From Octopus sinensis (lineage: Eukaryota), in contig NC_042999.1 of assembly GCF_006345805.1 (NCBI RefSeq), positions 85,126,001 through 85,190,000 on the forward strand: DNA of 64,000 nucleotides. The letters run 5' to 3'. The notes under the pieces are model-generated. The model saw nothing but the letters and a program-made list of their open reading frames with translations, was not told the origin of the DNA and did no database searches. The stretch's first letter is position 1; each line of letters starts with the position of its first letter. Both the position numbers and the translations under genes were made by a program. Positions 1 through 64,000 of the stretch are shown in pieces.

Positions 1-372
1 TCTTCTTTTTTACTTTTCTTTTTCTGTTTTATTTTTCCCCCTTCCAATTTCTGGACCATCTTTTCCTCGTTTTTTCCTTGTGATTTCTCTTGTTCTGTCG
101 TCCCGATCTGTAACTTGTATTGATCATAGCTCAGAGCCCACATATTGCTTTGAAACACTAGGTGTGCTATTAAAACCTACATATACAACATCTCCAGTGT
201 ATGAAATTAAGTGAAGCACATAACTATATTTTATATGGATTAAACAGTGTTTATCTCAGACAGTATGGAGTATTTTTTGTTGATCATACCTTAACAGAAA
301 AGTAAACTAAATCTATGTGTACGTGTATGAGTGCTTGTGTGTATGTGTCCGTGTGTATATAAATGTATGTAC

Positions 373-411
<39 letters not shown>

Positions 412-3039
412 CAGTGTGTGTGTGCAGTGTGCAAGTACGTGCTTTTTGAATGTGAAAACAATGTTTCTCTGCAACGTGATGTGCTGTAATTATAATTGCG
501 TTTGACGAATTCAGTAGGTGGAAAGATATTGTTTAAACCTCGCCACTCGAAATCCAAGTCATCTGATTTTTCATTTGATGTTTTCGATGAGCATTATCAA
601 AAGATATGTTTTACATCCTCTTGTTTAACATATTATTGCTTCAAAAATTAAAATGGGAAAAGGGAAAACACCAGAGATTCATATACTGAAAACTTACCTG
701 GTTGTAAGAAAGCTGGATCGATGATAGGTGGGGCTAAATGATAAAAGAAAATACAAATGATTCTTATATTACATTAAAATATATTTATACGAAAATATAC
801 AAAATCCTGGGTTTCGAACTTCAGTATGATTTTTTAAGATCTTCGATAAATTTAACATTTTAGGTGACCGCTGGAAAAACACTTTTAATACCTTTCCTCA
901 ATCTTATGTAACAACACAATATAAAGGTGTCATCTTAGATCTAAATGAACTAAATCATATAATGTCTTCGCTGGAGAGTATGAAGCTGTTGATGATAAAG
1001 ATAAAAACATCAATATATAGACTGTCATTTCATGGTCTCTAACGACTAAACTATTGTTATTTAATATTATTAAAATTATATAGATTTTTTTTCTTTCACG
1101 TAAACCTTAAAGCACCTGATAGTGCTGGTAGTTGAAACTCTTAGAGAAACCAAGTTAACATCTACTCTGCAGTCTCAGTCACAACCACCTCACTCTAGTT
1201 TATAAAAGTGTTACCAATCAGTTGTAAAATTAATGTACCTTCTATGGCATTAAGTTGATGAAAAATCTGGTTGAGGTTTGCTACCTTAATATACAAAATG
1301 ACTTCAACAACGGGTTTGAATCATTAGTATATCACTTCCAGTAGAACTATTTCATTACTTTGAAGAGGATATACTTATAGTTGTATTGTGCAGGAAGTTA
1401 TGAAACTGAAGAACTTCACTGAACATTTTAATTTGTATTGCTAATAACTCATGATCTGGAATACGTGAAAATATTGCACACAAGAACGGCTGTTAATTTG
1501 AAATGGCATGTTATAAAACGACTGGTAATATAGACCTTTAACTTTCATAAAATAAGATAAAATGATAAAGCTTACGTGGTGGTTTCAGCGTCTCTGAAAA
1601 AAGAACAAAAATTCATAAAGTGTTATGAAAGAGCACGAAAGAGATTTTCGTGTGTACCAGCGGTATCATAAATTGTATAAGGAATTTCTAAATGCATTCA
1701 TATTGCTGCTATACTGACTTCTTTGCTCTTCGAATCTTTCGTCAGTAAATATATAGTAAATACAGGAAGGGAGAATAGATTTCATGGTGAATTGATCTCA
1801 CTTATATGTATACTGCACAGGTGACGAAAGCGTTTTTATTGATTACAAAAGAGAAGAATGTATTATGGGAAAGGAAAACTGGCAGTAAATTATTATTAAC
1901 CTTCTTGAGGCCTCGCAGTTGTGTCATGTATGAACATTTGATGTAATTGCAGATATAACTTAAAGTGAATGATCGACTATTAGATTCATGTTAATAGTGT
2001 CACCTAGCCATAAGTTTAAACAGTCTGGTTGAGCTAGCTATTAAAATGTTACACTTTTACGCTAAACATATTCGCGAGCGTACATCTTAACCCATTTTAA
2101 CCCAGATTAACCCTGTCGAAATGTTGAAGATAGTTATATGAATAGGGATAACAAACATACGGAAGTTAACCTTTATTGCAGTAAAAGAAACAAATACAAC
2201 TGTCCTTAAATAAGGACAGTGGGTAAATATGCATTAAAGATAGATTGGTTAAAATATTTTACATCAGTTATAGTACTGGTAAATTTTGGAAATAACTTTT
2301 TTTGCGTCTAACTAAAAGAACATTAATACAAAGGTAAAAGTAACTTCTTAAGCATAACATGTAAATTATTCATACTTTTTTTTCAAACGATATTTTGAAT
2401 TGAAAATAGCCTCAATTGATGATGTAATTTGTCGAGAACTTTAGTCTTTATCTACTAGCTACACATTGATATATTTAAAAAGATCAATACCACAACGCAT
2501 TAGTTTGGAAATAGAATATTAAGTTTAAGTACATTGAACTGGGTTCAAACAGGAGTTTAAACTAAGACTAAATATTTTTCTTGGAAGTAACTAATCTATA
2601 ATTTGTCTATAATGATTTGTATTTGTCTAGCGTATAAGTAAATTTATGAAATTTAAAGTCAGTTATAATAGCAGACAAGTTTAATGATATTGTGCGTAAT
2701 AGGATACTCAACAATCTCTTTATCTTTATTACACTGAACAAAGAAAGAAGAAACGTTTATTTCTGTTGAAGTTAATTTCTTTTGTCAGGTATATATGAAT
2801 TTTGCCATTCCCCGGGGAATAGATATGAAATCAGCATGCATGATGTAAAGCTAAACACTCAACAGTTAAGTGAACTGTTGTACAGTACATTAATTTAATG
2901 TATGTACATTAATTTAAGAAAGCTTAATGTAGTGACAAACAATAGTAATTCATAAGAGCTTTGCTATCAAATGATGATACATGAGTTGAAAATACACTAG
3001 TGGCATTATCTTAAAAATGTATATGTCACACAGTTATCT

Positions 3040-3139
3040 NNNNNNNNNNNNNNNNNNNNNNNNNNNNNNNNNNNNNNNNNNNNNNNNNNNNNNNNNNNNN
3101 NNNNNNNNNNNNNNNNNNNNNNNNNNNNNNNNNNNNNNN
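3040..3139. other. Assembly gap (100 N)
   Basis: Run of exactly 100 N; typical fixed-size scaffold gap. Confidence 0.99.
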
Positions 3140-5560
3140 CAATTCTACAGTATTCCAAGATACACAAAAGTGAGAAAATAAGTATCGCATGCAAGATAGC
3201 CACAGACAAAATAATTAAAGTCCCTAATCCTAATGACCTCAAATTAAGACCGATAATAGCAGGTCCCACATTCAAAACCCACCGCCTCAGTAACTTTTTA
3301 GATACCCTCTTAAAACCACTCCTTAAACATGTCAAAAGCTATATAAGGGATGACCTGGATATGCTCAATCACCTGCCTAAAACAATAAACAAAAACACCC
3401 TACTAGTATCCTTCGATGTAGTCAACCTCTATTCCAATATCCCCCACAACCTAGGAATAGAGGCAATTCAATTCTGGCTAGAGAATCACGCCAACGAACT
3501 CCCACATCGCATCAAAAATAACTACTTCGCCTTCAAAGACAACTTCTACCGACAAAAATCGGGGACTGCGATGGGTACGCAAATGGTCCCCTCCTTTGCC
3601 AACCTACTCATAGGATATCTAGAAATCAGTCTGTATCGTAAGGTTCTAGAAAGATATGGCAGCACTTTCTCCCTCTACATAGAAAACAACTGGAAGAGAT
3701 ACCTAGATGACTGTTTCATTCTTTGGCATGAAAATATAGAGAAACTCAAAGAATTCCAAGCAATTTTAAATGGACTGGACGTAAACATCCAATTCACAAT
3801 GGAATATAGCCAGCAACAACTCCCCTTCCTCGACATCCTCATTAAGAAATCTAATAATGTAATAGAAACAGATATATACTATAAGCCTATGGATTCCAAG
3901 CAATATCTACCATTCAATTCATGCCACCCCAGACACACAAGAATGAATATCCCCTTCAATCTAGCAAAAAGGATATGTACTATAGTTTCTAATGCAAACA
4001 CCAGAGATACACGACTACATGAACTAAAAGATACCCTCATCACCAGGAACTACCTACCTTCACTAATTGACATATGCATTCAACGTGCCCTTCAACTCAA
4101 CATCCAGGAAATCAGACATCCCAAATTAAAGAAAAATTTACGACCAAAAGCCTTACCATACATCTCCACACACAACCCTCTCAACAATGAAGCCTCCGAC
4201 ACCATCCTCCAAAACATACCCCTGCTAGAAAAGGACCACAGAATGAACTTAATACTCCAAACACACGATCATAAAAAGCAAGAGACAGCCCAAATCTATG
4301 AAAAGTCTCCTAACACAAGCCCGAATACGCTCATCAACACAGAAGTCGACAGTAAAAAAATGTGGAAGACCCAATTGTGGGATATGCGATTATCTAATTG
4401 AGGGATCAGAGTTCTCCTTCAAACAGGAACAACGTTTCACAGTGAAAAGCAACTTTACATGTGCTTCGGAGAACCTGATATACACACTAACCTACTCTGG
4501 GTTTCAAGAGCAATACATAGGCCAAACAAAAAATAGTTTACGTAAAAGAATGACCCTGCACAGATCCCAGATAAAAATTCCCCTAAACAGAAAAATAGCA
4601 TTCAGCCAACACATAGATATTTGCGACAACAACAGAACTCCAGGCTTCAGGATTTTTTCCCTCTACCAATTCAAGGACGATATAATCGGGGGTCAACGAA
4701 TTAGTAAAGAAACTCTCTTTATTACAAAATACAGACCCCTTCTGAATGCGCCTACGATAAACGATATATCCACATCGGCCTTAGAATAACACGAATACAC
4801 ACGCAAATATTACATTCTAAGAATCCATTAAAAATCAGCCCCAATCACTGCTATAATCTATAACGTGCCAACTTTAAGTCATCCAACACCTCACTACTTT
4901 CACTCATTCTATCTCCTTCTTCTCTTCTTCTTCTCTCTTTCTTCTTCTTCTCTCTTCTTCTTCTCTTCTTCTTCTTCTTCTCTTCTTCTTCTCTTCTCTT
5001 CTTCTTCTTCTCTTCTTCTTCTTCTTCTTCTTCTTCTTCTTCTTCACCCTTCTTCTTCTTCTTCTTCTTCTTCTTTTTTCTTCTCTTCGCTTCTCCCCTT
5101 TCCTTCCTAACTTTATCTCTAATGCTTTTTAGTATAACACCTACACAAATTCTATAAACAAAACTTCCAATAGAATTTTTTTTCATGAATTGAACAGCAA
5201 CTGCTAGCCTCCACTGACCATTCAAAATACTACAATCAAGACATTCTCAAATTCTTCGTCTCCTTCCTCCCCTCCACTTCCTTTTCCTCCTCCTTCTTCT
5301 TCCCTACCAAGAATTCACAACGACCTCGAACCCACAAGAGTAAACAAGAGAGACGGTGAAAGGCAGAAACAAAGAAAATGCCACTTATATTTGAACACTA
5401 TACAAATATTCTTTTAAAAAAACTTTTCTTTTAATTTTTCTAAATTTAATTATTTAATTGTTACAGTTGAAAAGGTCTCAATGACTGGAACCGGTACTGA
5501 AATGTTCTTTATAAAATTATTTTAGCATTTTCTATCCTGACTTGTTTTTTCATATATATA
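3140..5560 (+). mobile_element. Penelope-like element (RT + GIY-YIG endonuclease), frameshifted, 5' end lost in the gap
   Basis: ORF 3361-4401 has PLE RT motifs (SFDVVNLYSNIP, YRQKSGTAMGT, WKRYLDDCF, LPFLDI, YYKPMD, SCHPRH). Overlapping ORF 4298-4789 has a CxxPxCxxC linker and a GIY-YIG-like LIYTL...YIGQTKNSLRKRM...H motif. The 3' region has a (CTT)n tract and a hammerhead-like motif. Confidence 0.92.
5464..5499 (+). ncRNA. Degenerate minimal type I hammerhead-like motif in the PLE 3' end (U3-A8 core; GAAA read as GGAA)
   Basis: CAG-TTGAAAA-GGTC-TCAAT-GACT-GGAAC-CG-GTA-CTG: stem I CAG/CTG, stem II GGTC/GACT, palindromic ACCGGT stem III. Mirror copy at 62970-63005 (-). Confidence 0.55.
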
Positions 5561-5567
5561 GGGTGTT

Positions 5568-5720
5568 CAAAATGTCTCTCCTCAGGGAATTTTCTACGTC
5601 CTGCATATCCTAAAAGACGCAATCATAACCTTCACACGTTCCATACCACGTCAAAACATGTCTAGAAGAGTCAACTTATGTATTGAAAATGAAGAACGAC
5701 ACTTTCAACACGTCTTATAA
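5568..5720 (+). mobile_element. Short Tc1/mariner-like remnant
   Basis: Starts TATAGGGTGTTCAAAATG (TIR-like after TA) and ends in RRVNLCIENEERHFQHVL*, resembling a Tc1-type transposase C-terminus. Confidence 0.45.
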
Positions 5721-5774
5721 AGTTTTGCAAAATCTAATATATTCTTCTGTTGTCGTATGCGATCTTAGAAATAT

Positions 5775-6322
5775 ATATGTTTCACCAACGCTGCCTTCGT
5801 GCCATCATTATCATCTACTGGACCGACTATATCACCAACACTGAGGTCCTCAAGCGATCACCAGCCTAGAAGCCATTTTACTTGCGACACGATTATGTTG
5901 GGCACGTTGACAGGATGAAAGACCACCGCCTACGTAAGATCATCATGTGCGGTGAGTTCACTACTGTCCCCCGCAACAAGGGGGAGGGGCACCAAACAAA
6001 CGTTACAAGGACTGCCTACAGCAGTCCCTTAGCGTTTGTGACATTGATTATCGTGAGTGGTCCACTCTAAAAGCTGACCGTGTTACTGGGTTGCATACCA
6101 TCAGCGATGTGGTTTCCTCCTTTGAGATCTCTCGCAGTGTCTCTCTTGAAGACAAACATCAAAGGCAAACACATTTTTCTGCTGCATAATGAGATCCCGG
6201 ACAACCATACCTCTGTCATTCTTACAATCGGATTGTCGATCCAACATCGGCCTTATCAGCCATGAGCGAGTGTACAGACATCGTGGACAACAGCCTTCCT
6301 AATTTTTGTCAGCGAAGCGAAG

Positions 6323-6330
<8 letters not shown>
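5775..6330 (+). mobile_element. RTE-clade LINE 3' fragment
   Basis: Translates as HQRCLRAIIIIYWTDYITNTEVLKR...HVDRMKDHRLRKIIMCGE, typical of the RTE C-terminus. Mirror copy about 62130-62690 (-). Confidence 0.7.
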
Positions 6331-6372
<42 letters not shown>

Positions 6373-6398
6373 TATATTTATATATTCCTACATATATA

Positions 6399-6433
<35 letters not shown>

Positions 6434-6521
6434 ACATATATATATATATATACATTATATATACATATATATATATATCTAATATATAATATATATATAT
6501 ATATATATATAATATATATAT

Positions 6522-6569
<48 letters not shown>

Positions 6570-6624
6570 ATATATATATATATATGTATATATATACTTT
6601 ATTAAGTAGTATACAATAAAAACG

Positions 6625-7450
6625 GACATGATATGGATGAAGAAAAATTATGCAAAATATTTAGACAACTTCCTAGACATTAAAATGAATCTTGACACAG
6701 GAAAATTTAAACCGTACCACAAACCAAAAGAGGTAGCCTCGTACATAGATAATGGTTCCACCACCACCAGTAATTAAACCACCCACCAGCAGTAATTAAA
6801 CAAATGGTTAACAGCTTTAGCAGGCGCGTCTCCAATTTATCCGCCGACGAAGACACTTTTGAAAAAGCCGCCCCATATTATAATGCTGCATTAGAAAGAT
6901 CCCCCTTTAAGAATAACATATACTACATTGAACCAAAAATAAATAGACGAAGAAGACGCAGAGAGAAGGAAATTTTATGGTTTAACCCACCTTTAGCATG
7001 AATGTAGGTACTAACAAAGCTAGAATTTCTTAAAGCTAATAGACAGCTACTTACTATACTCACACAAATACCACAAGATCTTCAACAAAAATACTGTCAA
7101 AGTTAGCTATAGTTATCTCCCCAATGTAGGGTCAATAATATAAACACACCAGAACACCCCAGAAATACAAGCAAATGTAGATCCGAAAACCGCTGTCCTC
7201 TAAGCAACAACTGTCTTGTGAAAGAATTCGTATACAAGCGTCATTCAGAGACAAAAATATTAAAAAACATGCAAAATCTCTGTCAAATGATATAGACATT
7301 GAAAGAAGGTAGAGTATCAACCCCCAGATAGAATGGAAAATTCTTGCTAAAGCATTAAGTAATGAGGACAGGTACCAAATGTGAACCTCTGTATTACTGA
7401 AAAATTAAACATTATATAATCAACAGATACATGTTAAACATTAGGGATTA
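6625..7450 (+). mobile_element. Second Penelope-like family fragment (RT thumb, linker, GIY-YIG remnant)
   Basis: FLDIKMNLDTGKFKPYHKP, RRVSNLSADEDTFEKAAPYYNAALERS, ILWFNPP, KIFNKNTVKVSYS, all PLE-like. Mirror copy about 61000-61840 (-). Confidence 0.7.
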
Positions 7451-7737
7451 GCCTTCTCTTCCTGCATACACAAGCATATTTTGCACTCAGATACTTCAAA
7501 GAAGAGCCATTACCTGCGACGGTAATCCCAACAGAGTAGCCCGTCCTGAACGTGAAATCTGAACACACAAGCACACAATACACACACACAAGAAATATGC
7601 CACAACGATGATCTACCTCAGCACACAAGTTAAGAACACCACACCCAGAATAAAAACAAAATAATGCAAATTGAACAGACAATTTTCACAAGACAAATTC
7701 AAAGGAGACAAATATTCAAAAGATGGCTGTGTGTGTG

Positions 7738-7807
<70 letters not shown>

Positions 7808-8088
7808 GAGATGAAGAGGGAGTCAGGTAAGCTTGCCAGTGTTCCAGCGTGTGAGCGAATTTATGTATAGAACTAGAGGGTCTTTTGAGAGGATCTAGCA
7901 CAGCTAAGATATGGAAATTTACGAAATTTTTAAGAGTGTCTTCGGCAAGTTGGGACGAACTATCATAGCTAAGATATCGAAGTTTATAAACATCTTTAAG
8001 AAGCTATATAGTATTCTATCTATACACCCTTCATCGTATTTAAGATATAATGTCTATAGACATAACAATCTCAAAGTTTTAGTAAATA

Positions 8089-8119
<31 letters not shown>

Positions 8120-8163
8120 CTATCTATAACCCCTTCATCGTATTTAAGATATAATGTCTATAG

Positions 8164-8340
8164 TCGCAGGAGTGGCTGTGTGGTAAGTAGCTTGTCTACC
8201 AACCACATGGTTCTGGGTTCAGTCCCACTGCGTGGCCATTGGGCAAGTGTCTTCTACTATGCCTCGGGCGACCAAGCCTTGTGAGTGGATTTGGTAGACG
8301 GAAACTGAAAGAAGCCCGTCGTATATATGTATATAAAATT

Positions 8341-8388
<48 letters not shown>

Positions 8389-8605
8389 TGTGTGTGTTTG
8401 TGTGTCTGTGTTTGTCCCCCTAGCATTGCTTGACAACCGATGCTGGTGTGTTTCCGTCCCCGAAACTTAGCGGTTCGGCCAAAGATACCGATAGAATAAG
8501 TACTAAGATTACAAAGAATACGTCCTGGGGTCGAGTTGCTCGATTAAAGGCGGTGCTCCAGCATGGCCGCAGTCAAATGACTGAAACAAGTAAAAGAGTA
8601 AAGAG
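8164..8605 (+). mobile_element. tRNA-derived SINE family 1, full length, 5-bp TSD TATAG
   Basis: A-box-like TGGCTGTGTGGTAAG and B-box-like GGTTCAGTCCC, internal (TA)n, AAGAGT tail; TATAG at 8159-8163 and 8606-8610. Confidence 0.85.
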
Positions 8606-8642
8606 TATAGACATAACAATCTCCAAGTTTTAATAAATATAT

Positions 8643-8673
<31 letters not shown>

Positions 8674-8682
8674 ATTATTATT

Positions 8683-11600
8683 CAGTAGTATATTTTTTAT
8701 ATCCTGCTTTCACTTCACTACCGAGCGCAGCTCTGTGTGCCTTGGGTATGTGCTGTGGTTTGTTGTGATCCTCTGATGGTTATTGTATGGAAAGTGTTCT
8801 ACGTAGGATGTGTGCAGTGCCTAGTAGTGCAATTTTCTGTATGTTATATGTGTTTGTAAGTCCTGGTGTTTTTGTTATGTATTTGTCTGAATATTTTTTA
8901 TCATGCCTAATGCACCTATTATGATAGGAATTGTCTCTGTTTTTAGATTCCAGATTCTGGTTACATCTATTTCCAGGTCTTTGTATTTTGAAAGTTTCTC
9001 CATTTCTTTTAGAGAACGTTGTCATCCGCTGGTATTGATACATCACTTAGAAAACATGATTTTCTTCATGATCTCTGACAACTATATCTGGTCTGTTAGC
9101 CTTAATTTCTCTATCTGTGTTTATTGGCATATCCCAGAGTATGGTTGCTTTCTCGTTTTCTGTGACCTTTTCTGGTGTGTGCCTATACCATCTTTTTTCT
9201 GTTGTTATTCCATGTTGGCATAGTTTCCAGTGTATATAGGTCCCAACTCTGTCGTGTTTGTGAATATATTCCTTCTTAGCCAGGACTGGGCAGCCAGAGA
9301 TAATATGATTTATTGTTTCTTGTCCATCTCCACATATTCTGCAGTTACTTGTTATATTTCTTTTCATTACATGTTTTTGGTAATTTCTGGTGGGGAGGCT
9401 TTGGTCTTGTGCTGCAATTAAACATCCTTCTGTGTCTGCTTTGAGTCCTGAGCTTCTCAACCATTGTTGGGATTTTTCTTTGTCTATTTCTTTTGCATTT
9501 AGTTTAGTCCAGTATTTGCCATGAAGGGGCTTTTCTTGTCATCGTTTTATCATGGTTCGTTGCTGTTCTATTTTTAGTTTGGATTTCATTTGTTTTATAG
9601 CTTTTGTTGTTTCTTCTTCTTCTTCTTCTTCTTCTTCTTCTTCTTCTTCTTCTTCTTCTTCTTCTTCTTCTTCTTCTTCTCTTCTTCTTCTTCTTCTTCT
9701 TCTTCTTCTTCTTCATATTTGTTAGGTGGTTTTATTTCTTGTTTGTATTTGTCAGCTTCCTTAAATACTGAGAACAGTTTTTTGTTTTGCTCGTGTTTTG
9801 CCGCTATTTGTATCAATTTTCCTTCCTTCTGAAGTAGATATCTTTGCAGTCCTATGGTGGTTATTTTATAGTAGTTTTCCAGCTGTATAAGGCCTCTACC
9901 ACCTTCTATACGTTGTATATTTAGCCTTTCTATGTCAGATTTTGGGTGATGCATCCTAGATCCTGTCATTATTTTTCTTGTTTTCCTATCTATTTTGGTC
10001 AGTTCATTTAGTGTCCAGTTAAGGATATTCTAGCTGTAACTTATAACTGGGACGGCTAAAGTGTTGATACCTATTATCTTGTTTTTAGCATTGAGCTCTG
10101 TTTTCAGTATTGATCTAACTCGTCTATAATATTCTTTTTTTTCATTTTCTCTTTCATTTGTGTGTGTTGTGTCTTATCTAGTTCATGGATTCCTAAGTAT
10201 TTGTAAGTTTGGCTTTGGTCTAATTCTTTTATTTCATTGGTTTTATCTAGCGTGATGTTGCTACTCTGAACTAGTTTTCCTCTTTTCAGGGTTACTTTGG
10301 CGCATTTCTCTAATCCAAATTTCACATCTATTTCTTTGGTAAATCCATGAACTGTCATTAATAGTGCTTCCAGCTGTTTGTCATTTGCAGCGTATAGTTT
10401 TAGGTCATCCATATATAAAAGGTGGCTGATCATTTTGCCGTAACATTTATATCCGCATCCAGTTCTATTTAGCATATCAGATAGAGGTGACAGTGCAAAG
10501 CAGAAAAGGAGTAGAGAGAGCGTGTCTCCCTGGAATATTCCTCTTCTAATGGGGATGTCTTTGGTTTTCATGAGTCCCTCTTTTGTTTGGAGCTGTAGCA
10601 CTGTTTGCCATTTATTCATAGAGTGTCCTATGAATTTTATAATTGTTGGTGCTACTTTGTTAATGGCTAGTGTTTCGAGGATCCATGTATGGGGGATGCT
10701 ATCAAACGCCTTTTTGTAGTCGATCCAGGCCATACTGTGACCTTTCTTCTCTCTGTGGCTGTCTTCAGTTATGTCTTTATTAATCATTAGTTGATCTTTA
10801 CAGCCATATGAGCCTTTGCGGCATCCTTTCTGCTCTTCTGGAAACAGGTTGTTTTCGTCCAGGTGCTTGTTCAACCTTTGCGATATCACTGCAGTAAATG
10901 CCTTGTACATTGTAGGGAGACAGGTTATTGGTCTGTAGTTTTCTGGTTTTGCTGTCTCATTTGATTTGTGAATTAAGATGATTTTCCCTTTCGTGAGCCA
11001 TTCAGGCATTGTCTCTGGCTCTGCTAGTATGTTGTTAAAGTTTTCAGCCAGCTTTTTGTGCATTCCTGTAAGATATTTCAACCAGAAGTTGGGGATCTTG
11101 TCATGCCTAGGTGCCTTCCAGTTGCTTAGTCTTTGCAGTGCCTGGGTGACTTCTTCAGTTGTTATGGGGGTCCAAAGTTGCTTAGATGCTGAGTTTGTTG
11201 TTTTAAACCCCCTTCTTTGGTTATTCGTTCGCCGACCATATTTCTCTCCAGAATATTTCCACTTCTTCTGCCGTTGGTGCTGCAGTGATTTCTATTTTAT
11301 TTTTGCCAAGTTCTTGGTAGAACTTTTTGGGGTTGGAGTTGAACTTTTTGTTTTGTTCAAAGAAGCGCTGGCGTTTCTCGAACCGGCGGATCCTTTGTGC
11401 TTTGGCAAGGATATCTTGCTTCAGTTTTTCTTTTATCTCAGGTAAATCTTTTTCTGTGATGTTATATTTGCGGAGTATTTTTGTTTACTTTTTGTTGCTC
11501 AGTAGCGTTGATTGTCTACTGATTTCATTAAGAATCGACAGATATTTTCTCATTTTTTGTATTTTGTTTTGGTTGTTATTTATCCACAGGGTTTGTTTGG

Positions 11601-12957
11601 GTGGTGGTACTCCTGTTTGGATGGGTTTGAGTGAGTATCCAGCTTCTTTTGTGGCTGCAGTGGCTGCTGCGTATACTAAGTCATTTAGCTCAGTGATATC
11701 GCTTTTTGTTTCAGTGGCTATTAGTTCCGTGACGGCTAGGTTTATGCTGTTTATAATTGTTGTTGTTTCGTCTATTTTGCTTTTTGGGAGGTATGGTCGG
11801 TGGTCCATTTTGAGCACTGTGGTTTTCAGTTCTTCGATTATTTTACTTTTTATATTATCATAATCATTAGGCTCCCCTTCGTTGTTTCCAGGTTTTAGAT
11901 TTGTGTCGCTTTCTTTCTTATTTATATGTTTGTTTGCCGTGTTTTGGCTTGCTGTTTGTCGTGTATTATTATGCATCCTTACGGTTTGGGTTTGTTGCTT
12001 TTTGTTTACATCGTGTTTGTTGGGAATGTTACGTTTGTCTTCATGTTTTACTGTTTCAGTGTTTGTATTATTGGGCATTGTTGTGTGGCTTCTATCTACA
12101 TTTTCCTGGTGTATTTTTTCTTTTAGATGTTCTATTTCTATTTCTGATATTTTTTTGCGTTGAGAATGTATCTTCGTACGTTAGCTAGTTTATTAGGGTT
12201 CATTGCTGTATCCAAGTCTATATTTATGTTATTTTCCTTCCATATTTTATATGTATGTGTTGTGTTTTCATTTTTTGGGTAGAGCACTGCTGTGAAGTAT
12301 GCGTGTAGGATAGAAATGTATTCCTCACGTGTCCATTTATGTCTTTTGGGTTTTATTTGCGGGACATGAGGAACAACGTCCGGCCCATTATTTTGACGGT
12401 CGTCATTTTCGTAGGGTACCGGTCCGTTCAAATGAAATCTGTTGTCACATTATTTTGCACGTGTAGTTTTTCGTACATTTTGTGTTGTAAGTTTAAAGAA
12501 CGTACTTCCCGATTGTTATTCTTGGGTTGAATAATATCGGTGGTATTTAATTTCTTCGTAGTTTTTTTGTACATGGTGTTTGGGGTCGGGGATGATCTGG
12601 TGTTGATGGATCGTAATGTTTCACGAATGTTTACATGTGTTGTGTTAGAGGTGGAGATGATATCGAGTTAAAATACATCATTTCGTTTCGAAAATAGTAA
12701 TAAATTTCAATGAGTATTACTTACTCGGATATAGTCCAATCCTTTGTTAGTAAATTTTTGGCTCCATACGATGTCTTTGTTTTCGATGTTTGTGGATAGA
12801 TTTCGGAGCTCTGTTTTATCGTTCTTACATCTTAAACGTCCCCCGGTGTTCCTCTTAAACGTCCCCCGGTGTTCTCTTAAACGTCCCCCGGTGTTCTCTT
12901 AAACGTCTCCCGGTGTTCTCTTAAACGTTTCCCGGTGTTCTCTTAAACGTCTCCCGG

Positions 12958-12960
<3 letters not shown>
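8683..12960 (-). mobile_element. Near full-length R4/Dong-type non-LTR retrotransposon (RT + CCHC + restriction-like endonuclease), frameshifted
   Basis: ORF pieces 12138-12431 (KRHKWTREE), 11485-12078, 10104-11081 (NYRPITCLPTMYK, GIFQGDTLS, HLLYMDDLKLY), 9595-9969, 9047-9460 (CRICG..ETINHIISGC, RPDIVV), 8780-9046 (KIALLGTAHILRRTLS). Flanked on both sides by (TTA/TTG)n. Confidence 0.88.
12831..12960 (-). repeat. Six tandem ~22-bp repeats at the 5' end of the R4/Dong element
   Basis: Unit CTTAAACGTCCCCCGGTGTTCT repeated six times with minor variants, abutting the (TTA)n run. Confidence 0.9.
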
Positions 12961-13033
<73 letters not shown>

Positions 13034-13036
<3 letters not shown>

Positions 13037-15725
13037 TAGTCTTATTTTTATCACGTGCTTTCACTGCACTACCAGGCGCAGATCTGTGTGCCTTGAGTAT
13101 GTGCTGTGCTTTATTGTAATGCTTTTATTTTTACAGCATTGAAAGTGTTTTACGTAGGATGTGTGCGGTGCCTAGTAGTGCTATTTTCTGTATGTTATAT
13201 ATACTTGTTAGTCGTTTTATGTATTTGTCAGAATATTTTTTTATCATACCTAATGCGCCTACTTTGATAGGAATTGTTTCTGTTTTTAGACTCCACATTC
13301 GAGTTACCTCCATTTGCAGATCTTTTTATTTTGAATGTTTCTCCGTTTCTTTTGGAGAAACATTGACGGATATATTTCTTTTTCATTCGCAAAATATGCA
13401 TTTTTTTTAAAGACAATATAAAATCTGAAGATCGGCTATAATAATAAAGTTTTCCAGTCAAATTGCTATGAAGATATGATGTTGTGGGGATAAAATTGGA
13501 GGAAAAAGATACAGAGGTTTCAAAATCGAAAAAAACTGTATTTATAGCCAAAAGCGAGACATATATTTACTGCGTTTAGTGTAGCGGTGTCAACTATTCA
13601 AGCCAGCAGACTAAGGTGTCACATATTCATTGGTCCTGCTTCAACAACCCTGCGAAGAAAGCTTGCAGTTCCAAGCAATGCTGGTTTTAGTAGGTGTCCT
13701 ACCGTCACACCTGAACCAATCTTTTTCAGCTATGTTGGTATTTGAGTGCTGATACTTCCAAGTGCACCAATTACTATTGGTATCACGACTACTCTCTTTA
13801 TTGACCGCAACCTTCGTATTTCCCACTTTAAATCCTCATAGTTGTTTATTTTTTCTTCTTCTTTCACATTGATCCTGTTATCACCGGGTATGCTATGTTG
13901 ATTATCATACATGTCCTTTCTTTTTTATTCACCACAACAATGTCCGGTGTCGGGTGATCGCACTGGATCTTTGCATCCCACAAGATTTTACAATTATCAT
14001 ATTCGGTGACTCCTTCTAGACTTTACTCATAGCACGTCTTTGCTCTTTGTAGGCCGTGATTTCCACAGATCTTCCCATAGATCATTCTTGCTACATGTCA
14101 TGGCGTCTTTTGTATTCCTGTTGTGCCCAATTTTGGGCATCCACTAAACGATGTGGCATACCGTTTCACTTCTCACACCATCCATTCTGCTTTTGTCGCT
14201 ATCGGCAGTACTGTCGATTCTGCACTTCATATAGCTGGTCCTTAACGTTTATTCCTGAGCTGCACATATGAGTACTTCTGTCTCTAGCTTCAGGTTACTC
14301 ATCCTCATCCATAACCAACGGTCCACTGCAACTGTTTTGGCCCGCATATCTCTTACATTTTCTTTTCTTTCCATGCTTTTGTTTTCTTCATTTCTTGTTT
14401 AAATTTTTCTTTCGTTACACATTTTTTAGATTTGAGGACGCTGACCTTCTTCATGTGTTTCAACAGTGGTTCCACGGCACATTTTATATACTACACTAAT
14501 CTGTTTTCCTCTGCTTCAATACAGTCCCGGAAAATGATCAAACCTCTCCCACTCTTTCTTCTGGACAAGTACAGCCTATCGGTGCCACTCTTAAGGTAGA
14601 AGACTCCACATGCTGTCAACATTTTTCTTGTCTTAGTATCCATTTTCTTCACTTCTCTCTTTTGCCATTTTATAATTCCTACTCTATACCACCCCACACC
14701 AATAATAAAAATGATAGTAATAATAATAATTATTATTATTAATATTATTATTGTTGTTGTTGTTGTTGTTGTTGTTATCACTAAAGGCGGCGATCTGGGA
14801 GAATCGTTAGCACGTCGGGCGAAACGCTTAGTGGTATTTCGTCTACCTTCTGAGTTCAAACACTAGGGTCGATGTAATCGACTACATCCTACCTAAAATT
14901 TCTGGACTTGTGCCTATTGTAGAAAGGATTATTATTATTGTTGTTGTTGTTGTTGTTGTTATTATTATTATTATTATTTCGGTTTGGCACAGGTTTGGTC
15001 TTATTCTTGGTAGTATTTATGTGTATGACGGGTTACTATCTGTAACGTTAGATATTCACAAGTTTTCAGCAGTCTTTGAAGTGCTTAGAACACCCCTGAT
15101 AACCTTTGCTGTCCCAAAGAAGACAAACTTTCTGTTGGAGCACTACCAGGCGTACTATTTCAAACTCACAAAATCTTACATTTCTCCGATGCCAGTACTC
15201 TTTCCATTCAATGATTGCACCATGTGTTTCCAGTTTCAAATCCCCATTTCTGGCACAGTTTATAATGTAAAACATTTACAACTTGATCGTACTTCCATTT
15301 CTTATATTCTTCCGTTGCCAACTTAGGGCATTCTTCCACAATGTGTGCTACTATCTCGTTCCAAATTGCACAGGCTCTACGTTTTACCCAAGTTGTTTGT
15401 TTTTATTGCTTGATCTTGAGCTGCTACAGTTAGGCACTCTTTCTTTTTTTAATTGTTCTTTTTTAACCAAGCCTAATATTTTGTTCCACGTACATGGCCA
15501 TGCATAATTATCCACAAGTTTTCAGTAGTCTTTCAATTGCTTAGAACTCTTCTTATAACCCTTGCTGTCCCTAAGATGCAAACTTTCTATAGGAGCTCTA
15601 TCGAGCATTCTATTTTAACATCCTTCAGCCATTTGTCTATACCTTGACTTACTATTCCCAACGCACTAATTATTATACGCAGGACTTTTACTGTTCGCAT
15701 GCTCCAAATTCTTCTCATTTCAAAT
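13034..15725 (-). mobile_element. Stack of older R4/Dong-like 3' fragments separated by (TAA)n/(CAA)n runs
   Basis: Repeated C-terminal motifs (KIALLGTAHILRKTLS; VVVIPIVIGALG; IIISALGIVSQG) and an RT-thumb piece (KKMDTKTRKMLT...DRLYLSRRKSGRGL). Mirror copy about 57770-60140 (+). Confidence 0.75.
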
Positions 15726-15785
<60 letters not shown>

Positions 15786-15889
15786 TCATCATCATCATCA
15801 TCCTCATCGTCATTATTATTAATGAATGGCGACATAAACTATAAAGCTAAACATCTTATCAAGTAAGCTATCCAGAAACCTATCAAACG

Positions 15890-15956
<67 letters not shown>

Positions 15957-15982
15957 TGTAGTAGTAGTAGTAGTAGTAGTAA

Positions 15983-16035
<53 letters not shown>

Positions 16036-17464
16036 TATCGAATTTAACATTAGCAATTTGAAGTATATCGTTGATGACCACAAAAAGGCTAAGACATAGA
16101 TGTAGCGATAGAAATACTTTGATTGATTGACAGATAAGCAGACGGAGAGGAAGGTTTAAAATTACTTACGACTTGGCCCGTAGTCTGTCCAAAAAGAAAC
16201 AAAATTGATAATATTATATTCAAAACTGATTCATTAAAAGCCATAGATTAGAGCAAGAAGCAAAATACATATGTATGTGTATATATGTAGTGGGGAGCAA
16301 AATGAGTAACTTTTGATTCCTCATTTTCTCCTTACATGTTTGAAAATCATTACATTGCAAGTATAGCATTACTATTTTCTACTGCTGGATCATTTTTAGG
16401 AGTAAAAATGGGTCAGCACAGCTGTTGTTGTTGTTGAAGTTTAAAGCGTTCAGAACATAGTCAGATAGCAGGTCCCATTTTTCTTAAGAAAATTTTCCTT
16501 AATTTTGACCCGATTGGAATTGAGGTTGCTAATAAAATATCTGGATAGTTTTTGGCGCTTAATAATCCATATTCTTTTCCCTGTTGGATTCCAAGTCAAT
16601 TTTTTTCCACACTAATATCTAATTTAATCATTTTAAAGTTTCAACAGTGATGTCTAAGATGAGTAATTATCGGCTAATTTCAATAGTCGATAAGTACTGT
16701 ATGGTGTGTAAATACATCAGGAAGAAGACACTCCAGCATATCGTGATGAAGCTACAGCGAATATTTTATGTTGAGTTGGTTTTTTTTTTTAGTCGAGTTT
16801 CTTTAATTTCATATCACGTGCCATTTTCGCCTGATCTTTTTTTATTTAACTTTTTTCTTGCATTTCTGATCTTTCTTGTGTCTAGGGATAGCTAGGGATG
16901 TGTATGAGTCTCTTTTCTGGAGAATTTATCTTTACCTTATCATGGCTTACTCGTTTTGCCCCGGCCAAAGTTGTCTTTTATATACTCAAAGAGAATGGCG
17001 ATAATTTTCTAAAATAGTGATGAGATCGTATTATAATGCTTTTAATGCATTTAGTGAAGGCCATTTCCTTACCTAATATAGTTTTTGTAATGTAGTGAAC
17101 ATTTGTAGAAAATACATTTTGCCTCAAAGTCAAAAATGCAGAAAAGGCTCCTCGTTGAGCCCCATTACCACCACAACCTATATATATGAGAGAGAAAGAG
17201 AGAGAGGGAGGGAGAGAGAGAGAGCATATTGACGGTGTATTAAACTTTACTTACATGGATTTCCCGCTATGCCCAGACATAGAGTCGCAATTACTACAAA
17301 TAAAGAATATTATTTATTAGATTAAATTAAAATCGTAACGATTTTGTTTGGTTATTTAAAAAATTACAAGGATAATATATTGTAAGTGATTTAATTGATT
17401 CTGTTAAAGAACCGATATATGTTAGGTTAGAAAGAAAGTTCTGTCACAATTTTGACATAATCAG

Positions 17465-18600
17465 TTCGAGGGTACGTTTGCAATACTTACTGTTTAATAA
17501 GCTTTAATTTTTACATTCCAATGTTTTTCTTTTTCTTTTATTTTTGTTTGTTTGTCGATTGTACCATAGTGTTCTTTTTTTTCGTATCGTTTTTACCCCT
17601 TTTAAAATTACTTTAGATTAGATTTTGCACATGTTAGAAACTGCTTACGGTATAAATTCGAAAAAGGCTCTGCTGCAATGGAAGTCACTAGAAATATTTG
17701 TTGTCTGTAAAAATTAAGCTTTGTCCGGAAATGTCAATAATAGTTTCGTTAGTTTCGCTCGAGATTTTTTTTCTGTTGTTCTGTTTAAAAACCGTAGTTG
17801 AGGAAAATCCCAACCAAACTGCATGAGTGTTACCAAAACAATTCAATTCAAATCACTCTTAAATCATAAAATACCTTAATGGACTAAGTAAGAAAAGTAT
17901 CTAAACTTGGCTGCTGCGACCCTATCATCTGATTGCCGCTCAGCATAATCATAGAGTTTCCCTATGCTCGTCGTTAAAGAGTAGACTTGCTGCTGAATAT
18001 TTCCTGGTAGAATCATAACAAATGGTGATCATAGGTTTTTTATAACTATATTCAACAAAAATGACAATGGTTAGCACCCAAGGAGAAAGAAGAATCCATC
18101 TCCGAACCAAGAGTATTCCCGAAAATATTATGCTTTGTATTTAGTGGTAGATGAAGGGTGGTCATCTATCTTAAAGTGTTAAACCAAAACGAAACAGTTA
18201 ATGCAAAGTATTGTCGTAAACGAAAGCATTGCACAAAAATTTGCAGTAAAAGCACCCGTCATTGCTCAGTCGTAAGGGGTGTTGTTCTTACATCATAAAG
18301 CAAAACTACATGTTACCCACGTCACTCAGGGAAAGGTAATGGCACTAAATATTGAACTTTTGCCACATCCTCCTAACGCTCCTGACCATACTCCTTCTGA
18401 CAATCATCTTTTCAGATTATTGTAACATTATTTAGATGGAAAACTGTTTATAAATTGTGAAGAGGTTAAAGATGTTGTTGAGAGTTTCTTTGCTTAAAAA
18501 CTGAAGGATTTTCTGCTCGAGTGATCGACAGTTTGTAAATAGACGGAATTAGGTTATCAATAATGAGGGGAAATATTATGTTGAGTAGATATATTAATTA
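17465..18600 (+). mobile_element. Degenerate mariner-like transposon
   Basis: Decayed motifs including ELLPHPPNAPDHTPSDNHLF (HPPYSPDLAPSDYHLF-like). Mirror copy about 54910-56050 (-). Confidence 0.7.
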
Positions 18601-18719
18601 AGATCAAAGGAGTATTTCTTTCTTTCTTTCTCATCTTGAAATGTAACTGGACTTTTTCTAATAGTTTTTGATTCTCCTGGGAAGTTCAAATTTACTGTAG
18701 TGGAAATATAATTTAGAGA

Positions 18720-19900
18720 TAGAGAGAAGTGGAGGAGAAAAGATGAGACAAAGTCACTACTCAAGAAAGTATGAAAACGGTGATACGTACCAGCAACAGC
18801 TGCAATAAACGATAGATTCTTCATCTTGGCGAATTATGCTGCAAAGTCCGAAAACCAGACCTTTTATAACATGGAATACCAAATATAATCAATATGTATA
18901 TATCGAGCACAGATGGTGCATTAAATGTAATAAAACTGAAATACATGTGTGGGAACTATCAAACTATAAAGTGGGTGTATATGGTTACAGCCCAAATTTA
19001 TCGGTATTTATTGCATATTCGAAGGAAAAATGGAATTAACCCTTGAATTCACGTGTTGGAATATGTACTGATGGGGTACCATCTATGACAGGCTCTATTA
19101 AAGGTTTTGTATCTCTCGTAAAACAACAAAATTCTAATGTTATACGTAATCATTGCTTCCAACACAGGAAGGTACTAGCTTCAAAAACAATACCAGTTGA
19201 GTTAAAGCAAGTATTAAGCCAAACTGTTGAAATGCGCCAAAACATTTTGACTTATTGTAAGGTGCGCCGTGAGTAAAAAAAGTTGGGGAAACACTGCTTT
19301 AGTTTGTTAACATTTGTGATTAGAGAAGATTATTCCTATAATAATATTAGCAAACTCCATAAGGGAATGGAGAAGGAAATTCGTTTATTTGTCGTTTATT
19401 TGTCGTTTATTTGAATGAATTTGTGTTGATTTTGATTCTCTGCACAAGCGCTTACTTTTACACACAAAAGTCAGATGACTCTCAGAACTTCAGAAGGAAT
19501 TGCAAGCATTTTTAAAGAAGAAAAACACGAACGCTTCTTGGAATAACTCCACTGAGAATTTTAGTTTTCCAAGCTGGAATATTTAACAGAGATATTTGCA
19601 CAACTTTAGCATCAACACCAGTAGTCAAAGTAGAGATGAAAACATTATCACTTCATCAGATAAGCTGGTTTCATCTAGAAAGAAAGTTGTAATTTGGGAA
19701 AATAGAGCTGAAGGTGGTAACTAAGAAATGTTTCCCTTAATACGTAAAAGCTGCATAAAAGAAATGACTCCTATTGTATTTGAACAAATCTAGAAGAAAA
19801 AATTAACATCTATTTTCTGTCATTGAACACAGAAGAGTATGATTGGGTTCGAATTTATTTGAGTTGGGATTTTCAACCCCCAATAGCATCAGATCCTAAA
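18720..19900 (+). mobile_element. hAT (Buster/Charlie-like) transposase remnant
   Basis: ORF 19043-19276 GICTDGVPSMTGSIKGFV...NHCFQHRKVLASK matches the hAT CTDGAxxMxG and HCxxHR motifs. Confidence 0.75.
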
Positions 19901-20043
19901 AAAGAGAGAGCTCCGTTGCATCGAAGAAGAAACTAGGGTTTATCTTTCTCAAATACATTCCATATTGAAAACGTTTCCAAAAAACATTAAGCGCATATCT
20001 CTCGCTGATAACTTTGCTGCATATATTGAAGTAAGCACATTTA

Positions 20044-20213
20044 ATCCCTATTTCATTTGCCAACATTATAAAGAGGGTAGATATATAGACAGAGAGGTTG
20101 ATTTCGTTCTTAAGAACATGATAGTAGTATGTTTACTCTCCGTCTGTATATGAAATCAACCTCTCTGTCTATATATCTACCCTCTTTATAATGTTGGCAA
20201 ATGAAATAGGGAT
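20044..20213. repeat. Perfect 62-bp inverted repeat with a 46-bp spacer (MITE or hairpin)
   Basis: 20044-20105 is the exact reverse complement of 20152-20213. Confidence 0.93.
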
Positions 20214-20370
20214 AAGAATGTGCATTGTCCGTTTAATTGGAAAATTCGATAAGTGGCTGAAGGTTGCTAGACATTTTAAAACTGATGTAATACTTACAGT
20301 GTTTAATAAAATGAAGTAGCATGAAGCAATTGTACTACACTACCTTGTATATACTTGTTGCTTATTTTGA

Positions 20371-20401
<31 letters not shown>

Positions 20402-20487
20402 GTAAAGGGTGAAGACCTCCTTCGCTCATGAATGACCATGGGATTGTATCTAGAAAGTTACCCCCCGAGGTACAAGTCCGGGCATTT

Positions 20488-21130
20488 CATTCACTTAGTT
20501 TACACTTTTATCACCTTCAAAGTATTCTTCATTTGAAGCAATGCATCGGTCCAGACGCAGTGCTGGAACTCTTGTAAAGTGATGCCTTTTAACGTCTCCG
20601 TCGCTTTTTTCTTCACCTCTTCCACATTTGCAAATTCCGCAGCACTAGCTTTCCTCACTAGTGATGACCTCCGAAAAAGGTCTGGATCAACTTCCAACTG
20701 TTCTTTCAGTTCACGACACGCATACAGTCGTGACTGCTTCTGATATTCCGTGAGCAAGTGAGGTACAGATTTTGATGCAACTGTTTTCATTTGCAATTCC
20801 TCGCTCAAAATTCGTTGGCAGGAGTTCCAGGACACCAAAATATCAGCAAGTTCATCAATTGTTCAGTGACGGTCCTCCGAGTTCAGTTCATGAATTTTCA
20901 TGTTTTCAGTCGACGTTCGTCCTGAACGAGGTTGATCTTCAAGCGACAAGTGACCATATTCAAAGCGTAAACATGTATTCTGCTCATGGCAACCGTTTCG
21001 GCGGCCGTTTTCCGCAGCAGAAAACAGAATTTCACGGAAGACGCTGTTCCTTCGTTTCAGCCATCGCAAACATCGACGAACAGGAGAGAAGCACTACAAA
21101 ACAAAGACGCACCAAGCGTCCTGAGGGATG
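20488..21130 (-). mobile_element. Internally deleted mariner-like element
   Basis: ORF pieces with LEDQPRSGRTST and SCQRILSEELQMKTVASKSVPHLLTEYQKQSRL (mariner HTH/linker) joined to a C-terminal FANVEEVKKKATETL piece. Confidence 0.75.
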
Positions 21131-21230
21131 TATCAAGTGGCTTCTAGCGGCAATGCCCGAACTACAACGGGCATGTCCTACAGAGAGTGCTTCCGGTTAA
21201 TTCTGTTTACCCCCTCATGTGTGTGCGTGC

Positions 21231-21263
<33 letters not shown>

Positions 21264-21265
21264 TA

Positions 21266-21926
21266 AATAGTTATCGCCATACTAATATGGTACTCTATAA
21301 ATATAAGACTAAAGCTGTCGCTGATTAGCTCCAAGGGGCCATCGCCTCTAGCTAGCTATTTGACACACGAACCTGCGTCCATTACAAACCTTCGAACAGG
21401 GGAGGTCAGCCGCTTCACCTTGCTAGTCAGACATCTGCAGACATGTTTCAGGGTTGTTGCCCTTTATCAATGCAGCGTAGTCAGACCCGCAGGTGTCGCT
21501 ACTGACCGTCTGTTCGAAGATTTTATTTACCTAGTTACAGTGGAATACATCCACTTGTTTTCAATAATAGAAATATTAAAATTACTAAGTCTCTCTAAAG
21601 GAGATTACGACAGCGTTACTGGATATTAATAGTTATCGCCATACTAATATGGTAGTCTATAAATATAAGACTAAAGCTGTTGCTGATTAGCTCCAAGAGG
21701 CCATCGCCTCTAGCTAGCTATTTGAGACACGAACCTGCTTCCATTACAAACCTTCGAACAGTGGAGGTCAGCCGCTTCACCTTGCTAGTCAGACATCTGC
21801 AGACATGTTTCAGGGTTGTTGCCCTTTATCAATGCATTGATATTAGTATGGCGATAACTATTAATATCCAGTAACGCTGCCGTAATCTCCTTTAGAGAGA
21901 CTTAGTAATTTTGATATTTCTATTAT
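21266..21926 (-). repeat. Hammerhead-bearing tandem repeat, family A variant A' (~362-bp unit) with inverted terminal segment
   Basis: Hammerhead folds at 21435-21475 and 21797-21836 (-): CTGCA-TTGATAA-AGGG-CAACAA-CCCT-GAAAC-AT-GTC-TGCAG. 21840-21926 is an inverted copy of about 21567-21650. Confidence 0.85.
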
Positions 21927-21979
21927 ATATATATATGCATGTATTATATATATTATATATAAATATGTATGCATGTATG

Positions 21980-22018
<39 letters not shown>

Positions 22019-22457
22019 CACACACACATATATATATATATATATTATATATATATATATATATACACACACATATATATATATATATAAAGTTAATCCA
22101 AACATGAATGCACAAAGAGAAAACACAACAACGCGAGGACGTGGAACAAGTATAGTGTTATTGGACGCTCAGGAAAATATATATATATAAAATTAAATAA
22201 GGGTAGAAATTGATATTAATCAATTAAAACCAGTGGCTTAGCATATTTAAAAAAAAACGAAAATTAAAAATCGTTTTATTTCGTATATTTCATTTATCTT
22301 TCTTATTTTTACATTTTTTTTTGCTGAGATTTTTCTTGAGAACATATTCTTCATGGTAATGGCGATTTGGCGTCTACGTTTAGCATATAGGTTGTCCATT
22401 TTTAGTGGTCAGTCCTCTAAATTTTCGTATATATATATATATTATATATATATATAT

Positions 22458-23230
22458 AACAAAGTGGAGTTGTGGGGTACCGCACGAGTGGAATTATATA
22501 CGAAAGAAGGTTTGAAAATGCAATTTAAAAGATGTTTATTTACTTTACCGGTTACACTCTTTGGAAAAAAATTGTCAAAAGTAACATGTGGAAGTTTGGT
22601 TGCGTTAATTATTGGTTGTTGCAAATAGCTACATTACATATATACAGTCTTTGGTAACAGGGACATGTTAAGGACATAAAAAAGTTCAACAAGTTCCTTA
22701 AAATATTGGGCACAAAAGATTACATAAATAATCGTTCTCAAGGACATACTTAAGATAGTTTCCAAAAGGAATTGATATTGGTATTGTATCTGTATATTCA
22801 AACATGCACAGAATATTGGTTGACACAGAGTACTATAATTCATATAAATATACATTCTTTGGTGACAACAGTATGTTAGAGTATAAAAAAGTTTAACAAG
22901 CACAAAAGATTAAAACAAATATATTATACATCTCAAGGTAATTTCCAGGAGGAATTATTAAAAAAGTTCAGGTCAGTTTTAACTTCACCACCATCACAAT
23001 GTAAATCCTTTTGAACTCACAACATTCTGTATGTGCACACTGAACTTTTTGTAATGTAGCAATTTGCAACAACCAACAATTAACGCAACCAAACCTCCAC
23101 ATGTTACTCTTGGCAATCCTTCTTCAAAGAGTGAAACCAATAAAGCAATTAAACATCTTTCAAATTGCACCCTCAAACCTTCCCTCGCATACAATTCCAC
23201 TCGTACGGCACCCCACAACTCCACCCTGCC
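22458..23230. repeat. Unclassified interspersed repeat with 176-bp inverted termini; a third copy at about 35499-35955
   Basis: 22458-22633 aligns gap-free to the reverse complement of 23055-23230; 22500-22950 matches the reverse complement of 35499-35955. Confidence 0.85.
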
Positions 23231-23275
23231 ACACACACACACATATATATATATATATTATATATATATATATAT

Positions 23276-23394
<119 letters not shown>

Positions 23395-23404
23395 ATATAT
23401 ATAT

Positions 23405-23512
<108 letters not shown>

Positions 23513-23587
23513 ATATATATATATATATTGATGTATATTGGTTTTGTCTCTAATTTAATATAATATAATATTGATATATATATATAT

Positions 23588-23628
<41 letters not shown>

Positions 23629-23751
23629 ACACACACATATATATATATTATATATATATATATTATATATATATATATAGATATATGTATACATATATAT
23701 GTATATATATTGACATATATATATATATATATTGATATATACCGATATATG

Positions 23752-23782
<31 letters not shown>

Positions 23783-23869
23783 TGATATATATATGTATAT
23801 AGATATATGTATACATATATATGTATATATATTGACATATATATATATATTGATATATACAGATATATG

Positions 23870-23900
<31 letters not shown>

Positions 23901-23915
23901 TATATATATATGTAT

Positions 23916-24827
23916 ATAATAGAAATATTAAAATAACTAAGTCTCACTAAAAGAGAACAGCGGCAGCGTTCCCAGAAAATAATAGTTATCGCCATACTAA
24001 TATGGCATTCTTATAAAAATAAGAAAAAAAGCCTCATGGAGCTAATAAGCGGACAGCTTTTTTCTTATTTTTATAAGAATGCCATATTAGTATGGCGATA
24101 ACTATTATTTTCCGGGAACGCTGCCGCTGTTCTCTTTTAGTGAGACTTAGTTATTTTAATATTTCTATTATTGAAAACAAGTGGATGTATTCCACCGAAA
24201 CTAGGTAAATAAAACCATCGAGCAGAGATTGTCGGAAGCGACACCTACTGCTGGCTACGCTGCATTGAAAAGGGGCAATACCCCGAAACGCGTCTGTAGC
24301 TGCCGGTCAAGTAGTGTGGAGCGACTGACCTCCCTTGTTCGAAGGTTATATGGATACAGTTTGTGTATCAAATAGCTAACTTAAGGCGATGGCCTCATGG
24401 AGCTAATAAGCGGACAGCTTTTTTCTTATTTTTATAAGAATGCCATATTAGTATGGCGAAACTATTATTTTCCGGGAACGCTGGCGCGGTTCTCTTTTAG
24501 TGAGACTTATTATTTTAATATTTCTATATATTGAAAACAAGTGGATGTATTCCACCGAAACTAGGTAAAATAACCATCGAACAGAGATTGTCGGAACGAC
24601 ACCTACTGGCTGGCTACGCTGCATTGAAAAGGGGCAATACCCCGAAACGCGTCTGTAGCTGCCGGTCAAGTAGTGTGGAGCGACTGACCTCCCTTGTTCG
24701 AAGGTTATATGGATACAGTTTGTGTCCAATAGCTAACTTAAGGCGATGGCCTCATGGAGCTAATAAGCGGACAGCTTTTTTCTTATTTTTATAAGAATGC
24801 CATATTAGTATGGCGATAACTATTATT
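23916..24827 (+). repeat. Family A hammerhead tandem array (~359-bp unit) with a ~116-bp inverted 5' segment
   Basis: Two hammerheads at 24259-24300 and 24618-24659; 23916-24032 is the reverse complement of 24056-24171. Confidence 0.9.
24259..24300 (+). ncRNA. Minimal type I hammerhead ribozyme, U3-A8 core variant
   Basis: GCTGCA-TTGAAAA-GGGG-CAATA-CCCC-GAAAC-GC-GTC-TGTAGC; predicted cleavage after C24294. Identical copies at 24618-24659 (+), 27843-27884 (-), 28033-28074 (+); a damaged copy at 28395-28434. Confidence 0.85.
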
Positions 24828-24897
24828 GATATGTATATAGATATATGTATATAGATATATGTATATATATATATATACATATATATATATTGATATA

Positions 24898-25616
24898 TAC
24901 GTCACGATGTATATACCGCTACTGTATATAACTCACTTTGATATTTATCATTGTTTGATTTCACTTTTTCAATATCAGCGACAGTGGACGCTGGAAAAAG
25001 TATAAGTATTTGTGAAGGAAATCTAATTCTCGGCGACAACTATGATTGTCACACGCTGACGAGAGGTCAATACCTCGAAACTCGAGTCCGTGTGTATCAT
25101 AAGTTGAAGACGGGAAGGATGACTTCCCTTTGCAAATACTGACAGGACACAGATAGTGTGTCTATGGCCAGCTGGAGGAGTGTGTCCTCCTGGGGCTAAA
25201 AACTACAGTAGCATCCACCCTTAGGGGTTAGCCATATTGAAATGGCAAAAATACGTCACGATGTGTTACCGCTGCTGTATATAACTCACTTTGATATTTA
25301 TCATGTTTGTTTGATTTCACTTTTTCAATATCAGCGACAGTGGACGCTGGAAAAAGTATAAGTATTTGTGAAGGAAATCTAATTCTCGGCGACAACTATG
25401 ATTGTCACACGCTGACGAGAGGTCAATACCTCGAAACTCGAGTCCGTGTGTATCATAAGTTGAAGACGGGAAGGATGACTTCCCTTTGCAAATACTGACA
25501 GGACACAGATAGTGTGTCTATGGCCAGCTGGAGGAGGAGTGTGTCCTCCGGGCTAAAAACTACAGTAGCATCCACCCTTAGGGGTTAGCCATATTGAAAT
25601 GGCAAAAATACGCCAC
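24898..25616 (+). repeat. Family B hammerhead tandem repeat (356-bp unit, two copies)
   Basis: Near-identical units with hammerheads at 25050-25094 and 25406-25450, embedded in (TA)n. Confidence 0.9.
25050..25094 (+). ncRNA. Canonical minimal type I hammerhead ribozyme
   Basis: CACACG-CTGACGA-GAGGT-CAAT-ACCTC-GAAACT-CG-AGTC-CGTGTG; GUC cleavage triplet ends at 25088. Further copies at 25406-25450, 33252-33296 (-), 33604-33648 (-), 33960-34004 (-), 34300-34344, 34653-34697. Confidence 0.92.
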
Positions 25617-25729
25617 TATATATATATAATATATATATAATATATATAATATATATATATATATACACAATATATATATATCATAGTTATATGTATATAG
25701 ATATATGTATATATATTGACATATGTATT

Positions 25730-27192
25730 AAAGTGTTTGAAAGAGTGTTAAGATCAAGGATAGCTGACTTCCTGGAGACCTAGAAACTCCTAAATTCAAA
25801 TCAGCATGGCTTTCACTGTGGCAGGGACTGTCTAACACAGCTCTTACACCACATTGAAGATGTACTCAAAGTCTTGGGAACAGGTTCGAACTCTTACGTC
25901 ATATATCTTGACTTCAGTAAAGCGTTCGACAGGGTAGACCATAACATCCTACTCTCAAAATTGGCAAATGTTGGAATCCGTGGAAAACTTCTACACTGGA
26001 TTAAATATTTCCTGGCGAATAGAACACAACATGTTGTAGTTGATGGAGTCCACTCAAACCCAGCAAAAGGCACCAGCGGTGTTCCCCAGGGAACTGTTTT
26101 GGGTCCGCTACTCTTCATAATTTACGTAAACGACCTTTCCAGTGTCGTACATTACTGCAAAGTGAAAATATTCGCTGATGACACTAAGCTCCAGCAAATC
26201 GTCAATGAAGAAGCAGACCGAACTCAACTCCAGTCTGATCTATATGCTGTGAGTCAATGGGCAGACAGAAACAAAATGCAACTGAATGAGGGAAAATTTG
26301 AGCTGATGCATTTTGGAAGAAATTCCTCACTAAAACAACCATACTCTCTTCCTTCAGGGGAACCGCTCACAGCCTCTAACAATATCAGAGACCTGGGTGT
26401 AATTGTTGATGACGATCTCAGTTGGAGTGCACACATCAACAAGAAGGTCGATATAGCCCGTAGGATGAGTTCCTGGATCTTAAGAACTTTCCGGTCTAGA
26501 GAACAAGGTGTCATCATACCACTTTTTCCCTCCTTTGTACGGCCACACCTTGAATACTGCTGCCCACTGTGGTCTCCTCACACAAGACAAAACATCTCCA
26601 GAATTGAGTCACCCCAGAGGGCTCTCACTAAACAAATTGAAGGCATGGCTGCTCTCGATTATTGGGATCGCCTTAAAGCCTTAAAACTTTACTCCCTCCA
26701 GCGTCGCCGTGAGCGGTACATCATTTGTACGATGTGGAAAATATACCGCCAACTTTGCCCAAACGACCTAAACATTAGCTTCAAGGTTCATCCAAGGCTT
26801 GGACCAAGGGCTATACGTCCCCTGCCAAATTCAAGATCACAACATACATGTACACTGCAACATAATTTCTTTTCCTCAACAGGCCCTGCCCTATTTAACA
26901 TTGTCCCGAGGGAGATCAAAGAGGAAAAGGATCCCATCAACTTTAAACAGAGTCTGGATAGATTCCTTCAAAGAATACCAGATAAGCCACCCATAATTGG
27001 ATACAACTCACCCAACAAGAACTCACTACTTGAACAAAACTGGATACAACTCACCCAACAAGAACTCACTACTTGAACAAAACTTGACTTAAACAGGATT
27101 CGAATAATCCTATCAGGTGGTGCTATTAAGTTAGACATGGCCTGGACCAATCTTTGGTCGAAACATATCTAAGTTTATCTAAGTCTAAGTTT
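25730..27192 (+). mobile_element. 5'-truncated CR1/L2-like LINE (RT ORF 25874-27076)
   Basis: YLDFSKAFDRVDH, SGVPQGTVLGPLLF, IFADDTK, RPHLEYC, LYSLQRRRERY; 3' tail of CTAAGT-like repeats. Confidence 0.92.
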
Positions 27193-27214
27193 ATATAGAT
27201 ATATGTATATAGAT

Positions 27215-28602
27215 ATTAATTGTTATCGCCATATTAATATGGCATTCTTATAGATATAAGAATAATCGCTGCCATGGTCAGCACCATGTATCAATATTAA
27301 TTGTTATCGCCATATTAATATGGCGATAACAATTAATTTCCAGTAAACGCTGCCGTAATGTCTTTTATAGAGACTTAGTAATTTTAAGATTTCTATTATT
27401 GAAAACAAGTGGATGTATTCCACTGAAACTAGGTAAATATAAGCCTTCGAACAGCGACGTCAATGGCGACACCTGCGGGTCTGACTGCGCTACATTGACA
27501 AGGGGCAATACCCCGAAACACGTCTGTAGCTGTCGGACTGGCAGTGTGAAGCGGCTGACCTCCCATGTTCGAAGGTTATAATGGATACAGATCGTGTATC
27601 AATAGCTATCTTGATGGCGGTGGCCTCATGGAGCTGACCATGGCAGCGATTATTCTTATATCTATAAGAATGCCATATTAATATGGCGATAACGATTAAT
27701 TTCCAGTAAACACTGCCGTAATGTCTTTTATAGAGACTTAGTAATTTTAATATTTCTATTATTGTATATAGATATATGTATATATATTTCCATATAACCT
27801 TCGAACAAGGGAGGTCAGTCGCTCCACACTACTTGACCGGCAGCTACAGACGCGTTTCGGGGTATTGCCCCTTTTCAATGCAGCGTAGCCAGCCAGTAGG
27901 TGTCGCTTCCGACAATCTCTGTTCGATGGTTTTATTTACCTAGTTGAAAACAAGTGGATGTATTCCACCGAAACTAGGTAAATAAAACCATCGAACAGAG
28001 ATTGTCGGAAGCGACACCCACTGGCTGGCTACGCTGCATTGAAAAGGGGCAATACCCCGAAACGCGTCTGTAGCTGCCGGTCAAGTAGTGTGGAGCGACT
28101 GACCTCCCTTGTTCGAAGGTTATATGGATACAGTTTGTGTATCAAATAGCTAACTTAAGGCGATGGCCTCATGGAGCTCATAAGCGGACAGCTTTTTTCT
28201 TATTTTTATAAGAATGCCATATTAGTATGGCGATAACTATTATTTTCCGGGAACGCTGCCGCTGTTCTCTTTTAGAGAGACTTAGTTATTTTAATATTTC
28301 TATTATTGAAAACAAGTGGATGTATTCCACCGAAACTAGGTAATAAAACCATCGAACAGAGATTGTCGGAAGCGACACCTACTGGCTGGCCTACGCTGCA
28401 TTGAAAAGGGGCAATACCCGAAAGCGTCTGTAGCTGCCGGTCAAGTAGTGTGGAGCGACTGACCTCCCTTGTTCGAAGGTTATATGGATACAGTTTGTGT
28501 ATCAATAGCTAACTTAAGGCGATGGCCTCATGGAGCTAATAAGCGGACAGCTTTTTTCTTATTTTTATAGAATGCCATATTAGTATGGCGATAACTATTA
28601 TT
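27215..28602. repeat. Family A hammerhead arrays: variant A2 (27215-27772) and family A (27789-28602) with an internal strand flip
   Basis: A2 hammerhead 27489-27530: GCTACA-TTGACAA-GGGG-CAATA-CCCC-GAAAC-AC-GTC-TGTAGC. The family A copy is on (-) at 27843-27884, then on (+) at 28033 and 28395. Confidence 0.88.
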
Positions 28603-28694
28603 TTATATGTATATAAATATATGTATATAGATATATGTATATAGATATATGTATATATATATATGTATATATATTATATGTATATAGATATACG

Positions 28695-28743
<49 letters not shown>

Positions 28744-28890
28744 ATATATATTATGTATATAGATATATGTATATGGATATATGTATTATATTGACATATA
28801 TATATATATTGATATATACAGATATATGTATATATATATATATATAAATAGATATATGTATATAGATATATGTATATATATATATATATA

Positions 28891-28934
<44 letters not shown>

Positions 28935-30640
28935 ACTTTGATACTTTGATAGGTTTCGGCCATTATTGGCCCAGGCCATGTCTAACTTAATAGCACCACC
29001 TGGTGAAGTCTTTCAAGTCAGAATTTGGGCACTATGGCCCACTCAAGTAGAGAGTTATTGTTTACAGAGACATATCCGGGTGTAGGGGGTTTATCCGGGA
29101 TTTCTTGAAGGAATCTGTCCAAAGACCTCTTGAACCCTATAGGGTCAGTTTCTGTTTTAATGTGTTTTGGTGTAATGTCAAAGAGAGCGGTGCCAATTGA
29201 GGTGAAATAATTGTGCCGTATTGTTGTTATGAGATGAGAGTGCGATTTTTGTTTTGGGCGGATGGCGCGGGGCCCAAGCCTTGGATATACCTTAAAGGTG
29301 ATGCCAACATCATTTGGGCAATGCTGATGGAATATTTTCCACATCATGCAGATGATGTAGCGCTCACGACGACGTTGGAGAGAATAAAGTTTTAGCTTTT
29401 CTAGTCGACCCCAATAGTCGAGGCCTGTCATGCCATCTATCTTTCTTGTGATTGCCCTTTGAGGTGCTTCAACTTTTATGATACTTTGTATTGTGTGGGA
29501 AGACCACAATGGACAACAGTATTCAAGGTGGGGTCGGGCAAAAGTGGAGAAGAGAAGGATAATGGTGTGGATATCTCTCGACTGGAAAGTTCTGAGAATC
29601 CAGGAACACATTCTGCGGGCCATGTCAACTTTGGTGTTTATATGAGTGGCCCAGCTTATGTTGTTGTCCACAATTACTCCCAAGTCTCTGATGTTGTTGG
29701 ACGCCGCGAGAGTTTCACCTGAAGGAAGGGAGTATGGGAGTTTCAGGGCATCCTCTTTTCCAAAGTGGATTAACTCAAATTTATCCTCGTTCAGCAGCAT
29801 ATTGTTTTTTTCTGCCCATTGGATAACAGCCAGTAGATCTGACTGAAGGCATGTCCGGTCACTCGCCTCATTTATGATCTTCTGTAGCTTGGAATCATCT
29901 GCAAAGATTTTTATGTTGCTGTGCTTGATGATGTCATTAATGTCATTAATGTAGATGATGAAAAGAAGTGGGCCCAGCACAGTGCCTTGCGGAACGCCAC
30001 TACTGACTTTGGCTGGGTTAATCTTATTACCCCTTCAACTACAACATGTTGAGATCTGTCTGTCAGGAAAACTTGATCCATTTCAGTAACTTTCCAGAGA
30101 CACCAATGTTGGATAGTTTTTTCAATAGGATCTTGTGATCGACCCTGTCGAAGGCCTTACTGAAATCAATAAAGAAGACATCGGTGTTGCGGCCCTCTCC
30201 CAAAGCTCTCAAAATGTCATCAAAGTGATGCAGGAGCTGCGTTAGGCAGTCCCTTCCATTACGGAACCCATGTTGGTTAGAGATCAGCCGTCTGTTGCTT
30301 TCAGAAATTGGGTTATTCGAGATCTCACCACCCTCTCAAATACCTTGATGATATGAGAGGTGAGTGAGATCGGATGGTAGTTCACTGCAAGGGACTTGTT
30401 TCCTTTTTGAAAACTGGGACAACAGACTGGGGCAGAAGGTTTTTGGAATATAGCCAGCATCCAGTGAGTTTCTCCACAGATTAGCAAGAGGAGATGCAAG
30501 TTGGTGTCGACACACCTTCAGGACACAGCAGGGAACCTATTGGGGCCTACTGCTGAATTGTGTTTTATTTCGTTTATCGCCGCTAAGACCAGGGGCACTA
30601 AACGTTATGTCCGATATAGTGTGCTGGGGGTTGACATCAC
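28935..30640 (-). mobile_element. 5'-truncated CR1/L2-like LINE, paralogous to 25730-27192
   Basis: ORF 29018-29980 (LGPLLFIIYIND, IFADDSK, RPHLEYC), upstream NYHPISLTSHIIKVFE; the same 3' UTR and an ATCAAAGT repeat tail. Confidence 0.9.
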
Positions 30641-30675
30641 TGATACATATATAATATATATATAATATATATATA

Positions 30676-30734
<59 letters not shown>

Positions 30735-30805
30735 TATATATGTATATATATATATATATATAATAATATATATATATATATGTGTATATATATTGATAAC
30801 ACAGA

Positions 30806-30844
<39 letters not shown>

Positions 30845-30921
30845 ATATATATATTTTATATATATAGTATATTATATACATATTTTATATATTTGATTAT
30901 ATATATATAATATATTATATA

Positions 30922-31009
<88 letters not shown>

Positions 31010-31010
<1 letters not shown>

Positions 31011-31171
31011 CTGCGTGGCAAGTAGCTTCCTAACCAACCACATGGTTCCGGTTCAGTCCCACTGCGTGGCATCTTGGGCAAGTGTCTTCTACTATAGCCT
31101 CGGGCCGACCAAAGCCTTGTGAGTGGATTTGGTAGACGGAAACTGAAAGAAGCCCGTCGTATATATGTATA

Positions 31172-31223
<52 letters not shown>

Positions 31224-31245
31224 ATGTGCGTTTGTGTGTCTGTGT
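31010..31245 (+). mobile_element. SINE family 1 fragment (others at about 32960-33045 -, 35173-35495 +, 36160-36510 -, 41925-42380 +, 45630-45895 -)
   Basis: Shared GGTTCAGTCCCACTGCGTGGCA...GAGTGGATTTGGTAGACGGAAACTGAAAGAAGCCCGTCG core. Confidence 0.8.
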
Positions 31246-31544
31246 TACGCACAGGGTTCGATCTAATCGACTTAATCACTTTGTCTGTCCTTGTTTGTCC
31301 CCTCTATGTTCAGCCCCTTGTGGGCAATAAAGAATTAAGAAACGTTAGCACGCCGAGTGAAATGCTTAGCAGTATTTCGTCTGCCGCTACGTTCTGAGTT
31401 CAAATTTCGCCGAGGTCGACTTTGCCTTTCATCCTTTCAGAGTCGATAAATTAAGCACCAATTATACACTGGGGTCGATGTAATCGACTTAATCCCTTTG
31501 TCAGTCCTTATTTGTCCCCTCTGTGTGTAGCACCTTGTGGGCAG

Positions 31545-32960
31545 TAAAGAAATAAGAAAAACAAGTTTACTTTTTCTCCTAGACTAGTGGTGGGGAAACT
31601 TTTTTGTAAAAAGTTTCCAGAGTAAAAGGTTTGCGGGCGAATCACAAGTTCTAACTCTGTGTTACTCATGTATATATGTATGTATAAGTCGATATACATT
31701 AATAAAGATAAGTTTGACATTAAATTAACGCGTAACATCTTCATTAACACCGCCACTGAATTTAGGACGTTAATATTACTTATTCTTTATATTTCAGCTA
31801 GAGAGTAGTTGGGTCTCAAGGGGGTGGTACAAACCTAGCGGTGTGTGTTTTATAGTGAAAACAAAATTTTCGTACAAATGGCAATTACCGGACGATTTTC
31901 TGTCCGAGTTTAACCGTTTTAAGTCGTAGTGGACACGTGACCTATGTCGCAAGTAGACATACGAATATTGTACAAATTTTATAATTGAAAAATTTACTAT
32001 ATCTTGTACATACGAATATACCAAACTTCGGGAGCAATAAAATGCACTTGCGGGTGAAATTGCGCCCGCGACGTGGATTTCACTTCCCCTTTCCTAGACT
32101 GTAAACGCCGATCAAATTGTTCTCCTCATTCGAACTACGAATTGCTTTACCAATGAGAAGGTGGTGAGCTGGCAGAAACGTTAGCACGCCGGGCGAAATG
32201 CTTAGCTGTATTTCGTCTGCCGCTACGTTCTGAGTTCAAATTCCGCCGAGGTTGACTTTGCCTTTCATCCTTTCGGGGTCGATTAAATAAGTACCAGTTA
32301 CGCACTGGGGTCGATATAATCGACTTAATCCGTTTGTCTGTCCTCGTTTGTCCTCTCTGTGTTTAGCCCCTTGTGGGTAGTAAAGAAATAGGTATTTCGT
32401 CTGTCTTTACGCCCTGAGTTCAAATTCCACCGAGGTCGACTTTGCCTTTCATCCTTTCGGGGTCGATAAATTAAGTACCAGTTGCGTACTGGAGTCGATC
32501 TAATCGACTGGCTCCCTCCCCCCAAATTTCAGGCCTTGTGCCTAGAATAGAAAAGAATTGCTTTACCAATGACACTACACGCACAAAAATTCTTTCTCTC
32601 TCTTTCTCTCTTCCTCTCTTTTAATATTCATTGTATTATATTGGTCGACGAACTGCAGAATCGTTAGCAAGCTGGCATAATACTTAGCGGCATTTTTTCC
32701 CGTCTACATGATCTGAGTTGAAAATCTGCTGAGGTCGACTTTGTCTTTCATACTTTCGGAGTTGATAAAATAAGTACCAGTTGAAGATTGTGGTCGATGT
32801 AATCGACTTACTCTATCTCGATCTTGCTAGCCTTGTGCTAAAATTGACACCAATTATTTATTGCATTGTATTAACATCGTAAATTTCACCATAAAACAGT
32901 TTTTCTTATTTGTTGTAACAGGTGGATAGTTTTTATGCCATACTATACTACTACTACTAC
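31545..32960 (+). repeat. 1.4-kb direct duplication, second copy at about 37270-38690
   Basis: Near-identical sequence; paired ORFs 31794-32024/37525-37755 and 32325-32525/38056-38256 differ at few residues. Confidence 0.9.
32165..32860 (+). mobile_element. Cluster of tRNA-derived SINE family 2 copies (others at about 14780-14910, 31340-31560, 37060-37290, 37895-38590, 44730-45125, 58600-58730)
   Basis: Shared GAGCTGGCAGAAACGTTAGCACGCCGGGCGAAATGCTTAGC...GAGTTCAAATTCCGCCGAGGTCGACTTTGCCTTTCATCC...GTCGAT.TAATCGAC sequence. Confidence 0.8.
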
Positions 32961-33044
32961 TCTACTACACTAGCCCAAGATGCCACGCAGTGGACTGAAC
33001 CCGGAACCATGTGGTTGGTTAGGAAGCTACTTGCCACAGCAGCG

Positions 33045-33090
<46 letters not shown>

Positions 33091-34902
33091 GTGACGTATT
33101 TTTGCCATTTCATGGCTAACCCCTAAGGGGGGATGCTACTGTAGTTTTTAGCCCCAGGAGGACACACTCCTCCAGCTGGCCATAGACACACTTTCTGTGT
33201 CCTGTCAGTATTTGCCAAAGGAAGTCATCCTCCCGTCTTCAACTTGTGATACACACGGACTCGAGTTTCGAGGTATTGACCTCTCGTCAGCGTGTGACAA
33301 TCATAGTTGTCGCCGAGAATTAGATTTCCTTCACAATACTTATACTTTTTTTTCCAGCGCCCACTGTCGCTGATATTGAAAAAGTGAAATCAAACAATGA
33401 TAATATCAAAGTGAGTTATATACAGTAGCGGTAACACATCGTGACGTATTTTTGCCATTTCAACATGGCTAACCCCTAAGGGTGGATGCTACTGTAGTTT
33501 TTAGCCCCAGGAGGACACACTCCTCCAGCTGGCCATAGACACACTTCTGTGTCCGTCAGTATTTGCAAAGGGAAGTCATCCTTCCCGTCTTCAACTTGTG
33601 ATACACACGGACTCGAGTTTCGAGGTATTGACCTCTCGTCAGCGTGTGACAATCATAGTTGTCGCCGAGAATTAGATTTCCTTCACAAATACTTATACTT
33701 TTTCCAGCGCCCACTGTCGCTGATATTGAAAAATGAAATCAAACAATGATAAATATCAAAGTGAGTTATATACAGTAGCGGTAACACATCGTGACGTATT
33801 TTTTTGCCATTTCAACATGGCTAACCCCTAAGGGTGGATGCTACTGTAGTTTTTAGCCCCAGGAGGACACACTCCTCCAGCTGGCCATAGACACACACTT
33901 TCTGTGTCCTGTCAGTATTTGCAAAGGGAAGTCATCCTTCCCGTCTTCAACTTGTGATACACACGGACTCGAGTTTCGAGGTATTGACCTCTCGTCAGCG
34001 TGTGACAATCATAGTTGTCGCCGAGAATTAGATTTCCTTCACAAATACTTATACTTTTTCCAGCGCCCACTGTCGCTGATATTGAAAAAGTGAAATCAAC
34101 CATGATAAATATCAAAGTGAGTTATTACAGTAGCGGTAACACATCGTGACGTATTTTTGCCATTTCAACATGGCTAACCCCTAAGGGTGATGCTGTGTTT
34201 TTAGCCCCAGGGACACACTCCTCCAGCTGGCCATAGACACACTTTCTAAAGTATAAGTATTTGTGAAGGAAATCTAATTCTCGGCGACACTATGATTGTC
34301 ACACGCTGACGAGAGGTCAATACCTCGAAACTCGAGTCCGTGTGTATCATAAGTTGAAGACGGGAAGGATGACTTCCCTTTGCAAATACTGACGGACACA
34401 GAAAGTGTGTCTATGGCCAGCTGGAGGAGTGTGTCCTCCTGGGGCTAAAAACTACAGTAGCATCCACCCTTAGGGGTTAGCCATGTTGAAATGGCAAAAA
34501 TACGTCACGATGTGTTACCGCTACTGTATATATACTCACTTTGATATTTATCATTGTTTGATTCCACTTTTTCAATATCAGCGACAGTGGGCGCTGGAAA
34601 AAGTATAAGTATTTGTGAAGGAAATCTAATTCTCGGCGACAATTATGATTGTCACACGCTGACGAGAGGTCAATACCTCGAAACTCGAGTCCGTGTGTAT
34701 CATAAGTTGAAGAGGGAAGGATGACTTCCCTTTGCAATACTGACAGGACACAGAAAGTGTGTCTATGGCCAGCTGGAGGAGTGTTCCTCCTGGGGCTAAA
34801 AACTACAGTAGCATCCACCCTTACGGGTTAGCCATGTTGAAATGGCAAAAATACGTCACGATGTGTTACCGCTACTGTATATAACTCACTTTGATATTTA
34901 TC

Positions 34903-34905
<3 letters not shown>
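33091..34905. repeat. Family B hammerhead tandem array: three units on (-), flip at about 34247, two units on (+)
   Basis: Hammerheads at 33252, 33604, 33960 (-) and 34300, 34653 (+); flanked by (TA)n on both sides. Confidence 0.9.
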
Positions 34906-34951
<46 letters not shown>

Positions 34952-35134
34952 TGTAATATATAGTATATATATATATAATATATATATATATATTATAAAT
35001 GTATATATACATTGATATACACAGAATATATAATATATATATATAATAATATATATATTTTATATTTAGTATATTTATACATATTTTATATATATTGATA
35101 TATATATATATATATTATATATATAATATATATA

Positions 35135-35174
<40 letters not shown>

Positions 35175-35324
35175 CTGCGTGGCAAGTAGCTTCCTAACCA
35201 ACCACATGTTTCCGGTTCAGTCCCACTGCGTGGCATCTTGGTAAGTGTCTTCTACTATAGCCTCGGGCCGACCAAAGCCTTGTGAGTGGATTTGGTAGAA
35301 GGAAACTGAAAGAAGCCCGTCGTA

Positions 35325-35402
<78 letters not shown>

Positions 35403-35952
35403 GTGTGTGTGCGTTTGTGTGTCTGTGTTTGTTCCCCTAGCATTGCTTGACAACCGATGCTGGTGTGTTTATGGCCCCGTTACTTAGCGCTTCGGCAATT
35501 ACCTTGAGATGTATAATATATTTGTTTTAATCTTTTGTGCCCATTATTTCAATGAGCTTGTTAAACTTTTTATACTCTCAACATCTGTTGTCACCAAAGA
35601 ATGTATATTTATATGGATTATAGTACTCTGTGTCAACCAATATTCTGTGCATGTTTGAATATACAGATACAATACCAATATCAATTCCTTTTGGAAACTA
35701 TCTAAGTATGTCTTTGAGAACGATTATTATGTAATCTTTTGTGCCCAATATTTTAAGGAACTTGTTGAACTTTTTTATGTCATTACATGTCCCTGTTACC
35801 AAAGACTGTATATATGTAATAGCATTTGCAACAACCAATAATTACGCAAGCAACCAACTTCCACATGTTACTTTTGACAATTTTTTTCCAAAGAGTTGAA
35901 ACCGGTAAAGTAAAATAAAAATCTTTTAAATTGCATTTTCAAACCTTCTTTC

Positions 35953-35986
<34 letters not shown>

Positions 35987-36778
35987 ATATATATATATAT
36001 ATATATATATATCTATATATATATTATATATATATTATATTTTTCCATTCGAGGTAATTTTATATATATATATATATATATGTATATATAAATTACCTCG
36101 AATGGAAATTTTCTAACGGATAATTTTCTTACATATATATCCTTTAACCTTTATTTATTCAGAGGCGCCGCCTTGAAAAATCTTAGTCGAACTAATCGAC
36201 TCCAGTACTTATTTTTTTGTAAAGGCTGATACTTATTCTATCAGTTCCTTTTGCCGAAGCGTTAAGTTACGGGCATGTGAACACACCAACAGCGGTTGTC
36301 AAGTGGTGGTGGTGGTGGTAAGGGCCTAACACACACACATACACACAAACACATACACACAATTCTGTCTACCGAATCCACTCACAAGGCTTTGGTCAGC
36401 CCGAGTCTATAATGGAATACACTTGCCCACGGTACCACACACTGGGTCTGAACCCGGAACCACTTAGCAGGGAGGCAAACTTCTTACTATACGGCCACGC
36501 CCGTATGTATACAATATTACATGCACTTATATATTAAATGACTATTGACATAAAATTCGATTTCAGTGTATGCCTGTGCAGCTTGCCCCGAACACCTGTT
36601 TAGTTTTATTACATGTTTGTTTGTTTGCATGTATGTATGTATGTATGTGTGTGTATGCATGTGTATGTGCATATAAACACAATTACGCACACTCACACGC
36701 ACATATACCGTACGCAACTACCCACGAGTGTATCTGTGCGTTTGTGTGTGTGTGTGTGTGTGTATGTATGAGAGAGAA

Positions 36779-36875
<97 letters not shown>

Positions 36876-38894
36876 AAAGACGTACAATTTAACTTCCTTG
36901 GTCACATGCTGAAGTTTTACAAAAAAAAAACAAAGTTCGATTTCCAATAGAGCAGAGAAATGATTTCCAATGTTGGCAGTAAAAAGAAACAAAAGAAACA
37001 CGACAAAAGTGACGGCTGTTATAGATTGATTTTAACAGAAAAACAACTTTACAAGGCAGCGAGCTGGCAGAAACGCTAGCACACCGGGCGAAATGCTTAG
37101 CAGTATTTTGTCTGCCGTTACGTTCTGAGTTCAAATTCCGCCGAGGTCGACTTTGCCTTTTATCCTTTCGGGGTCGATAAATTAAGTACCAGTTACGCAC
37201 TGGGTTCGATCTAATCGACTTAATCACTTTGTCTGTCCTTGTTTGTCCCCTCTATGTTCAGCCCCTTGTGGGCAATAAAGAAATAAGAAAAACAAGTTTA
37301 CTTTTTCTCCTAGACTAGTGGTGGGGGAACTTTTTTGTAAAAAGTTTCCAGAGTAAAAGGTTTGCGGGCGAATCACAAGTTCTAACTCTGTGTTACTCAT
37401 GTATATATGTATGTATAATTCGATATACATTAATAAAGATAAGTTTGACATTAAATTAACGCGTAACATCTTCATTAACACCGCCACTGAATTTAGGACG
37501 TTAATAGTACTTATTCTTTATATTTCAGCTAGAGTGTAGTTGGGTCTCAAGGGGGTGGTACAAACCTAGCGGTGTGTGTTTTATAGTGAAAACAAAATTT
37601 TCGTACAAATGGCAATTACCGGACGATTTTCTGTCCGAGTTTAACCGTTTTAAGTCGTAGTGGTCACCTGACCTATGTCGCAAGTAGACATACGAATATT
37701 GTACAAATTTTATAATTGAAAAATTTACTATATCTTGTACATACGAATATACCAAACTTCGGGAGCAATAAAATGCACTTGGGGGTGAAATTGCGCCCGC
37801 GACGTGGGTTTCACTTCCCCTTTCCTAGACAGTAAACGCCGATCAAATTGTTCTCCTCATTCGAACTACGAATTGCTTTACCAATGAGAAGGTGGTGAGC
37901 TGGCAGAAACGTTAGCACGCCGGGCGAAATGCTTAGCTGTATTTCGTCTGCCGCTACGTTCTGAGTTCAAATTCCGCCGAGGTTGACTTTGCCTTTCATC
38001 CTTTCGGGGTCGATTAAATAAGTACCAGTCACGCACTGGGGTCGATATAATCGACTTAATCCGTTTGTCTGTCCTCGTTTGTCCTCTCTGTGTTTAGCCC
38101 CTTGTGGGTAGTAAAGAAATAGGTATTTCGTCTGTCTTTACGCTCCGAGTTCAAATTCCGCCGAGGTCGACTTTGCCTTTCATCCTTTCGGGGTCGATAA
38201 ATTAAGTACCATTTGCGTACTGGAGTCGATCTAATCGACTGGCTCCCTCCCCCCAAATTTCAGGCCTTGTGCCTAGAATAGAAAAGAATTGCTTTACCAA
38301 TGACACTACACGCACAAAAATTCTTTCTCTCTCTTCTCTCTTCCTCTCTTTTTAATATTCATTGTATTATATTGGTCGACGAACTGGCAGAATCGTTAGC
38401 AAGCTGGGCATAAATACTTAGCGGCATTTTTCCCGTCTACATGATCTGAGTTGAAAATCTGCTGAGGTCGACTTTGTCTTTCATACTTTCGGAGTTGATA
38501 AAGTAAGTACCAGTTGAAGATTGTGGTCGATGTAATCGACTTACTCTACCTCGATCTTGCTAGCCTTGTGCTAAAATTTGAAACAAATATTTATTGCATT
38601 GTATTACATCGTAAATTTCACCATAAAACAGTTTTTCTTATTTGTTGTAACAGGTGGATAGTTTTTATGCCATACTACTACTACTACTACTACTATTACT
38701 ACTACTACTACTACTACTACTACTACCACTACTACTACTACTACTACTATTGATTTCAAATATCGGCAGAAAGTCAGCAATTTCGAGGGAAGGATAGGTC
38801 AATTAGAGCCCAGTGTTTAACTGGTGCTTATTTTATAGATGTCAAAAAGATGAAAGCTAAGTCGTGGTGTTATTTGAACTTAAACCGTAAAAAC

Positions 38895-41640
38895 GGGAAT
38901 GTACTCCAATTTGGTCAAAGATTTCTTGGGGCCAAGTAAGAGGACCTGGCGGTAGAATACCACACGGGCAGTGTATGAAATACTTACTTCCAGCCGACCT
39001 TTTAGAGAAAATTTGCTCTTAGCTCATTTCTGAGTGAGATTGGCTACCCTGATCGTAACCTCTTCCCAGCTCCTATCCATATAGAGGTCTGCTCGAACCA
39101 GACACCAAGCGCTTGAACCCTCAGTCCAGTGACAGAAATAACAGCTGGTGAACATAGACTTGCGTCACTTAGTACGTAGTTGTAAGTTCATCGACCGGTA
39201 CTGGTTTACAAGTGCTCCTTTACATACCTGGTACACTTTCAGTATTGTCTATGCCTGAAGTTTCGGACACCTTGACAGTGGTATCGTGCACGTATGCCGA
39301 TGCGGTTCCTAAGTGACTCAGATACACCTCAAACTTCCCGTCTTCCACAGCAAAGACTTCAGAGTCTAAACATACAGGAGAGAGGCGAATGATCATCCTT
39401 GATGGACCGAGTGTTCGATGCTAAACGGTTCATCTGAACCCGGCAGTTATTGACGGCCGGAATGTAGTGATGGTCCATCCCATCAAATACTTCGGACTGA
39501 TCTAAACTGAGCAGGACCCTGCCAATGCTAGATCGTTTTCCAATCCGCTCTACGATGTATTTGCATGAGGTGGAGATTGTTTCGGATAGAAGAAATAGTC
39601 TGGAGCCATTCTCACCTCTGACACATCGCTTGCGATGCCTCTTTTTTCTATTCGATTAACTCGTTTCTTTATTATGCTATTGTTCCTTATAGCTATTTTT
39701 AAAATTAAGAGAAGCCTCTCTCATTCTTGTTTTTAGCGAAATCTACCACATGCTGCAGATGGTAGTTCGTATAAATTCTCGAGTTTAACTAGTCTACTGG
39801 TATGATCCATGAAATCTTTCCGCCTCGAAAGGACTCGTTCGTCTTCCTGTAACTGGGACGTTCAATATTCGTCTTTTCTGAGTTGAGTGTAAGAGCCACA
39901 AAGCTGTGGTCTATGCAACCAGCTACCTTAAACCGTAGACCCACTACAACCCAACGAAAGACAGACTCAGAATTAAGTTTTTCTTTTTTACTTACTGGAT
40001 CCGGAGGATAGGACAGTGTCAATGGCTTTTGCAGGCTCTCCCTGATCGGCAAAACCAATGTCTTATTTGTGGAGGCTTAAGTAAATGAATATTGTTATTA
40101 ATACCAGTAAGAATGGTCTATCGAAAATGAATTTCGAGTTCTCTGTGTAAAGTGATAGTATATCATCAGCCGGGGAGTAGATATGATCACATGTAAAAGC
40201 GAAGTGTGTAATATTATAAGCTGTGATATACCAATTATAATCCCAGTTTATTCTTCCAAGCCCAATGAAACATGAAGCTGAACAATTACAGACCAAAAAT
40301 CTGCCTACCGCTTAACAAGTCCTTAATGGCTACCATAACGCTGAGGGTGAATGTTTATAAGGAAAAATGAACTCAATTTCAAAAGATAAAAAATAAAGCA
40401 TCAAATATTTATATAACATAAGCAATAAAAATAAAATTTCGACCGAAGAGTGGGAAATGAGAAAGGAGGTTGTGAGTACGGCATATATTGAATATCGGAA
40501 TAACTTGATAGTGGTCTTCATTCATTAATCCTGGAAAATTTGAAAAGAACAAAAAATTCGGATAGTGCAAACGAAGAAAAGAAAAAAGAATCTCTTAAAA
40601 CGAAGGCATTAATGAAACTAATCATAGAAGAACAATATCTCATGGGGATTTTTCAGTTCCTTTTTGCTTGGCGTTAATAACTTTAAGTAACATGCTATCC
40701 TAGAGTGAGTATTGATGGACATAGGACAGAAGAAAATTACCTACCTTTTGTGTATACAATGTGCATCAGCTATTTGAGAACCAAATTTTAACTAAATATC
40801 CTCTCTTTTTTTCAGCTGAACATAGAAGCTTCGAATCTAACGCAGACGACGAAAAGGCATGCACTTCTCGTTACTTTACCGCCAACGATAATGATTCTGA
40901 GACTACAATGTCTGCCAGGTCCTTCGTGTTTGTAATAAGAAAAGAGCTTCTGGTCACTGGGGGCAATGTGTCGTCCGTGGCTAACAAAAGAAAAACATTC
41001 TCGGTGATTCGACATTGTCAGAAAAGTCGTTTTGTCCAGCAAGTCCAGGGTACTATCAATGAGAATTCCGAAGTCAAAGAAGGCTGTAGCTAATTACCTC
41101 TTTGAGTTGGGGTCAACGATTAGATTTGTGGTGCACGAAAACATCAGGTACAAATCCTATGTTATGAGAAGAGGGCAGTTCATATCTGGTAACATCTGAG
41201 AGAACCGTGTAATCTAGTCGAGGCGCTTGCTAAACAGAACAGACTCAAGCACACCGAAGAGCCCTACATAATCTGGTTTTTTTCGAATGAGAACTTTGTC
41301 CAATACCAAAAAGTAAACAGGAGAAATGACAGACGCCCTGCGTCAGACTTATTGAAGTCTCTACTGTTGGGCACATCAAGTTCCCGTCTTTGATGGTCTT
41401 GGGGTTCGTTTGTAATGAAGGCAATGTCATGCCTTCTCACTTTTTTCCACAATATTTTAGGTTCAAGCAGTAGACTACATCTAGACAATAGAGACAGTTG
41501 TGAAGCCCTGGATCTAGAGGATTGCTCGGGTCGGGGGAGCAGTACGTGTTCCAGCTTGACTCAGCTCCCTTTCACACAGCCTGCACGGCCCAGGAGTAGA
41601 TGACTGAAAATTCTCCCGATCATATTTCTGCTGACACTTA
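38895..41640 (-). mobile_element. Highly decayed Tx1/L1-like LINE (APE and RT remnants), interrupted at about 40060-41150
   Basis: Minus-strand translation gives IDHSFVALTLNSEKTNIERPSYRKTNESF (APE end, xDH...GxWKLN-like), LLSLDQSEVFDGMDHHY (LDQxKAFDRVDH-like) and SAYVHDTTV (YADD-like). Confidence 0.55.
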
Positions 41641-42562
41641 ACCTCTTAACTCCCTTGATTCAACCCTCTGGACTACTACGTCTGGAGCGTGCTTGTGAGG
41701 AAGACCTACAACTATGCACACAATACCAACACCTGTTGGGGATATTATAGCTAACATGAATAAAAATAACCTGATCAATGTATTTAGTCGTTTCAAGGCA
41801 CTAAACGAAGTTGATAAACTTTTGTTATGTGTACTGAATTCTATGAAAAAATATATTGGTTTTATAATAAAAATATATTTTTTATAAAATAATTCATTAT
41901 ATAAATACTTATTTATTATATATAGGCAAAGGCGTAGCTGTGTGGTAAGAAGCTTGCTTCCCAACCACATAGTTCCGAGTTCAGTCTCACTGCGTGGCAT
42001 CCTGGGTAAATGTCTTCTACTGTAACCTCGAGCCGATCAACGTCTTGTGAGTGAATTTGGTAGACGGAAACTGAAAGAAGCCTATCGTATATATATATAT
42101 ATATATAATATATATATATATGTTTGTGTGTGTGTCTGTGTGTGTGTATGTATGTATCTATTTGTTTTTGTCTTTGTGTCTGCGTTTGTACCGCCAACAC
42201 CATCCCCGCTTGACAACCGGTATTGTATGTAAGTCTCTGTAACCTAGCGGATCAGCAAAAGTTCCGATAGAATAAGTACTCGGCTTAAAAAAAATAAGTC
42301 CTAGTGTTCGATTTGTTCGACTAAAAAAAACCCCACCATGACCGCAATCTAATGAATGAAACAAGTAAAAGAATAAAATCAATAAAAGAATTATATTCTA
42401 ATATATATTTTTGGTTTTTTAAAATTAAATTTTTTGTCCTCAAATAGCTGAGGTACTCTGTATATGATCTGTATGACCAAATTATTTACAACACAGATGA
42501 AAAACAAGTAGAAGGATCAACATACAATTCAAGTATTCAAATTGAATGTGAATTACTGGAAC

Positions 42563-43284
42563 AATTATGTATGTATGTATGTCATTATGTATGTCATGTA
42601 TGTCATTATTCAGTTTATTTCAAGATTTCTTGCCTATAGAGAAAAAACCTGTTTCTAATCTAGACCCTAGGCTCCTACATTGTAATTTCAATATGAACAA
42701 CAGGGTATTTTTTGTATGTATGTATGTATGTATGTATGTATGTATGTATGTATGTATGTATGTATGTATGTATGAATGGATGGATGTGCAGATTTGTATG
42801 TTTTATGTATGTATTCTCATGCATATAGTTGCATATCGAGACACATATATATTTAAATGATGAACTTCTGGAAAGTTTTAAAGATTTTTTACAGTTCCAG
42901 TGATGTAATGGATCTGTAGTCTTCGAATCGATTTTCTCCTTCCTTGAGAAATTGGGCTTCTCAAAACCAGGAAGCAGAACATCGATTCGAAGACTACAGA
43001 TCCATTCCATCACTGGAACTGTAAAAATCTGTAAAACTTTCCAGAAGTTTATCATTTAAATATATATGAGTATGTCTCGATATGCAACAATATGCTTGAG
43101 AATACATGCATAAAACATACAAATCTGCACATCCATCCATCCATCCCCTCCAAAATACCCTGTTGTTGATATTGAAATTACAATGTAGGAGCCTTGGATC
43201 AAGGTTAGAAACCGGTTCTTTCTCTATAGGCAAGAAATCTTGAAATAGACTGACATACTTGCATACATACATACATACATAATT
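42563..43284. mobile_element. Foldback/MITE-like element: ~720-bp imperfect palindrome centred at about 42954
   Basis: Arms pair from the (TATG)n/(CATA)n ends inward to a GAGAA-ATTGGGC-TTCTC central loop. Confidence 0.85.
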
Positions 43285-44029
43285 CCTTTTGGAAATTGGA
43301 TCTCGTAGTGCATGTGAAGTTATAAATAATAGCATGTGAATATTGGAATGTCTACAGATGAGCGCACGCGCACACTCACACGCGCATGCACGCACATAAA
43401 TATAAGACACCCAAAATGTTACGTTGAAGATAAGAGCGTGGGACCTCAAGATCGCGAAGCTAAACCTTTAGATCACTTGGCCACGCCTGCATTATTGATT
43501 TATTCGATAAATGTGCAAATTCAATACTTACAGATATAATGACATACTAACACAAAGTAAAAACAAAAATACATAAAGTATTCCCACGCTAATCTATTCA
43601 ACATGCGTTCACACACTTACACGTAACACAATGTTACGTCGTTGAATGTGTAAGTGGTTAAGAATTCAACAGACACCTACACCCTTAAAGCAATAAAGTT
43701 TATATCACGAAATAACAACCAAATATGACATGAAGTAAGACCATACATCATACACTGAGCGTAAAACAATATGCATTATACTTATGTCGGATTTAAAAAA
43801 AAAACAACTTTTTTGAAAATATTCATTAGAGTGTTGACATTGTTCCAGTAATTCTCATTTTCTGAAATTTATCTATTTGAATTTAAGATTATCATACATT
43901 ACGCAATACATTCCCCACCCTAAAAAAGACAGACTGAAAGACAAGGTTTGATTACATATAAGTGACAGTTATATTTTGTGCCAAGAAAGCAAATAGGAGA
44001 AATCCTAACATGGATGGAAGCAAGGACGG

Positions 44030-44712
44030 ACCTCTTTCCAGCGTAAGCTCCGTGTCGATATTAGATTATTAAAAAACTCTGATAGGTCCCTTATCTTCTC
44101 CGATAAGACGAAGAATTTATACAGGTTAGGCACCCTGGAATACAATAGACTACCAGAGAACAACATTACACAAAAGTATAGGCGCGCATCCCCACACACA
44201 TATAGCGACATCAAAAATGAAGTTAAAAAATTCGCTAACGAACCAGAGATAGCAACTAGGGTAGAGATCTTAGGTAAAAGAAACGTTTTCATCACCAAAA
44301 TCACCATAAACCGAACTTTGCCTGAAACCCTAAATGCTGCCTGATCAATCCGGTCAAATCTAAGATCGGTCTGGCGAGCAAACATATATTGAGAGATATC
44401 AATAACAGTATAAGGAAGGCCACCAACCTCTCACTGTGGCGCAGCACCAACGAAGTGACCGCATGGTTCACAGCAAAGGTAGAAACAGAGCAAAGTTCTC
44501 CCAATTTGATATAGTCAATTTTTACTCGTGTATACCAAAAGAGCTACTGACCAAGGCGCTTTCTTTCGCTAGGGTCTTCACTAGCATTAGCGACAGAGCT
44601 GTAGCAATTATTATGCATGCCAGGAGGACAGTGCTGTTCAACAAAGGTTCGGCATGGGTCAAGCAATCTGACACCCGGGATCCTTTGACGTAGCGATGGG
44701 AGCCTACGACAA
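44030..44712 (+). mobile_element. Penelope-like RT N-terminal fragment, truncated by a SINE
   Basis: SDKTKNLYRL, LINPVKSKIG, FDIVNFYSCIPKELLTKALSFA, IIMHARRTVLF, FDVAMGAYD are PLE RT motifs. Confidence 0.75.
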
Positions 44713-45286
44713 TTTCATGGTTATCAGTGTGCTTCCTGATATTTCGTCCGTCTTTTCTTCCCGAGTTCAAATTCCGCCAAGGACGACTGTACCTTTCATT
44801 TCTTTGGGGTCGATAAAATAAGTACCAGTTGAAAGCTGGGGTCGATGTAATCAGCTTATGTCTTCCCCCGAACTCTCTAGCACTGTTCCAAAGTTTCAAA
44901 CGGATAAGGCATCGAATTAGCAGAATCATTGGTACACCGGATAACATGCTTAGTGACATTTCGTCCGTCTTTATGGTGTGAGTACAAATTCCGCCGAGGT
45001 CGACTTTTCCATTCATCCATTCGGGGTTGATAAAAGAAGTACCAGTTGAGCAATAGAGATCGATGTAATCGATATATATCCCTTACCCCGTTATTACTGG
45101 CTTTGTGTCAAATTTTGAAACCATTATTATTGTTCGTATAACTCTCCATTCAGAACTGCTATGAACTTCCCAATTAAATTCCTTTGCTTTACTCTTCTAA
45201 AAATTATTGGGTCTAAAAATTTATGAAATAGAAATACCAAGATTTCATTACAGTATTTTTCTAAATTACTTAACAGGACCTGGTGG

Positions 45287-45287
<1 letters not shown>

Positions 45288-45333
<46 letters not shown>

Positions 45334-45530
45334 CTTCTTCTTCTTCTTCTTCTTCTTCTCTTCTTCTTCTTCTTGTTCTTGTTCTTGTTCTTGTTCTTGT
45401 TCTTGTTCTTCTTGTTCTTCTTGTTCTTCTTGTTCTTCTTGTTCTTCTTGTTCTTCGTGTTCTTCTTGTTCTTCTTGTTCTTGTTCTTCTTGTTCTTGTT
45501 CTTCTTGTTCTTCTTCTTCTTGTTCTTCCA
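45288..45530. repeat. Compound microsatellite (TTG)n-(TTC)n-(TTCTTG)n
   Basis: Directly visible; source of several low-complexity ORFs. Confidence 0.95.
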
Positions 45531-45909
45531 TTTTTTTCTGTTTATATACTGACCTGTACGTATGAAGTGACATGTACTGCAACGATTTTCATTGTTATAT
45601 ATATATATATATTCTTTTATTTGTTTCAGTAATTTAACTGCGGCCATGCTGGAGCACCGCCTTTAGTCGAACAAATCGGCTCCAGGACTTATTCTTTGTA
45701 AGCCTAGTACTTATTTTATAGGTCCCTTTGACCGAACCGCCAGGATACGGGGACATAAACTCACCAACATCGGTTGGCAAGCGATGGTGGCAAACACAGA
45801 CATACAAACATATATTACACACACACACACTCATATATACGGCGGGCGTCTTTCAGTTTCCGCCTACCACTCACACGGCTTTATTTGGCCCGTGGTGAAC
45901 TCGATATAT

Positions 45910-46001
<92 letters not shown>

Positions 46002-47265
46002 CATATATATATATAATTTTGCTTAGGTATAGCGATACAAATAGCCTGATGTTAGAACTCAATATACATAGGCTTCAGAACAAAGTATTAGTCGAGTACA
46101 GAGCAGGAATAAGAGCTTATGTTATGAACTTCATTAGCTTACATATGTTTCTGCCTTAAGATGCAATGCATTCCTAGTCGAATATTTGTGTATCTTCTTA
46201 TAACTTCATCAGATCTTCAAACTATGAAGTGCGGTTTTATTTTGGAAACATTTATATTCATATATACACAGAAAAAGTATAAACATATATAGGAAAGGAA
46301 TTCAGGAGATTGAAGGGGAAAAGCTCATCGCAGAATTGGAAAAAGATTAAATGTTATCTCTATATATGTCTAAGGATAGGTATATGAAGAACGCCTATGA
46401 TAAGTAAAAAAGACAAGTAAAAATATGTACTGGGAACAGAGATAGATTGAAAACGACTGAATTTAAGATAATGAGAGAAAGAGAAACAGAAATGAAAGAA
46501 AATAATGAACAAACAGAGAAAAAGAGTACCAGAAAAGTATTTATGAAGGTCAGTAAATTATTTTTCAACTTAGGATCTTAGCCAGATTGACCATTCATAA
46601 ATACCAGAACAAAAGGAGATTAGAGAGGAGGGAGATGTAATGCAGTTAAAAGGGTGTGTCTGTGTGTGTAGATAGAGATGATGTTGACAGATATATGTCT
46701 TCATACATATAAATACACAGACGCACACACACACTCGGATATTCTTGTATACATGCACCAAAACCTCTATAGATATACACATACATACATACATACATAG
46801 ATGCGTACCTACACTCACACTATAGACACAGATACCTACAAATAAACGATATGTGCAGTTACTCACACAGACAGACAGACAGACACACACACAGAATCAC
46901 ACGCACACATACACACATGCAAAAACTGAGACATATATACAGATGTACAAACTTACACATACGTAGATATATATACACAGATGAGTATACTGTTACGCAT
47001 TCACAAAAACTTCCATATATATATATATATATATACAAAATAAGAAAATGGAGAAATACATCGAAATCAAATATCAATTACCAGATAATACTCAATCACA
47101 TACTTTATTAAACCACCACATAAGAAACTATAAGGTTAAACATAATAATGTAGGGCAAAACAGTGTACATAAAGGAGTGTACATAAAAGAGTAATGTTAT
47201 ACAACAAGTAGAATATGTATAAGAGAAAATAAGTATAAGCACACATAAATATAAATATAGACTAC

Positions 47266-47392
47266 ATCTTACAGCTGTTTCGGCCATGTAGATAAGTATG
47301 TCTCATTTTACTTATATTAGCCATTTAAGGTAGGTCAATATGTAGTTATAAATGAGACATTTACAAAAATATCCTAAGGCCTCTTCGGAGAT
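47266..47392 (-). ncRNA. Hammerhead-like motif with long stem II insertion (probable PLE terminal-repeat relic; U4 read as C)
   Basis: ATCT-CCGAAGA-GGCC-[92 nt containing an 11-bp ATGTCTCATTT/AAATGAGACAT stem]-GGCC-GAAAC-AGCT-GTA-AGAT. Confidence 0.5.
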
Positions 47393-47799
47393 TATGTGAT
47401 ACAAATCAGATTACATACATACTTATATAGGTGTGGGTACATACCCATAATAAAACATATACATATACATGCAAAATTTCAGCTAGATCAAACAACTGCA
47501 AGTAGGCCAGGGGCATTATTTATTGAACACCCCTCGTATCAATAGCTCGCTCAATGAATATTTATTATAAGTTTAAAAAGTGTTTGACGAGGAAAGTCAC
47601 CTACCTTTGACTTCAATATATAAAGCTGCACAGCGCGACCATCTCCTATGCCTGTTGGAACAATACTGAAGGGCAGTGGGACTGTAAGTGTAGTAAGAAA
47701 CATACTGTCGCAAGTCTGTTGGAACCTTTTATGACACATACGTCGACCTTGAAAAGTAGAGCTAACAAACAGTTTTAACCATGATATTCATTAGAAGCT

Positions 47800-50430
47800 A
47801 GTTAGTTAGTTAGTTAATTTGGCTCAAAAGCAAATAGCAAGGCCATGTAGGGGGTCATGGAGTTAAGTACAGGGTGGTGTTCATGTAAAGAGTTCAGGCC
47901 ACTTGAGGTCAAGGGAGGCTTTGAACAAAGCGGTCGTCGGCATCTTCACCATCTCGTCTGGCAGCTTGTTCCACGGATCCGCAACCCGGACGGAGAAAGC
48001 TCCTCTCCTTCGACTGAGATGAAATCGTCGCAGGTAGAGCTTTTCGGAATGACCCCGCAGCCGACGCTCTGGAGCAGGAGTGAACAGCTCTTTCGAGAGG
48101 CTACACTTTCCGCTTATGATGTTGTGGGCGAGAATAAGATCACCACGGCGGCGGCGTTTTTCAAGAGAATAAAGGTCGAGCGTCCTCAGCCTTTCTTCAT
48201 AGGACAAATTTTTGAGACCATGAACCATGCGGGTAGCCAGCTTCTGGACTCTTTCGAGATGCTGTATGTCTTTGAGGAGATAAGGAGAAGAGGCTTGAAT
48301 CCCGTACTCCAATATGGGCCTCACCAGCGTGACATAGAGTGGTAGGAATATGGTTGCTGTGAGCATTCCGAATGACCGTCGAATCTAGAACAGAATTCCG
48401 CGTGCTTTGTTGGCAGCTTGGACGCACTGGGCCGAAGGCGAAAAGGAGGAATCCACCAAGATACCCAGGTCCTTTACCTGATCGGTCCTCTCCAGCAGCA
48501 GACGACCCGGCTCGAAATCAAGTTGAGTTGCAGGAGGAGAGCCAACAGGCAGATGACAGCACTTTGACACGTTCAGACACAGGTCCCATTTGTTAGACCA
48601 CTTCCAAATTTGGTGGAGGCATCGACGAAGATCCTCTATATCACCGCGAGGAGCGACCAGTTTGATATCGTCGGCAAATAGTAGGGTGTGTTGCGTAAGG
48701 TCGTCGGGCAAGTCATTTATGAAGACTAAGAACAATAAGGGCCCAAGCACAACCTTGAGGCACGCCACTGCTCGCACTGGAGACGTCGGACCGCGAACCA
48801 TTAACTTGGACTTGGAAGGAGCGATCTGAGAGGAAGGCACCAACCCATCGTACAATATCCGGATGGAAACTATATGCTTGAAGCTTGACAAGTAATAGGC
48901 GGTGGTTTACCGAGTCAAAAGCTTTGGCAAAGTCCAATAAAACGATGTCAACAGCATCCCTATCATCGAGGATGCGCGTCACAATTCTTCCATTACCAGT
49001 AAGTGGTCAAGCATGATCTCTACGGCACGAAGCCGTGTTGGGAATCAGAGATAGAGGCTGTGTTTTGGAGGTGGAGCATCATACTTTTCTTAAGGATGGT
49101 TTCGAACATCTTGCTGATTATTGATGTAAAGGAAACCGGTCGGTAGTTAAGCGGGTCTTCGCGGCTCCCTTTCTTGAAAATTGGGCAGATTATCGCTGTT
49201 CTCCAGTCCGCAGGTATAACACCCGTCGCCAATGACATATTGAATAGGCGTGTTAAGGGCTCGCAGATGACCGGAGCCAATGCTTTGATAACCCGTGGGT
49301 GTATGCCGTCAGGGCCGTGACCCTTGTTGACATCGAGGCCTTGAATAACACGTTTGACTTCGTCCCGCGTGATGACCAATCTAGGCATTGGAGGTACCGA
49401 TCTATCAAATGGAGGGGGTTCACGACCACCATCTTGTTTGAAAATAGTTGAAAAAGCCTCGGCAAATAATTGACTCTGTTGATAAGGGTCCTCAATCTAC
49501 CAACGTTGTAATCTGGTTGTTCAAGCGGGAATTCCGTTGGACATGGGCAAAGAAGGGTTTTGGATTGCTACTGGCATTTGCCGCGATTTTGTATTCATAA
49601 CTGAAGCGTTCTTCCTTTTCAATTTTCACGGCTCGGTCTCGTTGAGTTTTGTACACCTCAAAAGCTGCAGTCGAATCCAGATTTTTGAATTCAGCCCAAG
49701 CAATATCTCTGAGTCGACGTTCTCGTTTAACCTTCTTCGTCACCCAGGGCTTGTGTTTCTTCTTCTTGGGAAGCCCAACGGGAACTGCCTGGTCAGTCAA
49801 CCAGATTACATATGCTTTGAGGGATGACCATAGTTCGTCAACTGAGGACAACGTCATCAGGGATCGCCAGTCCAGAAGCGCGGAAGCCTCGGTTAAAATT
49901 TCAAGATTAATTGCAGAGAAGACTCTACGTGGCAGCGAAGTAGTTGTGGGCGTAGAAAAAGTTGTGTGCATGACGAACTTCAGGACCGCATGATCACTCT
50001 TGGCAAGAGGGGCGCACACAGATACGTCTGACACTGATCTTGGATAGCGGGAGAATACCAGATCGAGCATAGATGGCTGCTGCCCAGACCGATGCCTTGT
50101 CGGATATTCAACATGTTGCGATAGAAAACAATCTTCAGCCACGTCAAGAAGGGCCTGGCCGAACCGGGAAGATGTACAAATTGATGCGGGCCAATCGATC
50201 GTGAGAGCGTTGAAGTCTCCTAGTACCAAACAGTCATGCGAAGCTGAAACGAATCTTATCGCTTCGAGTAAATGAGCATCGTCCTGGGGGTCGGCAAGAG
50301 GCGGCCTGTAGACAGCTAACACGGGCAGGCAAAACTCGGATAGGCTCAGCTTGCAATAGACGGCATCGAATTTTGTTGTAGGTTGAGCATTAGTGGGTAG
50401 AATACCGCTGGACGGTTTGTGCTCAGATTT
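47800..50430 (-). mobile_element. CR1-like LINE (APE + RT), frameshifted
   Basis: 49492-50322 (AVYRPP, VLGDFN, LDLVFS, SDH-like KSDHAV), 49020-49388 (GPDGIHPR, NYRPVSFTS), 48713-48982 (LDFAKAFDSVNH, SGVPQG), 48385-48891 (LFADDIKL), 47881-48366 (RPILEY, LRGHSEKL); (TAAC)n tail at about 47800. Confidence 0.92.
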
Positions 50431-50993
50431 GACATACGACCTAAAAAGCGACCTAAAATTAGTTGGAATTTGCTACTCTGGTCTCAGAAGCATTTTGGTT
50501 GTTGGCCAGTATTATCGAAGATACATACACAAAGTATGTGATTTGCTTGTTCACCGGTAGGCTCCTATTTGATGCGGTGGAGATGACTCTCTCAAAGTGC
50601 CGAGTGTTAAACCATATGAAAGTAATAGACAGGCAAGACAACTCGCTCCAAATCCCCAAAATGTGTGTTCGGTAATGTTTACAACGCTAGCACTGTTTTA
50701 ATTCATATTCGAATTTATTCCTACGTTGGGGCGTACCAGCAAATGGTTTTTACACTATTTTGCATATAGTCATAGTCTGGAGAGTCAGTTCGCCCCCATT
50801 TCGGCTCAGGTACGTAATGTTGATAAGCCACAAAAATGGCGAAACATCGATGTCCATCATTCCTGAAAGGGATTTGGAGTCAGTTGTCTCCAACTCTATT
50901 AGTTTCAGATGTTTTAACAGCCGGCACTTTGAGGGAACCATCTCAATTGCGCTAAATCGCAGTGTACCGGTGAACAAATAAAGTGCATACGTT

Positions 50994-51026
<33 letters not shown>

Positions 51027-51654
51027 TGTCCGTGTACCTGCCTACATGGACGTGTGTGTATATTTGTTTGCAAATGTACATATTAGTATATATCCGCGTA
51101 TATATATACATGTATATGTGTAAGTACGAGTATATGTACATATAGCTATTTCTATGCATCTATCTATATAGGTGTATTCCAATGTATTTATATGTATGTG
51201 TTTCTCTGAATATGCATGTGTGGGTGTGTAAGTGTAAACAAAGCTATTTGATAGCATCTGCGTCTATGTGTATACATGAATATATTTAATATATATGTAT
51301 ATATATATATACAAATTGAGATAGGGGTTGTAAATGCAACCCTCCATGGGATAACATACATCCAATATACTGCTAGTGAAGTACCCAACAAAGTTAATAC
51401 ATAAATGTTAAGAATTGCGATGCAATTAATTCATTTACTGTATTATATGGGCAAAGGTAAAATGTTTTACCACAAATTCATAATACAAAATAAGAAAATG
51501 GAGAAATACATCGAAATCAAATATCAATTACCAGATAATACTCAATCGCATACTTTATTAAACCACCACATAAGAAACTATAATAATGTAGGGCAAAATC
51601 TCTATAGATTAAGTGGCAAATTACAGCTCTGAACTAATTGTAGTTTCTGATTTA

Positions 51655-52530
51655 CAGGTGTTTGAACTGAGTCAAGTGTGAAATGGAGCCTGTTGAGTGT
51701 CGAGCAGTGATCCGATTTTCGTATTTGAAAGAACGCACACCACGGGAGACTTTTGATGAAATGAAAGTAACTTATGGTGATGATGCCCCGTCATATGACC
51801 TTGTAAAACGCTGGCATCGTGAATTCAAACATGGTCGGAACTCTGTGGAAACAGCTCCCAGATCTGGTCGCCCCCTTCTGCCATTGATGAGGCATCTGTC
51901 CGTCAAGTTGAGGCTGCCATTTTGGAAGATTGATGCATAACTATTCGCCAAATAGCCCATGAGGTCAAGATTAGTACCGGGTCTGTGGAAACTATCATTC
52001 ATGACCATCTGCATATGCAAAAGGTGTCTGCCAGATGGATTCCTAGGCTGCTCACACCTTTCCAGAAGCAAAAATGCGTCGAGTTCTCGAGGATGAATTT
52101 GGAGATGTGCCAAGAAGATGAGTCAACATTTTTCAAAAGACTGTTTACACAGGAGGAAACCTGGGTCCATCACTATGATCCAGAGACCAAAGCCCAGTCA
52201 ATGCAGTGGAAGCACCGTGACTCACCTCCTCCAAAGAAGGCAAGGGTGCTGCCCTCCGTTGGCAAGGTCATGCTCACAGTCTTCTGAGACCAGGACACAG
52301 TAGTGATGACAGATTTCCTGGCAAAGGGTACCACAATTACAGGAGCCTATTATGCTTCACTTTTGAGGATATTAAGAGAAGCTATCAAAATCAAGAGGCG
52401 GGGCAAGATCAGCAAAGGCATCCTCCTCCTGCAGGACAACGCTCCGGTCCACAACTCGCGTGTTGCCGGATCAGAAGCACAGGCGTGCACCTATGAACTC
52501 CTCTCCCATCTCCCCTACTCTCCTGCAGCT
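51655..52530 (+). mobile_element. Mariner transposase pseudogene
   Basis: 51683-51940 (CRAVIRF...KRWHREFKHG...PRSGRP), 51985-52287 (WIPRLLT, QEETWVHHYDPETK), 52303-52557 (LLLQDNAPVH, HLPYSP). Confidence 0.88.
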
Positions 52531-52564
52531 TCTTGTGTTAATGGGACAGCCGTATAAGAGGTTC

Positions 52565-52765
52565 CCACTATATCAGGAGAGACTGGCCGCCTCGTCAATC
52601 ACTGGAGCATGGGACGAAAAATGTTTAACATCCATTTCTCACTGAACCAAACAAAATTTTGCTACCACCACTACAAATAAAACTGGGGTTCATGAAAAAT
52701 TTTGTAAAAGCTATAGACAAATTCGATCAGGAATTCAAGTATTTAGCATAAAAATTCCCCTCACA
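52565..52765 (+). mobile_element. DNA transposon fragment of an unassigned invertebrate family
   Basis: Frameshifted YIRRDWPPRQSL...KILLPPLQIKLGFMKNFVKAIDK, resembling the LPPLHIKLGLMKNFVKA motif I recall from invertebrate transposase-like ORFs. Confidence 0.5.
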
Positions 52766-53199
52766 TACAAATATGGACATACACATACAAAAGCATATAG
52801 ACGCGCACATGCACATACGTATAAATGTGCACTTAGAGGTATATGGATACATGGTCGTATGAACATGCGAACATATAAACAGGTAGGTGCGTAAAAAGAT
52901 ATGTGTTCATGAACACATATATACTCATAAAAACACACTCGTGTGTATAAACGTACCAACATGTACGTTTTACATATGCAAGTGAATAAGCAGGATCTGG
53001 GCACTTCGTCACCTTCAGAAATGCAGTGAATAAATGAAACAAGGACGTTATTTATCACAAATTATGATTTAATACAAAATAAAATGAAATGAAAATAAGA
53101 CAATATGTTTGCTTATTTTAAAAGTAATAGGAAGTACACTATTTCAGCTGGAATTGAATATTGCATTACCAAATAAACCGACAATCTATCCACTAGACC

Positions 53200-56100
53200 A
53201 CGGTTTTCCTTCAAATATGCAGTAAATACCGATAAATTTGGGCTGCAACCATATACACCCAATTTATAGTTTGATAGTTCCCACACAAATATGCATTTCA
53301 GTTTTATTACATTTAATGCACCATCTGTGCACGATATGCACATTGATTATATTTGGTATTTCGTGTTATAAAAGGTCTGGTTTTCGAAAATTGCAGCACA
53401 AATCCCCAAGATGAAGAATCTATCGTTTATTGCAGCTGTTGCTGGTACGTATCACCGTTTTCATACTTTCTTGGGTAGTGACTTTGTCTCATCTTTTCTC
53501 CTCCACTTCTCTCTATCTCTGTCGCACACATATTTGTCTAGGTTACACAATACGTTTTGAGATTTTCCTTATTCTAAAATATTTATGTTATACAAAATTA
53601 AGAGAATCTATAATATATATGCTAGTTTTGAAATGCTTTACCCCAGCAAAAAACAAATGTGATTTATTAACATTATGAATAAGACACTCGACGCTATTTT
53701 AGGACCGATTTGTAACAATAGCATACATTAATACATTGTGATAATTAATATAGCGTAATTTTCGATTGGAGAATAATGGATGCTAAATTTGTATTCCTTC
53801 TTCGCTGCACTGTTGCAACACTTACGGTTGGACAGTGTATTCCGTGTTTACTTCTTGATGTATTAAATATACTTCGAGAAGGTAACTTGCAATACTTACA
53901 AGACACTTAGTTTTACACACCTTGCAAAATATGTGGGGCTTCAGGCCGAAAACGCGCTTAATTGGCGAATAAATTGATATTATACGAAATTCCTTTTTAT
54001 TTCTATGATTATAACACATTAGTATTAGTTCGCATGACTCTAAAGGATATCATTCCAACTAACCTAAGTTACCACTGCGCTGTATCTGGCAATGACAACT
54101 CTAAATGATTCAGTTACATAGTTTTAATTTGGAAGTATAGGAATTATGACGAGCAATGATAATTGTATTCTTTAGACAGTAGGAACATGCAGTAACTGGC
54201 TAATATTTCGCAAGCTAATCATACCGGTTATATTTAGAGTCATAATGCAGAGTCATAATAAGCAACTCTGGTGAATACTCTTTTATATTAATGTATGTAG
54301 ATGAATTTCACTGCCAAAAGCAATGAACTAACGAATATTAAATATCAAACTTAGTTTCAAACATTTAGGAGTTGCATCAATTTATCGTCTGGAGAGAGAG
54401 AGAGAGAGAGAGAGAGAGTCGTTAAAATAGTGGAAATATTGATGTTTTTTTCATTTGTGGGTGCCATAAAGTGTTCTTAGAACGGATACTATGACATGCT
54501 CAAAATATGTATAACAGATTAATATTTAACCGCATTTGCTCTATTACTTCACTCAGATGTGCGATACAAATGCTTACTTGTCTTTTAAGATCAATGCAAT
54601 AATTAAAAGTAATGACTTTCCGATGTGACAATTCCCTCTTGTTGCTAAAGCTCTGAGGAATGGCCCACATTTCATGAAATTTCACATTCACTCTCTGCAG
54701 AATTGTACAAAGCCCAACAATTGGTATTTCTGATACATTAACATCGCAGAAGAAAGATAACGCTAAATCATATTCAGTATTTAGTTTTGTATCTCTAAAT
54801 TATATTTCCACTACAGTAAATTTGAACTTCCCAGGAGAATCAAAATTTATTGGAAAAAGTCCAGTTACATTTCAAGATGAGAAAGAAAGAAAGATATACT
54901 CCTTTGATCTTAATTGATATATCTACTCAACATAATATTTCCCCTCATTATTGATAACATAATCCCGTCTATTTACAAACTGTCGATCACTCGAGCAGAA
55001 AATCCTTCAGTTTTTAAGCAGAGAAACTCTCAACAACATCTTTAACCGCTTCACAATTTATAAACAGTTTTCCATCTAAATAATGTTACAATAATCTGAA
55101 AAGATGATTGTCAGAAGGAGTATGGTCAGGAGCGTTAGGAGGATGTGGCAAAAGTTCAATATTTAGTGCCATTACCTTTCCCTGAGTGACGTGGGTAACA
55201 TGTAGTTTTGCTTTATGATGTAAGAACAACACCCCTTTACGACTGAGCAATGACGGGTGCTTTTACTGCAAATTTTTGTGTAATGCTTTCGTTTACGACA
55301 ATACTTTGCATTAACTGTTTCGTTTTGGTTTAACACTTTAAGATAGATGACCACCCTTCATCTACCACTAAATACAAAGCATAATATTTTCGGGAATACT
55401 CTTGGTTCGGAGATGGATTCTTCTTTCTCCTTGGGTGCTAACCATTGTCATTTTTGTTGAATATAGTTATAAAAAACCTATGATCACCATTTGTTATGAT
55501 TCTACCAGGAAATATTCGGCAGCGAGTCTACTCTTTAACGACGAGCATAGGGAAACTCTATGATTATGCTGAGCGGCAATCCGATGATAGGGTCGCAGCA
55601 GCCAAGTTTAGATACTTTTCTTACTTAGTCCATTAAGGTATTTTATGATTTAAGAGTGATTTGAATTGAATTGTTTTGGTAACACTCATGCAGTTTGGTT
55701 GGGATTTTCCTCAACTACGGTTTTTAAACAGAACAACAGAAAAAAAATCTCGAGTGAAACTAACGAAACTATTATTGACATTTCCGGACAAAGCTTAATT
55801 TTTACAGACAGAACAAATATTTCTAGTGACTTCCATTGCAGCAGAGCCTTTTTCGAATTTATACCGTAAGCAGTTTCTAACATGTGCAAAATCTAATCTA
55901 AAGTAATTTTAAAAGGGGTAAAAACGATACGAAAAAAAAGATCACTATGGTACAATCGACAAACAAACAAAAATAAAAGAAAAAGAAAAACATTGGGATG
56001 TAAAAATTAAAGCTTATTAAACAGTAAGTATTGCAAACGTACCCTCGAACTGATTATGTCAAAATTGTGACAGAACTTTCTTTCTAACCTAACATATATC

Positions 56101-57478
56101 GGTTCTTTAACAGAATCAATTAAATCACTTACAATATATTATCCTTGTAATTTTTTAAATAACCAAACAAAATCGTTACGATTTTAATTTAATCTAATAA
56201 ATAATATTCTTTATTTGTAGTAATTGCGACTCTATGTCTGGGCATAGCGGGAAATCCATGTAAGTAAAGTTTAATACACCGTCAATATGCTCTCTCTCTC
56301 TCCCTCCCTCTCTCTCTTTCTCTCTCATATATATAGGTTGTGGTGGTAATGGGGCTCAACGAGGAGCCTTTTCTGCATTTTTGACTTTGAGGCAAAATGT
56401 ATTTTCTACAAATGTTCACTACATTACAAAAACTATATTAGGTAAGGAAATTGCCTTCACTAAATGCATTAAAAGCATTATAATACGATCTCATCACTAT
56501 TTTAGAAAATTATCGCCATTCTCTTTGAGTATATAAAAGACAACTTTGGCCGGGGCAAAACGAGTAAGCCATGATAAGGTAAAGATAAATTCTCCAGAAA
56601 AGAGACTCATACACATCCCTAGCTATCCCTAGACACAAGAAAGATCAGAAATGCAAGAAAAAAGTTAAATAAAAAAAGATCAGGCGAAAATGGCACGTGA
56701 TATGAAATTAAAGAAACTCGACTAAAAAAAAAAACCAACTCAACATAAAATATTCGCTGTAGCTTCATCACGATATGCTGGAGTGTCTTCTTCCTGATGT
56801 ATTTACACACCATACAGTACTTATCGACTATTGAAATTAGCCGATAATTACTCATCTTAGACATCACTGTTGAAACTTTAAAATGATTAAATTAGATATT
56901 AGTGTGGAAAAAAATTGACTTGGAATCCAACAGGGAAAAGAATATGGATTATTAAGCGCCAAAAACTATCCAGATATTTTATTAGCAACCTCAATTCCAA
57001 TCGGGTCAAAATTAAGGAAAATTTTCTTAAGAAAAATGGGACCTGCTATCTGACTATGTTCTGAACGCTTTAAACTTCAACAACAACAACAGCTGTGCTG
57101 ACCCATTTTTACTCCTAAAAATGATCCAGCAGTAGAAAATAGTAATGCTATACTTGCAATGTAATGATTTTCAAACATGTAAGGAGAAAATGAGGAATCA
57201 AAAGTTACTCATTTTGCTCCCCACTACATATATACACATACATATGTATTTTGCTTCTTGCTCTAATCTATGGCTTTTAATGAATCAGTTTTGAATATAA
57301 TATTATCAATTTTGTTTCTTTTTGGACAGACTACGGGCCAAGTCGTAAGTAATTTTAAACCTTCCTCTCCGTCTGCTTATCTGTCAATCAATCAAAGTAT
57401 TTCTATCGCTACATCTATGTCTTAGCCTTTTTGTGGTCATCAACGATATACTTCAAATTGCTAATGTTAAATTCGATA

Positions 57479-57531
<53 letters not shown>

Positions 57532-57557
57532 TTACTACTACTACTACTACTACTACA

Positions 57558-57615
<58 letters not shown>

Positions 57616-57759
57616 TACTACTACTACTACTCCGTTTGATAGGTTTCTGGATAGCTTACTTGATAAGATGTTTAGCTTTATAGTTTATGTCGCCATTCAT
57701 TAATAATAATGACGATGAGGATGATGATGATGATGAGAATAATAATAATAATAATAATA

Positions 57760-57800
<41 letters not shown>

Positions 57801-60135
57801 ATTTGAAATGAGAAGAATTTGGAGCATGCGAACAGTAAAAGTCCTGCGTATAATAATTAGTGCGTTGGGAATAGTAAGTCAAGATATAGACAAATGGCTG
57901 AAGGATGTTAAAATAGAATGCTCGATAGAGCTCCTATAGAAAGTTTGCATCTTAGGGACAGCAAGGGTTATAAGAAGAGTTCTAAGCAATTGAAAGACTA
58001 CTGAAAACTTGTGGATAATTATGCATGGCCATGTACGTGGAACAAAATATTAGGCTTGGTTAAAAAAGAACAATTAAAAAAAGAAAGAGTGCCTAACTGT
58101 AGCAGCTCAAGATCAAGCAATAAAAACAAACAACTTGGGTAAAACGTAGAGCCTGTGCAATTTGGAACGAGATAGTAGCACACATTGTGGAAGAATGCCC
58201 TAAGTTGGCAACGGAAGAATATAAGAAATGGAAGTACGATCAAGTTGTAAATGTTTTACATTATAAACTGTGCCAGAAATGGGGATTTGAAACTGGAAAC
58301 ACATGGTGCAATCATTGAATGGAAAGAGTACTGGCATCGGAGAAATGTAAGATTTTGTGAGTTTGAAATAGTACGCCTGGTAGTGCTCCAACAGAAAGTT
58401 TGTCTTCTTTGGGACAGCAAAGGTTATCAGGGGTGTTCTAAGCACTTCAAAGACTGCTGAAAACTTGTGAATATCTAACGTTACAGATAGTAACCCGTCA
58501 TACACATAAATACTACCAAGAATAAGACCAAACCTGTGTCAAACCAAAATAATAATAACAACAACAACAACAACAACAATAATAATAATCCTTTCTACAA
58601 TATGCACAAGTCCAGAAATTTTAGGTAGGATGTAATCGATTACATCGACCCTAGTGTTTGAACTCAGAAGGTCGACGAAATACCACTAAGCATTTCGCCC
58701 GACGTGCTAACGATTCTCCCAGATCGCCGCCTTTAGTGATAACAACAACAACAACAACAACAACAATAATAATATTAATAATAATAATTATTATTACTAT
58801 CATTTTTATTATTGGTGTGGGGTGGTATAGAGTAGGAATTATAAAATGGCAAAAGAGAGAAGTGAAGAAAATGGATACTAAGACAAGAAAAATGTTGACA
58901 GCATGTGGAGTCTTCTACCTTAAGAGTGGCACCGATAGGCTGTACTTGTCCAGAAGAAAGAGTGGGAGAGGTTTGATCATTTTCCGGGACTGTATTGAAG
59001 CAGAGGAAAACAGATTAGTGTAGTATATAAAATGTGCCGTGGAATCACTGTTGAAACACATGAAGAAGGTCAGCGTCCTCAAATCTGAAAATTGTGTAAC
59101 GAAAGAAAAATTTAAACAAGAAATGAAGAAAACAAAAGCATGGAAGGAAAAGAAAATGTAAGAGATATGCGGGCCAAAACAGTTGCAGTGGACCGTTGGC
59201 TATGGATGAGGATGAGTAACCTGAAGCTAGAGACAGAAGTACTCATATGTGCAGCTCAGGAATAAACGTTAAGGACCAGCTATATGAAGTGCAGAATCGA
59301 CAGTACTGCCGATAGCGACAAAAGCAGAATGGATGGTGTGAGAAGTGAAACGGTATGCCACATCGTTTAGTGGATGCCCAAAATTGGGCACAACAGGAAT
59401 ACAAAAGACGCCATGACATGTAGCAAGAATGATCTATGGGAAGATCTGTGGAAATCACGGCCTACAAAGAGCAAAGACGTGCTATGAGTAAAGTCTAGAA
59501 GGAGTCACCGAATATGATAATTGTAAAATCTTGTGGGATGCAAAGATCCAGTGCGATCACCCGACACCGGACATTGTTGTGGTGAATAAAAAAGAAAGGA
59601 CATGTATGATAATCAACATAGCATACACGATGATAACAGGATCAATGTGAAAGAAAAAGAAAAAAATAAACATCTATGAGGATTTAAAGTGGGAAATACG
59701 AAGGTTGCGGTCAATGAAGAGAGTAGTCGTGATACCAATAGTAATTGGTGCACTTGGAAGTATCAGCACTCAAATACCAACATAGCTGAAAAAGAACTAT
59801 ATCCGTCAATGTTTCTCCAAAAGAAACGGAGAAACATTCAAAATAAAAAGATCTGCAAATGGAGGTAACTCGAATGTGGAGTCTAAAAACAGAAACAATT
59901 CCTATCAAAGTAGGCGCATTAGGTATGATAAAAAAATATTCTGACAAATACATAAAACGACTAACAAGTATATATAACATACAGAAAATAGCACTACTAG
60001 GCACCGCACACATCCTACGTAAAACACTTTCAATGCTGTAAAAATAAAAGCATTACAATAAACCACAGCACATACTCAAGGCACACAGACCTGCGCCTGG
60101 TAGTGCAGTGAAAGCACGTGATAAAAATAAGACTA

Positions 60136-60185
<50 letters not shown>

Positions 60186-60291
60186 CAACAACAACAACAA
60201 CAATAATAATAATATATTTACTAAAACTTCGAGATTGTTTTGTCTATAGACATTATATCTTAAATACGATGAAGGGTTTATAGATAGGATG

Positions 60292-60329
<38 letters not shown>

Positions 60330-61899
60330 GCTAGTAGTACTACTACTACTAGTACTACTACTACTACTAATACTACTACTATTAATAAATAAAAAAAAAT
60401 AATAATATATTTACTAAAACTTTGAGATTGTTATGTCTATAGACATTATATCTTAATACGATGAAGGGTTTATAGATAGAATACTATATAGCTTCTTAAA
60501 GATGTTTATAAACTTCGATATCTTAGCTATGATAGTTCGTCCCAACTTGCCGAAGACACTCTTAAAAATTTCGTAAATTTCCATATCTTAGCTGTGCTAG
60601 ATCCTCTCAAAAGACTCTCTAGTTCTGTACATAAATTCGCGCACACGCTGGAACACTGGCAAGCTTACCTGACTCCCTCTTCGCCTCCATTCTCTTTCTC
60701 TCTCACTCTCTCACACACACAGAGCCATCTTTTGAATATTTGTCTCCTTTGAATTTGTCTTGTGCAAATTGTCTGGTCAATTTGCATTATTTTGTTTTTA
60801 TTCTGGGTGTGGTGTTCTTAAACTTGTGTGCTGAGGTAGATCATCGTTGTGGCATATTTCTTGTGTGTGTGTATTTTGTGTGCTATGTGTGTTCAGATTT
60901 CACGTTCAGGAAAGGGGCTACTCTGTTGGGATTACCGTCGCAGGTAATGGCTCTTCTTTGAAGCATCTGAGTGCAAAATATTGCTTGTGTATGCAGGAAG
61001 AGAAGGCTTAATCCCTAATGTTTAACATGTTATCTGTTGATTATATAATGTTTAATTTTTCAGTAATACAGAGTTCACATTTGGTACCTTGTCCTCAGTA
61101 CTTATATGCTTTAGCAATAATTTTCCATTCTATCTGGGGGGTTGATTACTCTACCTTCTTTCAATGTCTATATCATATTTGACAGAGATTTTGCATGTTT
61201 TTTAATATTTTTGTCTCTGAATGACGCCTTGTATACGAATTCTTTCACAAGACAGTTGTTGCTTAGAGGACAGCGGTTTTCGGATCTACATTTGCATTGT
61301 ATTTCGGGGGTGTTTCTGGTGTGTTTATATTATTGACCCTACATTGGGGAGATAACTATAGCTAACTTTGACAGTATTTTTGTTGAAGATCTTGTGGTAT
61401 TTGTGTGAGTATAGTAAGTAGCTGTCTATTAGCTTTAAGAAATTTCTAGCTTTGTTAGTACCTACATTCATGCTAAAGGTGGGTTAAACCATAAAATTTC
61501 CTTCTCTCTGCGTCTTCTTCGTCTATTTATTTTTGGTTCAATGTAGTATATGTTATTCTTAAAGGGGGATCTTTCTAATGCAGCATTATAATATGGGGCG
61601 GCTTTTTCAAAAGTGTCTTCGTCGGCGGATAAATTGGAGACGCGCCTGCTAAAGCTGTTAACCATTTGTTTAATTACTGCTGGTGGGTGGTTTAATTACT
61701 GGTGGTGGTGGAACCATTATCTATGTACGAGGCTACCTCTTTTGGTTTGTGGTACGGTTTAAATTTTCCTGTGTCAAGATTCATTTTAATGTCTAGGAAG
61801 TTGTCTAAATATTTTGCATAATTTTTCTTCATCCATATCATGTCCGTTTTTATTGTATACTACTTAATAAAGTATATATATACATATATATATATATAT

Positions 61900-61947
<48 letters not shown>

Positions 61948-62035
61948 ATATATATATTATATATATATATATATATATATTATATATTAGATATATATAT
62001 ATATGTATATATAATGTATATATATATATATATGT

Positions 62036-62070
<35 letters not shown>

Positions 62071-62096
62071 TATATATGTAGGAATATATAAATATA

Positions 62097-62146
<50 letters not shown>

Positions 62147-64000
62147 CTTCGCTTCGCTGACAAAAATTAGGAAGGCTGTTGTCCACGATGTCTGTACACT
62201 CGCTCATGGCTGATAAGGCCGATGTTGGATCGACAATCCGATTGTAAGAATGACAGAGGTATGGTTGTCCGGGATCTCATTATGCAGCAGAAAAATGTGT
62301 TTGCCTTTGATGTTTGTCTTCAAGAGAGACACTGCGAGAGATCTCAAAGGAGGAAACCACATCGCTGATGGTATGCAACCCAGTAACACGGTCAGCTTTT
62401 AGAGTGGACCACTCACGATAATCAATGTCACAAACGCTAAGGGACTGCTGTAGGCAGTCCTTGTAACGTTTGTTTGGTGCCCCTCCCCCTTGTTGCGGGG
62501 GACAGTAGTGAACTCACCGCACATGATGATCTTACGTAGGCGGTGGTCTTTCATCCTGTCAACGTGCCCAACATAATCGTGTCGCAAGTAAAATGGCTTC
62601 TAGGCTGGTGATCGCTTGAGGACCTCAGTGTTGGTGATATAGTCGGTCCAGTAGATGATAATGATGGCACGAAGGCAGCGTTGGTGAAACATATATATTT
62701 CTAAGATCGCATACGACAACAGAAGAATATATTAGATTTTGCAAAACTTTATAAGACGTGTTGAAAGTGTCGTTCTTCATTTTCAATACATAAGTTGACT
62801 CTTCTAGACATGTTTTGACGTGGTATGGAACGTGTGAAGGTTATGATTGCGTCTTTTAGGATATGCAGGACGTAGAAAATTCCCTGAGGAGAGACATTTT
62901 GAACACCCTATATATATGAAAAAACAAGTCAGGATAGAAAATGCTAAAATAATTTTATAAAGAACATTTCAGTACCGGTTCCAGTCATTGAGACCTTTTC
63001 AACTGTAACAATTAAATAATTAAATTTAGAAAAATTAAAAGAAAAGTTTTTTTAAAAGAATATTTGTATAGTGTTCAAATATAAGTGGCATTTTCTTTGT
63101 TTCTGCCTTTCACCGTCTCTCTTGTTTACTCTTGTGGGTTCGAGGTCGTTGTGAATTCTTGGTAGGGAAGAAGAAGGAGGAGGAAAAGGAAGTGGAGGGG
63201 AGGAAGGAGACGAAGAATTTGAGAATGTCTTGATTGTAGTATTTTGAATGGTCAGTGGAGGCTAGCAGTGCTGTTCAATTCAGAAAAAAAATTCTATTGA
63301 AGTTTGTTTATAGAATTTGTGTAGGTGTTATACTAAAAAGCTTAGAGATAAAGTTAGGAAGGAAAGGGGAGAAGCGAAGAGAAGAAAAAAGAAGAAGAAG
63401 AAGAAGAAGAAGAAGGGTGAAGAAGAAGAAGAAGAAGAAGAAGAAGAAGAAGAGAAGAAGAAGAAGAGAAGAGAAGAAGAAGAGAAGAAGAAGAAGAAGA
63501 GAAGAAGAAGAGAGAAGAAGAAGAAGAGAGAAGAAGAAGAGAAGAAGGAGATAGAATGAGTGAAAGTAGTGAGGTGTTGGATGACTTAAAGTTGGCACGT
63601 TATAGATTATAGCAGTGATTGGGGCTGATTTTTAATGGATTCTTAGGAATGTAATATTTGCGTGTGTATTCGTGTTATTCTAAGGCCGATGTGGATATAT
63701 CGTTTATCGTAGGCGCATTCAGAAGGGGTCTGTATTTTGTAATAAAGAGAGTTTCTTTACTAATTCGTTGACCCCCGATTATATCGTCCTTGAATTGGTA
63801 GAGGGAAAAAATCCTGAAGCCTGGAGTTCTGTTGTTGTCGCAAATATCTATGTGTTGGCTGAATGCTATTTTTCTGTTTAGGGGAATTTTTATCTGGGAT
63901 CTGTGCAGGGTCATTCTTTTACGTAAACTATTTTTTGTTTGGCCTATGTATTGCTCTTGACACCCAGAGTAGGTTAGTGTGTATATCAGGTTCTCCGAAG
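53200..64000 (-). repeat. Right arm of a large inverted duplication of about 4464-19030
   Basis: Position 64000 corresponds to 4464. Mirror-image ORF pairs include 5882/62399, 6080/62204, 6804/61468, 14056/59243, 15283/58019 and 16647/56619, most identical at protein level. Confidence 0.95.
62900..64000 (-). mobile_element. Mirror copy of the Penelope-like GIY-YIG and 3' region
   Basis: ORF 63675-63914 equals the C-terminal part of 4298-4789. Confidence 0.9.

What the first reader, a model, noticed from the sequence alone, without database searches (positions are those of the whole stretch)
23055..23243. Genomic repeat copy bearing an ADAR-type A-to-G hyperediting footprint
The reverse complement of 23055-23230 aligns without gaps to 22458-22633 with 28 mismatches. 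Twenty are A-to-G, against one G-to-A, one T-to-C, three C-to-T and three transversions. All 20 changed A's have a 5' A or T; A's preceded by G stay unchanged (GAAA to GAGG, GGAAG to GGAGG). Established: ADAR disfavours a 5' G and hyperedits long duplexes, and coleoid cephalopods edit extensively. The third copy (about 35820-35955) has the A state over the part it covers. The flank that is (TA)n beside copy 1 is (TG)n beside the edited copy (23231-23243 on -), as expected if the microsatellite was edited too. Inference: an inosine-rich RNA was reverse transcribed and integrated, fixing RNA edits in the genome; the two copies themselves form a duplex-forming inverted repeat.
Basis: partly seen in the sequence, partly recalled or inferred. 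Interest (0 to 1): 0.85.

Follow-up and report, generated by a model that had tools for sequence, protein, structure and literature searches.

The report
Repeat copy with ADAR-like A-to-G burst
One arm of a 181-bp inverted repeat differs from the other by 20 one-directional A-to-G changes in the sequence context an RNA-editing enzyme (ADAR) prefers; this may be editing fixed in DNA, but the direction and route of the change are unproven.

Summary
Among 99 repeat pairs in the window, this is the only pair outside microsatellites in which one transition type dominates (P about 2e-12 against the window's spectrum).

Three things favour A>G change in copy 2:
- Copy 3 has A at all 15 sites it covers.
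- Copy 2 is a compositional outlier at 34% G.
- The context fits ADAR and no cytidine deaminase.

No family consensus could be obtained, because the genome is absent from every searchable collection. Polarity is therefore not proven.

The (TG)n flank is not independent evidence. Compound (CA)n(TA)n arrays and microsatellite motif switches are common in this window.

The architecture complicates the "edited RNA was retro-copied" story. Copy 2 sits head-to-head against copy 1, with the (TA)n ends facing outward. A LINE whose orientation is fixed by its reading frame also ends in a TA array. If (TA)n is the 3' tail, the changed adenines lie on the antisense (first-strand cDNA) strand, not on the element's sense RNA.

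Best reading (about 0.5): ADAR-type deamination fixed through a reverse-transcription-linked intermediate. Main rival (about 0.2): reverse polarity or a subfamily difference.

The parts
22428..22457 (.). (TA)n array on the outer side of copy 1
   Evidence: Read directly in the sequence and listed among the TA arrays.
22458..22638 (+). Copy 1 arm, which carries the A state. It is the first 181 bp of the repeat unit.
   Evidence: Ungapped alignment to rc(copy 2); nhmmer E=2e-59.
22639..23049 (+). Rest of the copy 1 unit, which forms the 411-nt loop between the arms. It holds two diverged subrepeats (about 22634-22845 and 22842-22960). It is shared with copy 3 as far as 22946.
   Evidence: blastn 22495-22946 against 35959-35494, 92% identity; subrepeat alignment.
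23050..23230 (-). Copy 2, the arm carrying 20 A>G changes when read on the minus strand (T>C on the plus strand).
   Evidence: G fraction is 34%, in the top 0.5% of 176-bp windows.
23231..23243 (.). (CA)n on the plus strand, (TG)n on the minus strand, lying between copy 2 and the TA array.
   Evidence: Sequence. The same kind of compound array occurs at 21990-22068, 23590-23682, 8388-8400 and 35403-35420.
23244..23918 (.). Long (TA)n-rich array on the outer side of copy 2.
   Evidence: TRF reports 23243-23918, period 2, 343 copies.
35494..35959 (-). Copy 3, which carries the A state. It covers unit positions about 38-503 and differs from copy 1 mostly by 1-bp indels.
35954..36090 (.). (TA)n array at the same end of copy 3 as in copies 1 and 2.
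   Evidence: TRF and sequence.
35403..35493 (-). Last 90 nt or so of a different retroposon-like family that ends in (CA)n(TA)n. It is joined directly to the inner end of copy 3.
   Evidence: Alignment with the copies at 8387 and 42123.

Best explanation
**What copy 2 is.** Copy 2 (23050-23230) is a short copy of the (TA)n-adjacent end of a low-copy repeat family. It is joined head-to-head to a longer copy (copy 1 unit, 22458 to about 23049) inside a TA microsatellite.

**What happened to it.** On the window's minus strand it took a single burst of adenine-to-guanine changes. About half of all A's that follow A or T changed, and none that follow G or C. This is the footprint of promiscuous ADAR-type adenosine deamination of a long duplex.

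**How it reached DNA.** The deaminated bases (inosine, read as G) became DNA because the duplex was linked to reverse transcription or RNA-templated synthesis. Three routes remain open:
- (a) An edited transcript in the copy-1 orientation served as template, for example after template switching.
- (b) ADAR deaminated dA in the first-strand cDNA of an RNA:cDNA hybrid while copy 2 was being made. This fits the tail orientation, at about 0.15.
- (c) After insertion, one arm was converted through an R-loop or transcript-templated repair from the locus's own edited hairpin RNA, at about 0.1.

**Shown and inferred.**
- Shown: the cluster, its strand, its context, its density and the architecture.
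- Inferred: the polarity, the enzyme and the route.
For: - The cluster, its strand asymmetry and its 5' context are established.
- It is unique among 99 repeat pairs in the window.
- A large inverted duplication in the same window (8.3 kb at 98.6-98.8%) shows no such bias.
- Copy 3 has A at 15 of 15 covered sites.
- Copy 2 is G-rich beyond 99.5% of windows, whereas copy 1 is ordinary.
- There are no indels between the arms, and only 8 other substitutions. This fits a burst on top of low divergence.
- The context matches the invertebrate and octopus hyper-editing motif, with G depleted upstream (PMC5625713).
- Editing of 33% of all A's agrees with the roughly 50% ceiling known for promiscuous ADAR editing of long perfect dsRNA (my own knowledge, not checked here).
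- ADARs deaminate dA in DNA/RNA hybrids with the same neighbour preferences (PMC5389660).
- The window is full of LINE RT genes that could supply reverse transcriptase.
- The arms form a duplex: -354 kcal/mol on the minus-strand RNA and -291.5 on the plus-strand RNA.
Against: - Polarity is not proven. A context-free permutation rejects both directions about equally (2.5e-4 forward, 5e-4 reverse).
- Copy 2's branch is also the longest for non-A>G changes.
- If (TA)n is the 3' tail, the changed A's are not on the sense RNA. The simplest version, an edited retroposon RNA that was then copied, therefore fails.
- Editing of a hairpin should hit both arms. Here the split is 20 against at most 3.
- Copy 2 lying 411 bp from copy 1 would be an unlikely accident for a dispersed retrocopy.
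- No target-site duplication can be seen, because both ends lie in TA arrays.
- This is a single locus. There are no DNA reads and no RNA data.
- The organism is only loosely identified.
Confidence: 0.5

Rival explanations
1. Reverse polarity. Copy 2 keeps the ancestral G-rich state (C-rich on the tail-reading strand). Copies 1 and 3 descend from a master that suffered about 20 G>A changes (C>T on the tail-reading strand), either by a cytidine deaminase or as a subfamily shift.
For: - Three copies give only one unrooted tree.
- Copy 2's branch also carries 5-6 other changes, against 1 for copy 1 and 1 for copy 3, so the root may lie on that branch.
- Copies 1 and 3 share all 15 states, as expected if those states are encoded in a master copy.
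- AG dinucleotides are depleted in copy 1 (rho 0.64).
- The C-rich, CA-rich end of copy 2 resembles the 3' ends of other retroposon-like repeats here.
Against: - No cytidine-deaminase context fits. On the C strand the changed fractions are TC 4/13, CC 9/19, AC 3/19, GC 4/9 and CpG 0/4. The pattern is neither APOBEC-like nor CpG decay.
- RIP prefers CpA. Here C followed by A changed at 7/25, less often than C followed by T at 7/12. RIP is also fungal.
- Under the tail orientation the change would be C>T on the sense strand. That is not the G>A expected from deamination of first-strand cDNA.
- It needs an ancestor with 34% G, a value seen in only 0.5% of windows.
- The clean rule that A's following G or C never change would be a coincidence.
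Confidence: 0.22
2. Polymerase error. Copy 2 was synthesised by a low-fidelity polymerase or a reverse transcriptase under a skewed nucleotide pool. It inserted G opposite T or U (a wobble mispair) after an A or T, in the manner of the WA-motif errors of polymerase eta or of hypermutagenesis under biased dNTP pools.
For: - The changes lie on what would be the newly made first strand if (TA)n is the tail.
- The 5' A/T context is also the known WA hotspot of polymerase eta (my own knowledge, not checked here).
Against: - The density, 47% of WA sites and 33% of all A's, is far above any known single-pass polymerase error rate, which is a few percent at most for T:dGTP by polymerase eta (my own knowledge).
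- Copy 1 has at most one private change in the 139 bp where copy 3 polarises it; if it was made in the same event, that argues against a pool or enzyme effect.
Confidence: 0.08
3. Selection for an RNA hairpin. The inverted repeat encodes a structured minus-strand RNA, for example a precursor of small RNAs. Only substitutions that keep pairing as G-U wobbles were tolerated.
For: - 23 of 25 transitions are wobble-compatible on the minus-strand RNA (two-sided p=2e-5).
- That RNA folds to an almost uninterrupted 180-bp stem of -354 kcal/mol, against -291.5 for the plus strand.
Against: - Selection predicts wobble changes on both arms. The observed split is 20 against 3, where about 57:43 is expected (p=0.0025).
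- It does not explain the 5' neighbour rule.
- It does not explain why a young repeat, about 4.5% diverged otherwise, carries so many changes.
Confidence: 0.04
4. Assembly or sequencing artefact. The G calls in copy 2 are consensus or polishing errors, or come from RNA-derived reads, in a repeat-rich and poorly polished region.
For: - The window has an N gap at 3040-3139.
- Copy 3 differs from copy 1 mostly by 1-bp indels (13 gaps against 7 substitutions in 475 bp), which looks like residual long-read error.
Against: - Copies 1 and 2 align with no indel over 181 bp.
- Systematic base-calling errors would hit both arms, because they hold the same sequence on opposite strands.
- Twenty errors of a single type that all obey a neighbour rule are not a known error mode.
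Confidence: 0.06

Closest known systems
A-to-G hypermutated proviruses (avian leukosis virus / RAV-1 and other retroviruses), attributed to ADAR editing of viral RNA before reverse transcription. This rests on my own knowledge of Felder 1994 and Hajjar & Linial 1995, which I did not read here.
   Same: Dense, strand-specific A>G clusters fixed in DNA because an edited RNA passed through reverse transcription.
   Different: - Those cases are exogenous retroviruses, with the edits on the viral sense strand.
- Here the sequence is a non-coding germline repeat copy in an invertebrate.
- The edits appear to lie on the antisense strand if (TA)n is the tail.
APOBEC3 G-to-A 'DNA editing' footprints in endogenous retroelements (discussed for mouse IAP and human HERV-K in PMC2873906).
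   Same: A copy-against-copy comparison shows a one-type, strand-coordinated mismatch cluster that was fixed when a hypermutated retroelement integrated.
   Different: - The deaminase class, base and context all differ.
- No TC or CC preference is seen here.
RNA-level hyper-editing of inverted repeats, which is exceptionally abundant in Octopus (PMC5625713).
   Same: - A long, nearly perfect inverted repeat within 2 kb.
- G depleted upstream of edited A's.
- About half of the susceptible A's are hit.
   Different: - Hyper-editing changes RNA only. Here the G's are in the genome sequence.
- Only one arm is affected.
ADAR deamination of dA in DNA/RNA hybrids (PMC5389660).
   Same: It would put A>G on the DNA strand paired with RNA, with the same neighbour preferences (TAG and AAG high, GAA and GAC low).
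   Different: It has been shown in vitro only. No germline footprint of it is known.

Membership tests
ADAR-type hyper-editing footprint | A cluster of A>G changes on one strand with few other changes | tested here: met
   20 of 28 mismatches are A>G, against T>C 1 and G>A 1. P=1.7e-12 against the window's spectrum.
ADAR-type hyper-editing footprint | G depleted at the 5' neighbour | tested here: met
   Changed fractions by 5' neighbour: G 0/9, C 0/8, T 7/15, A 13/28 (p=4.6e-4). The reference motif is from PMC5625713.
ADAR-type hyper-editing footprint | The substrate lies in a long duplex | tested here: inconclusive
   The present locus folds into a 180-bp stem. The duplex state of the molecule that was actually deaminated cannot be known.
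ADAR-type hyper-editing footprint | A is the ancestral state | tested here: inconclusive
   Copy 3 has A at 15 of 15 sites, and composition favours A. No consensus could be obtained.
ADAR-type hyper-editing footprint | The G alleles are present in genomic DNA reads, and editing of the family is seen in RNA | not testable with these tools
   No read data are available.
Retrocopy made by target-primed reverse transcription | A constant 3' end with a tail and a variable 5' truncation | tested here: met
   All three copies keep the same end at a (TA)n array. The other ends lie at unit positions 181, about 503 and up to 592. A LINE whose orientation is fixed by its reading frame ends in a TA array.
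Retrocopy made by target-primed reverse transcription | Target-site duplication | tested here: inconclusive
   Both flanks are TA arrays, so no duplication can be recognised.
   On the strand that reads into the (TA)n array the changes are T>C (20), with A>G only 1. This holds only if (TA)n is the tail, which is likely but not proven.
APOBEC/AID-type hypermutation (reverse polarity) | A TC, CC or WRC context at the deaminated C | tested here: not met
   Changed fractions: TC 4/13, CC 9/19, AC 3/19, GC 4/9. None is significant.
RIP-like repeat-induced point mutation | A preference for CpA to TpA, affecting both duplicated copies | tested here: not met
   C followed by A changed at 7/25, less than C followed by T at 7/12. 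Only one arm differs. The window has animal-type transposons.
Transposon with terminal inverted repeats, MITE or foldback element | Other copies carry both terminal inverted repeats | tested here: not met
   Copy 3 has one arm only. nhmmer finds no second arm anywhere in the window.
Hairpin RNA locus under structural selection | Pair-preserving changes on both arms | tested here: not met
   23 of 25 transitions are wobble-compatible, but the split between arms is 20 against 3 (p=0.0025).

The most novel reading that the evidence does not exclude
**Proposal.** The adenines that changed were in DNA, not RNA. An ADAR deaminated dA in the first-strand cDNA while it was still paired with its RNA template during target-primed reverse transcription. 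Alternatively, one arm was rewritten from the locus's own hyper-edited hairpin transcript by RNA-templated repair.

**Why it would be new.** Either route would be the first germline footprint of ADAR-driven DNA mutation. It would be a direct route from RNA-editing machinery to heritable sequence change in an animal lineage known for heavy editing.
Probability: 0.12. Interest if true: 0.9.

Novelty: new variant of a known kind. Interest (0 to 1): 0.55.

Why it matters
If the polarity holds, this is a germline DNA record of adenosine-deaminase hypermutation in an invertebrate that is probably a cephalopod. In that case editing enzymes would alter the genome's repeats as well as transcripts.

It also makes a question testable. 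Screening all repeat copies against their consensus for strand-coordinated A>G clusters, and asking whether they fall on the sense or the antisense strand relative to the 3' tail, would separate editing of RNA from editing of RNA:DNA hybrids.

If the polarity is reversed, the locus instead marks an unexplained C>T burst at the origin of a repeat subfamily.

Tried and rejected
**1. Retrieving more family copies to polarise the changes**
- A protein-database search with the open frame shared by copies 1 and 2 gave no hits.
- Exact-pattern scans of metagenome contigs, prokaryotic genome contigs and viral contigs gave only chance 15-20-mers, which I checked by blastn.
- nhmmer found only the three copies in the window.

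**2. Finding the source genome**
- The best hits to a LINE RT open reading frame were 53-70% identical. The best named hit was Argonauta hians at 59%.
- A 934-bp contig from GCA_024449705.1 could not be identified.
- A mariner open reading frame led to ENA contigs that share only the mariner with the window.

**3. The (TG)n flank as evidence of editing.** Rejected. (CA)n(TA)n arrays are common here. An (ATT)n/(GTT)n switch produces a spurious '8 of 10 A>G' pair.

**4. A larger palindrome (21840-22089 against 23746-24003) with its own asymmetry.** Rejected. It is (CA)n aligned to (TA)n.

**5. A known RNA or tRNA-derived element.** Rfam and ARAGORN found nothing.

**6. GC-biased gene conversion, CpG decay and transcription-coupled asymmetry.** Rejected on strand asymmetry, context and density.

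**7. Using the dinucleotide context to set polarity.** The permutations are symmetric, so this does not decide it.

Full report
**Observation**

The reverse complement of 23055-23230 aligns without gaps to 22458-22633. It has 28 mismatches: 20 A>G, 3 C>T, 2 A>T, 1 T>A, 1 G>A and 1 T>C. The homology in fact spans 181 bp per arm (22458-22638 and 23050-23230).

Twenty of the 60 A's in copy 1 are G in copy 2:

| 5' neighbour | Changed / total |
|---|---|
| T | 7/15 |
| A | 13/28 |
| C | 0/8 |
| G | 0/9 |

- Fisher test, A/T against G/C: p=4.6e-4.
- A>G against G>A: p=1e-4.
- A>G against T>C: p=4.5e-6.

I compared this with every other repeat pair in the window (all-against-all blastn, 99 pairs with at least 10 substitutions).
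- The four transition types are balanced overall (467-518 each).
- A>G makes up 12.9% of substitutions, so 20 or more of 28 has P=1.7e-12.
- Only two other pairs were comparably one-sided, and both are microsatellite motif switches. One is (ATT)n against (GTT)n at 12960-13033 / 60139-60214. The other is (CA)n against (TA)n at 21990-22060 / 23750-23900.
- A large inverted duplication in the same window (4464-7781 / 64000-60673 and 13720-18721 / 59795-54790, 98.6-98.8% identical) shows no bias.

**Anatomy**

Only three copies of the family exist in the window (nhmmer).

- **Copy 1** is the start of a longer unit. 22495-22946 matches copy 3 (35959-35494, minus strand) at 92%. The unit contains two diverged subrepeats of about 200 bp. 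It runs on past 22946 to about 22960, because subrepeat B stays homologous to subrepeat A there. No comparator covers 22961-23049, so its continuation to the junction with copy 2 is inferred.
- **Copy 2** covers only unit positions 1-181. It sits in inverted orientation right after the copy 1 unit, so the arms are separated by 411 nt.
- **Copy 3** breaks at 35494. There it is joined to the last 90 nt or so of a different, more abundant retroposon-like family that ends in (CA)n(TA)n.

All three copies have the same end next to a (TA)n array: 22428-22457 for copy 1, 23231-23918 for copy 2 and 35954-36090 for copy 3. Their other ends differ, at unit positions 181, about 503 and up to 592.

A LINE whose orientation is fixed by its RT open reading frame (25874-27076 plus strand, 29018-29980 minus strand) ends in a short (TATCWAAG)n motif followed by a TA array. 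Several other repeats also read into TA arrays.

The simplest reading is that (TA)n is the 3' tail of LINE-mobilised elements here. The three copies would then be 5'-truncated retro-copies, and copies 1 and 2 would be two such copies joined head-to-head with their tails outward inside a TA array. That arrangement could arise if both ends of a break in a (TA)n target primed on (UA)n-tailed RNAs, which is inference. No target-site duplication can be recognised in TA arrays.

An 11-nt inverted motif (22961-22971 against 23040-23050) abuts the inner edge of copy 2. I cannot explain it.

**Polarity**

- Copy 3 has A at all 15 of the A>G sites it covers.
- With three sequences there is only one unrooted tree. 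Copy 2's branch is also the longest for other changes (5-6, against 1 for copy 1 and 1 plus indels for copy 3). The 20 changes could therefore be G>A in an ancestor of copies 1 and 3.
- Context-free permutations reject both directions about equally (2.5e-4 and 5e-4), so the neighbour rule alone does not set the direction.

Three arguments favour A>G in copy 2.
1. The rule is first-order and exact in the A-state context, and it matches the best-known ADAR preference (G depleted upstream, also in octopus; PMC5625713). In the reverse direction no cytidine-deaminase context fits: TC 4/13, CC 9/19, AC 3/19, GC 4/9 and CpG 0/4.
2. Copy 2 is a compositional outlier at 34% G, a value reached by 0.5% of 176-bp windows. 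Copy 1 at 23% is ordinary.
3. The arms have no indels and only 8 other differences, as expected for a burst on a young pair.

I put A>G in copy 2 at roughly 0.7-0.75.

All attempts to get a family consensus failed, because the source genome is not in any collection I can search.

**The flank**

The 13-nt (TG)n on the minus strand beside copy 2 is real. Compound (CA)n(TA)n arrays are frequent here, however, and microsatellite motif switches mimic editing elsewhere in the window. It is compatible with editing of a (UA)n or (TA)n tail but adds no independent support.

**Mechanism**

The density is 33% of all A's and 47% of the susceptible ones. Together with the neighbour rule, this points to ADAR-type deamination of a long duplex rather than to any polymerase error or mutational drift.

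Three routes remain open for how the change reached DNA.

- **Route (a): an edited RNA was reverse-transcribed and integrated.** It requires the template to be a transcript in the copy-1 orientation. If (TA)n is the 3' tail, that is the antisense of the element. It could still have been captured by RT template switching, giving a chimera of the form 5'-RNA2-RNA1-3'. That is inference.
- **Route (b): ADAR deaminated dA in the first-strand cDNA while it was paired with its RNA template.** ADARs do this in vitro on long matched hybrids, with the same neighbour preferences (PMC5389660). This route puts the changes on exactly the strand where they are observed. It also explains why one cDNA (copy 2) is hit and the other (copy 1) is not.
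- **Route (c): one arm was rewritten after insertion.** The perfect hairpin would be hyper-edited as RNA, and one arm would then be rewritten through an R-loop or transcript-templated repair.

On the minus-strand RNA the 20 A>G and 3 C>T differences become G-U wobbles. That RNA still forms an almost uninterrupted stem (-354 kcal/mol, against -291.5 for the plus strand).

**Rivals**

- **Structural selection on the hairpin** would explain 23 of 25 wobble-compatible transitions (p=2e-5). It does not explain the 20:3 split between arms (p=0.0025) or the neighbour rule.
- **Polymerase or RT misincorporation** of G opposite T or U after a W base fits the strand and the context. The density is not credible, however, and copy 1 has at most one private change in the 139 bp where copy 3 polarises it.
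- **Artefact.** Copy 3 against copy 1 shows an excess of indels typical of residual long-read error. Copies 1 and 2 have no indels, and errors would affect both arms alike.

**Comparison with what is known**

The closest precedents are these:
- A-to-G hypermutated proviruses attributed to ADAR (my own knowledge).
- APOBEC G-to-A footprints in endogenous retroelements (PMC2873906).
- RNA-level hyper-editing of inverted repeats, which is extreme in octopus (PMC5625713).

This case works like the first of these. It differs in being a non-coding germline repeat of an invertebrate, in affecting one arm of a local inverted pair, and in probably lying on the antisense strand.

**Organism**

The window is a transposon-rich, 63% A+T animal sequence. 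It carries LINE RTs, a Penelope-like element and mariner fragments. The best named relative of one RT is from the octopod Argonauta hians, at 59%. A cephalopod origin is plausible but not shown.

**Verdict**

This is a strong single-locus signal whose polarity and route need the whole genome and read data.

Noticed in passing
window 4464-7781 / 64000-60673 and 13720-18721 / 59795-54790: A large inverted segmental duplication at 98.6-98.8% identity. The arms are interrupted by insertions, including a LINE-like block around 8900-12400 in the left arm. Its substitution spectrum is balanced.
   Followed up: partly
window 12960-13033 vs 60139-60214 (and 8640-8700): A microsatellite motif switch between (ATT)n and (GTT)n in paralogous copies. 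It yields a spurious '8 of 10 A>G' pair, and a third paralogue also has (GTT)n(ATT)n. This is a caution for any editing screen that does not mask microsatellites.
   Followed up: yes
window 35494-35959 vs 22495-22946: Copy 3 differs from copy 1 by 13 gaps, mostly 1-bp and in homopolymers, but by only 7 substitutions. This looks like residual long-read consensus error in one of the two regions.
   Followed up: partly
window 22961-22971 and 23040-23050: An 11-nt inverted motif, AAAAAGTTCAG / CTGAACTTTTT, lies exactly at the inner edge of copy 2. The same motif recurs in the unit's subrepeats at 22679 and 22886. It may mark how the inverted junction formed.
   Followed up: partly
window 8175-8560, 31010-31480, 35174-35493, 42000-42380: An abundant composite SINE-like family with an internal (CA)n(TA)n array and a 170-bp unit flanked by TA arrays. 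The unit has a motif reminiscent of a tRNA B box, but ARAGORN finds no tRNA.
   Followed up: partly
window 25874-27210 (+) and 29980-28939 (-): Two copies of a LINE share a 3' UTR that ends in (TATCWAAG)2-3 followed by a TA array. The plus-strand copy also has a perfect 43-bp tandem duplication at 26998-27084.
   Followed up: partly
window 3361-4789 (+): Overlapping open reading frames carry an RT-like region and a GIY-YIG-like motif (YIGQT...), which suggests a Penelope-like element. This was read by eye only and was not scanned against profile libraries.
   Followed up: no
window 24031-24827, 24925-25640, 27211-28600, 33091-34247, 21261-21836: Tandem repeats of about 352-359 bp occur in several blocks and in both orientations around the locus.
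   Followed up: no
window 51971-52525; L130-L132: A mariner fragment is 91-93% identical at the DNA level to contigs of ENA assemblies ERZ25073763 and ERZ25073769. Those contigs share none of the window's other repeats. This could reflect a shared or horizontally spread mariner.
   Followed up: partly

What the first reader, a model, noticed from the sequence alone, without database searches (positions are those of the whole stretch)
23916..28602. Retrozyme-like tandem arrays built on a U3-A8 variant hammerhead (family A)
Non-coding ~359-bp monomers each carry GCUGCA-UUGAAAA-GGGG(CAAUA)CCCC-GAAAC-GC-GUC-UGUAGC (24259, 24618, 27843 -, 28033, damaged 28395; variant A2 at 27489). The core reads UUGANAA rather than CUGANGA. 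Established: positions 3 and 8 form a Watson-Crick pair in the active fold and U3-A8 is a tolerated compensatory swap; minimal type I hammerheads with palindromic stem III are thought to cleave as dimers; animal retrozymes are tandem repeats of a few hundred nt processed into circular RNAs. Searches requiring CUGANGA would miss this family entirely. Predicted unit RNA: 24295-24653 (359 nt). I know of no description of such a family in cephalopods but cannot verify novelty.
Basis: partly seen in the sequence, partly recalled or inferred. Interest (0 to 1): 0.9.

Follow-up and report, generated by a model that had tools for sequence, protein, structure and literature searches.

The report
Variant-core hammerhead retrozyme repeats
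Short tandem repeats of a non-coding ~360-nt unit each carry a self-cleaving hammerhead ribozyme whose core has a known but rare paired swap (U3-A8 for C3-G8); they look like mobile circular-RNA "retrozymes", and their insertion junctions show how they were copied into the genome.

Summary
The motif GCUGCA-UUGANAA-GGGG(CAAUA)CCCC-GAAAC-GCG-UC-UGUAGC is at every stated coordinate. A diverged subfamily (A3, 21261-21926, minus strand) adds two copies, and an unrelated element at 50814-50860 adds a third U3-A8 hammerhead. Chance expects about 0.015 hits. Across subfamilies about 20% apart, no core position changes. Only the free position 7 varies (A/C/U), and stem changes are compensatory. Each unit folds into a stable rod, and helix III is a palindrome that supports a double hammerhead. 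Rfam misses family A entirely.

The stated span is not one array. It holds three short family-A insertions (1.3-2.5 units each), a canonical-core family-B array, a LINE fragment and microsatellite.

New here: every array lies in a TA-rich microsatellite. Seven of eight family-A termini fall at two (C)TATTATT-type motifs, and every family-A insertion has an inverted 5' arm. This is the partial-tandem plus inverted-copy, microsatellite-targeted pattern described for Penelope-like elements. It argues for reverse transcription of a circular or multimeric RNA.

Novelty is limited. Natural U3-A8 hammerheads were reported in 2011 and 2014, and mollusc non-LTR retrozymes in 2020. I file this as a new member of a known kind. 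Cleavage and circular RNA are untested.

The parts
24295..24653 (+). Reference family-A unit (359 nt), from cleavage site to cleavage site. This is the predicted linear or circular RNA monomer.
   Evidence: GUC|U cleavage sites after C24294 and C24653. RNA fold -115.5 kcal/mol, z = -5.5, rod closed by an extended helix I.
23914..24827 (+). Family-A insertion 1. Inverted arm covers unit 237->125 (23914-24029). Direct copies cover unit 98-359, 1-359 and 1-175 (24031-24827).
   Evidence: BLAST map, TRF, junctions.
24259..24300 (+). U3-A8 hammerhead, family A: GCUGCA-UUGAAAA-GGGG-CAAUA-CCCC-GAAA-CGCG-UC|UGUAGC.
   Evidence: covariance model 56 bits.
24618..24659 (+). U3-A8 hammerhead, family A, second copy in insertion 1.
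27212..27764 (+). Family-A2 insertion. Inverted arm covers unit 179->103 (27212-27288), followed by a short palindrome (27296-27324). Direct copies cover unit 148-363 and 1-240.
27489..27530 (+). U3-A8 hammerhead, variant A2. Core is UUGACAA. Helix I pair 2.3/1.3 is A-U. Helix III is ACACGU, not a palindrome.
27789..28604 (+). Family-A insertion 4. Inverted arm covers unit 60->1 and 359->265 (27789-27945). Direct copies cover unit 237-359, 1-359 and 1-177 (27944-28604).
27843..27884 (-). U3-A8 hammerhead inside the inverted arm of insertion 4.
28033..28074 (+). U3-A8 hammerhead, family A.
28395..28434 (+). Damaged family-A hammerhead with two 1-nt deletions, one in helix II and one in GAAAC.
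   Evidence: 37 bits.
21261..21926 (-). Family-A3 insertion, about 79-80% identical to A and A2. Inverted arm covers unit 238->152 (21926-21840). Direct copies cover unit 328-362, 1-362 and 1-179.
21434..21476 (-). U3-A8 hammerhead, variant A3: (G)CUGCA-UUGAUAA-AGGG-CAACAA-CCCU-GAAA-CAUG-UC|UGCAG(A).
21796..21838 (-). Second A3 hammerhead. Its 5' helix-I strand is cut by the inversion junction.
24897..25619 (+). Family-B array (356-nt unit, 2.03 units) with the canonical type I hammerhead CACACG-CUGACGA-GAGGU-CAAU-ACCUC-GAAA-CUCGAG-UC|CGUGUG. Context only, not family A.
   Evidence: Rfam Hammerhead_1 32.2 bits against a gathering score of 34.
33088..34904 (.). Head-to-head family-B arrays: 33088-34247 on the minus strand (3.3 units) and 34248-34904 on the plus strand (1.9 units). 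Same inverted-arm layout as family A.
25740..27190 (+). 5'-truncated LINE (RVT_1 reverse transcriptase, 3' hairpin and short-repeat tail) inserted in the same microsatellite. A second copy lies at about 28936-30640 on the minus strand.
50814..50860 (+). Unrelated single U3-A8 hammerhead 'C': GUAAUG-UUGAUAA-GCCA-CAAAAA-UGGC-GAAA-CAUCGAUG-UC|CAUCAU. It has a 10-nt palindromic helix III and sits inside a ~480-nt rod.
   Evidence: chance 0.027 per window; Rfam HH9 30.4 bits, E 3e-6; fold z = -11; covariance model 48 bits.

Best explanation
Family A, with subfamilies A, A2 and A3, is a non-coding, non-autonomous retroelement of the animal non-LTR retrozyme kind. SHOWN BY SEQUENCE: each ~360-nt unit carries a type I hammerhead in which the C3-G8 core pair is replaced by U3-A8. 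Helix I is 6 bp, is followed by a UAC internal loop, and continues into a long rod that closes the unit. Helix II is 4 bp. Helix III is only a 6-nt palindrome. INFERRED MECHANISM: transcripts longer than one unit pair two neighbouring hammerheads through the helix III palindrome to form a double hammerhead, and cut after GUC into ~360-nt monomers. A host tRNA ligase then circularises the monomers, as shown for other retrozymes. INFERRED FROM THE JUNCTIONS: new copies arise by target-primed reverse transcription at nicks in TA-rich microsatellite. Priming occurs by microhomology at internal A/U-rich sites of the RNA. These are (C)UAUUAUU at unit ~175, which is 12-16 nt after the hairpin GCCAUAUUAGUAUGGC, or the same motif at unit ~240. 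Synthesis then runs through more than one unit of a circular or uncleaved multimeric template, which gives partial tandems. The 5' end is finished by twin priming or a template jump, which gives an inverted 5' arm. The enzyme is most likely from a Penelope-like element, whose insertions have the same layout. A LINE is the alternative.
For: Hammerhead reality. There are 8 descriptor hits of U3-A8 type and 7 canonical, against 0.015 expected. A, A2 and A3 are 77-80% identical. Between them, all 12 fixed core positions (U3 U4 G5 A6 A8 A9 G12 A13 A14 A15.1 U16.1 C17) are unchanged, while the free position 7 is A, C or U. Pair 10.1/11.1 changes G-C to A-U. Helix III changes ACGCGU to ACAUGU and stays a palindrome. 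Helix I pair 2.3/1.3 is G-U, A-U or G-C. My estimate of about 11 changes all avoiding 12 of 42 sites has P about 0.02. Adding families B and C, 96% of cells pair, 10 of 11 pairs change on both sides, 0 of 500 shuffles match this, and slid controls pair at 27-47%. Cofolding of A and B gives the double hammerhead through helix III. Rod-like folds: z = -5.5 (A), -6.4 (A3) and -6.0 (B), and the closing helix is kept with compensatory pairs. The units are non-coding: ORFs are at most 93 aa and their translations have no homologues. GC is 41-42%. U3-A8 is active in vitro and occurs naturally (PMC3088659; PMC4209133). Retrotransposition. Four family-A insertions and three family-B arrays all abut TA-rich microsatellite. 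Seven of eight family-A termini, read as the 3' end of the RNA sense strand, fall at unit ~175-179 or ~237-240, and all four family-A insertions have an inverted 5' arm. Two family-B arrays end at the same ..AAAAUACGUCAC, 16 nt after a similar hairpin. Partial tandems, inverted 5'-truncated copies and microsatellite or (TA)n targeting are described for PLEs (PMC8557442). PLEs are the proposed retrozyme mobilisers (PMC7229834; bioRxiv 10.64898/2026.07.22.740005). A PLE with reverse transcriptase and C-terminal GIY-YIG domains lies at 3140-4789.
Against: There are no RNA data, so cleavage, circularisation and transcription are all untested. The covariation rests on only three subfamilies plus B and C, all from one 64-kb window. 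No related sequence was found in any searchable collection. A2 has a non-palindromic helix III (ACACGU), and one A copy is damaged. PLE mini-hammerheads, including dimeric ones, cleave poorly in vitro. The PLE in the window shares no sequence with A or B and has no hammerhead in its 3' flank. Two LINE copies also end in the same microsatellite, so the enzyme is not identified. Insertions 1 and 4 could be related partly by DNA duplication, because they are 96% identical over 735 nt, including microsatellite flank. The assembly contains a gap and large inverted duplications, so some misassembly cannot be excluded.
Confidence: 0.65

Rival explanations
1. Family A is a dead relic. It descends from a canonical retrozyme whose hammerhead was inactivated by two ordinary transitions (C3->U and G8->A), and it has since persisted or amplified only at the DNA level as a minisatellite.
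For: Both core changes are transitions. All copies could inherit them from one ancestor. The arrays are short. One copy is damaged and A2 has lost the helix III palindrome. The hammerhead region is only slightly more conserved than the unit average, 0.75-0.8 against 0.70.
Against: The two changes are exactly the pair that restores a Watson-Crick 3-8 pair. After them, three lineages about 20% apart accumulated about 11 hammerhead changes. None is in the 12 fixed core sites and most are compensatory. An unrelated element (C) carries the same U3-A8 core with fully covaried helices. The A copies are 96-98% identical and lie in insertions with different 5' layouts, which indicates recent mobility. 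U3-A8 is reported active.
Confidence: 0.15
2. The arrays and their inverted arms are DNA-level products, not reverse-transcribed insertions. Candidates are replication slippage, fold-back or break repair in an unstable TA microsatellite, or assembly artefacts.
For: TA-rich microsatellites are fragile and hard to assemble. The window has a 100-N gap and large inverted duplications. Insertions 1 and 4 share 96% identity into their flanks.
Against: Seven of eight family-A termini coincide with two short sequence motifs of the unit, always as sense-strand 3' ends. This holds across three subfamilies that differ by about 20%. Family B shows the same logic with its own fixed end. Random breakage or misassembly would not select these positions (rough P around 1e-9).
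Confidence: 0.1
3. The elements are mobilised by the CR1/L2-like LINE whose two copies lie in the same microsatellite, in the manner of a SINE, and not by a Penelope-like element.
For: Two 5'-truncated copies of this LINE end in the same TA-rich repeat. The LINE has a 3' hairpin and short tail, and families A and B also have a hairpin just upstream of their 3' junction. L1-type twin priming gives 5' inversions (my own knowledge).
Against: Local alignment of both LINE 3' UTRs to the A, A2, A3 and B units scores no better than shuffles. Partial tandems with an inverted 5'-truncated copy is the published PLE pattern. The literature links retrozymes to PLE terminal repeats.
Confidence: 0.2

Closest known systems
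Animal non-LTR retrozymes (Cervera & de la Pena 2020, PMC7229834), for example the Mytilus galloprovincialis 350-400-nt circular-RNA retrozymes and the newt/axolotl satellite 2
   Same: [quoted passage not shown] One type I hammerhead per unit with a weak, palindromic helix III. Non-coding. GC below 45%. Highly structured monomer. Multiple dispersed loci.
   Different: The core is UUGANAA rather than CUGANGA. The arrays here are very short (1.3-2.5 units). Every family-A insertion has an inverted 5' arm and lies in TA microsatellite, and the papers read here do not describe such junction details for retrozymes. Expression as circular RNA is untested. The host is probably a cephalopod, and no paper in the searched library describes these elements in cephalopods.
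U3-A8 mini-hammerheads of Schistosoma mansoni Cercyon Penelope-like elements (Cervera & de la Pena 2014, PMC4209133), and the natural U3-A8 covariants of Perreault et al. 2011 (PMC3088659)
   Same: The same compensatory core swap, U3-A8 in place of C3-G8. A predicted need to act as dimers. Association with retroelements.
   Different: The Schistosoma motifs are minimal hammerheads in PLE terminal repeats and mostly occur as single copies. Family A is a full type I hammerhead with a 6-bp helix I, a UAC internal loop, and a 4-bp helix II with a CAAUA loop. It sits in tandem, rod-forming, retrozyme-type units.
Family B in the same window (canonical type I hammerhead retrozyme, 356-nt unit)
   Same: Unit length, GC content, rod fold, palindromic helix III, TA-microsatellite targets, a fixed 3' end after a GCCAUAUU..AUGGC hairpin, and head-to-head arrangement.
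   Different: The core is canonical CUGACGA. Helix II is 5 bp. Apart from the hammerhead and the hairpin there is no sequence similarity to family A.
Penelope-like element insertions (Craig et al. 2021, PMC8557442)
   Same: Partial tandems, an adjacent inverted 5'-truncated copy, and insertion bias for microsatellites, including (TA)n.
   Different: Families A and B encode no protein. The 30-40-bp 'tail' described for PLEs was not identified here.

Membership tests
Hammerhead ribozyme, type I | Conserved core: C3(U3) U4 G5 A6 N7 G8(A8) A9 ... G12 A13 A14, the A15.1-U16.1 pair, and H17 at the cleavage site | tested here: met
   All positions are present in 8 of the 9 U3-A8 copies (the damaged copy is the exception). 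Positions 3 and 8 are U and A, a pair reported as a natural and active covariant.
Hammerhead ribozyme, type I | Three helices around the core, supported by covariation, with helix I open | tested here: met
   96% of cells pair; 10 of 11 pairs change on both sides; 0 of 500 shuffles reach this. Helix III is a palindrome that covaries ACGCGU to ACAUGU. Helix I extends into the closing rod.
Hammerhead ribozyme, type I | Match to the curated Rfam models at gathering score | tested here: not met
   No hit at gathering scores. Family A is absent even at E<=10. Element C scores 30.4 bits against 52 for HH9. Canonical family B also falls just short, 32.2 against 34. This reflects the models, which expect C3-G8, not a structural failure.
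Hammerhead ribozyme, type I | Site-specific self-cleavage after H17 | not testable with these tools
   Needs in vitro transcription of monomer and dimer.
Animal non-LTR retrozyme | Tandem repeats of about 150-450 bp, each with a type I hammerhead; no LTR, PBS or PPT; non-coding | tested here: met
   Units of 359-363 nt in arrays of 1.3-2.5 units. ORFs are at most 93 aa, with no homologues.
Animal non-LTR retrozyme | Low GC (below 45-50%) | tested here: met
   41.2-41.8% for family A and 42.7% for family B.
Animal non-LTR retrozyme | Dispersed copies, indicating mobility | tested here: met
   Four family-A insertions from three subfamilies, with distinct junctions and consistent 3' termini. This rests on one window only.
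Animal non-LTR retrozyme | Expression as unit-length linear and circular RNA | not testable with these tools
   No transcriptome is accessible. Searches of metagenome, viral and protein collections returned nothing.
Non-autonomous derivative of a Penelope-like element | Sequence homology of the unit to the terminal repeat of a PLE in the same genome | tested here: inconclusive
   The only PLE in the window (3140-4789) shows no similarity to A or B and has no hammerhead in its 3' flank. The rest of the genome is not available.
Non-autonomous derivative of a Penelope-like element | PLE-type insertion layout: partial tandem, inverted 5'-truncated copy, microsatellite target | tested here: met
   compared with the description in PMC8557442.

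The most novel reading that the evidence does not exclude
U3-A8 hammerheads form a functional retrozyme lineage in this probably cephalopod genome, with families A/A2/A3 and the unrelated element C alongside canonical-core family B. On this reading, the junctions are direct sequence-level evidence for how animal retrozymes integrate. Priming would occur by microhomology at a fixed internal site beside a conserved hairpin. Reverse transcription would run as a rolling circle on the RNA circle, and a twin-primed inverted 5' arm would complete the insertion. All of this would take place at TA microsatellites, which is the signature of a Penelope-like element. A corollary follows: PLE or retrozyme surveys that search only for CUGANGA may systematically undercount hammerheads. 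Naiad PLEs were reported to 'lack canonical HHRs' on the basis of such searches.
Probability: 0.35. Interest if true: 0.65.

Novelty: new member of a known kind. Interest (0 to 1): 0.5.

Why it matters
The find shows that standard annotation misses a whole family of likely active self-cleaving RNAs. Rfam gathering thresholds and CUGANGA descriptors both fail because of one compensatory base-pair swap, so hammerhead and retrozyme censuses in molluscs, and possibly in Penelope-like elements, are probably undercounts. The junctions also bear on an open question: which enzyme mobilises animal retrozymes, and from what template. Fixed internal 3' start sites, read-through of hammerhead sites, inverted 5' arms and microsatellite targets point to reverse transcription of circular or multimeric RNA by PLE-type machinery. 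A genome-wide junction survey and a retrotransposition assay could test this directly.

Tried and rejected
1. Rfam at gathering thresholds over the whole window gave no hits. At E<=10, only family B (Hammerhead_1, 32.2 bits) and element C (HH9, 30.4 bits) appeared. The miRNA "hits" (MIR4208 at 77 bits, mir-297 and others) are the perfect hairpins at inverted/direct junctions and the TA microsatellite, not miRNA genes.

2. I looked for relatives elsewhere. The longest spurious ORFs of family A, concatenated and searched against 5.8 billion proteins, gave nothing. The hammerhead pattern and the 23-nt invariant block found nothing in JGI metagenome contigs or in viral contigs. An exact look-up of the PLE ORF found nothing. 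No cross-species comparison was therefore possible.

3. I tested whether families A and B mimic the 3' end of the neighbouring LINE. Local alignment scores fell within the shuffle distribution, so I rejected this.

4. I tested for homology between families A and B beyond the hammerhead. Only the hammerhead (20 nt, 85%) and the GCCATATT..ATGGC hairpin region (23 nt, 78%, E 0.18) matched. The two are separate families.

5. I searched the 3' flank of the window's PLE for any hammerhead, canonical or U3-A8. None was found.

6. Organism identification. The best named homologue of the LINE reverse transcriptase is from Argonauta hians (59%). A cephalopod origin is plausible but not proven.

7. The primary paper on U3-A8 activity, Przybilski & Hammann 2007 (PMC1986816), is not held. 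I cite it only through Perreault et al. 2011.

Full report
**Observation**

The region was read directly. The motif GCTGCA-TTGAAAA-GGGG-CAATA-CCCC-GAAAC-GCG-TC-TGTAGC is at 24259, 24618, 27843 (minus strand) and 28033. A damaged copy with two 1-nt deletions is at 28395, and variant A2 (core TTGACAA) is at 27489. The pattern search gives 6 hits against 0.00 expected. Tandem Repeats Finder reports a 359-nt period at 24031-24827.

A hammerhead descriptor that accepts either a C3-G8 or a U3-A8 core finds 15 motifs in the window against 0.015 expected from shuffles. A covariance model built from five motif types, run with filters off, finds exactly 16 hammerheads: 9 with U3-A8 and 7 canonical. The next-best hit scores 14 bits against at least 37 bits for these.

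**What the span contains**

The interval 23916-28602 is not one array. It contains:
- three short family-A insertions: 23914-24827, 27212-27764 (subfamily A2) and 27789-28604;
- a family-B array at 24897-25619, with a 356-nt unit and the canonical core CUGACGA;
- a 5'-truncated LINE at about 25740-27190 (RVT_1);
- stretches of (GATATATGTATATA)n-type microsatellite.

This is subfamily A3, on the minus strand at 21261-21926, with two more U3-A8 hammerheads. More family-B arrays lie head to head at 33088-34247 (minus) and 34248-34904 (plus).

**Is it a hammerhead?**

The motif parses as type I:
- Helix I is GCUGCA/UGUAGC.
- The core is U3 U4 G5 A6 N7 A8 A9.
- Helix II is GGGG/CCCC with loop CAAUA.
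- Then come G12 A13 A14, and helix III is A15.1-CGCG-U16.1, a 6-nt palindrome.
- C17 is followed by the cleavage site.

Subfamilies A, A2 and A3 are 77-80% identical overall. Within the hammerhead, the changes between them are these:

| Position | A | A2 | A3 |
|---|---|---|---|
| Free position 7 | A | C | U |
| Pair 10.1/11.1 | G-C | G-C | A-U |
| Loop 2 | CAAUA | CAAUA | CAACAA |
| Helix III | ACGCGU | ACACGU (half-step, not a palindrome) | ACAUGU (palindrome kept) |
| Helix I pair 2.3/1.3 | G-U | A-U | G-C |

A3 also has one terminal helix I mismatch. None of the 12 fixed core positions changes. My rough estimate for about 11 events all avoiding 12 of 42 sites is P about 0.02, and the compensatory pairs strengthen the case further.

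A relaxed scan then found an unrelated single motif, C, at 50814-50860: GUAAUG-UUGAUAA-GCCA-CAAAAA-UGGC-GAAA-CAUCGAUG-UC|CAUCAU.
- Its core is again U3-A8.
- Helix II is fully covaried.
- Helix III is a 10-nt palindrome.
- The chance expectation for such a hit is 0.027 per window.
- Rfam's HH9 model aligns it at 30.4 bits (E 3e-6, below the gathering score of 52) and shows the UAC element 5' of helix I and the CAAAAA loop 2 of the HH9 consensus.
- Family A has the same layout: GGC-UAC-GCUGCA, then the core.

Counting pairs across A, A2, A3, C and B gives the following:
- 96.4% of cells pair.
- 10 of 11 pairs have changes on both sides.
- 0 of 500 shuffles reach the observed values.
- Slid controls pair at 27-47%.

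The caveat is that the structure was derived from these same sequences and there are only five distinct rows.

Cofolding two family-A motifs, or two family-B motifs, gives the double hammerhead joined through the helix III palindrome. This is 5-6 kcal/mol better than two separate monomers. It matches the dimer model of Forster et al. 1988, as summarised in PMC4209133.

**The unit as an RNA**

- Units A, A3 and B fold with z-scores of -5.5, -6.4 and -6.0 against dinucleotide shuffles.
- In each, helix I continues into a long helix that pairs the first ~50 nt with nt ~285-335. This gives a closed, branched rod with helix II as a free hairpin.
- RNAalifold on A, A, A2 and A3 keeps this closing helix, with two-sided changes at two pairs and several G-U transitions.
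- GC is 41-42%, against 36% for the window.
- The longest ORFs are 87-93 aa, and their translations have no homologue among 5.8 billion proteins.
- The most conserved block is not the hammerhead. It is unit ~224-281, which includes the 27-nt invariant TATTGAAAACAAGTGGATGTATTCCAC. Its role is unexplained.

**Junctions: the new information**

In unit coordinates, where <- marks an inverted segment, the four family-A insertions are:

| Insertion | Layout |
|---|---|
| A3 | <-[238..152] \| [328..362][1..362][1..179] |
| A1 | <-[237..125] \| [98..359][1..359][1..175] |
| A2 | <-[179..103] ... [148..363][1..240] |
| A4 | <-[60..1][359..265] \| [237..359][1..359][1..177] |

Every insertion therefore has an inverted 5' arm, and both outer ends are 3' ends of the RNA-sense strand. 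Seven of the eight ends fall at one of two copies of the motif (C)TATTATT (CAATTAAT in A2). One copy is at unit ~175-179 and the other at ~237-240. The eighth end is at TTATATGGA (unit 60). All ends abut TA-rich repeat. The ~175 site lies 12-16 nt after the hairpin GCCATATTAGTATGGC.

Family B has a similar hairpin, GCCATATTGAAATGGC, at the same relative position, and the pattern occurs nowhere else in the window. Two family-B arrays end at the same ..AAAATACG(T/C)CAC, 16 nt after that hairpin. One family-B array starts at that point too, which makes it 2.03 units long. The pair at 33088-34904 is head to head.

None of the array ends is at the hammerhead cleavage site, and the arrays read straight through hammerhead sites. 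I infer that the template was not a cleaved linear monomer. It was a circle or an uncleaved multimer, copied from an internal site that anneals to the nicked TA-rich target. The 5' end would then be completed by twin priming or a template jump. Random breakage would not place 7 of 8 ends within a few nucleotides of two sites in a 359-nt unit (roughly P about 1e-9, my estimate).

Craig et al. 2021 describe this layout for Penelope-like elements: partial tandems, an adjacent inverted 5'-truncated copy, and microsatellite or (TA)n targets (PMC8557442). PLEs are the proposed retrozyme mobilisers (PMC7229834; bioRxiv 10.64898/2026.07.22.740005). [quoted passage not shown] It shares no sequence with A or B and has no hammerhead in its 3' flank.

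Two copies of a CR1/L2-like LINE also end in the same microsatellite. Their 3' UTRs show no significant similarity to A or B. The identity of the enzyme remains open.

**Comparison with what is known**

- The U3-A8 swap is already documented in nature. Perreault et al. [quoted passage not shown]
- Cervera & de la Pena 2014 found a U3-A8 variant in Schistosoma Cercyon PLEs, with about 1,300 hits (PMC4209133).
- Non-LTR retrozymes with 350-400-nt circular RNAs are described in a mollusc, the mussel (PMC7229834).
- No paper in the searchable library describes hammerheads or retrozymes in octopus or other cephalopods. The library is incomplete.
- Rfam misses family A altogether, and even canonical family B falls 2 bits short of gathering. 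The claim that standard searches miss the family is therefore correct.

**Verdict**

The novelty is that of a new member of a known kind: a full type I, U3-A8-core, retrozyme-type family, probably in a cephalopod. The host assignment rests only on a 59% match of the neighbouring LINE reverse transcriptase to Argonauta hians.

The most useful addition from this analysis is the junction layout, which points to a specific and testable integration mechanism. Self-cleavage, circular RNA and the mobilising enzyme remain untested, and all evidence comes from one 64-kb window of an assembly that contains a gap and large inverted duplications. I score interest at 0.5.

Noticed in passing
window 50505-51000 (hammerhead at 50814-50860, + strand): A single-copy, ~480-nt, very stable rod (z = -11) carries a third, unrelated U3-A8 hammerhead with a 10-nt palindromic helix III. 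It lies between the 5' end of an APE-type LINE (49020-50322, minus strand) and a (GT)n repeat. Whether it is a monomeric retrozyme, a PLE terminal repeat or part of the LINE 5' region is unresolved.
   Followed up: partly
window 24897-25619, 33088-34247 (-), 34248-34904 (+): Family B is a 356-nt retrozyme-type repeat with a canonical CUGACGA type I hammerhead. All 7 copies are identical in the motif. It scores 32.2 bits, just under Rfam's gathering score of 34, so routine annotation misses it too.
   Followed up: partly
window 24442-24457 and the other 13 matches listed: The hairpin GCCATATT(N2-6)ATGGC occurs only in family A and B units, at the same relative position (unit ~145-163) and 12-16 nt upstream of the array 3' junctions. 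It may be a shared recognition or priming element.
   Followed up: partly
window unit ~224-281 of family A (e.g. 24519-24576; 27-nt invariant TATTGAAAACAAGTGGATGTATTCCAC): The block best conserved between A, A2 and A3 is not the hammerhead. Its function is unknown; a promoter or a reverse-transcriptase binding site are possibilities.
   Followed up: no
window 23914-24145 and 27849-28040: The inverted/direct junctions form near-perfect hairpins of about 95-115 bp. Rfam mis-scores them as miRNA precursors (MIR4208, 77 bits). If transcribed, they would be long hairpin RNAs.
   Followed up: no
window 25740-27190 (+) and about 28936-30640 (-): Two 5'-truncated copies of a CR1/L2-like LINE (RVT_1) have 3' ends (a hairpin plus short TATCWAAGT repeats) that both abut the same TA-rich microsatellite. 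The first copy has a perfect 43-bp duplication at 26998-27084, at the end of its ORF.
   Followed up: partly
window 3040-4789: [quoted passage not shown] It ends next to a (TTC)n repeat. No hammerhead was found in its 3' flank.
   Followed up: partly
window 4464-7781 vs 64000-60673; 13720-18721 vs 59795-54790; 31338-32972 vs 37069-38707: The two ends of the window are inverted duplicates at 98.6-98.8% identity, and there are further internal duplications. This could be a real inverted segmental duplication, paired transposons or an assembly artefact.
   Followed up: no
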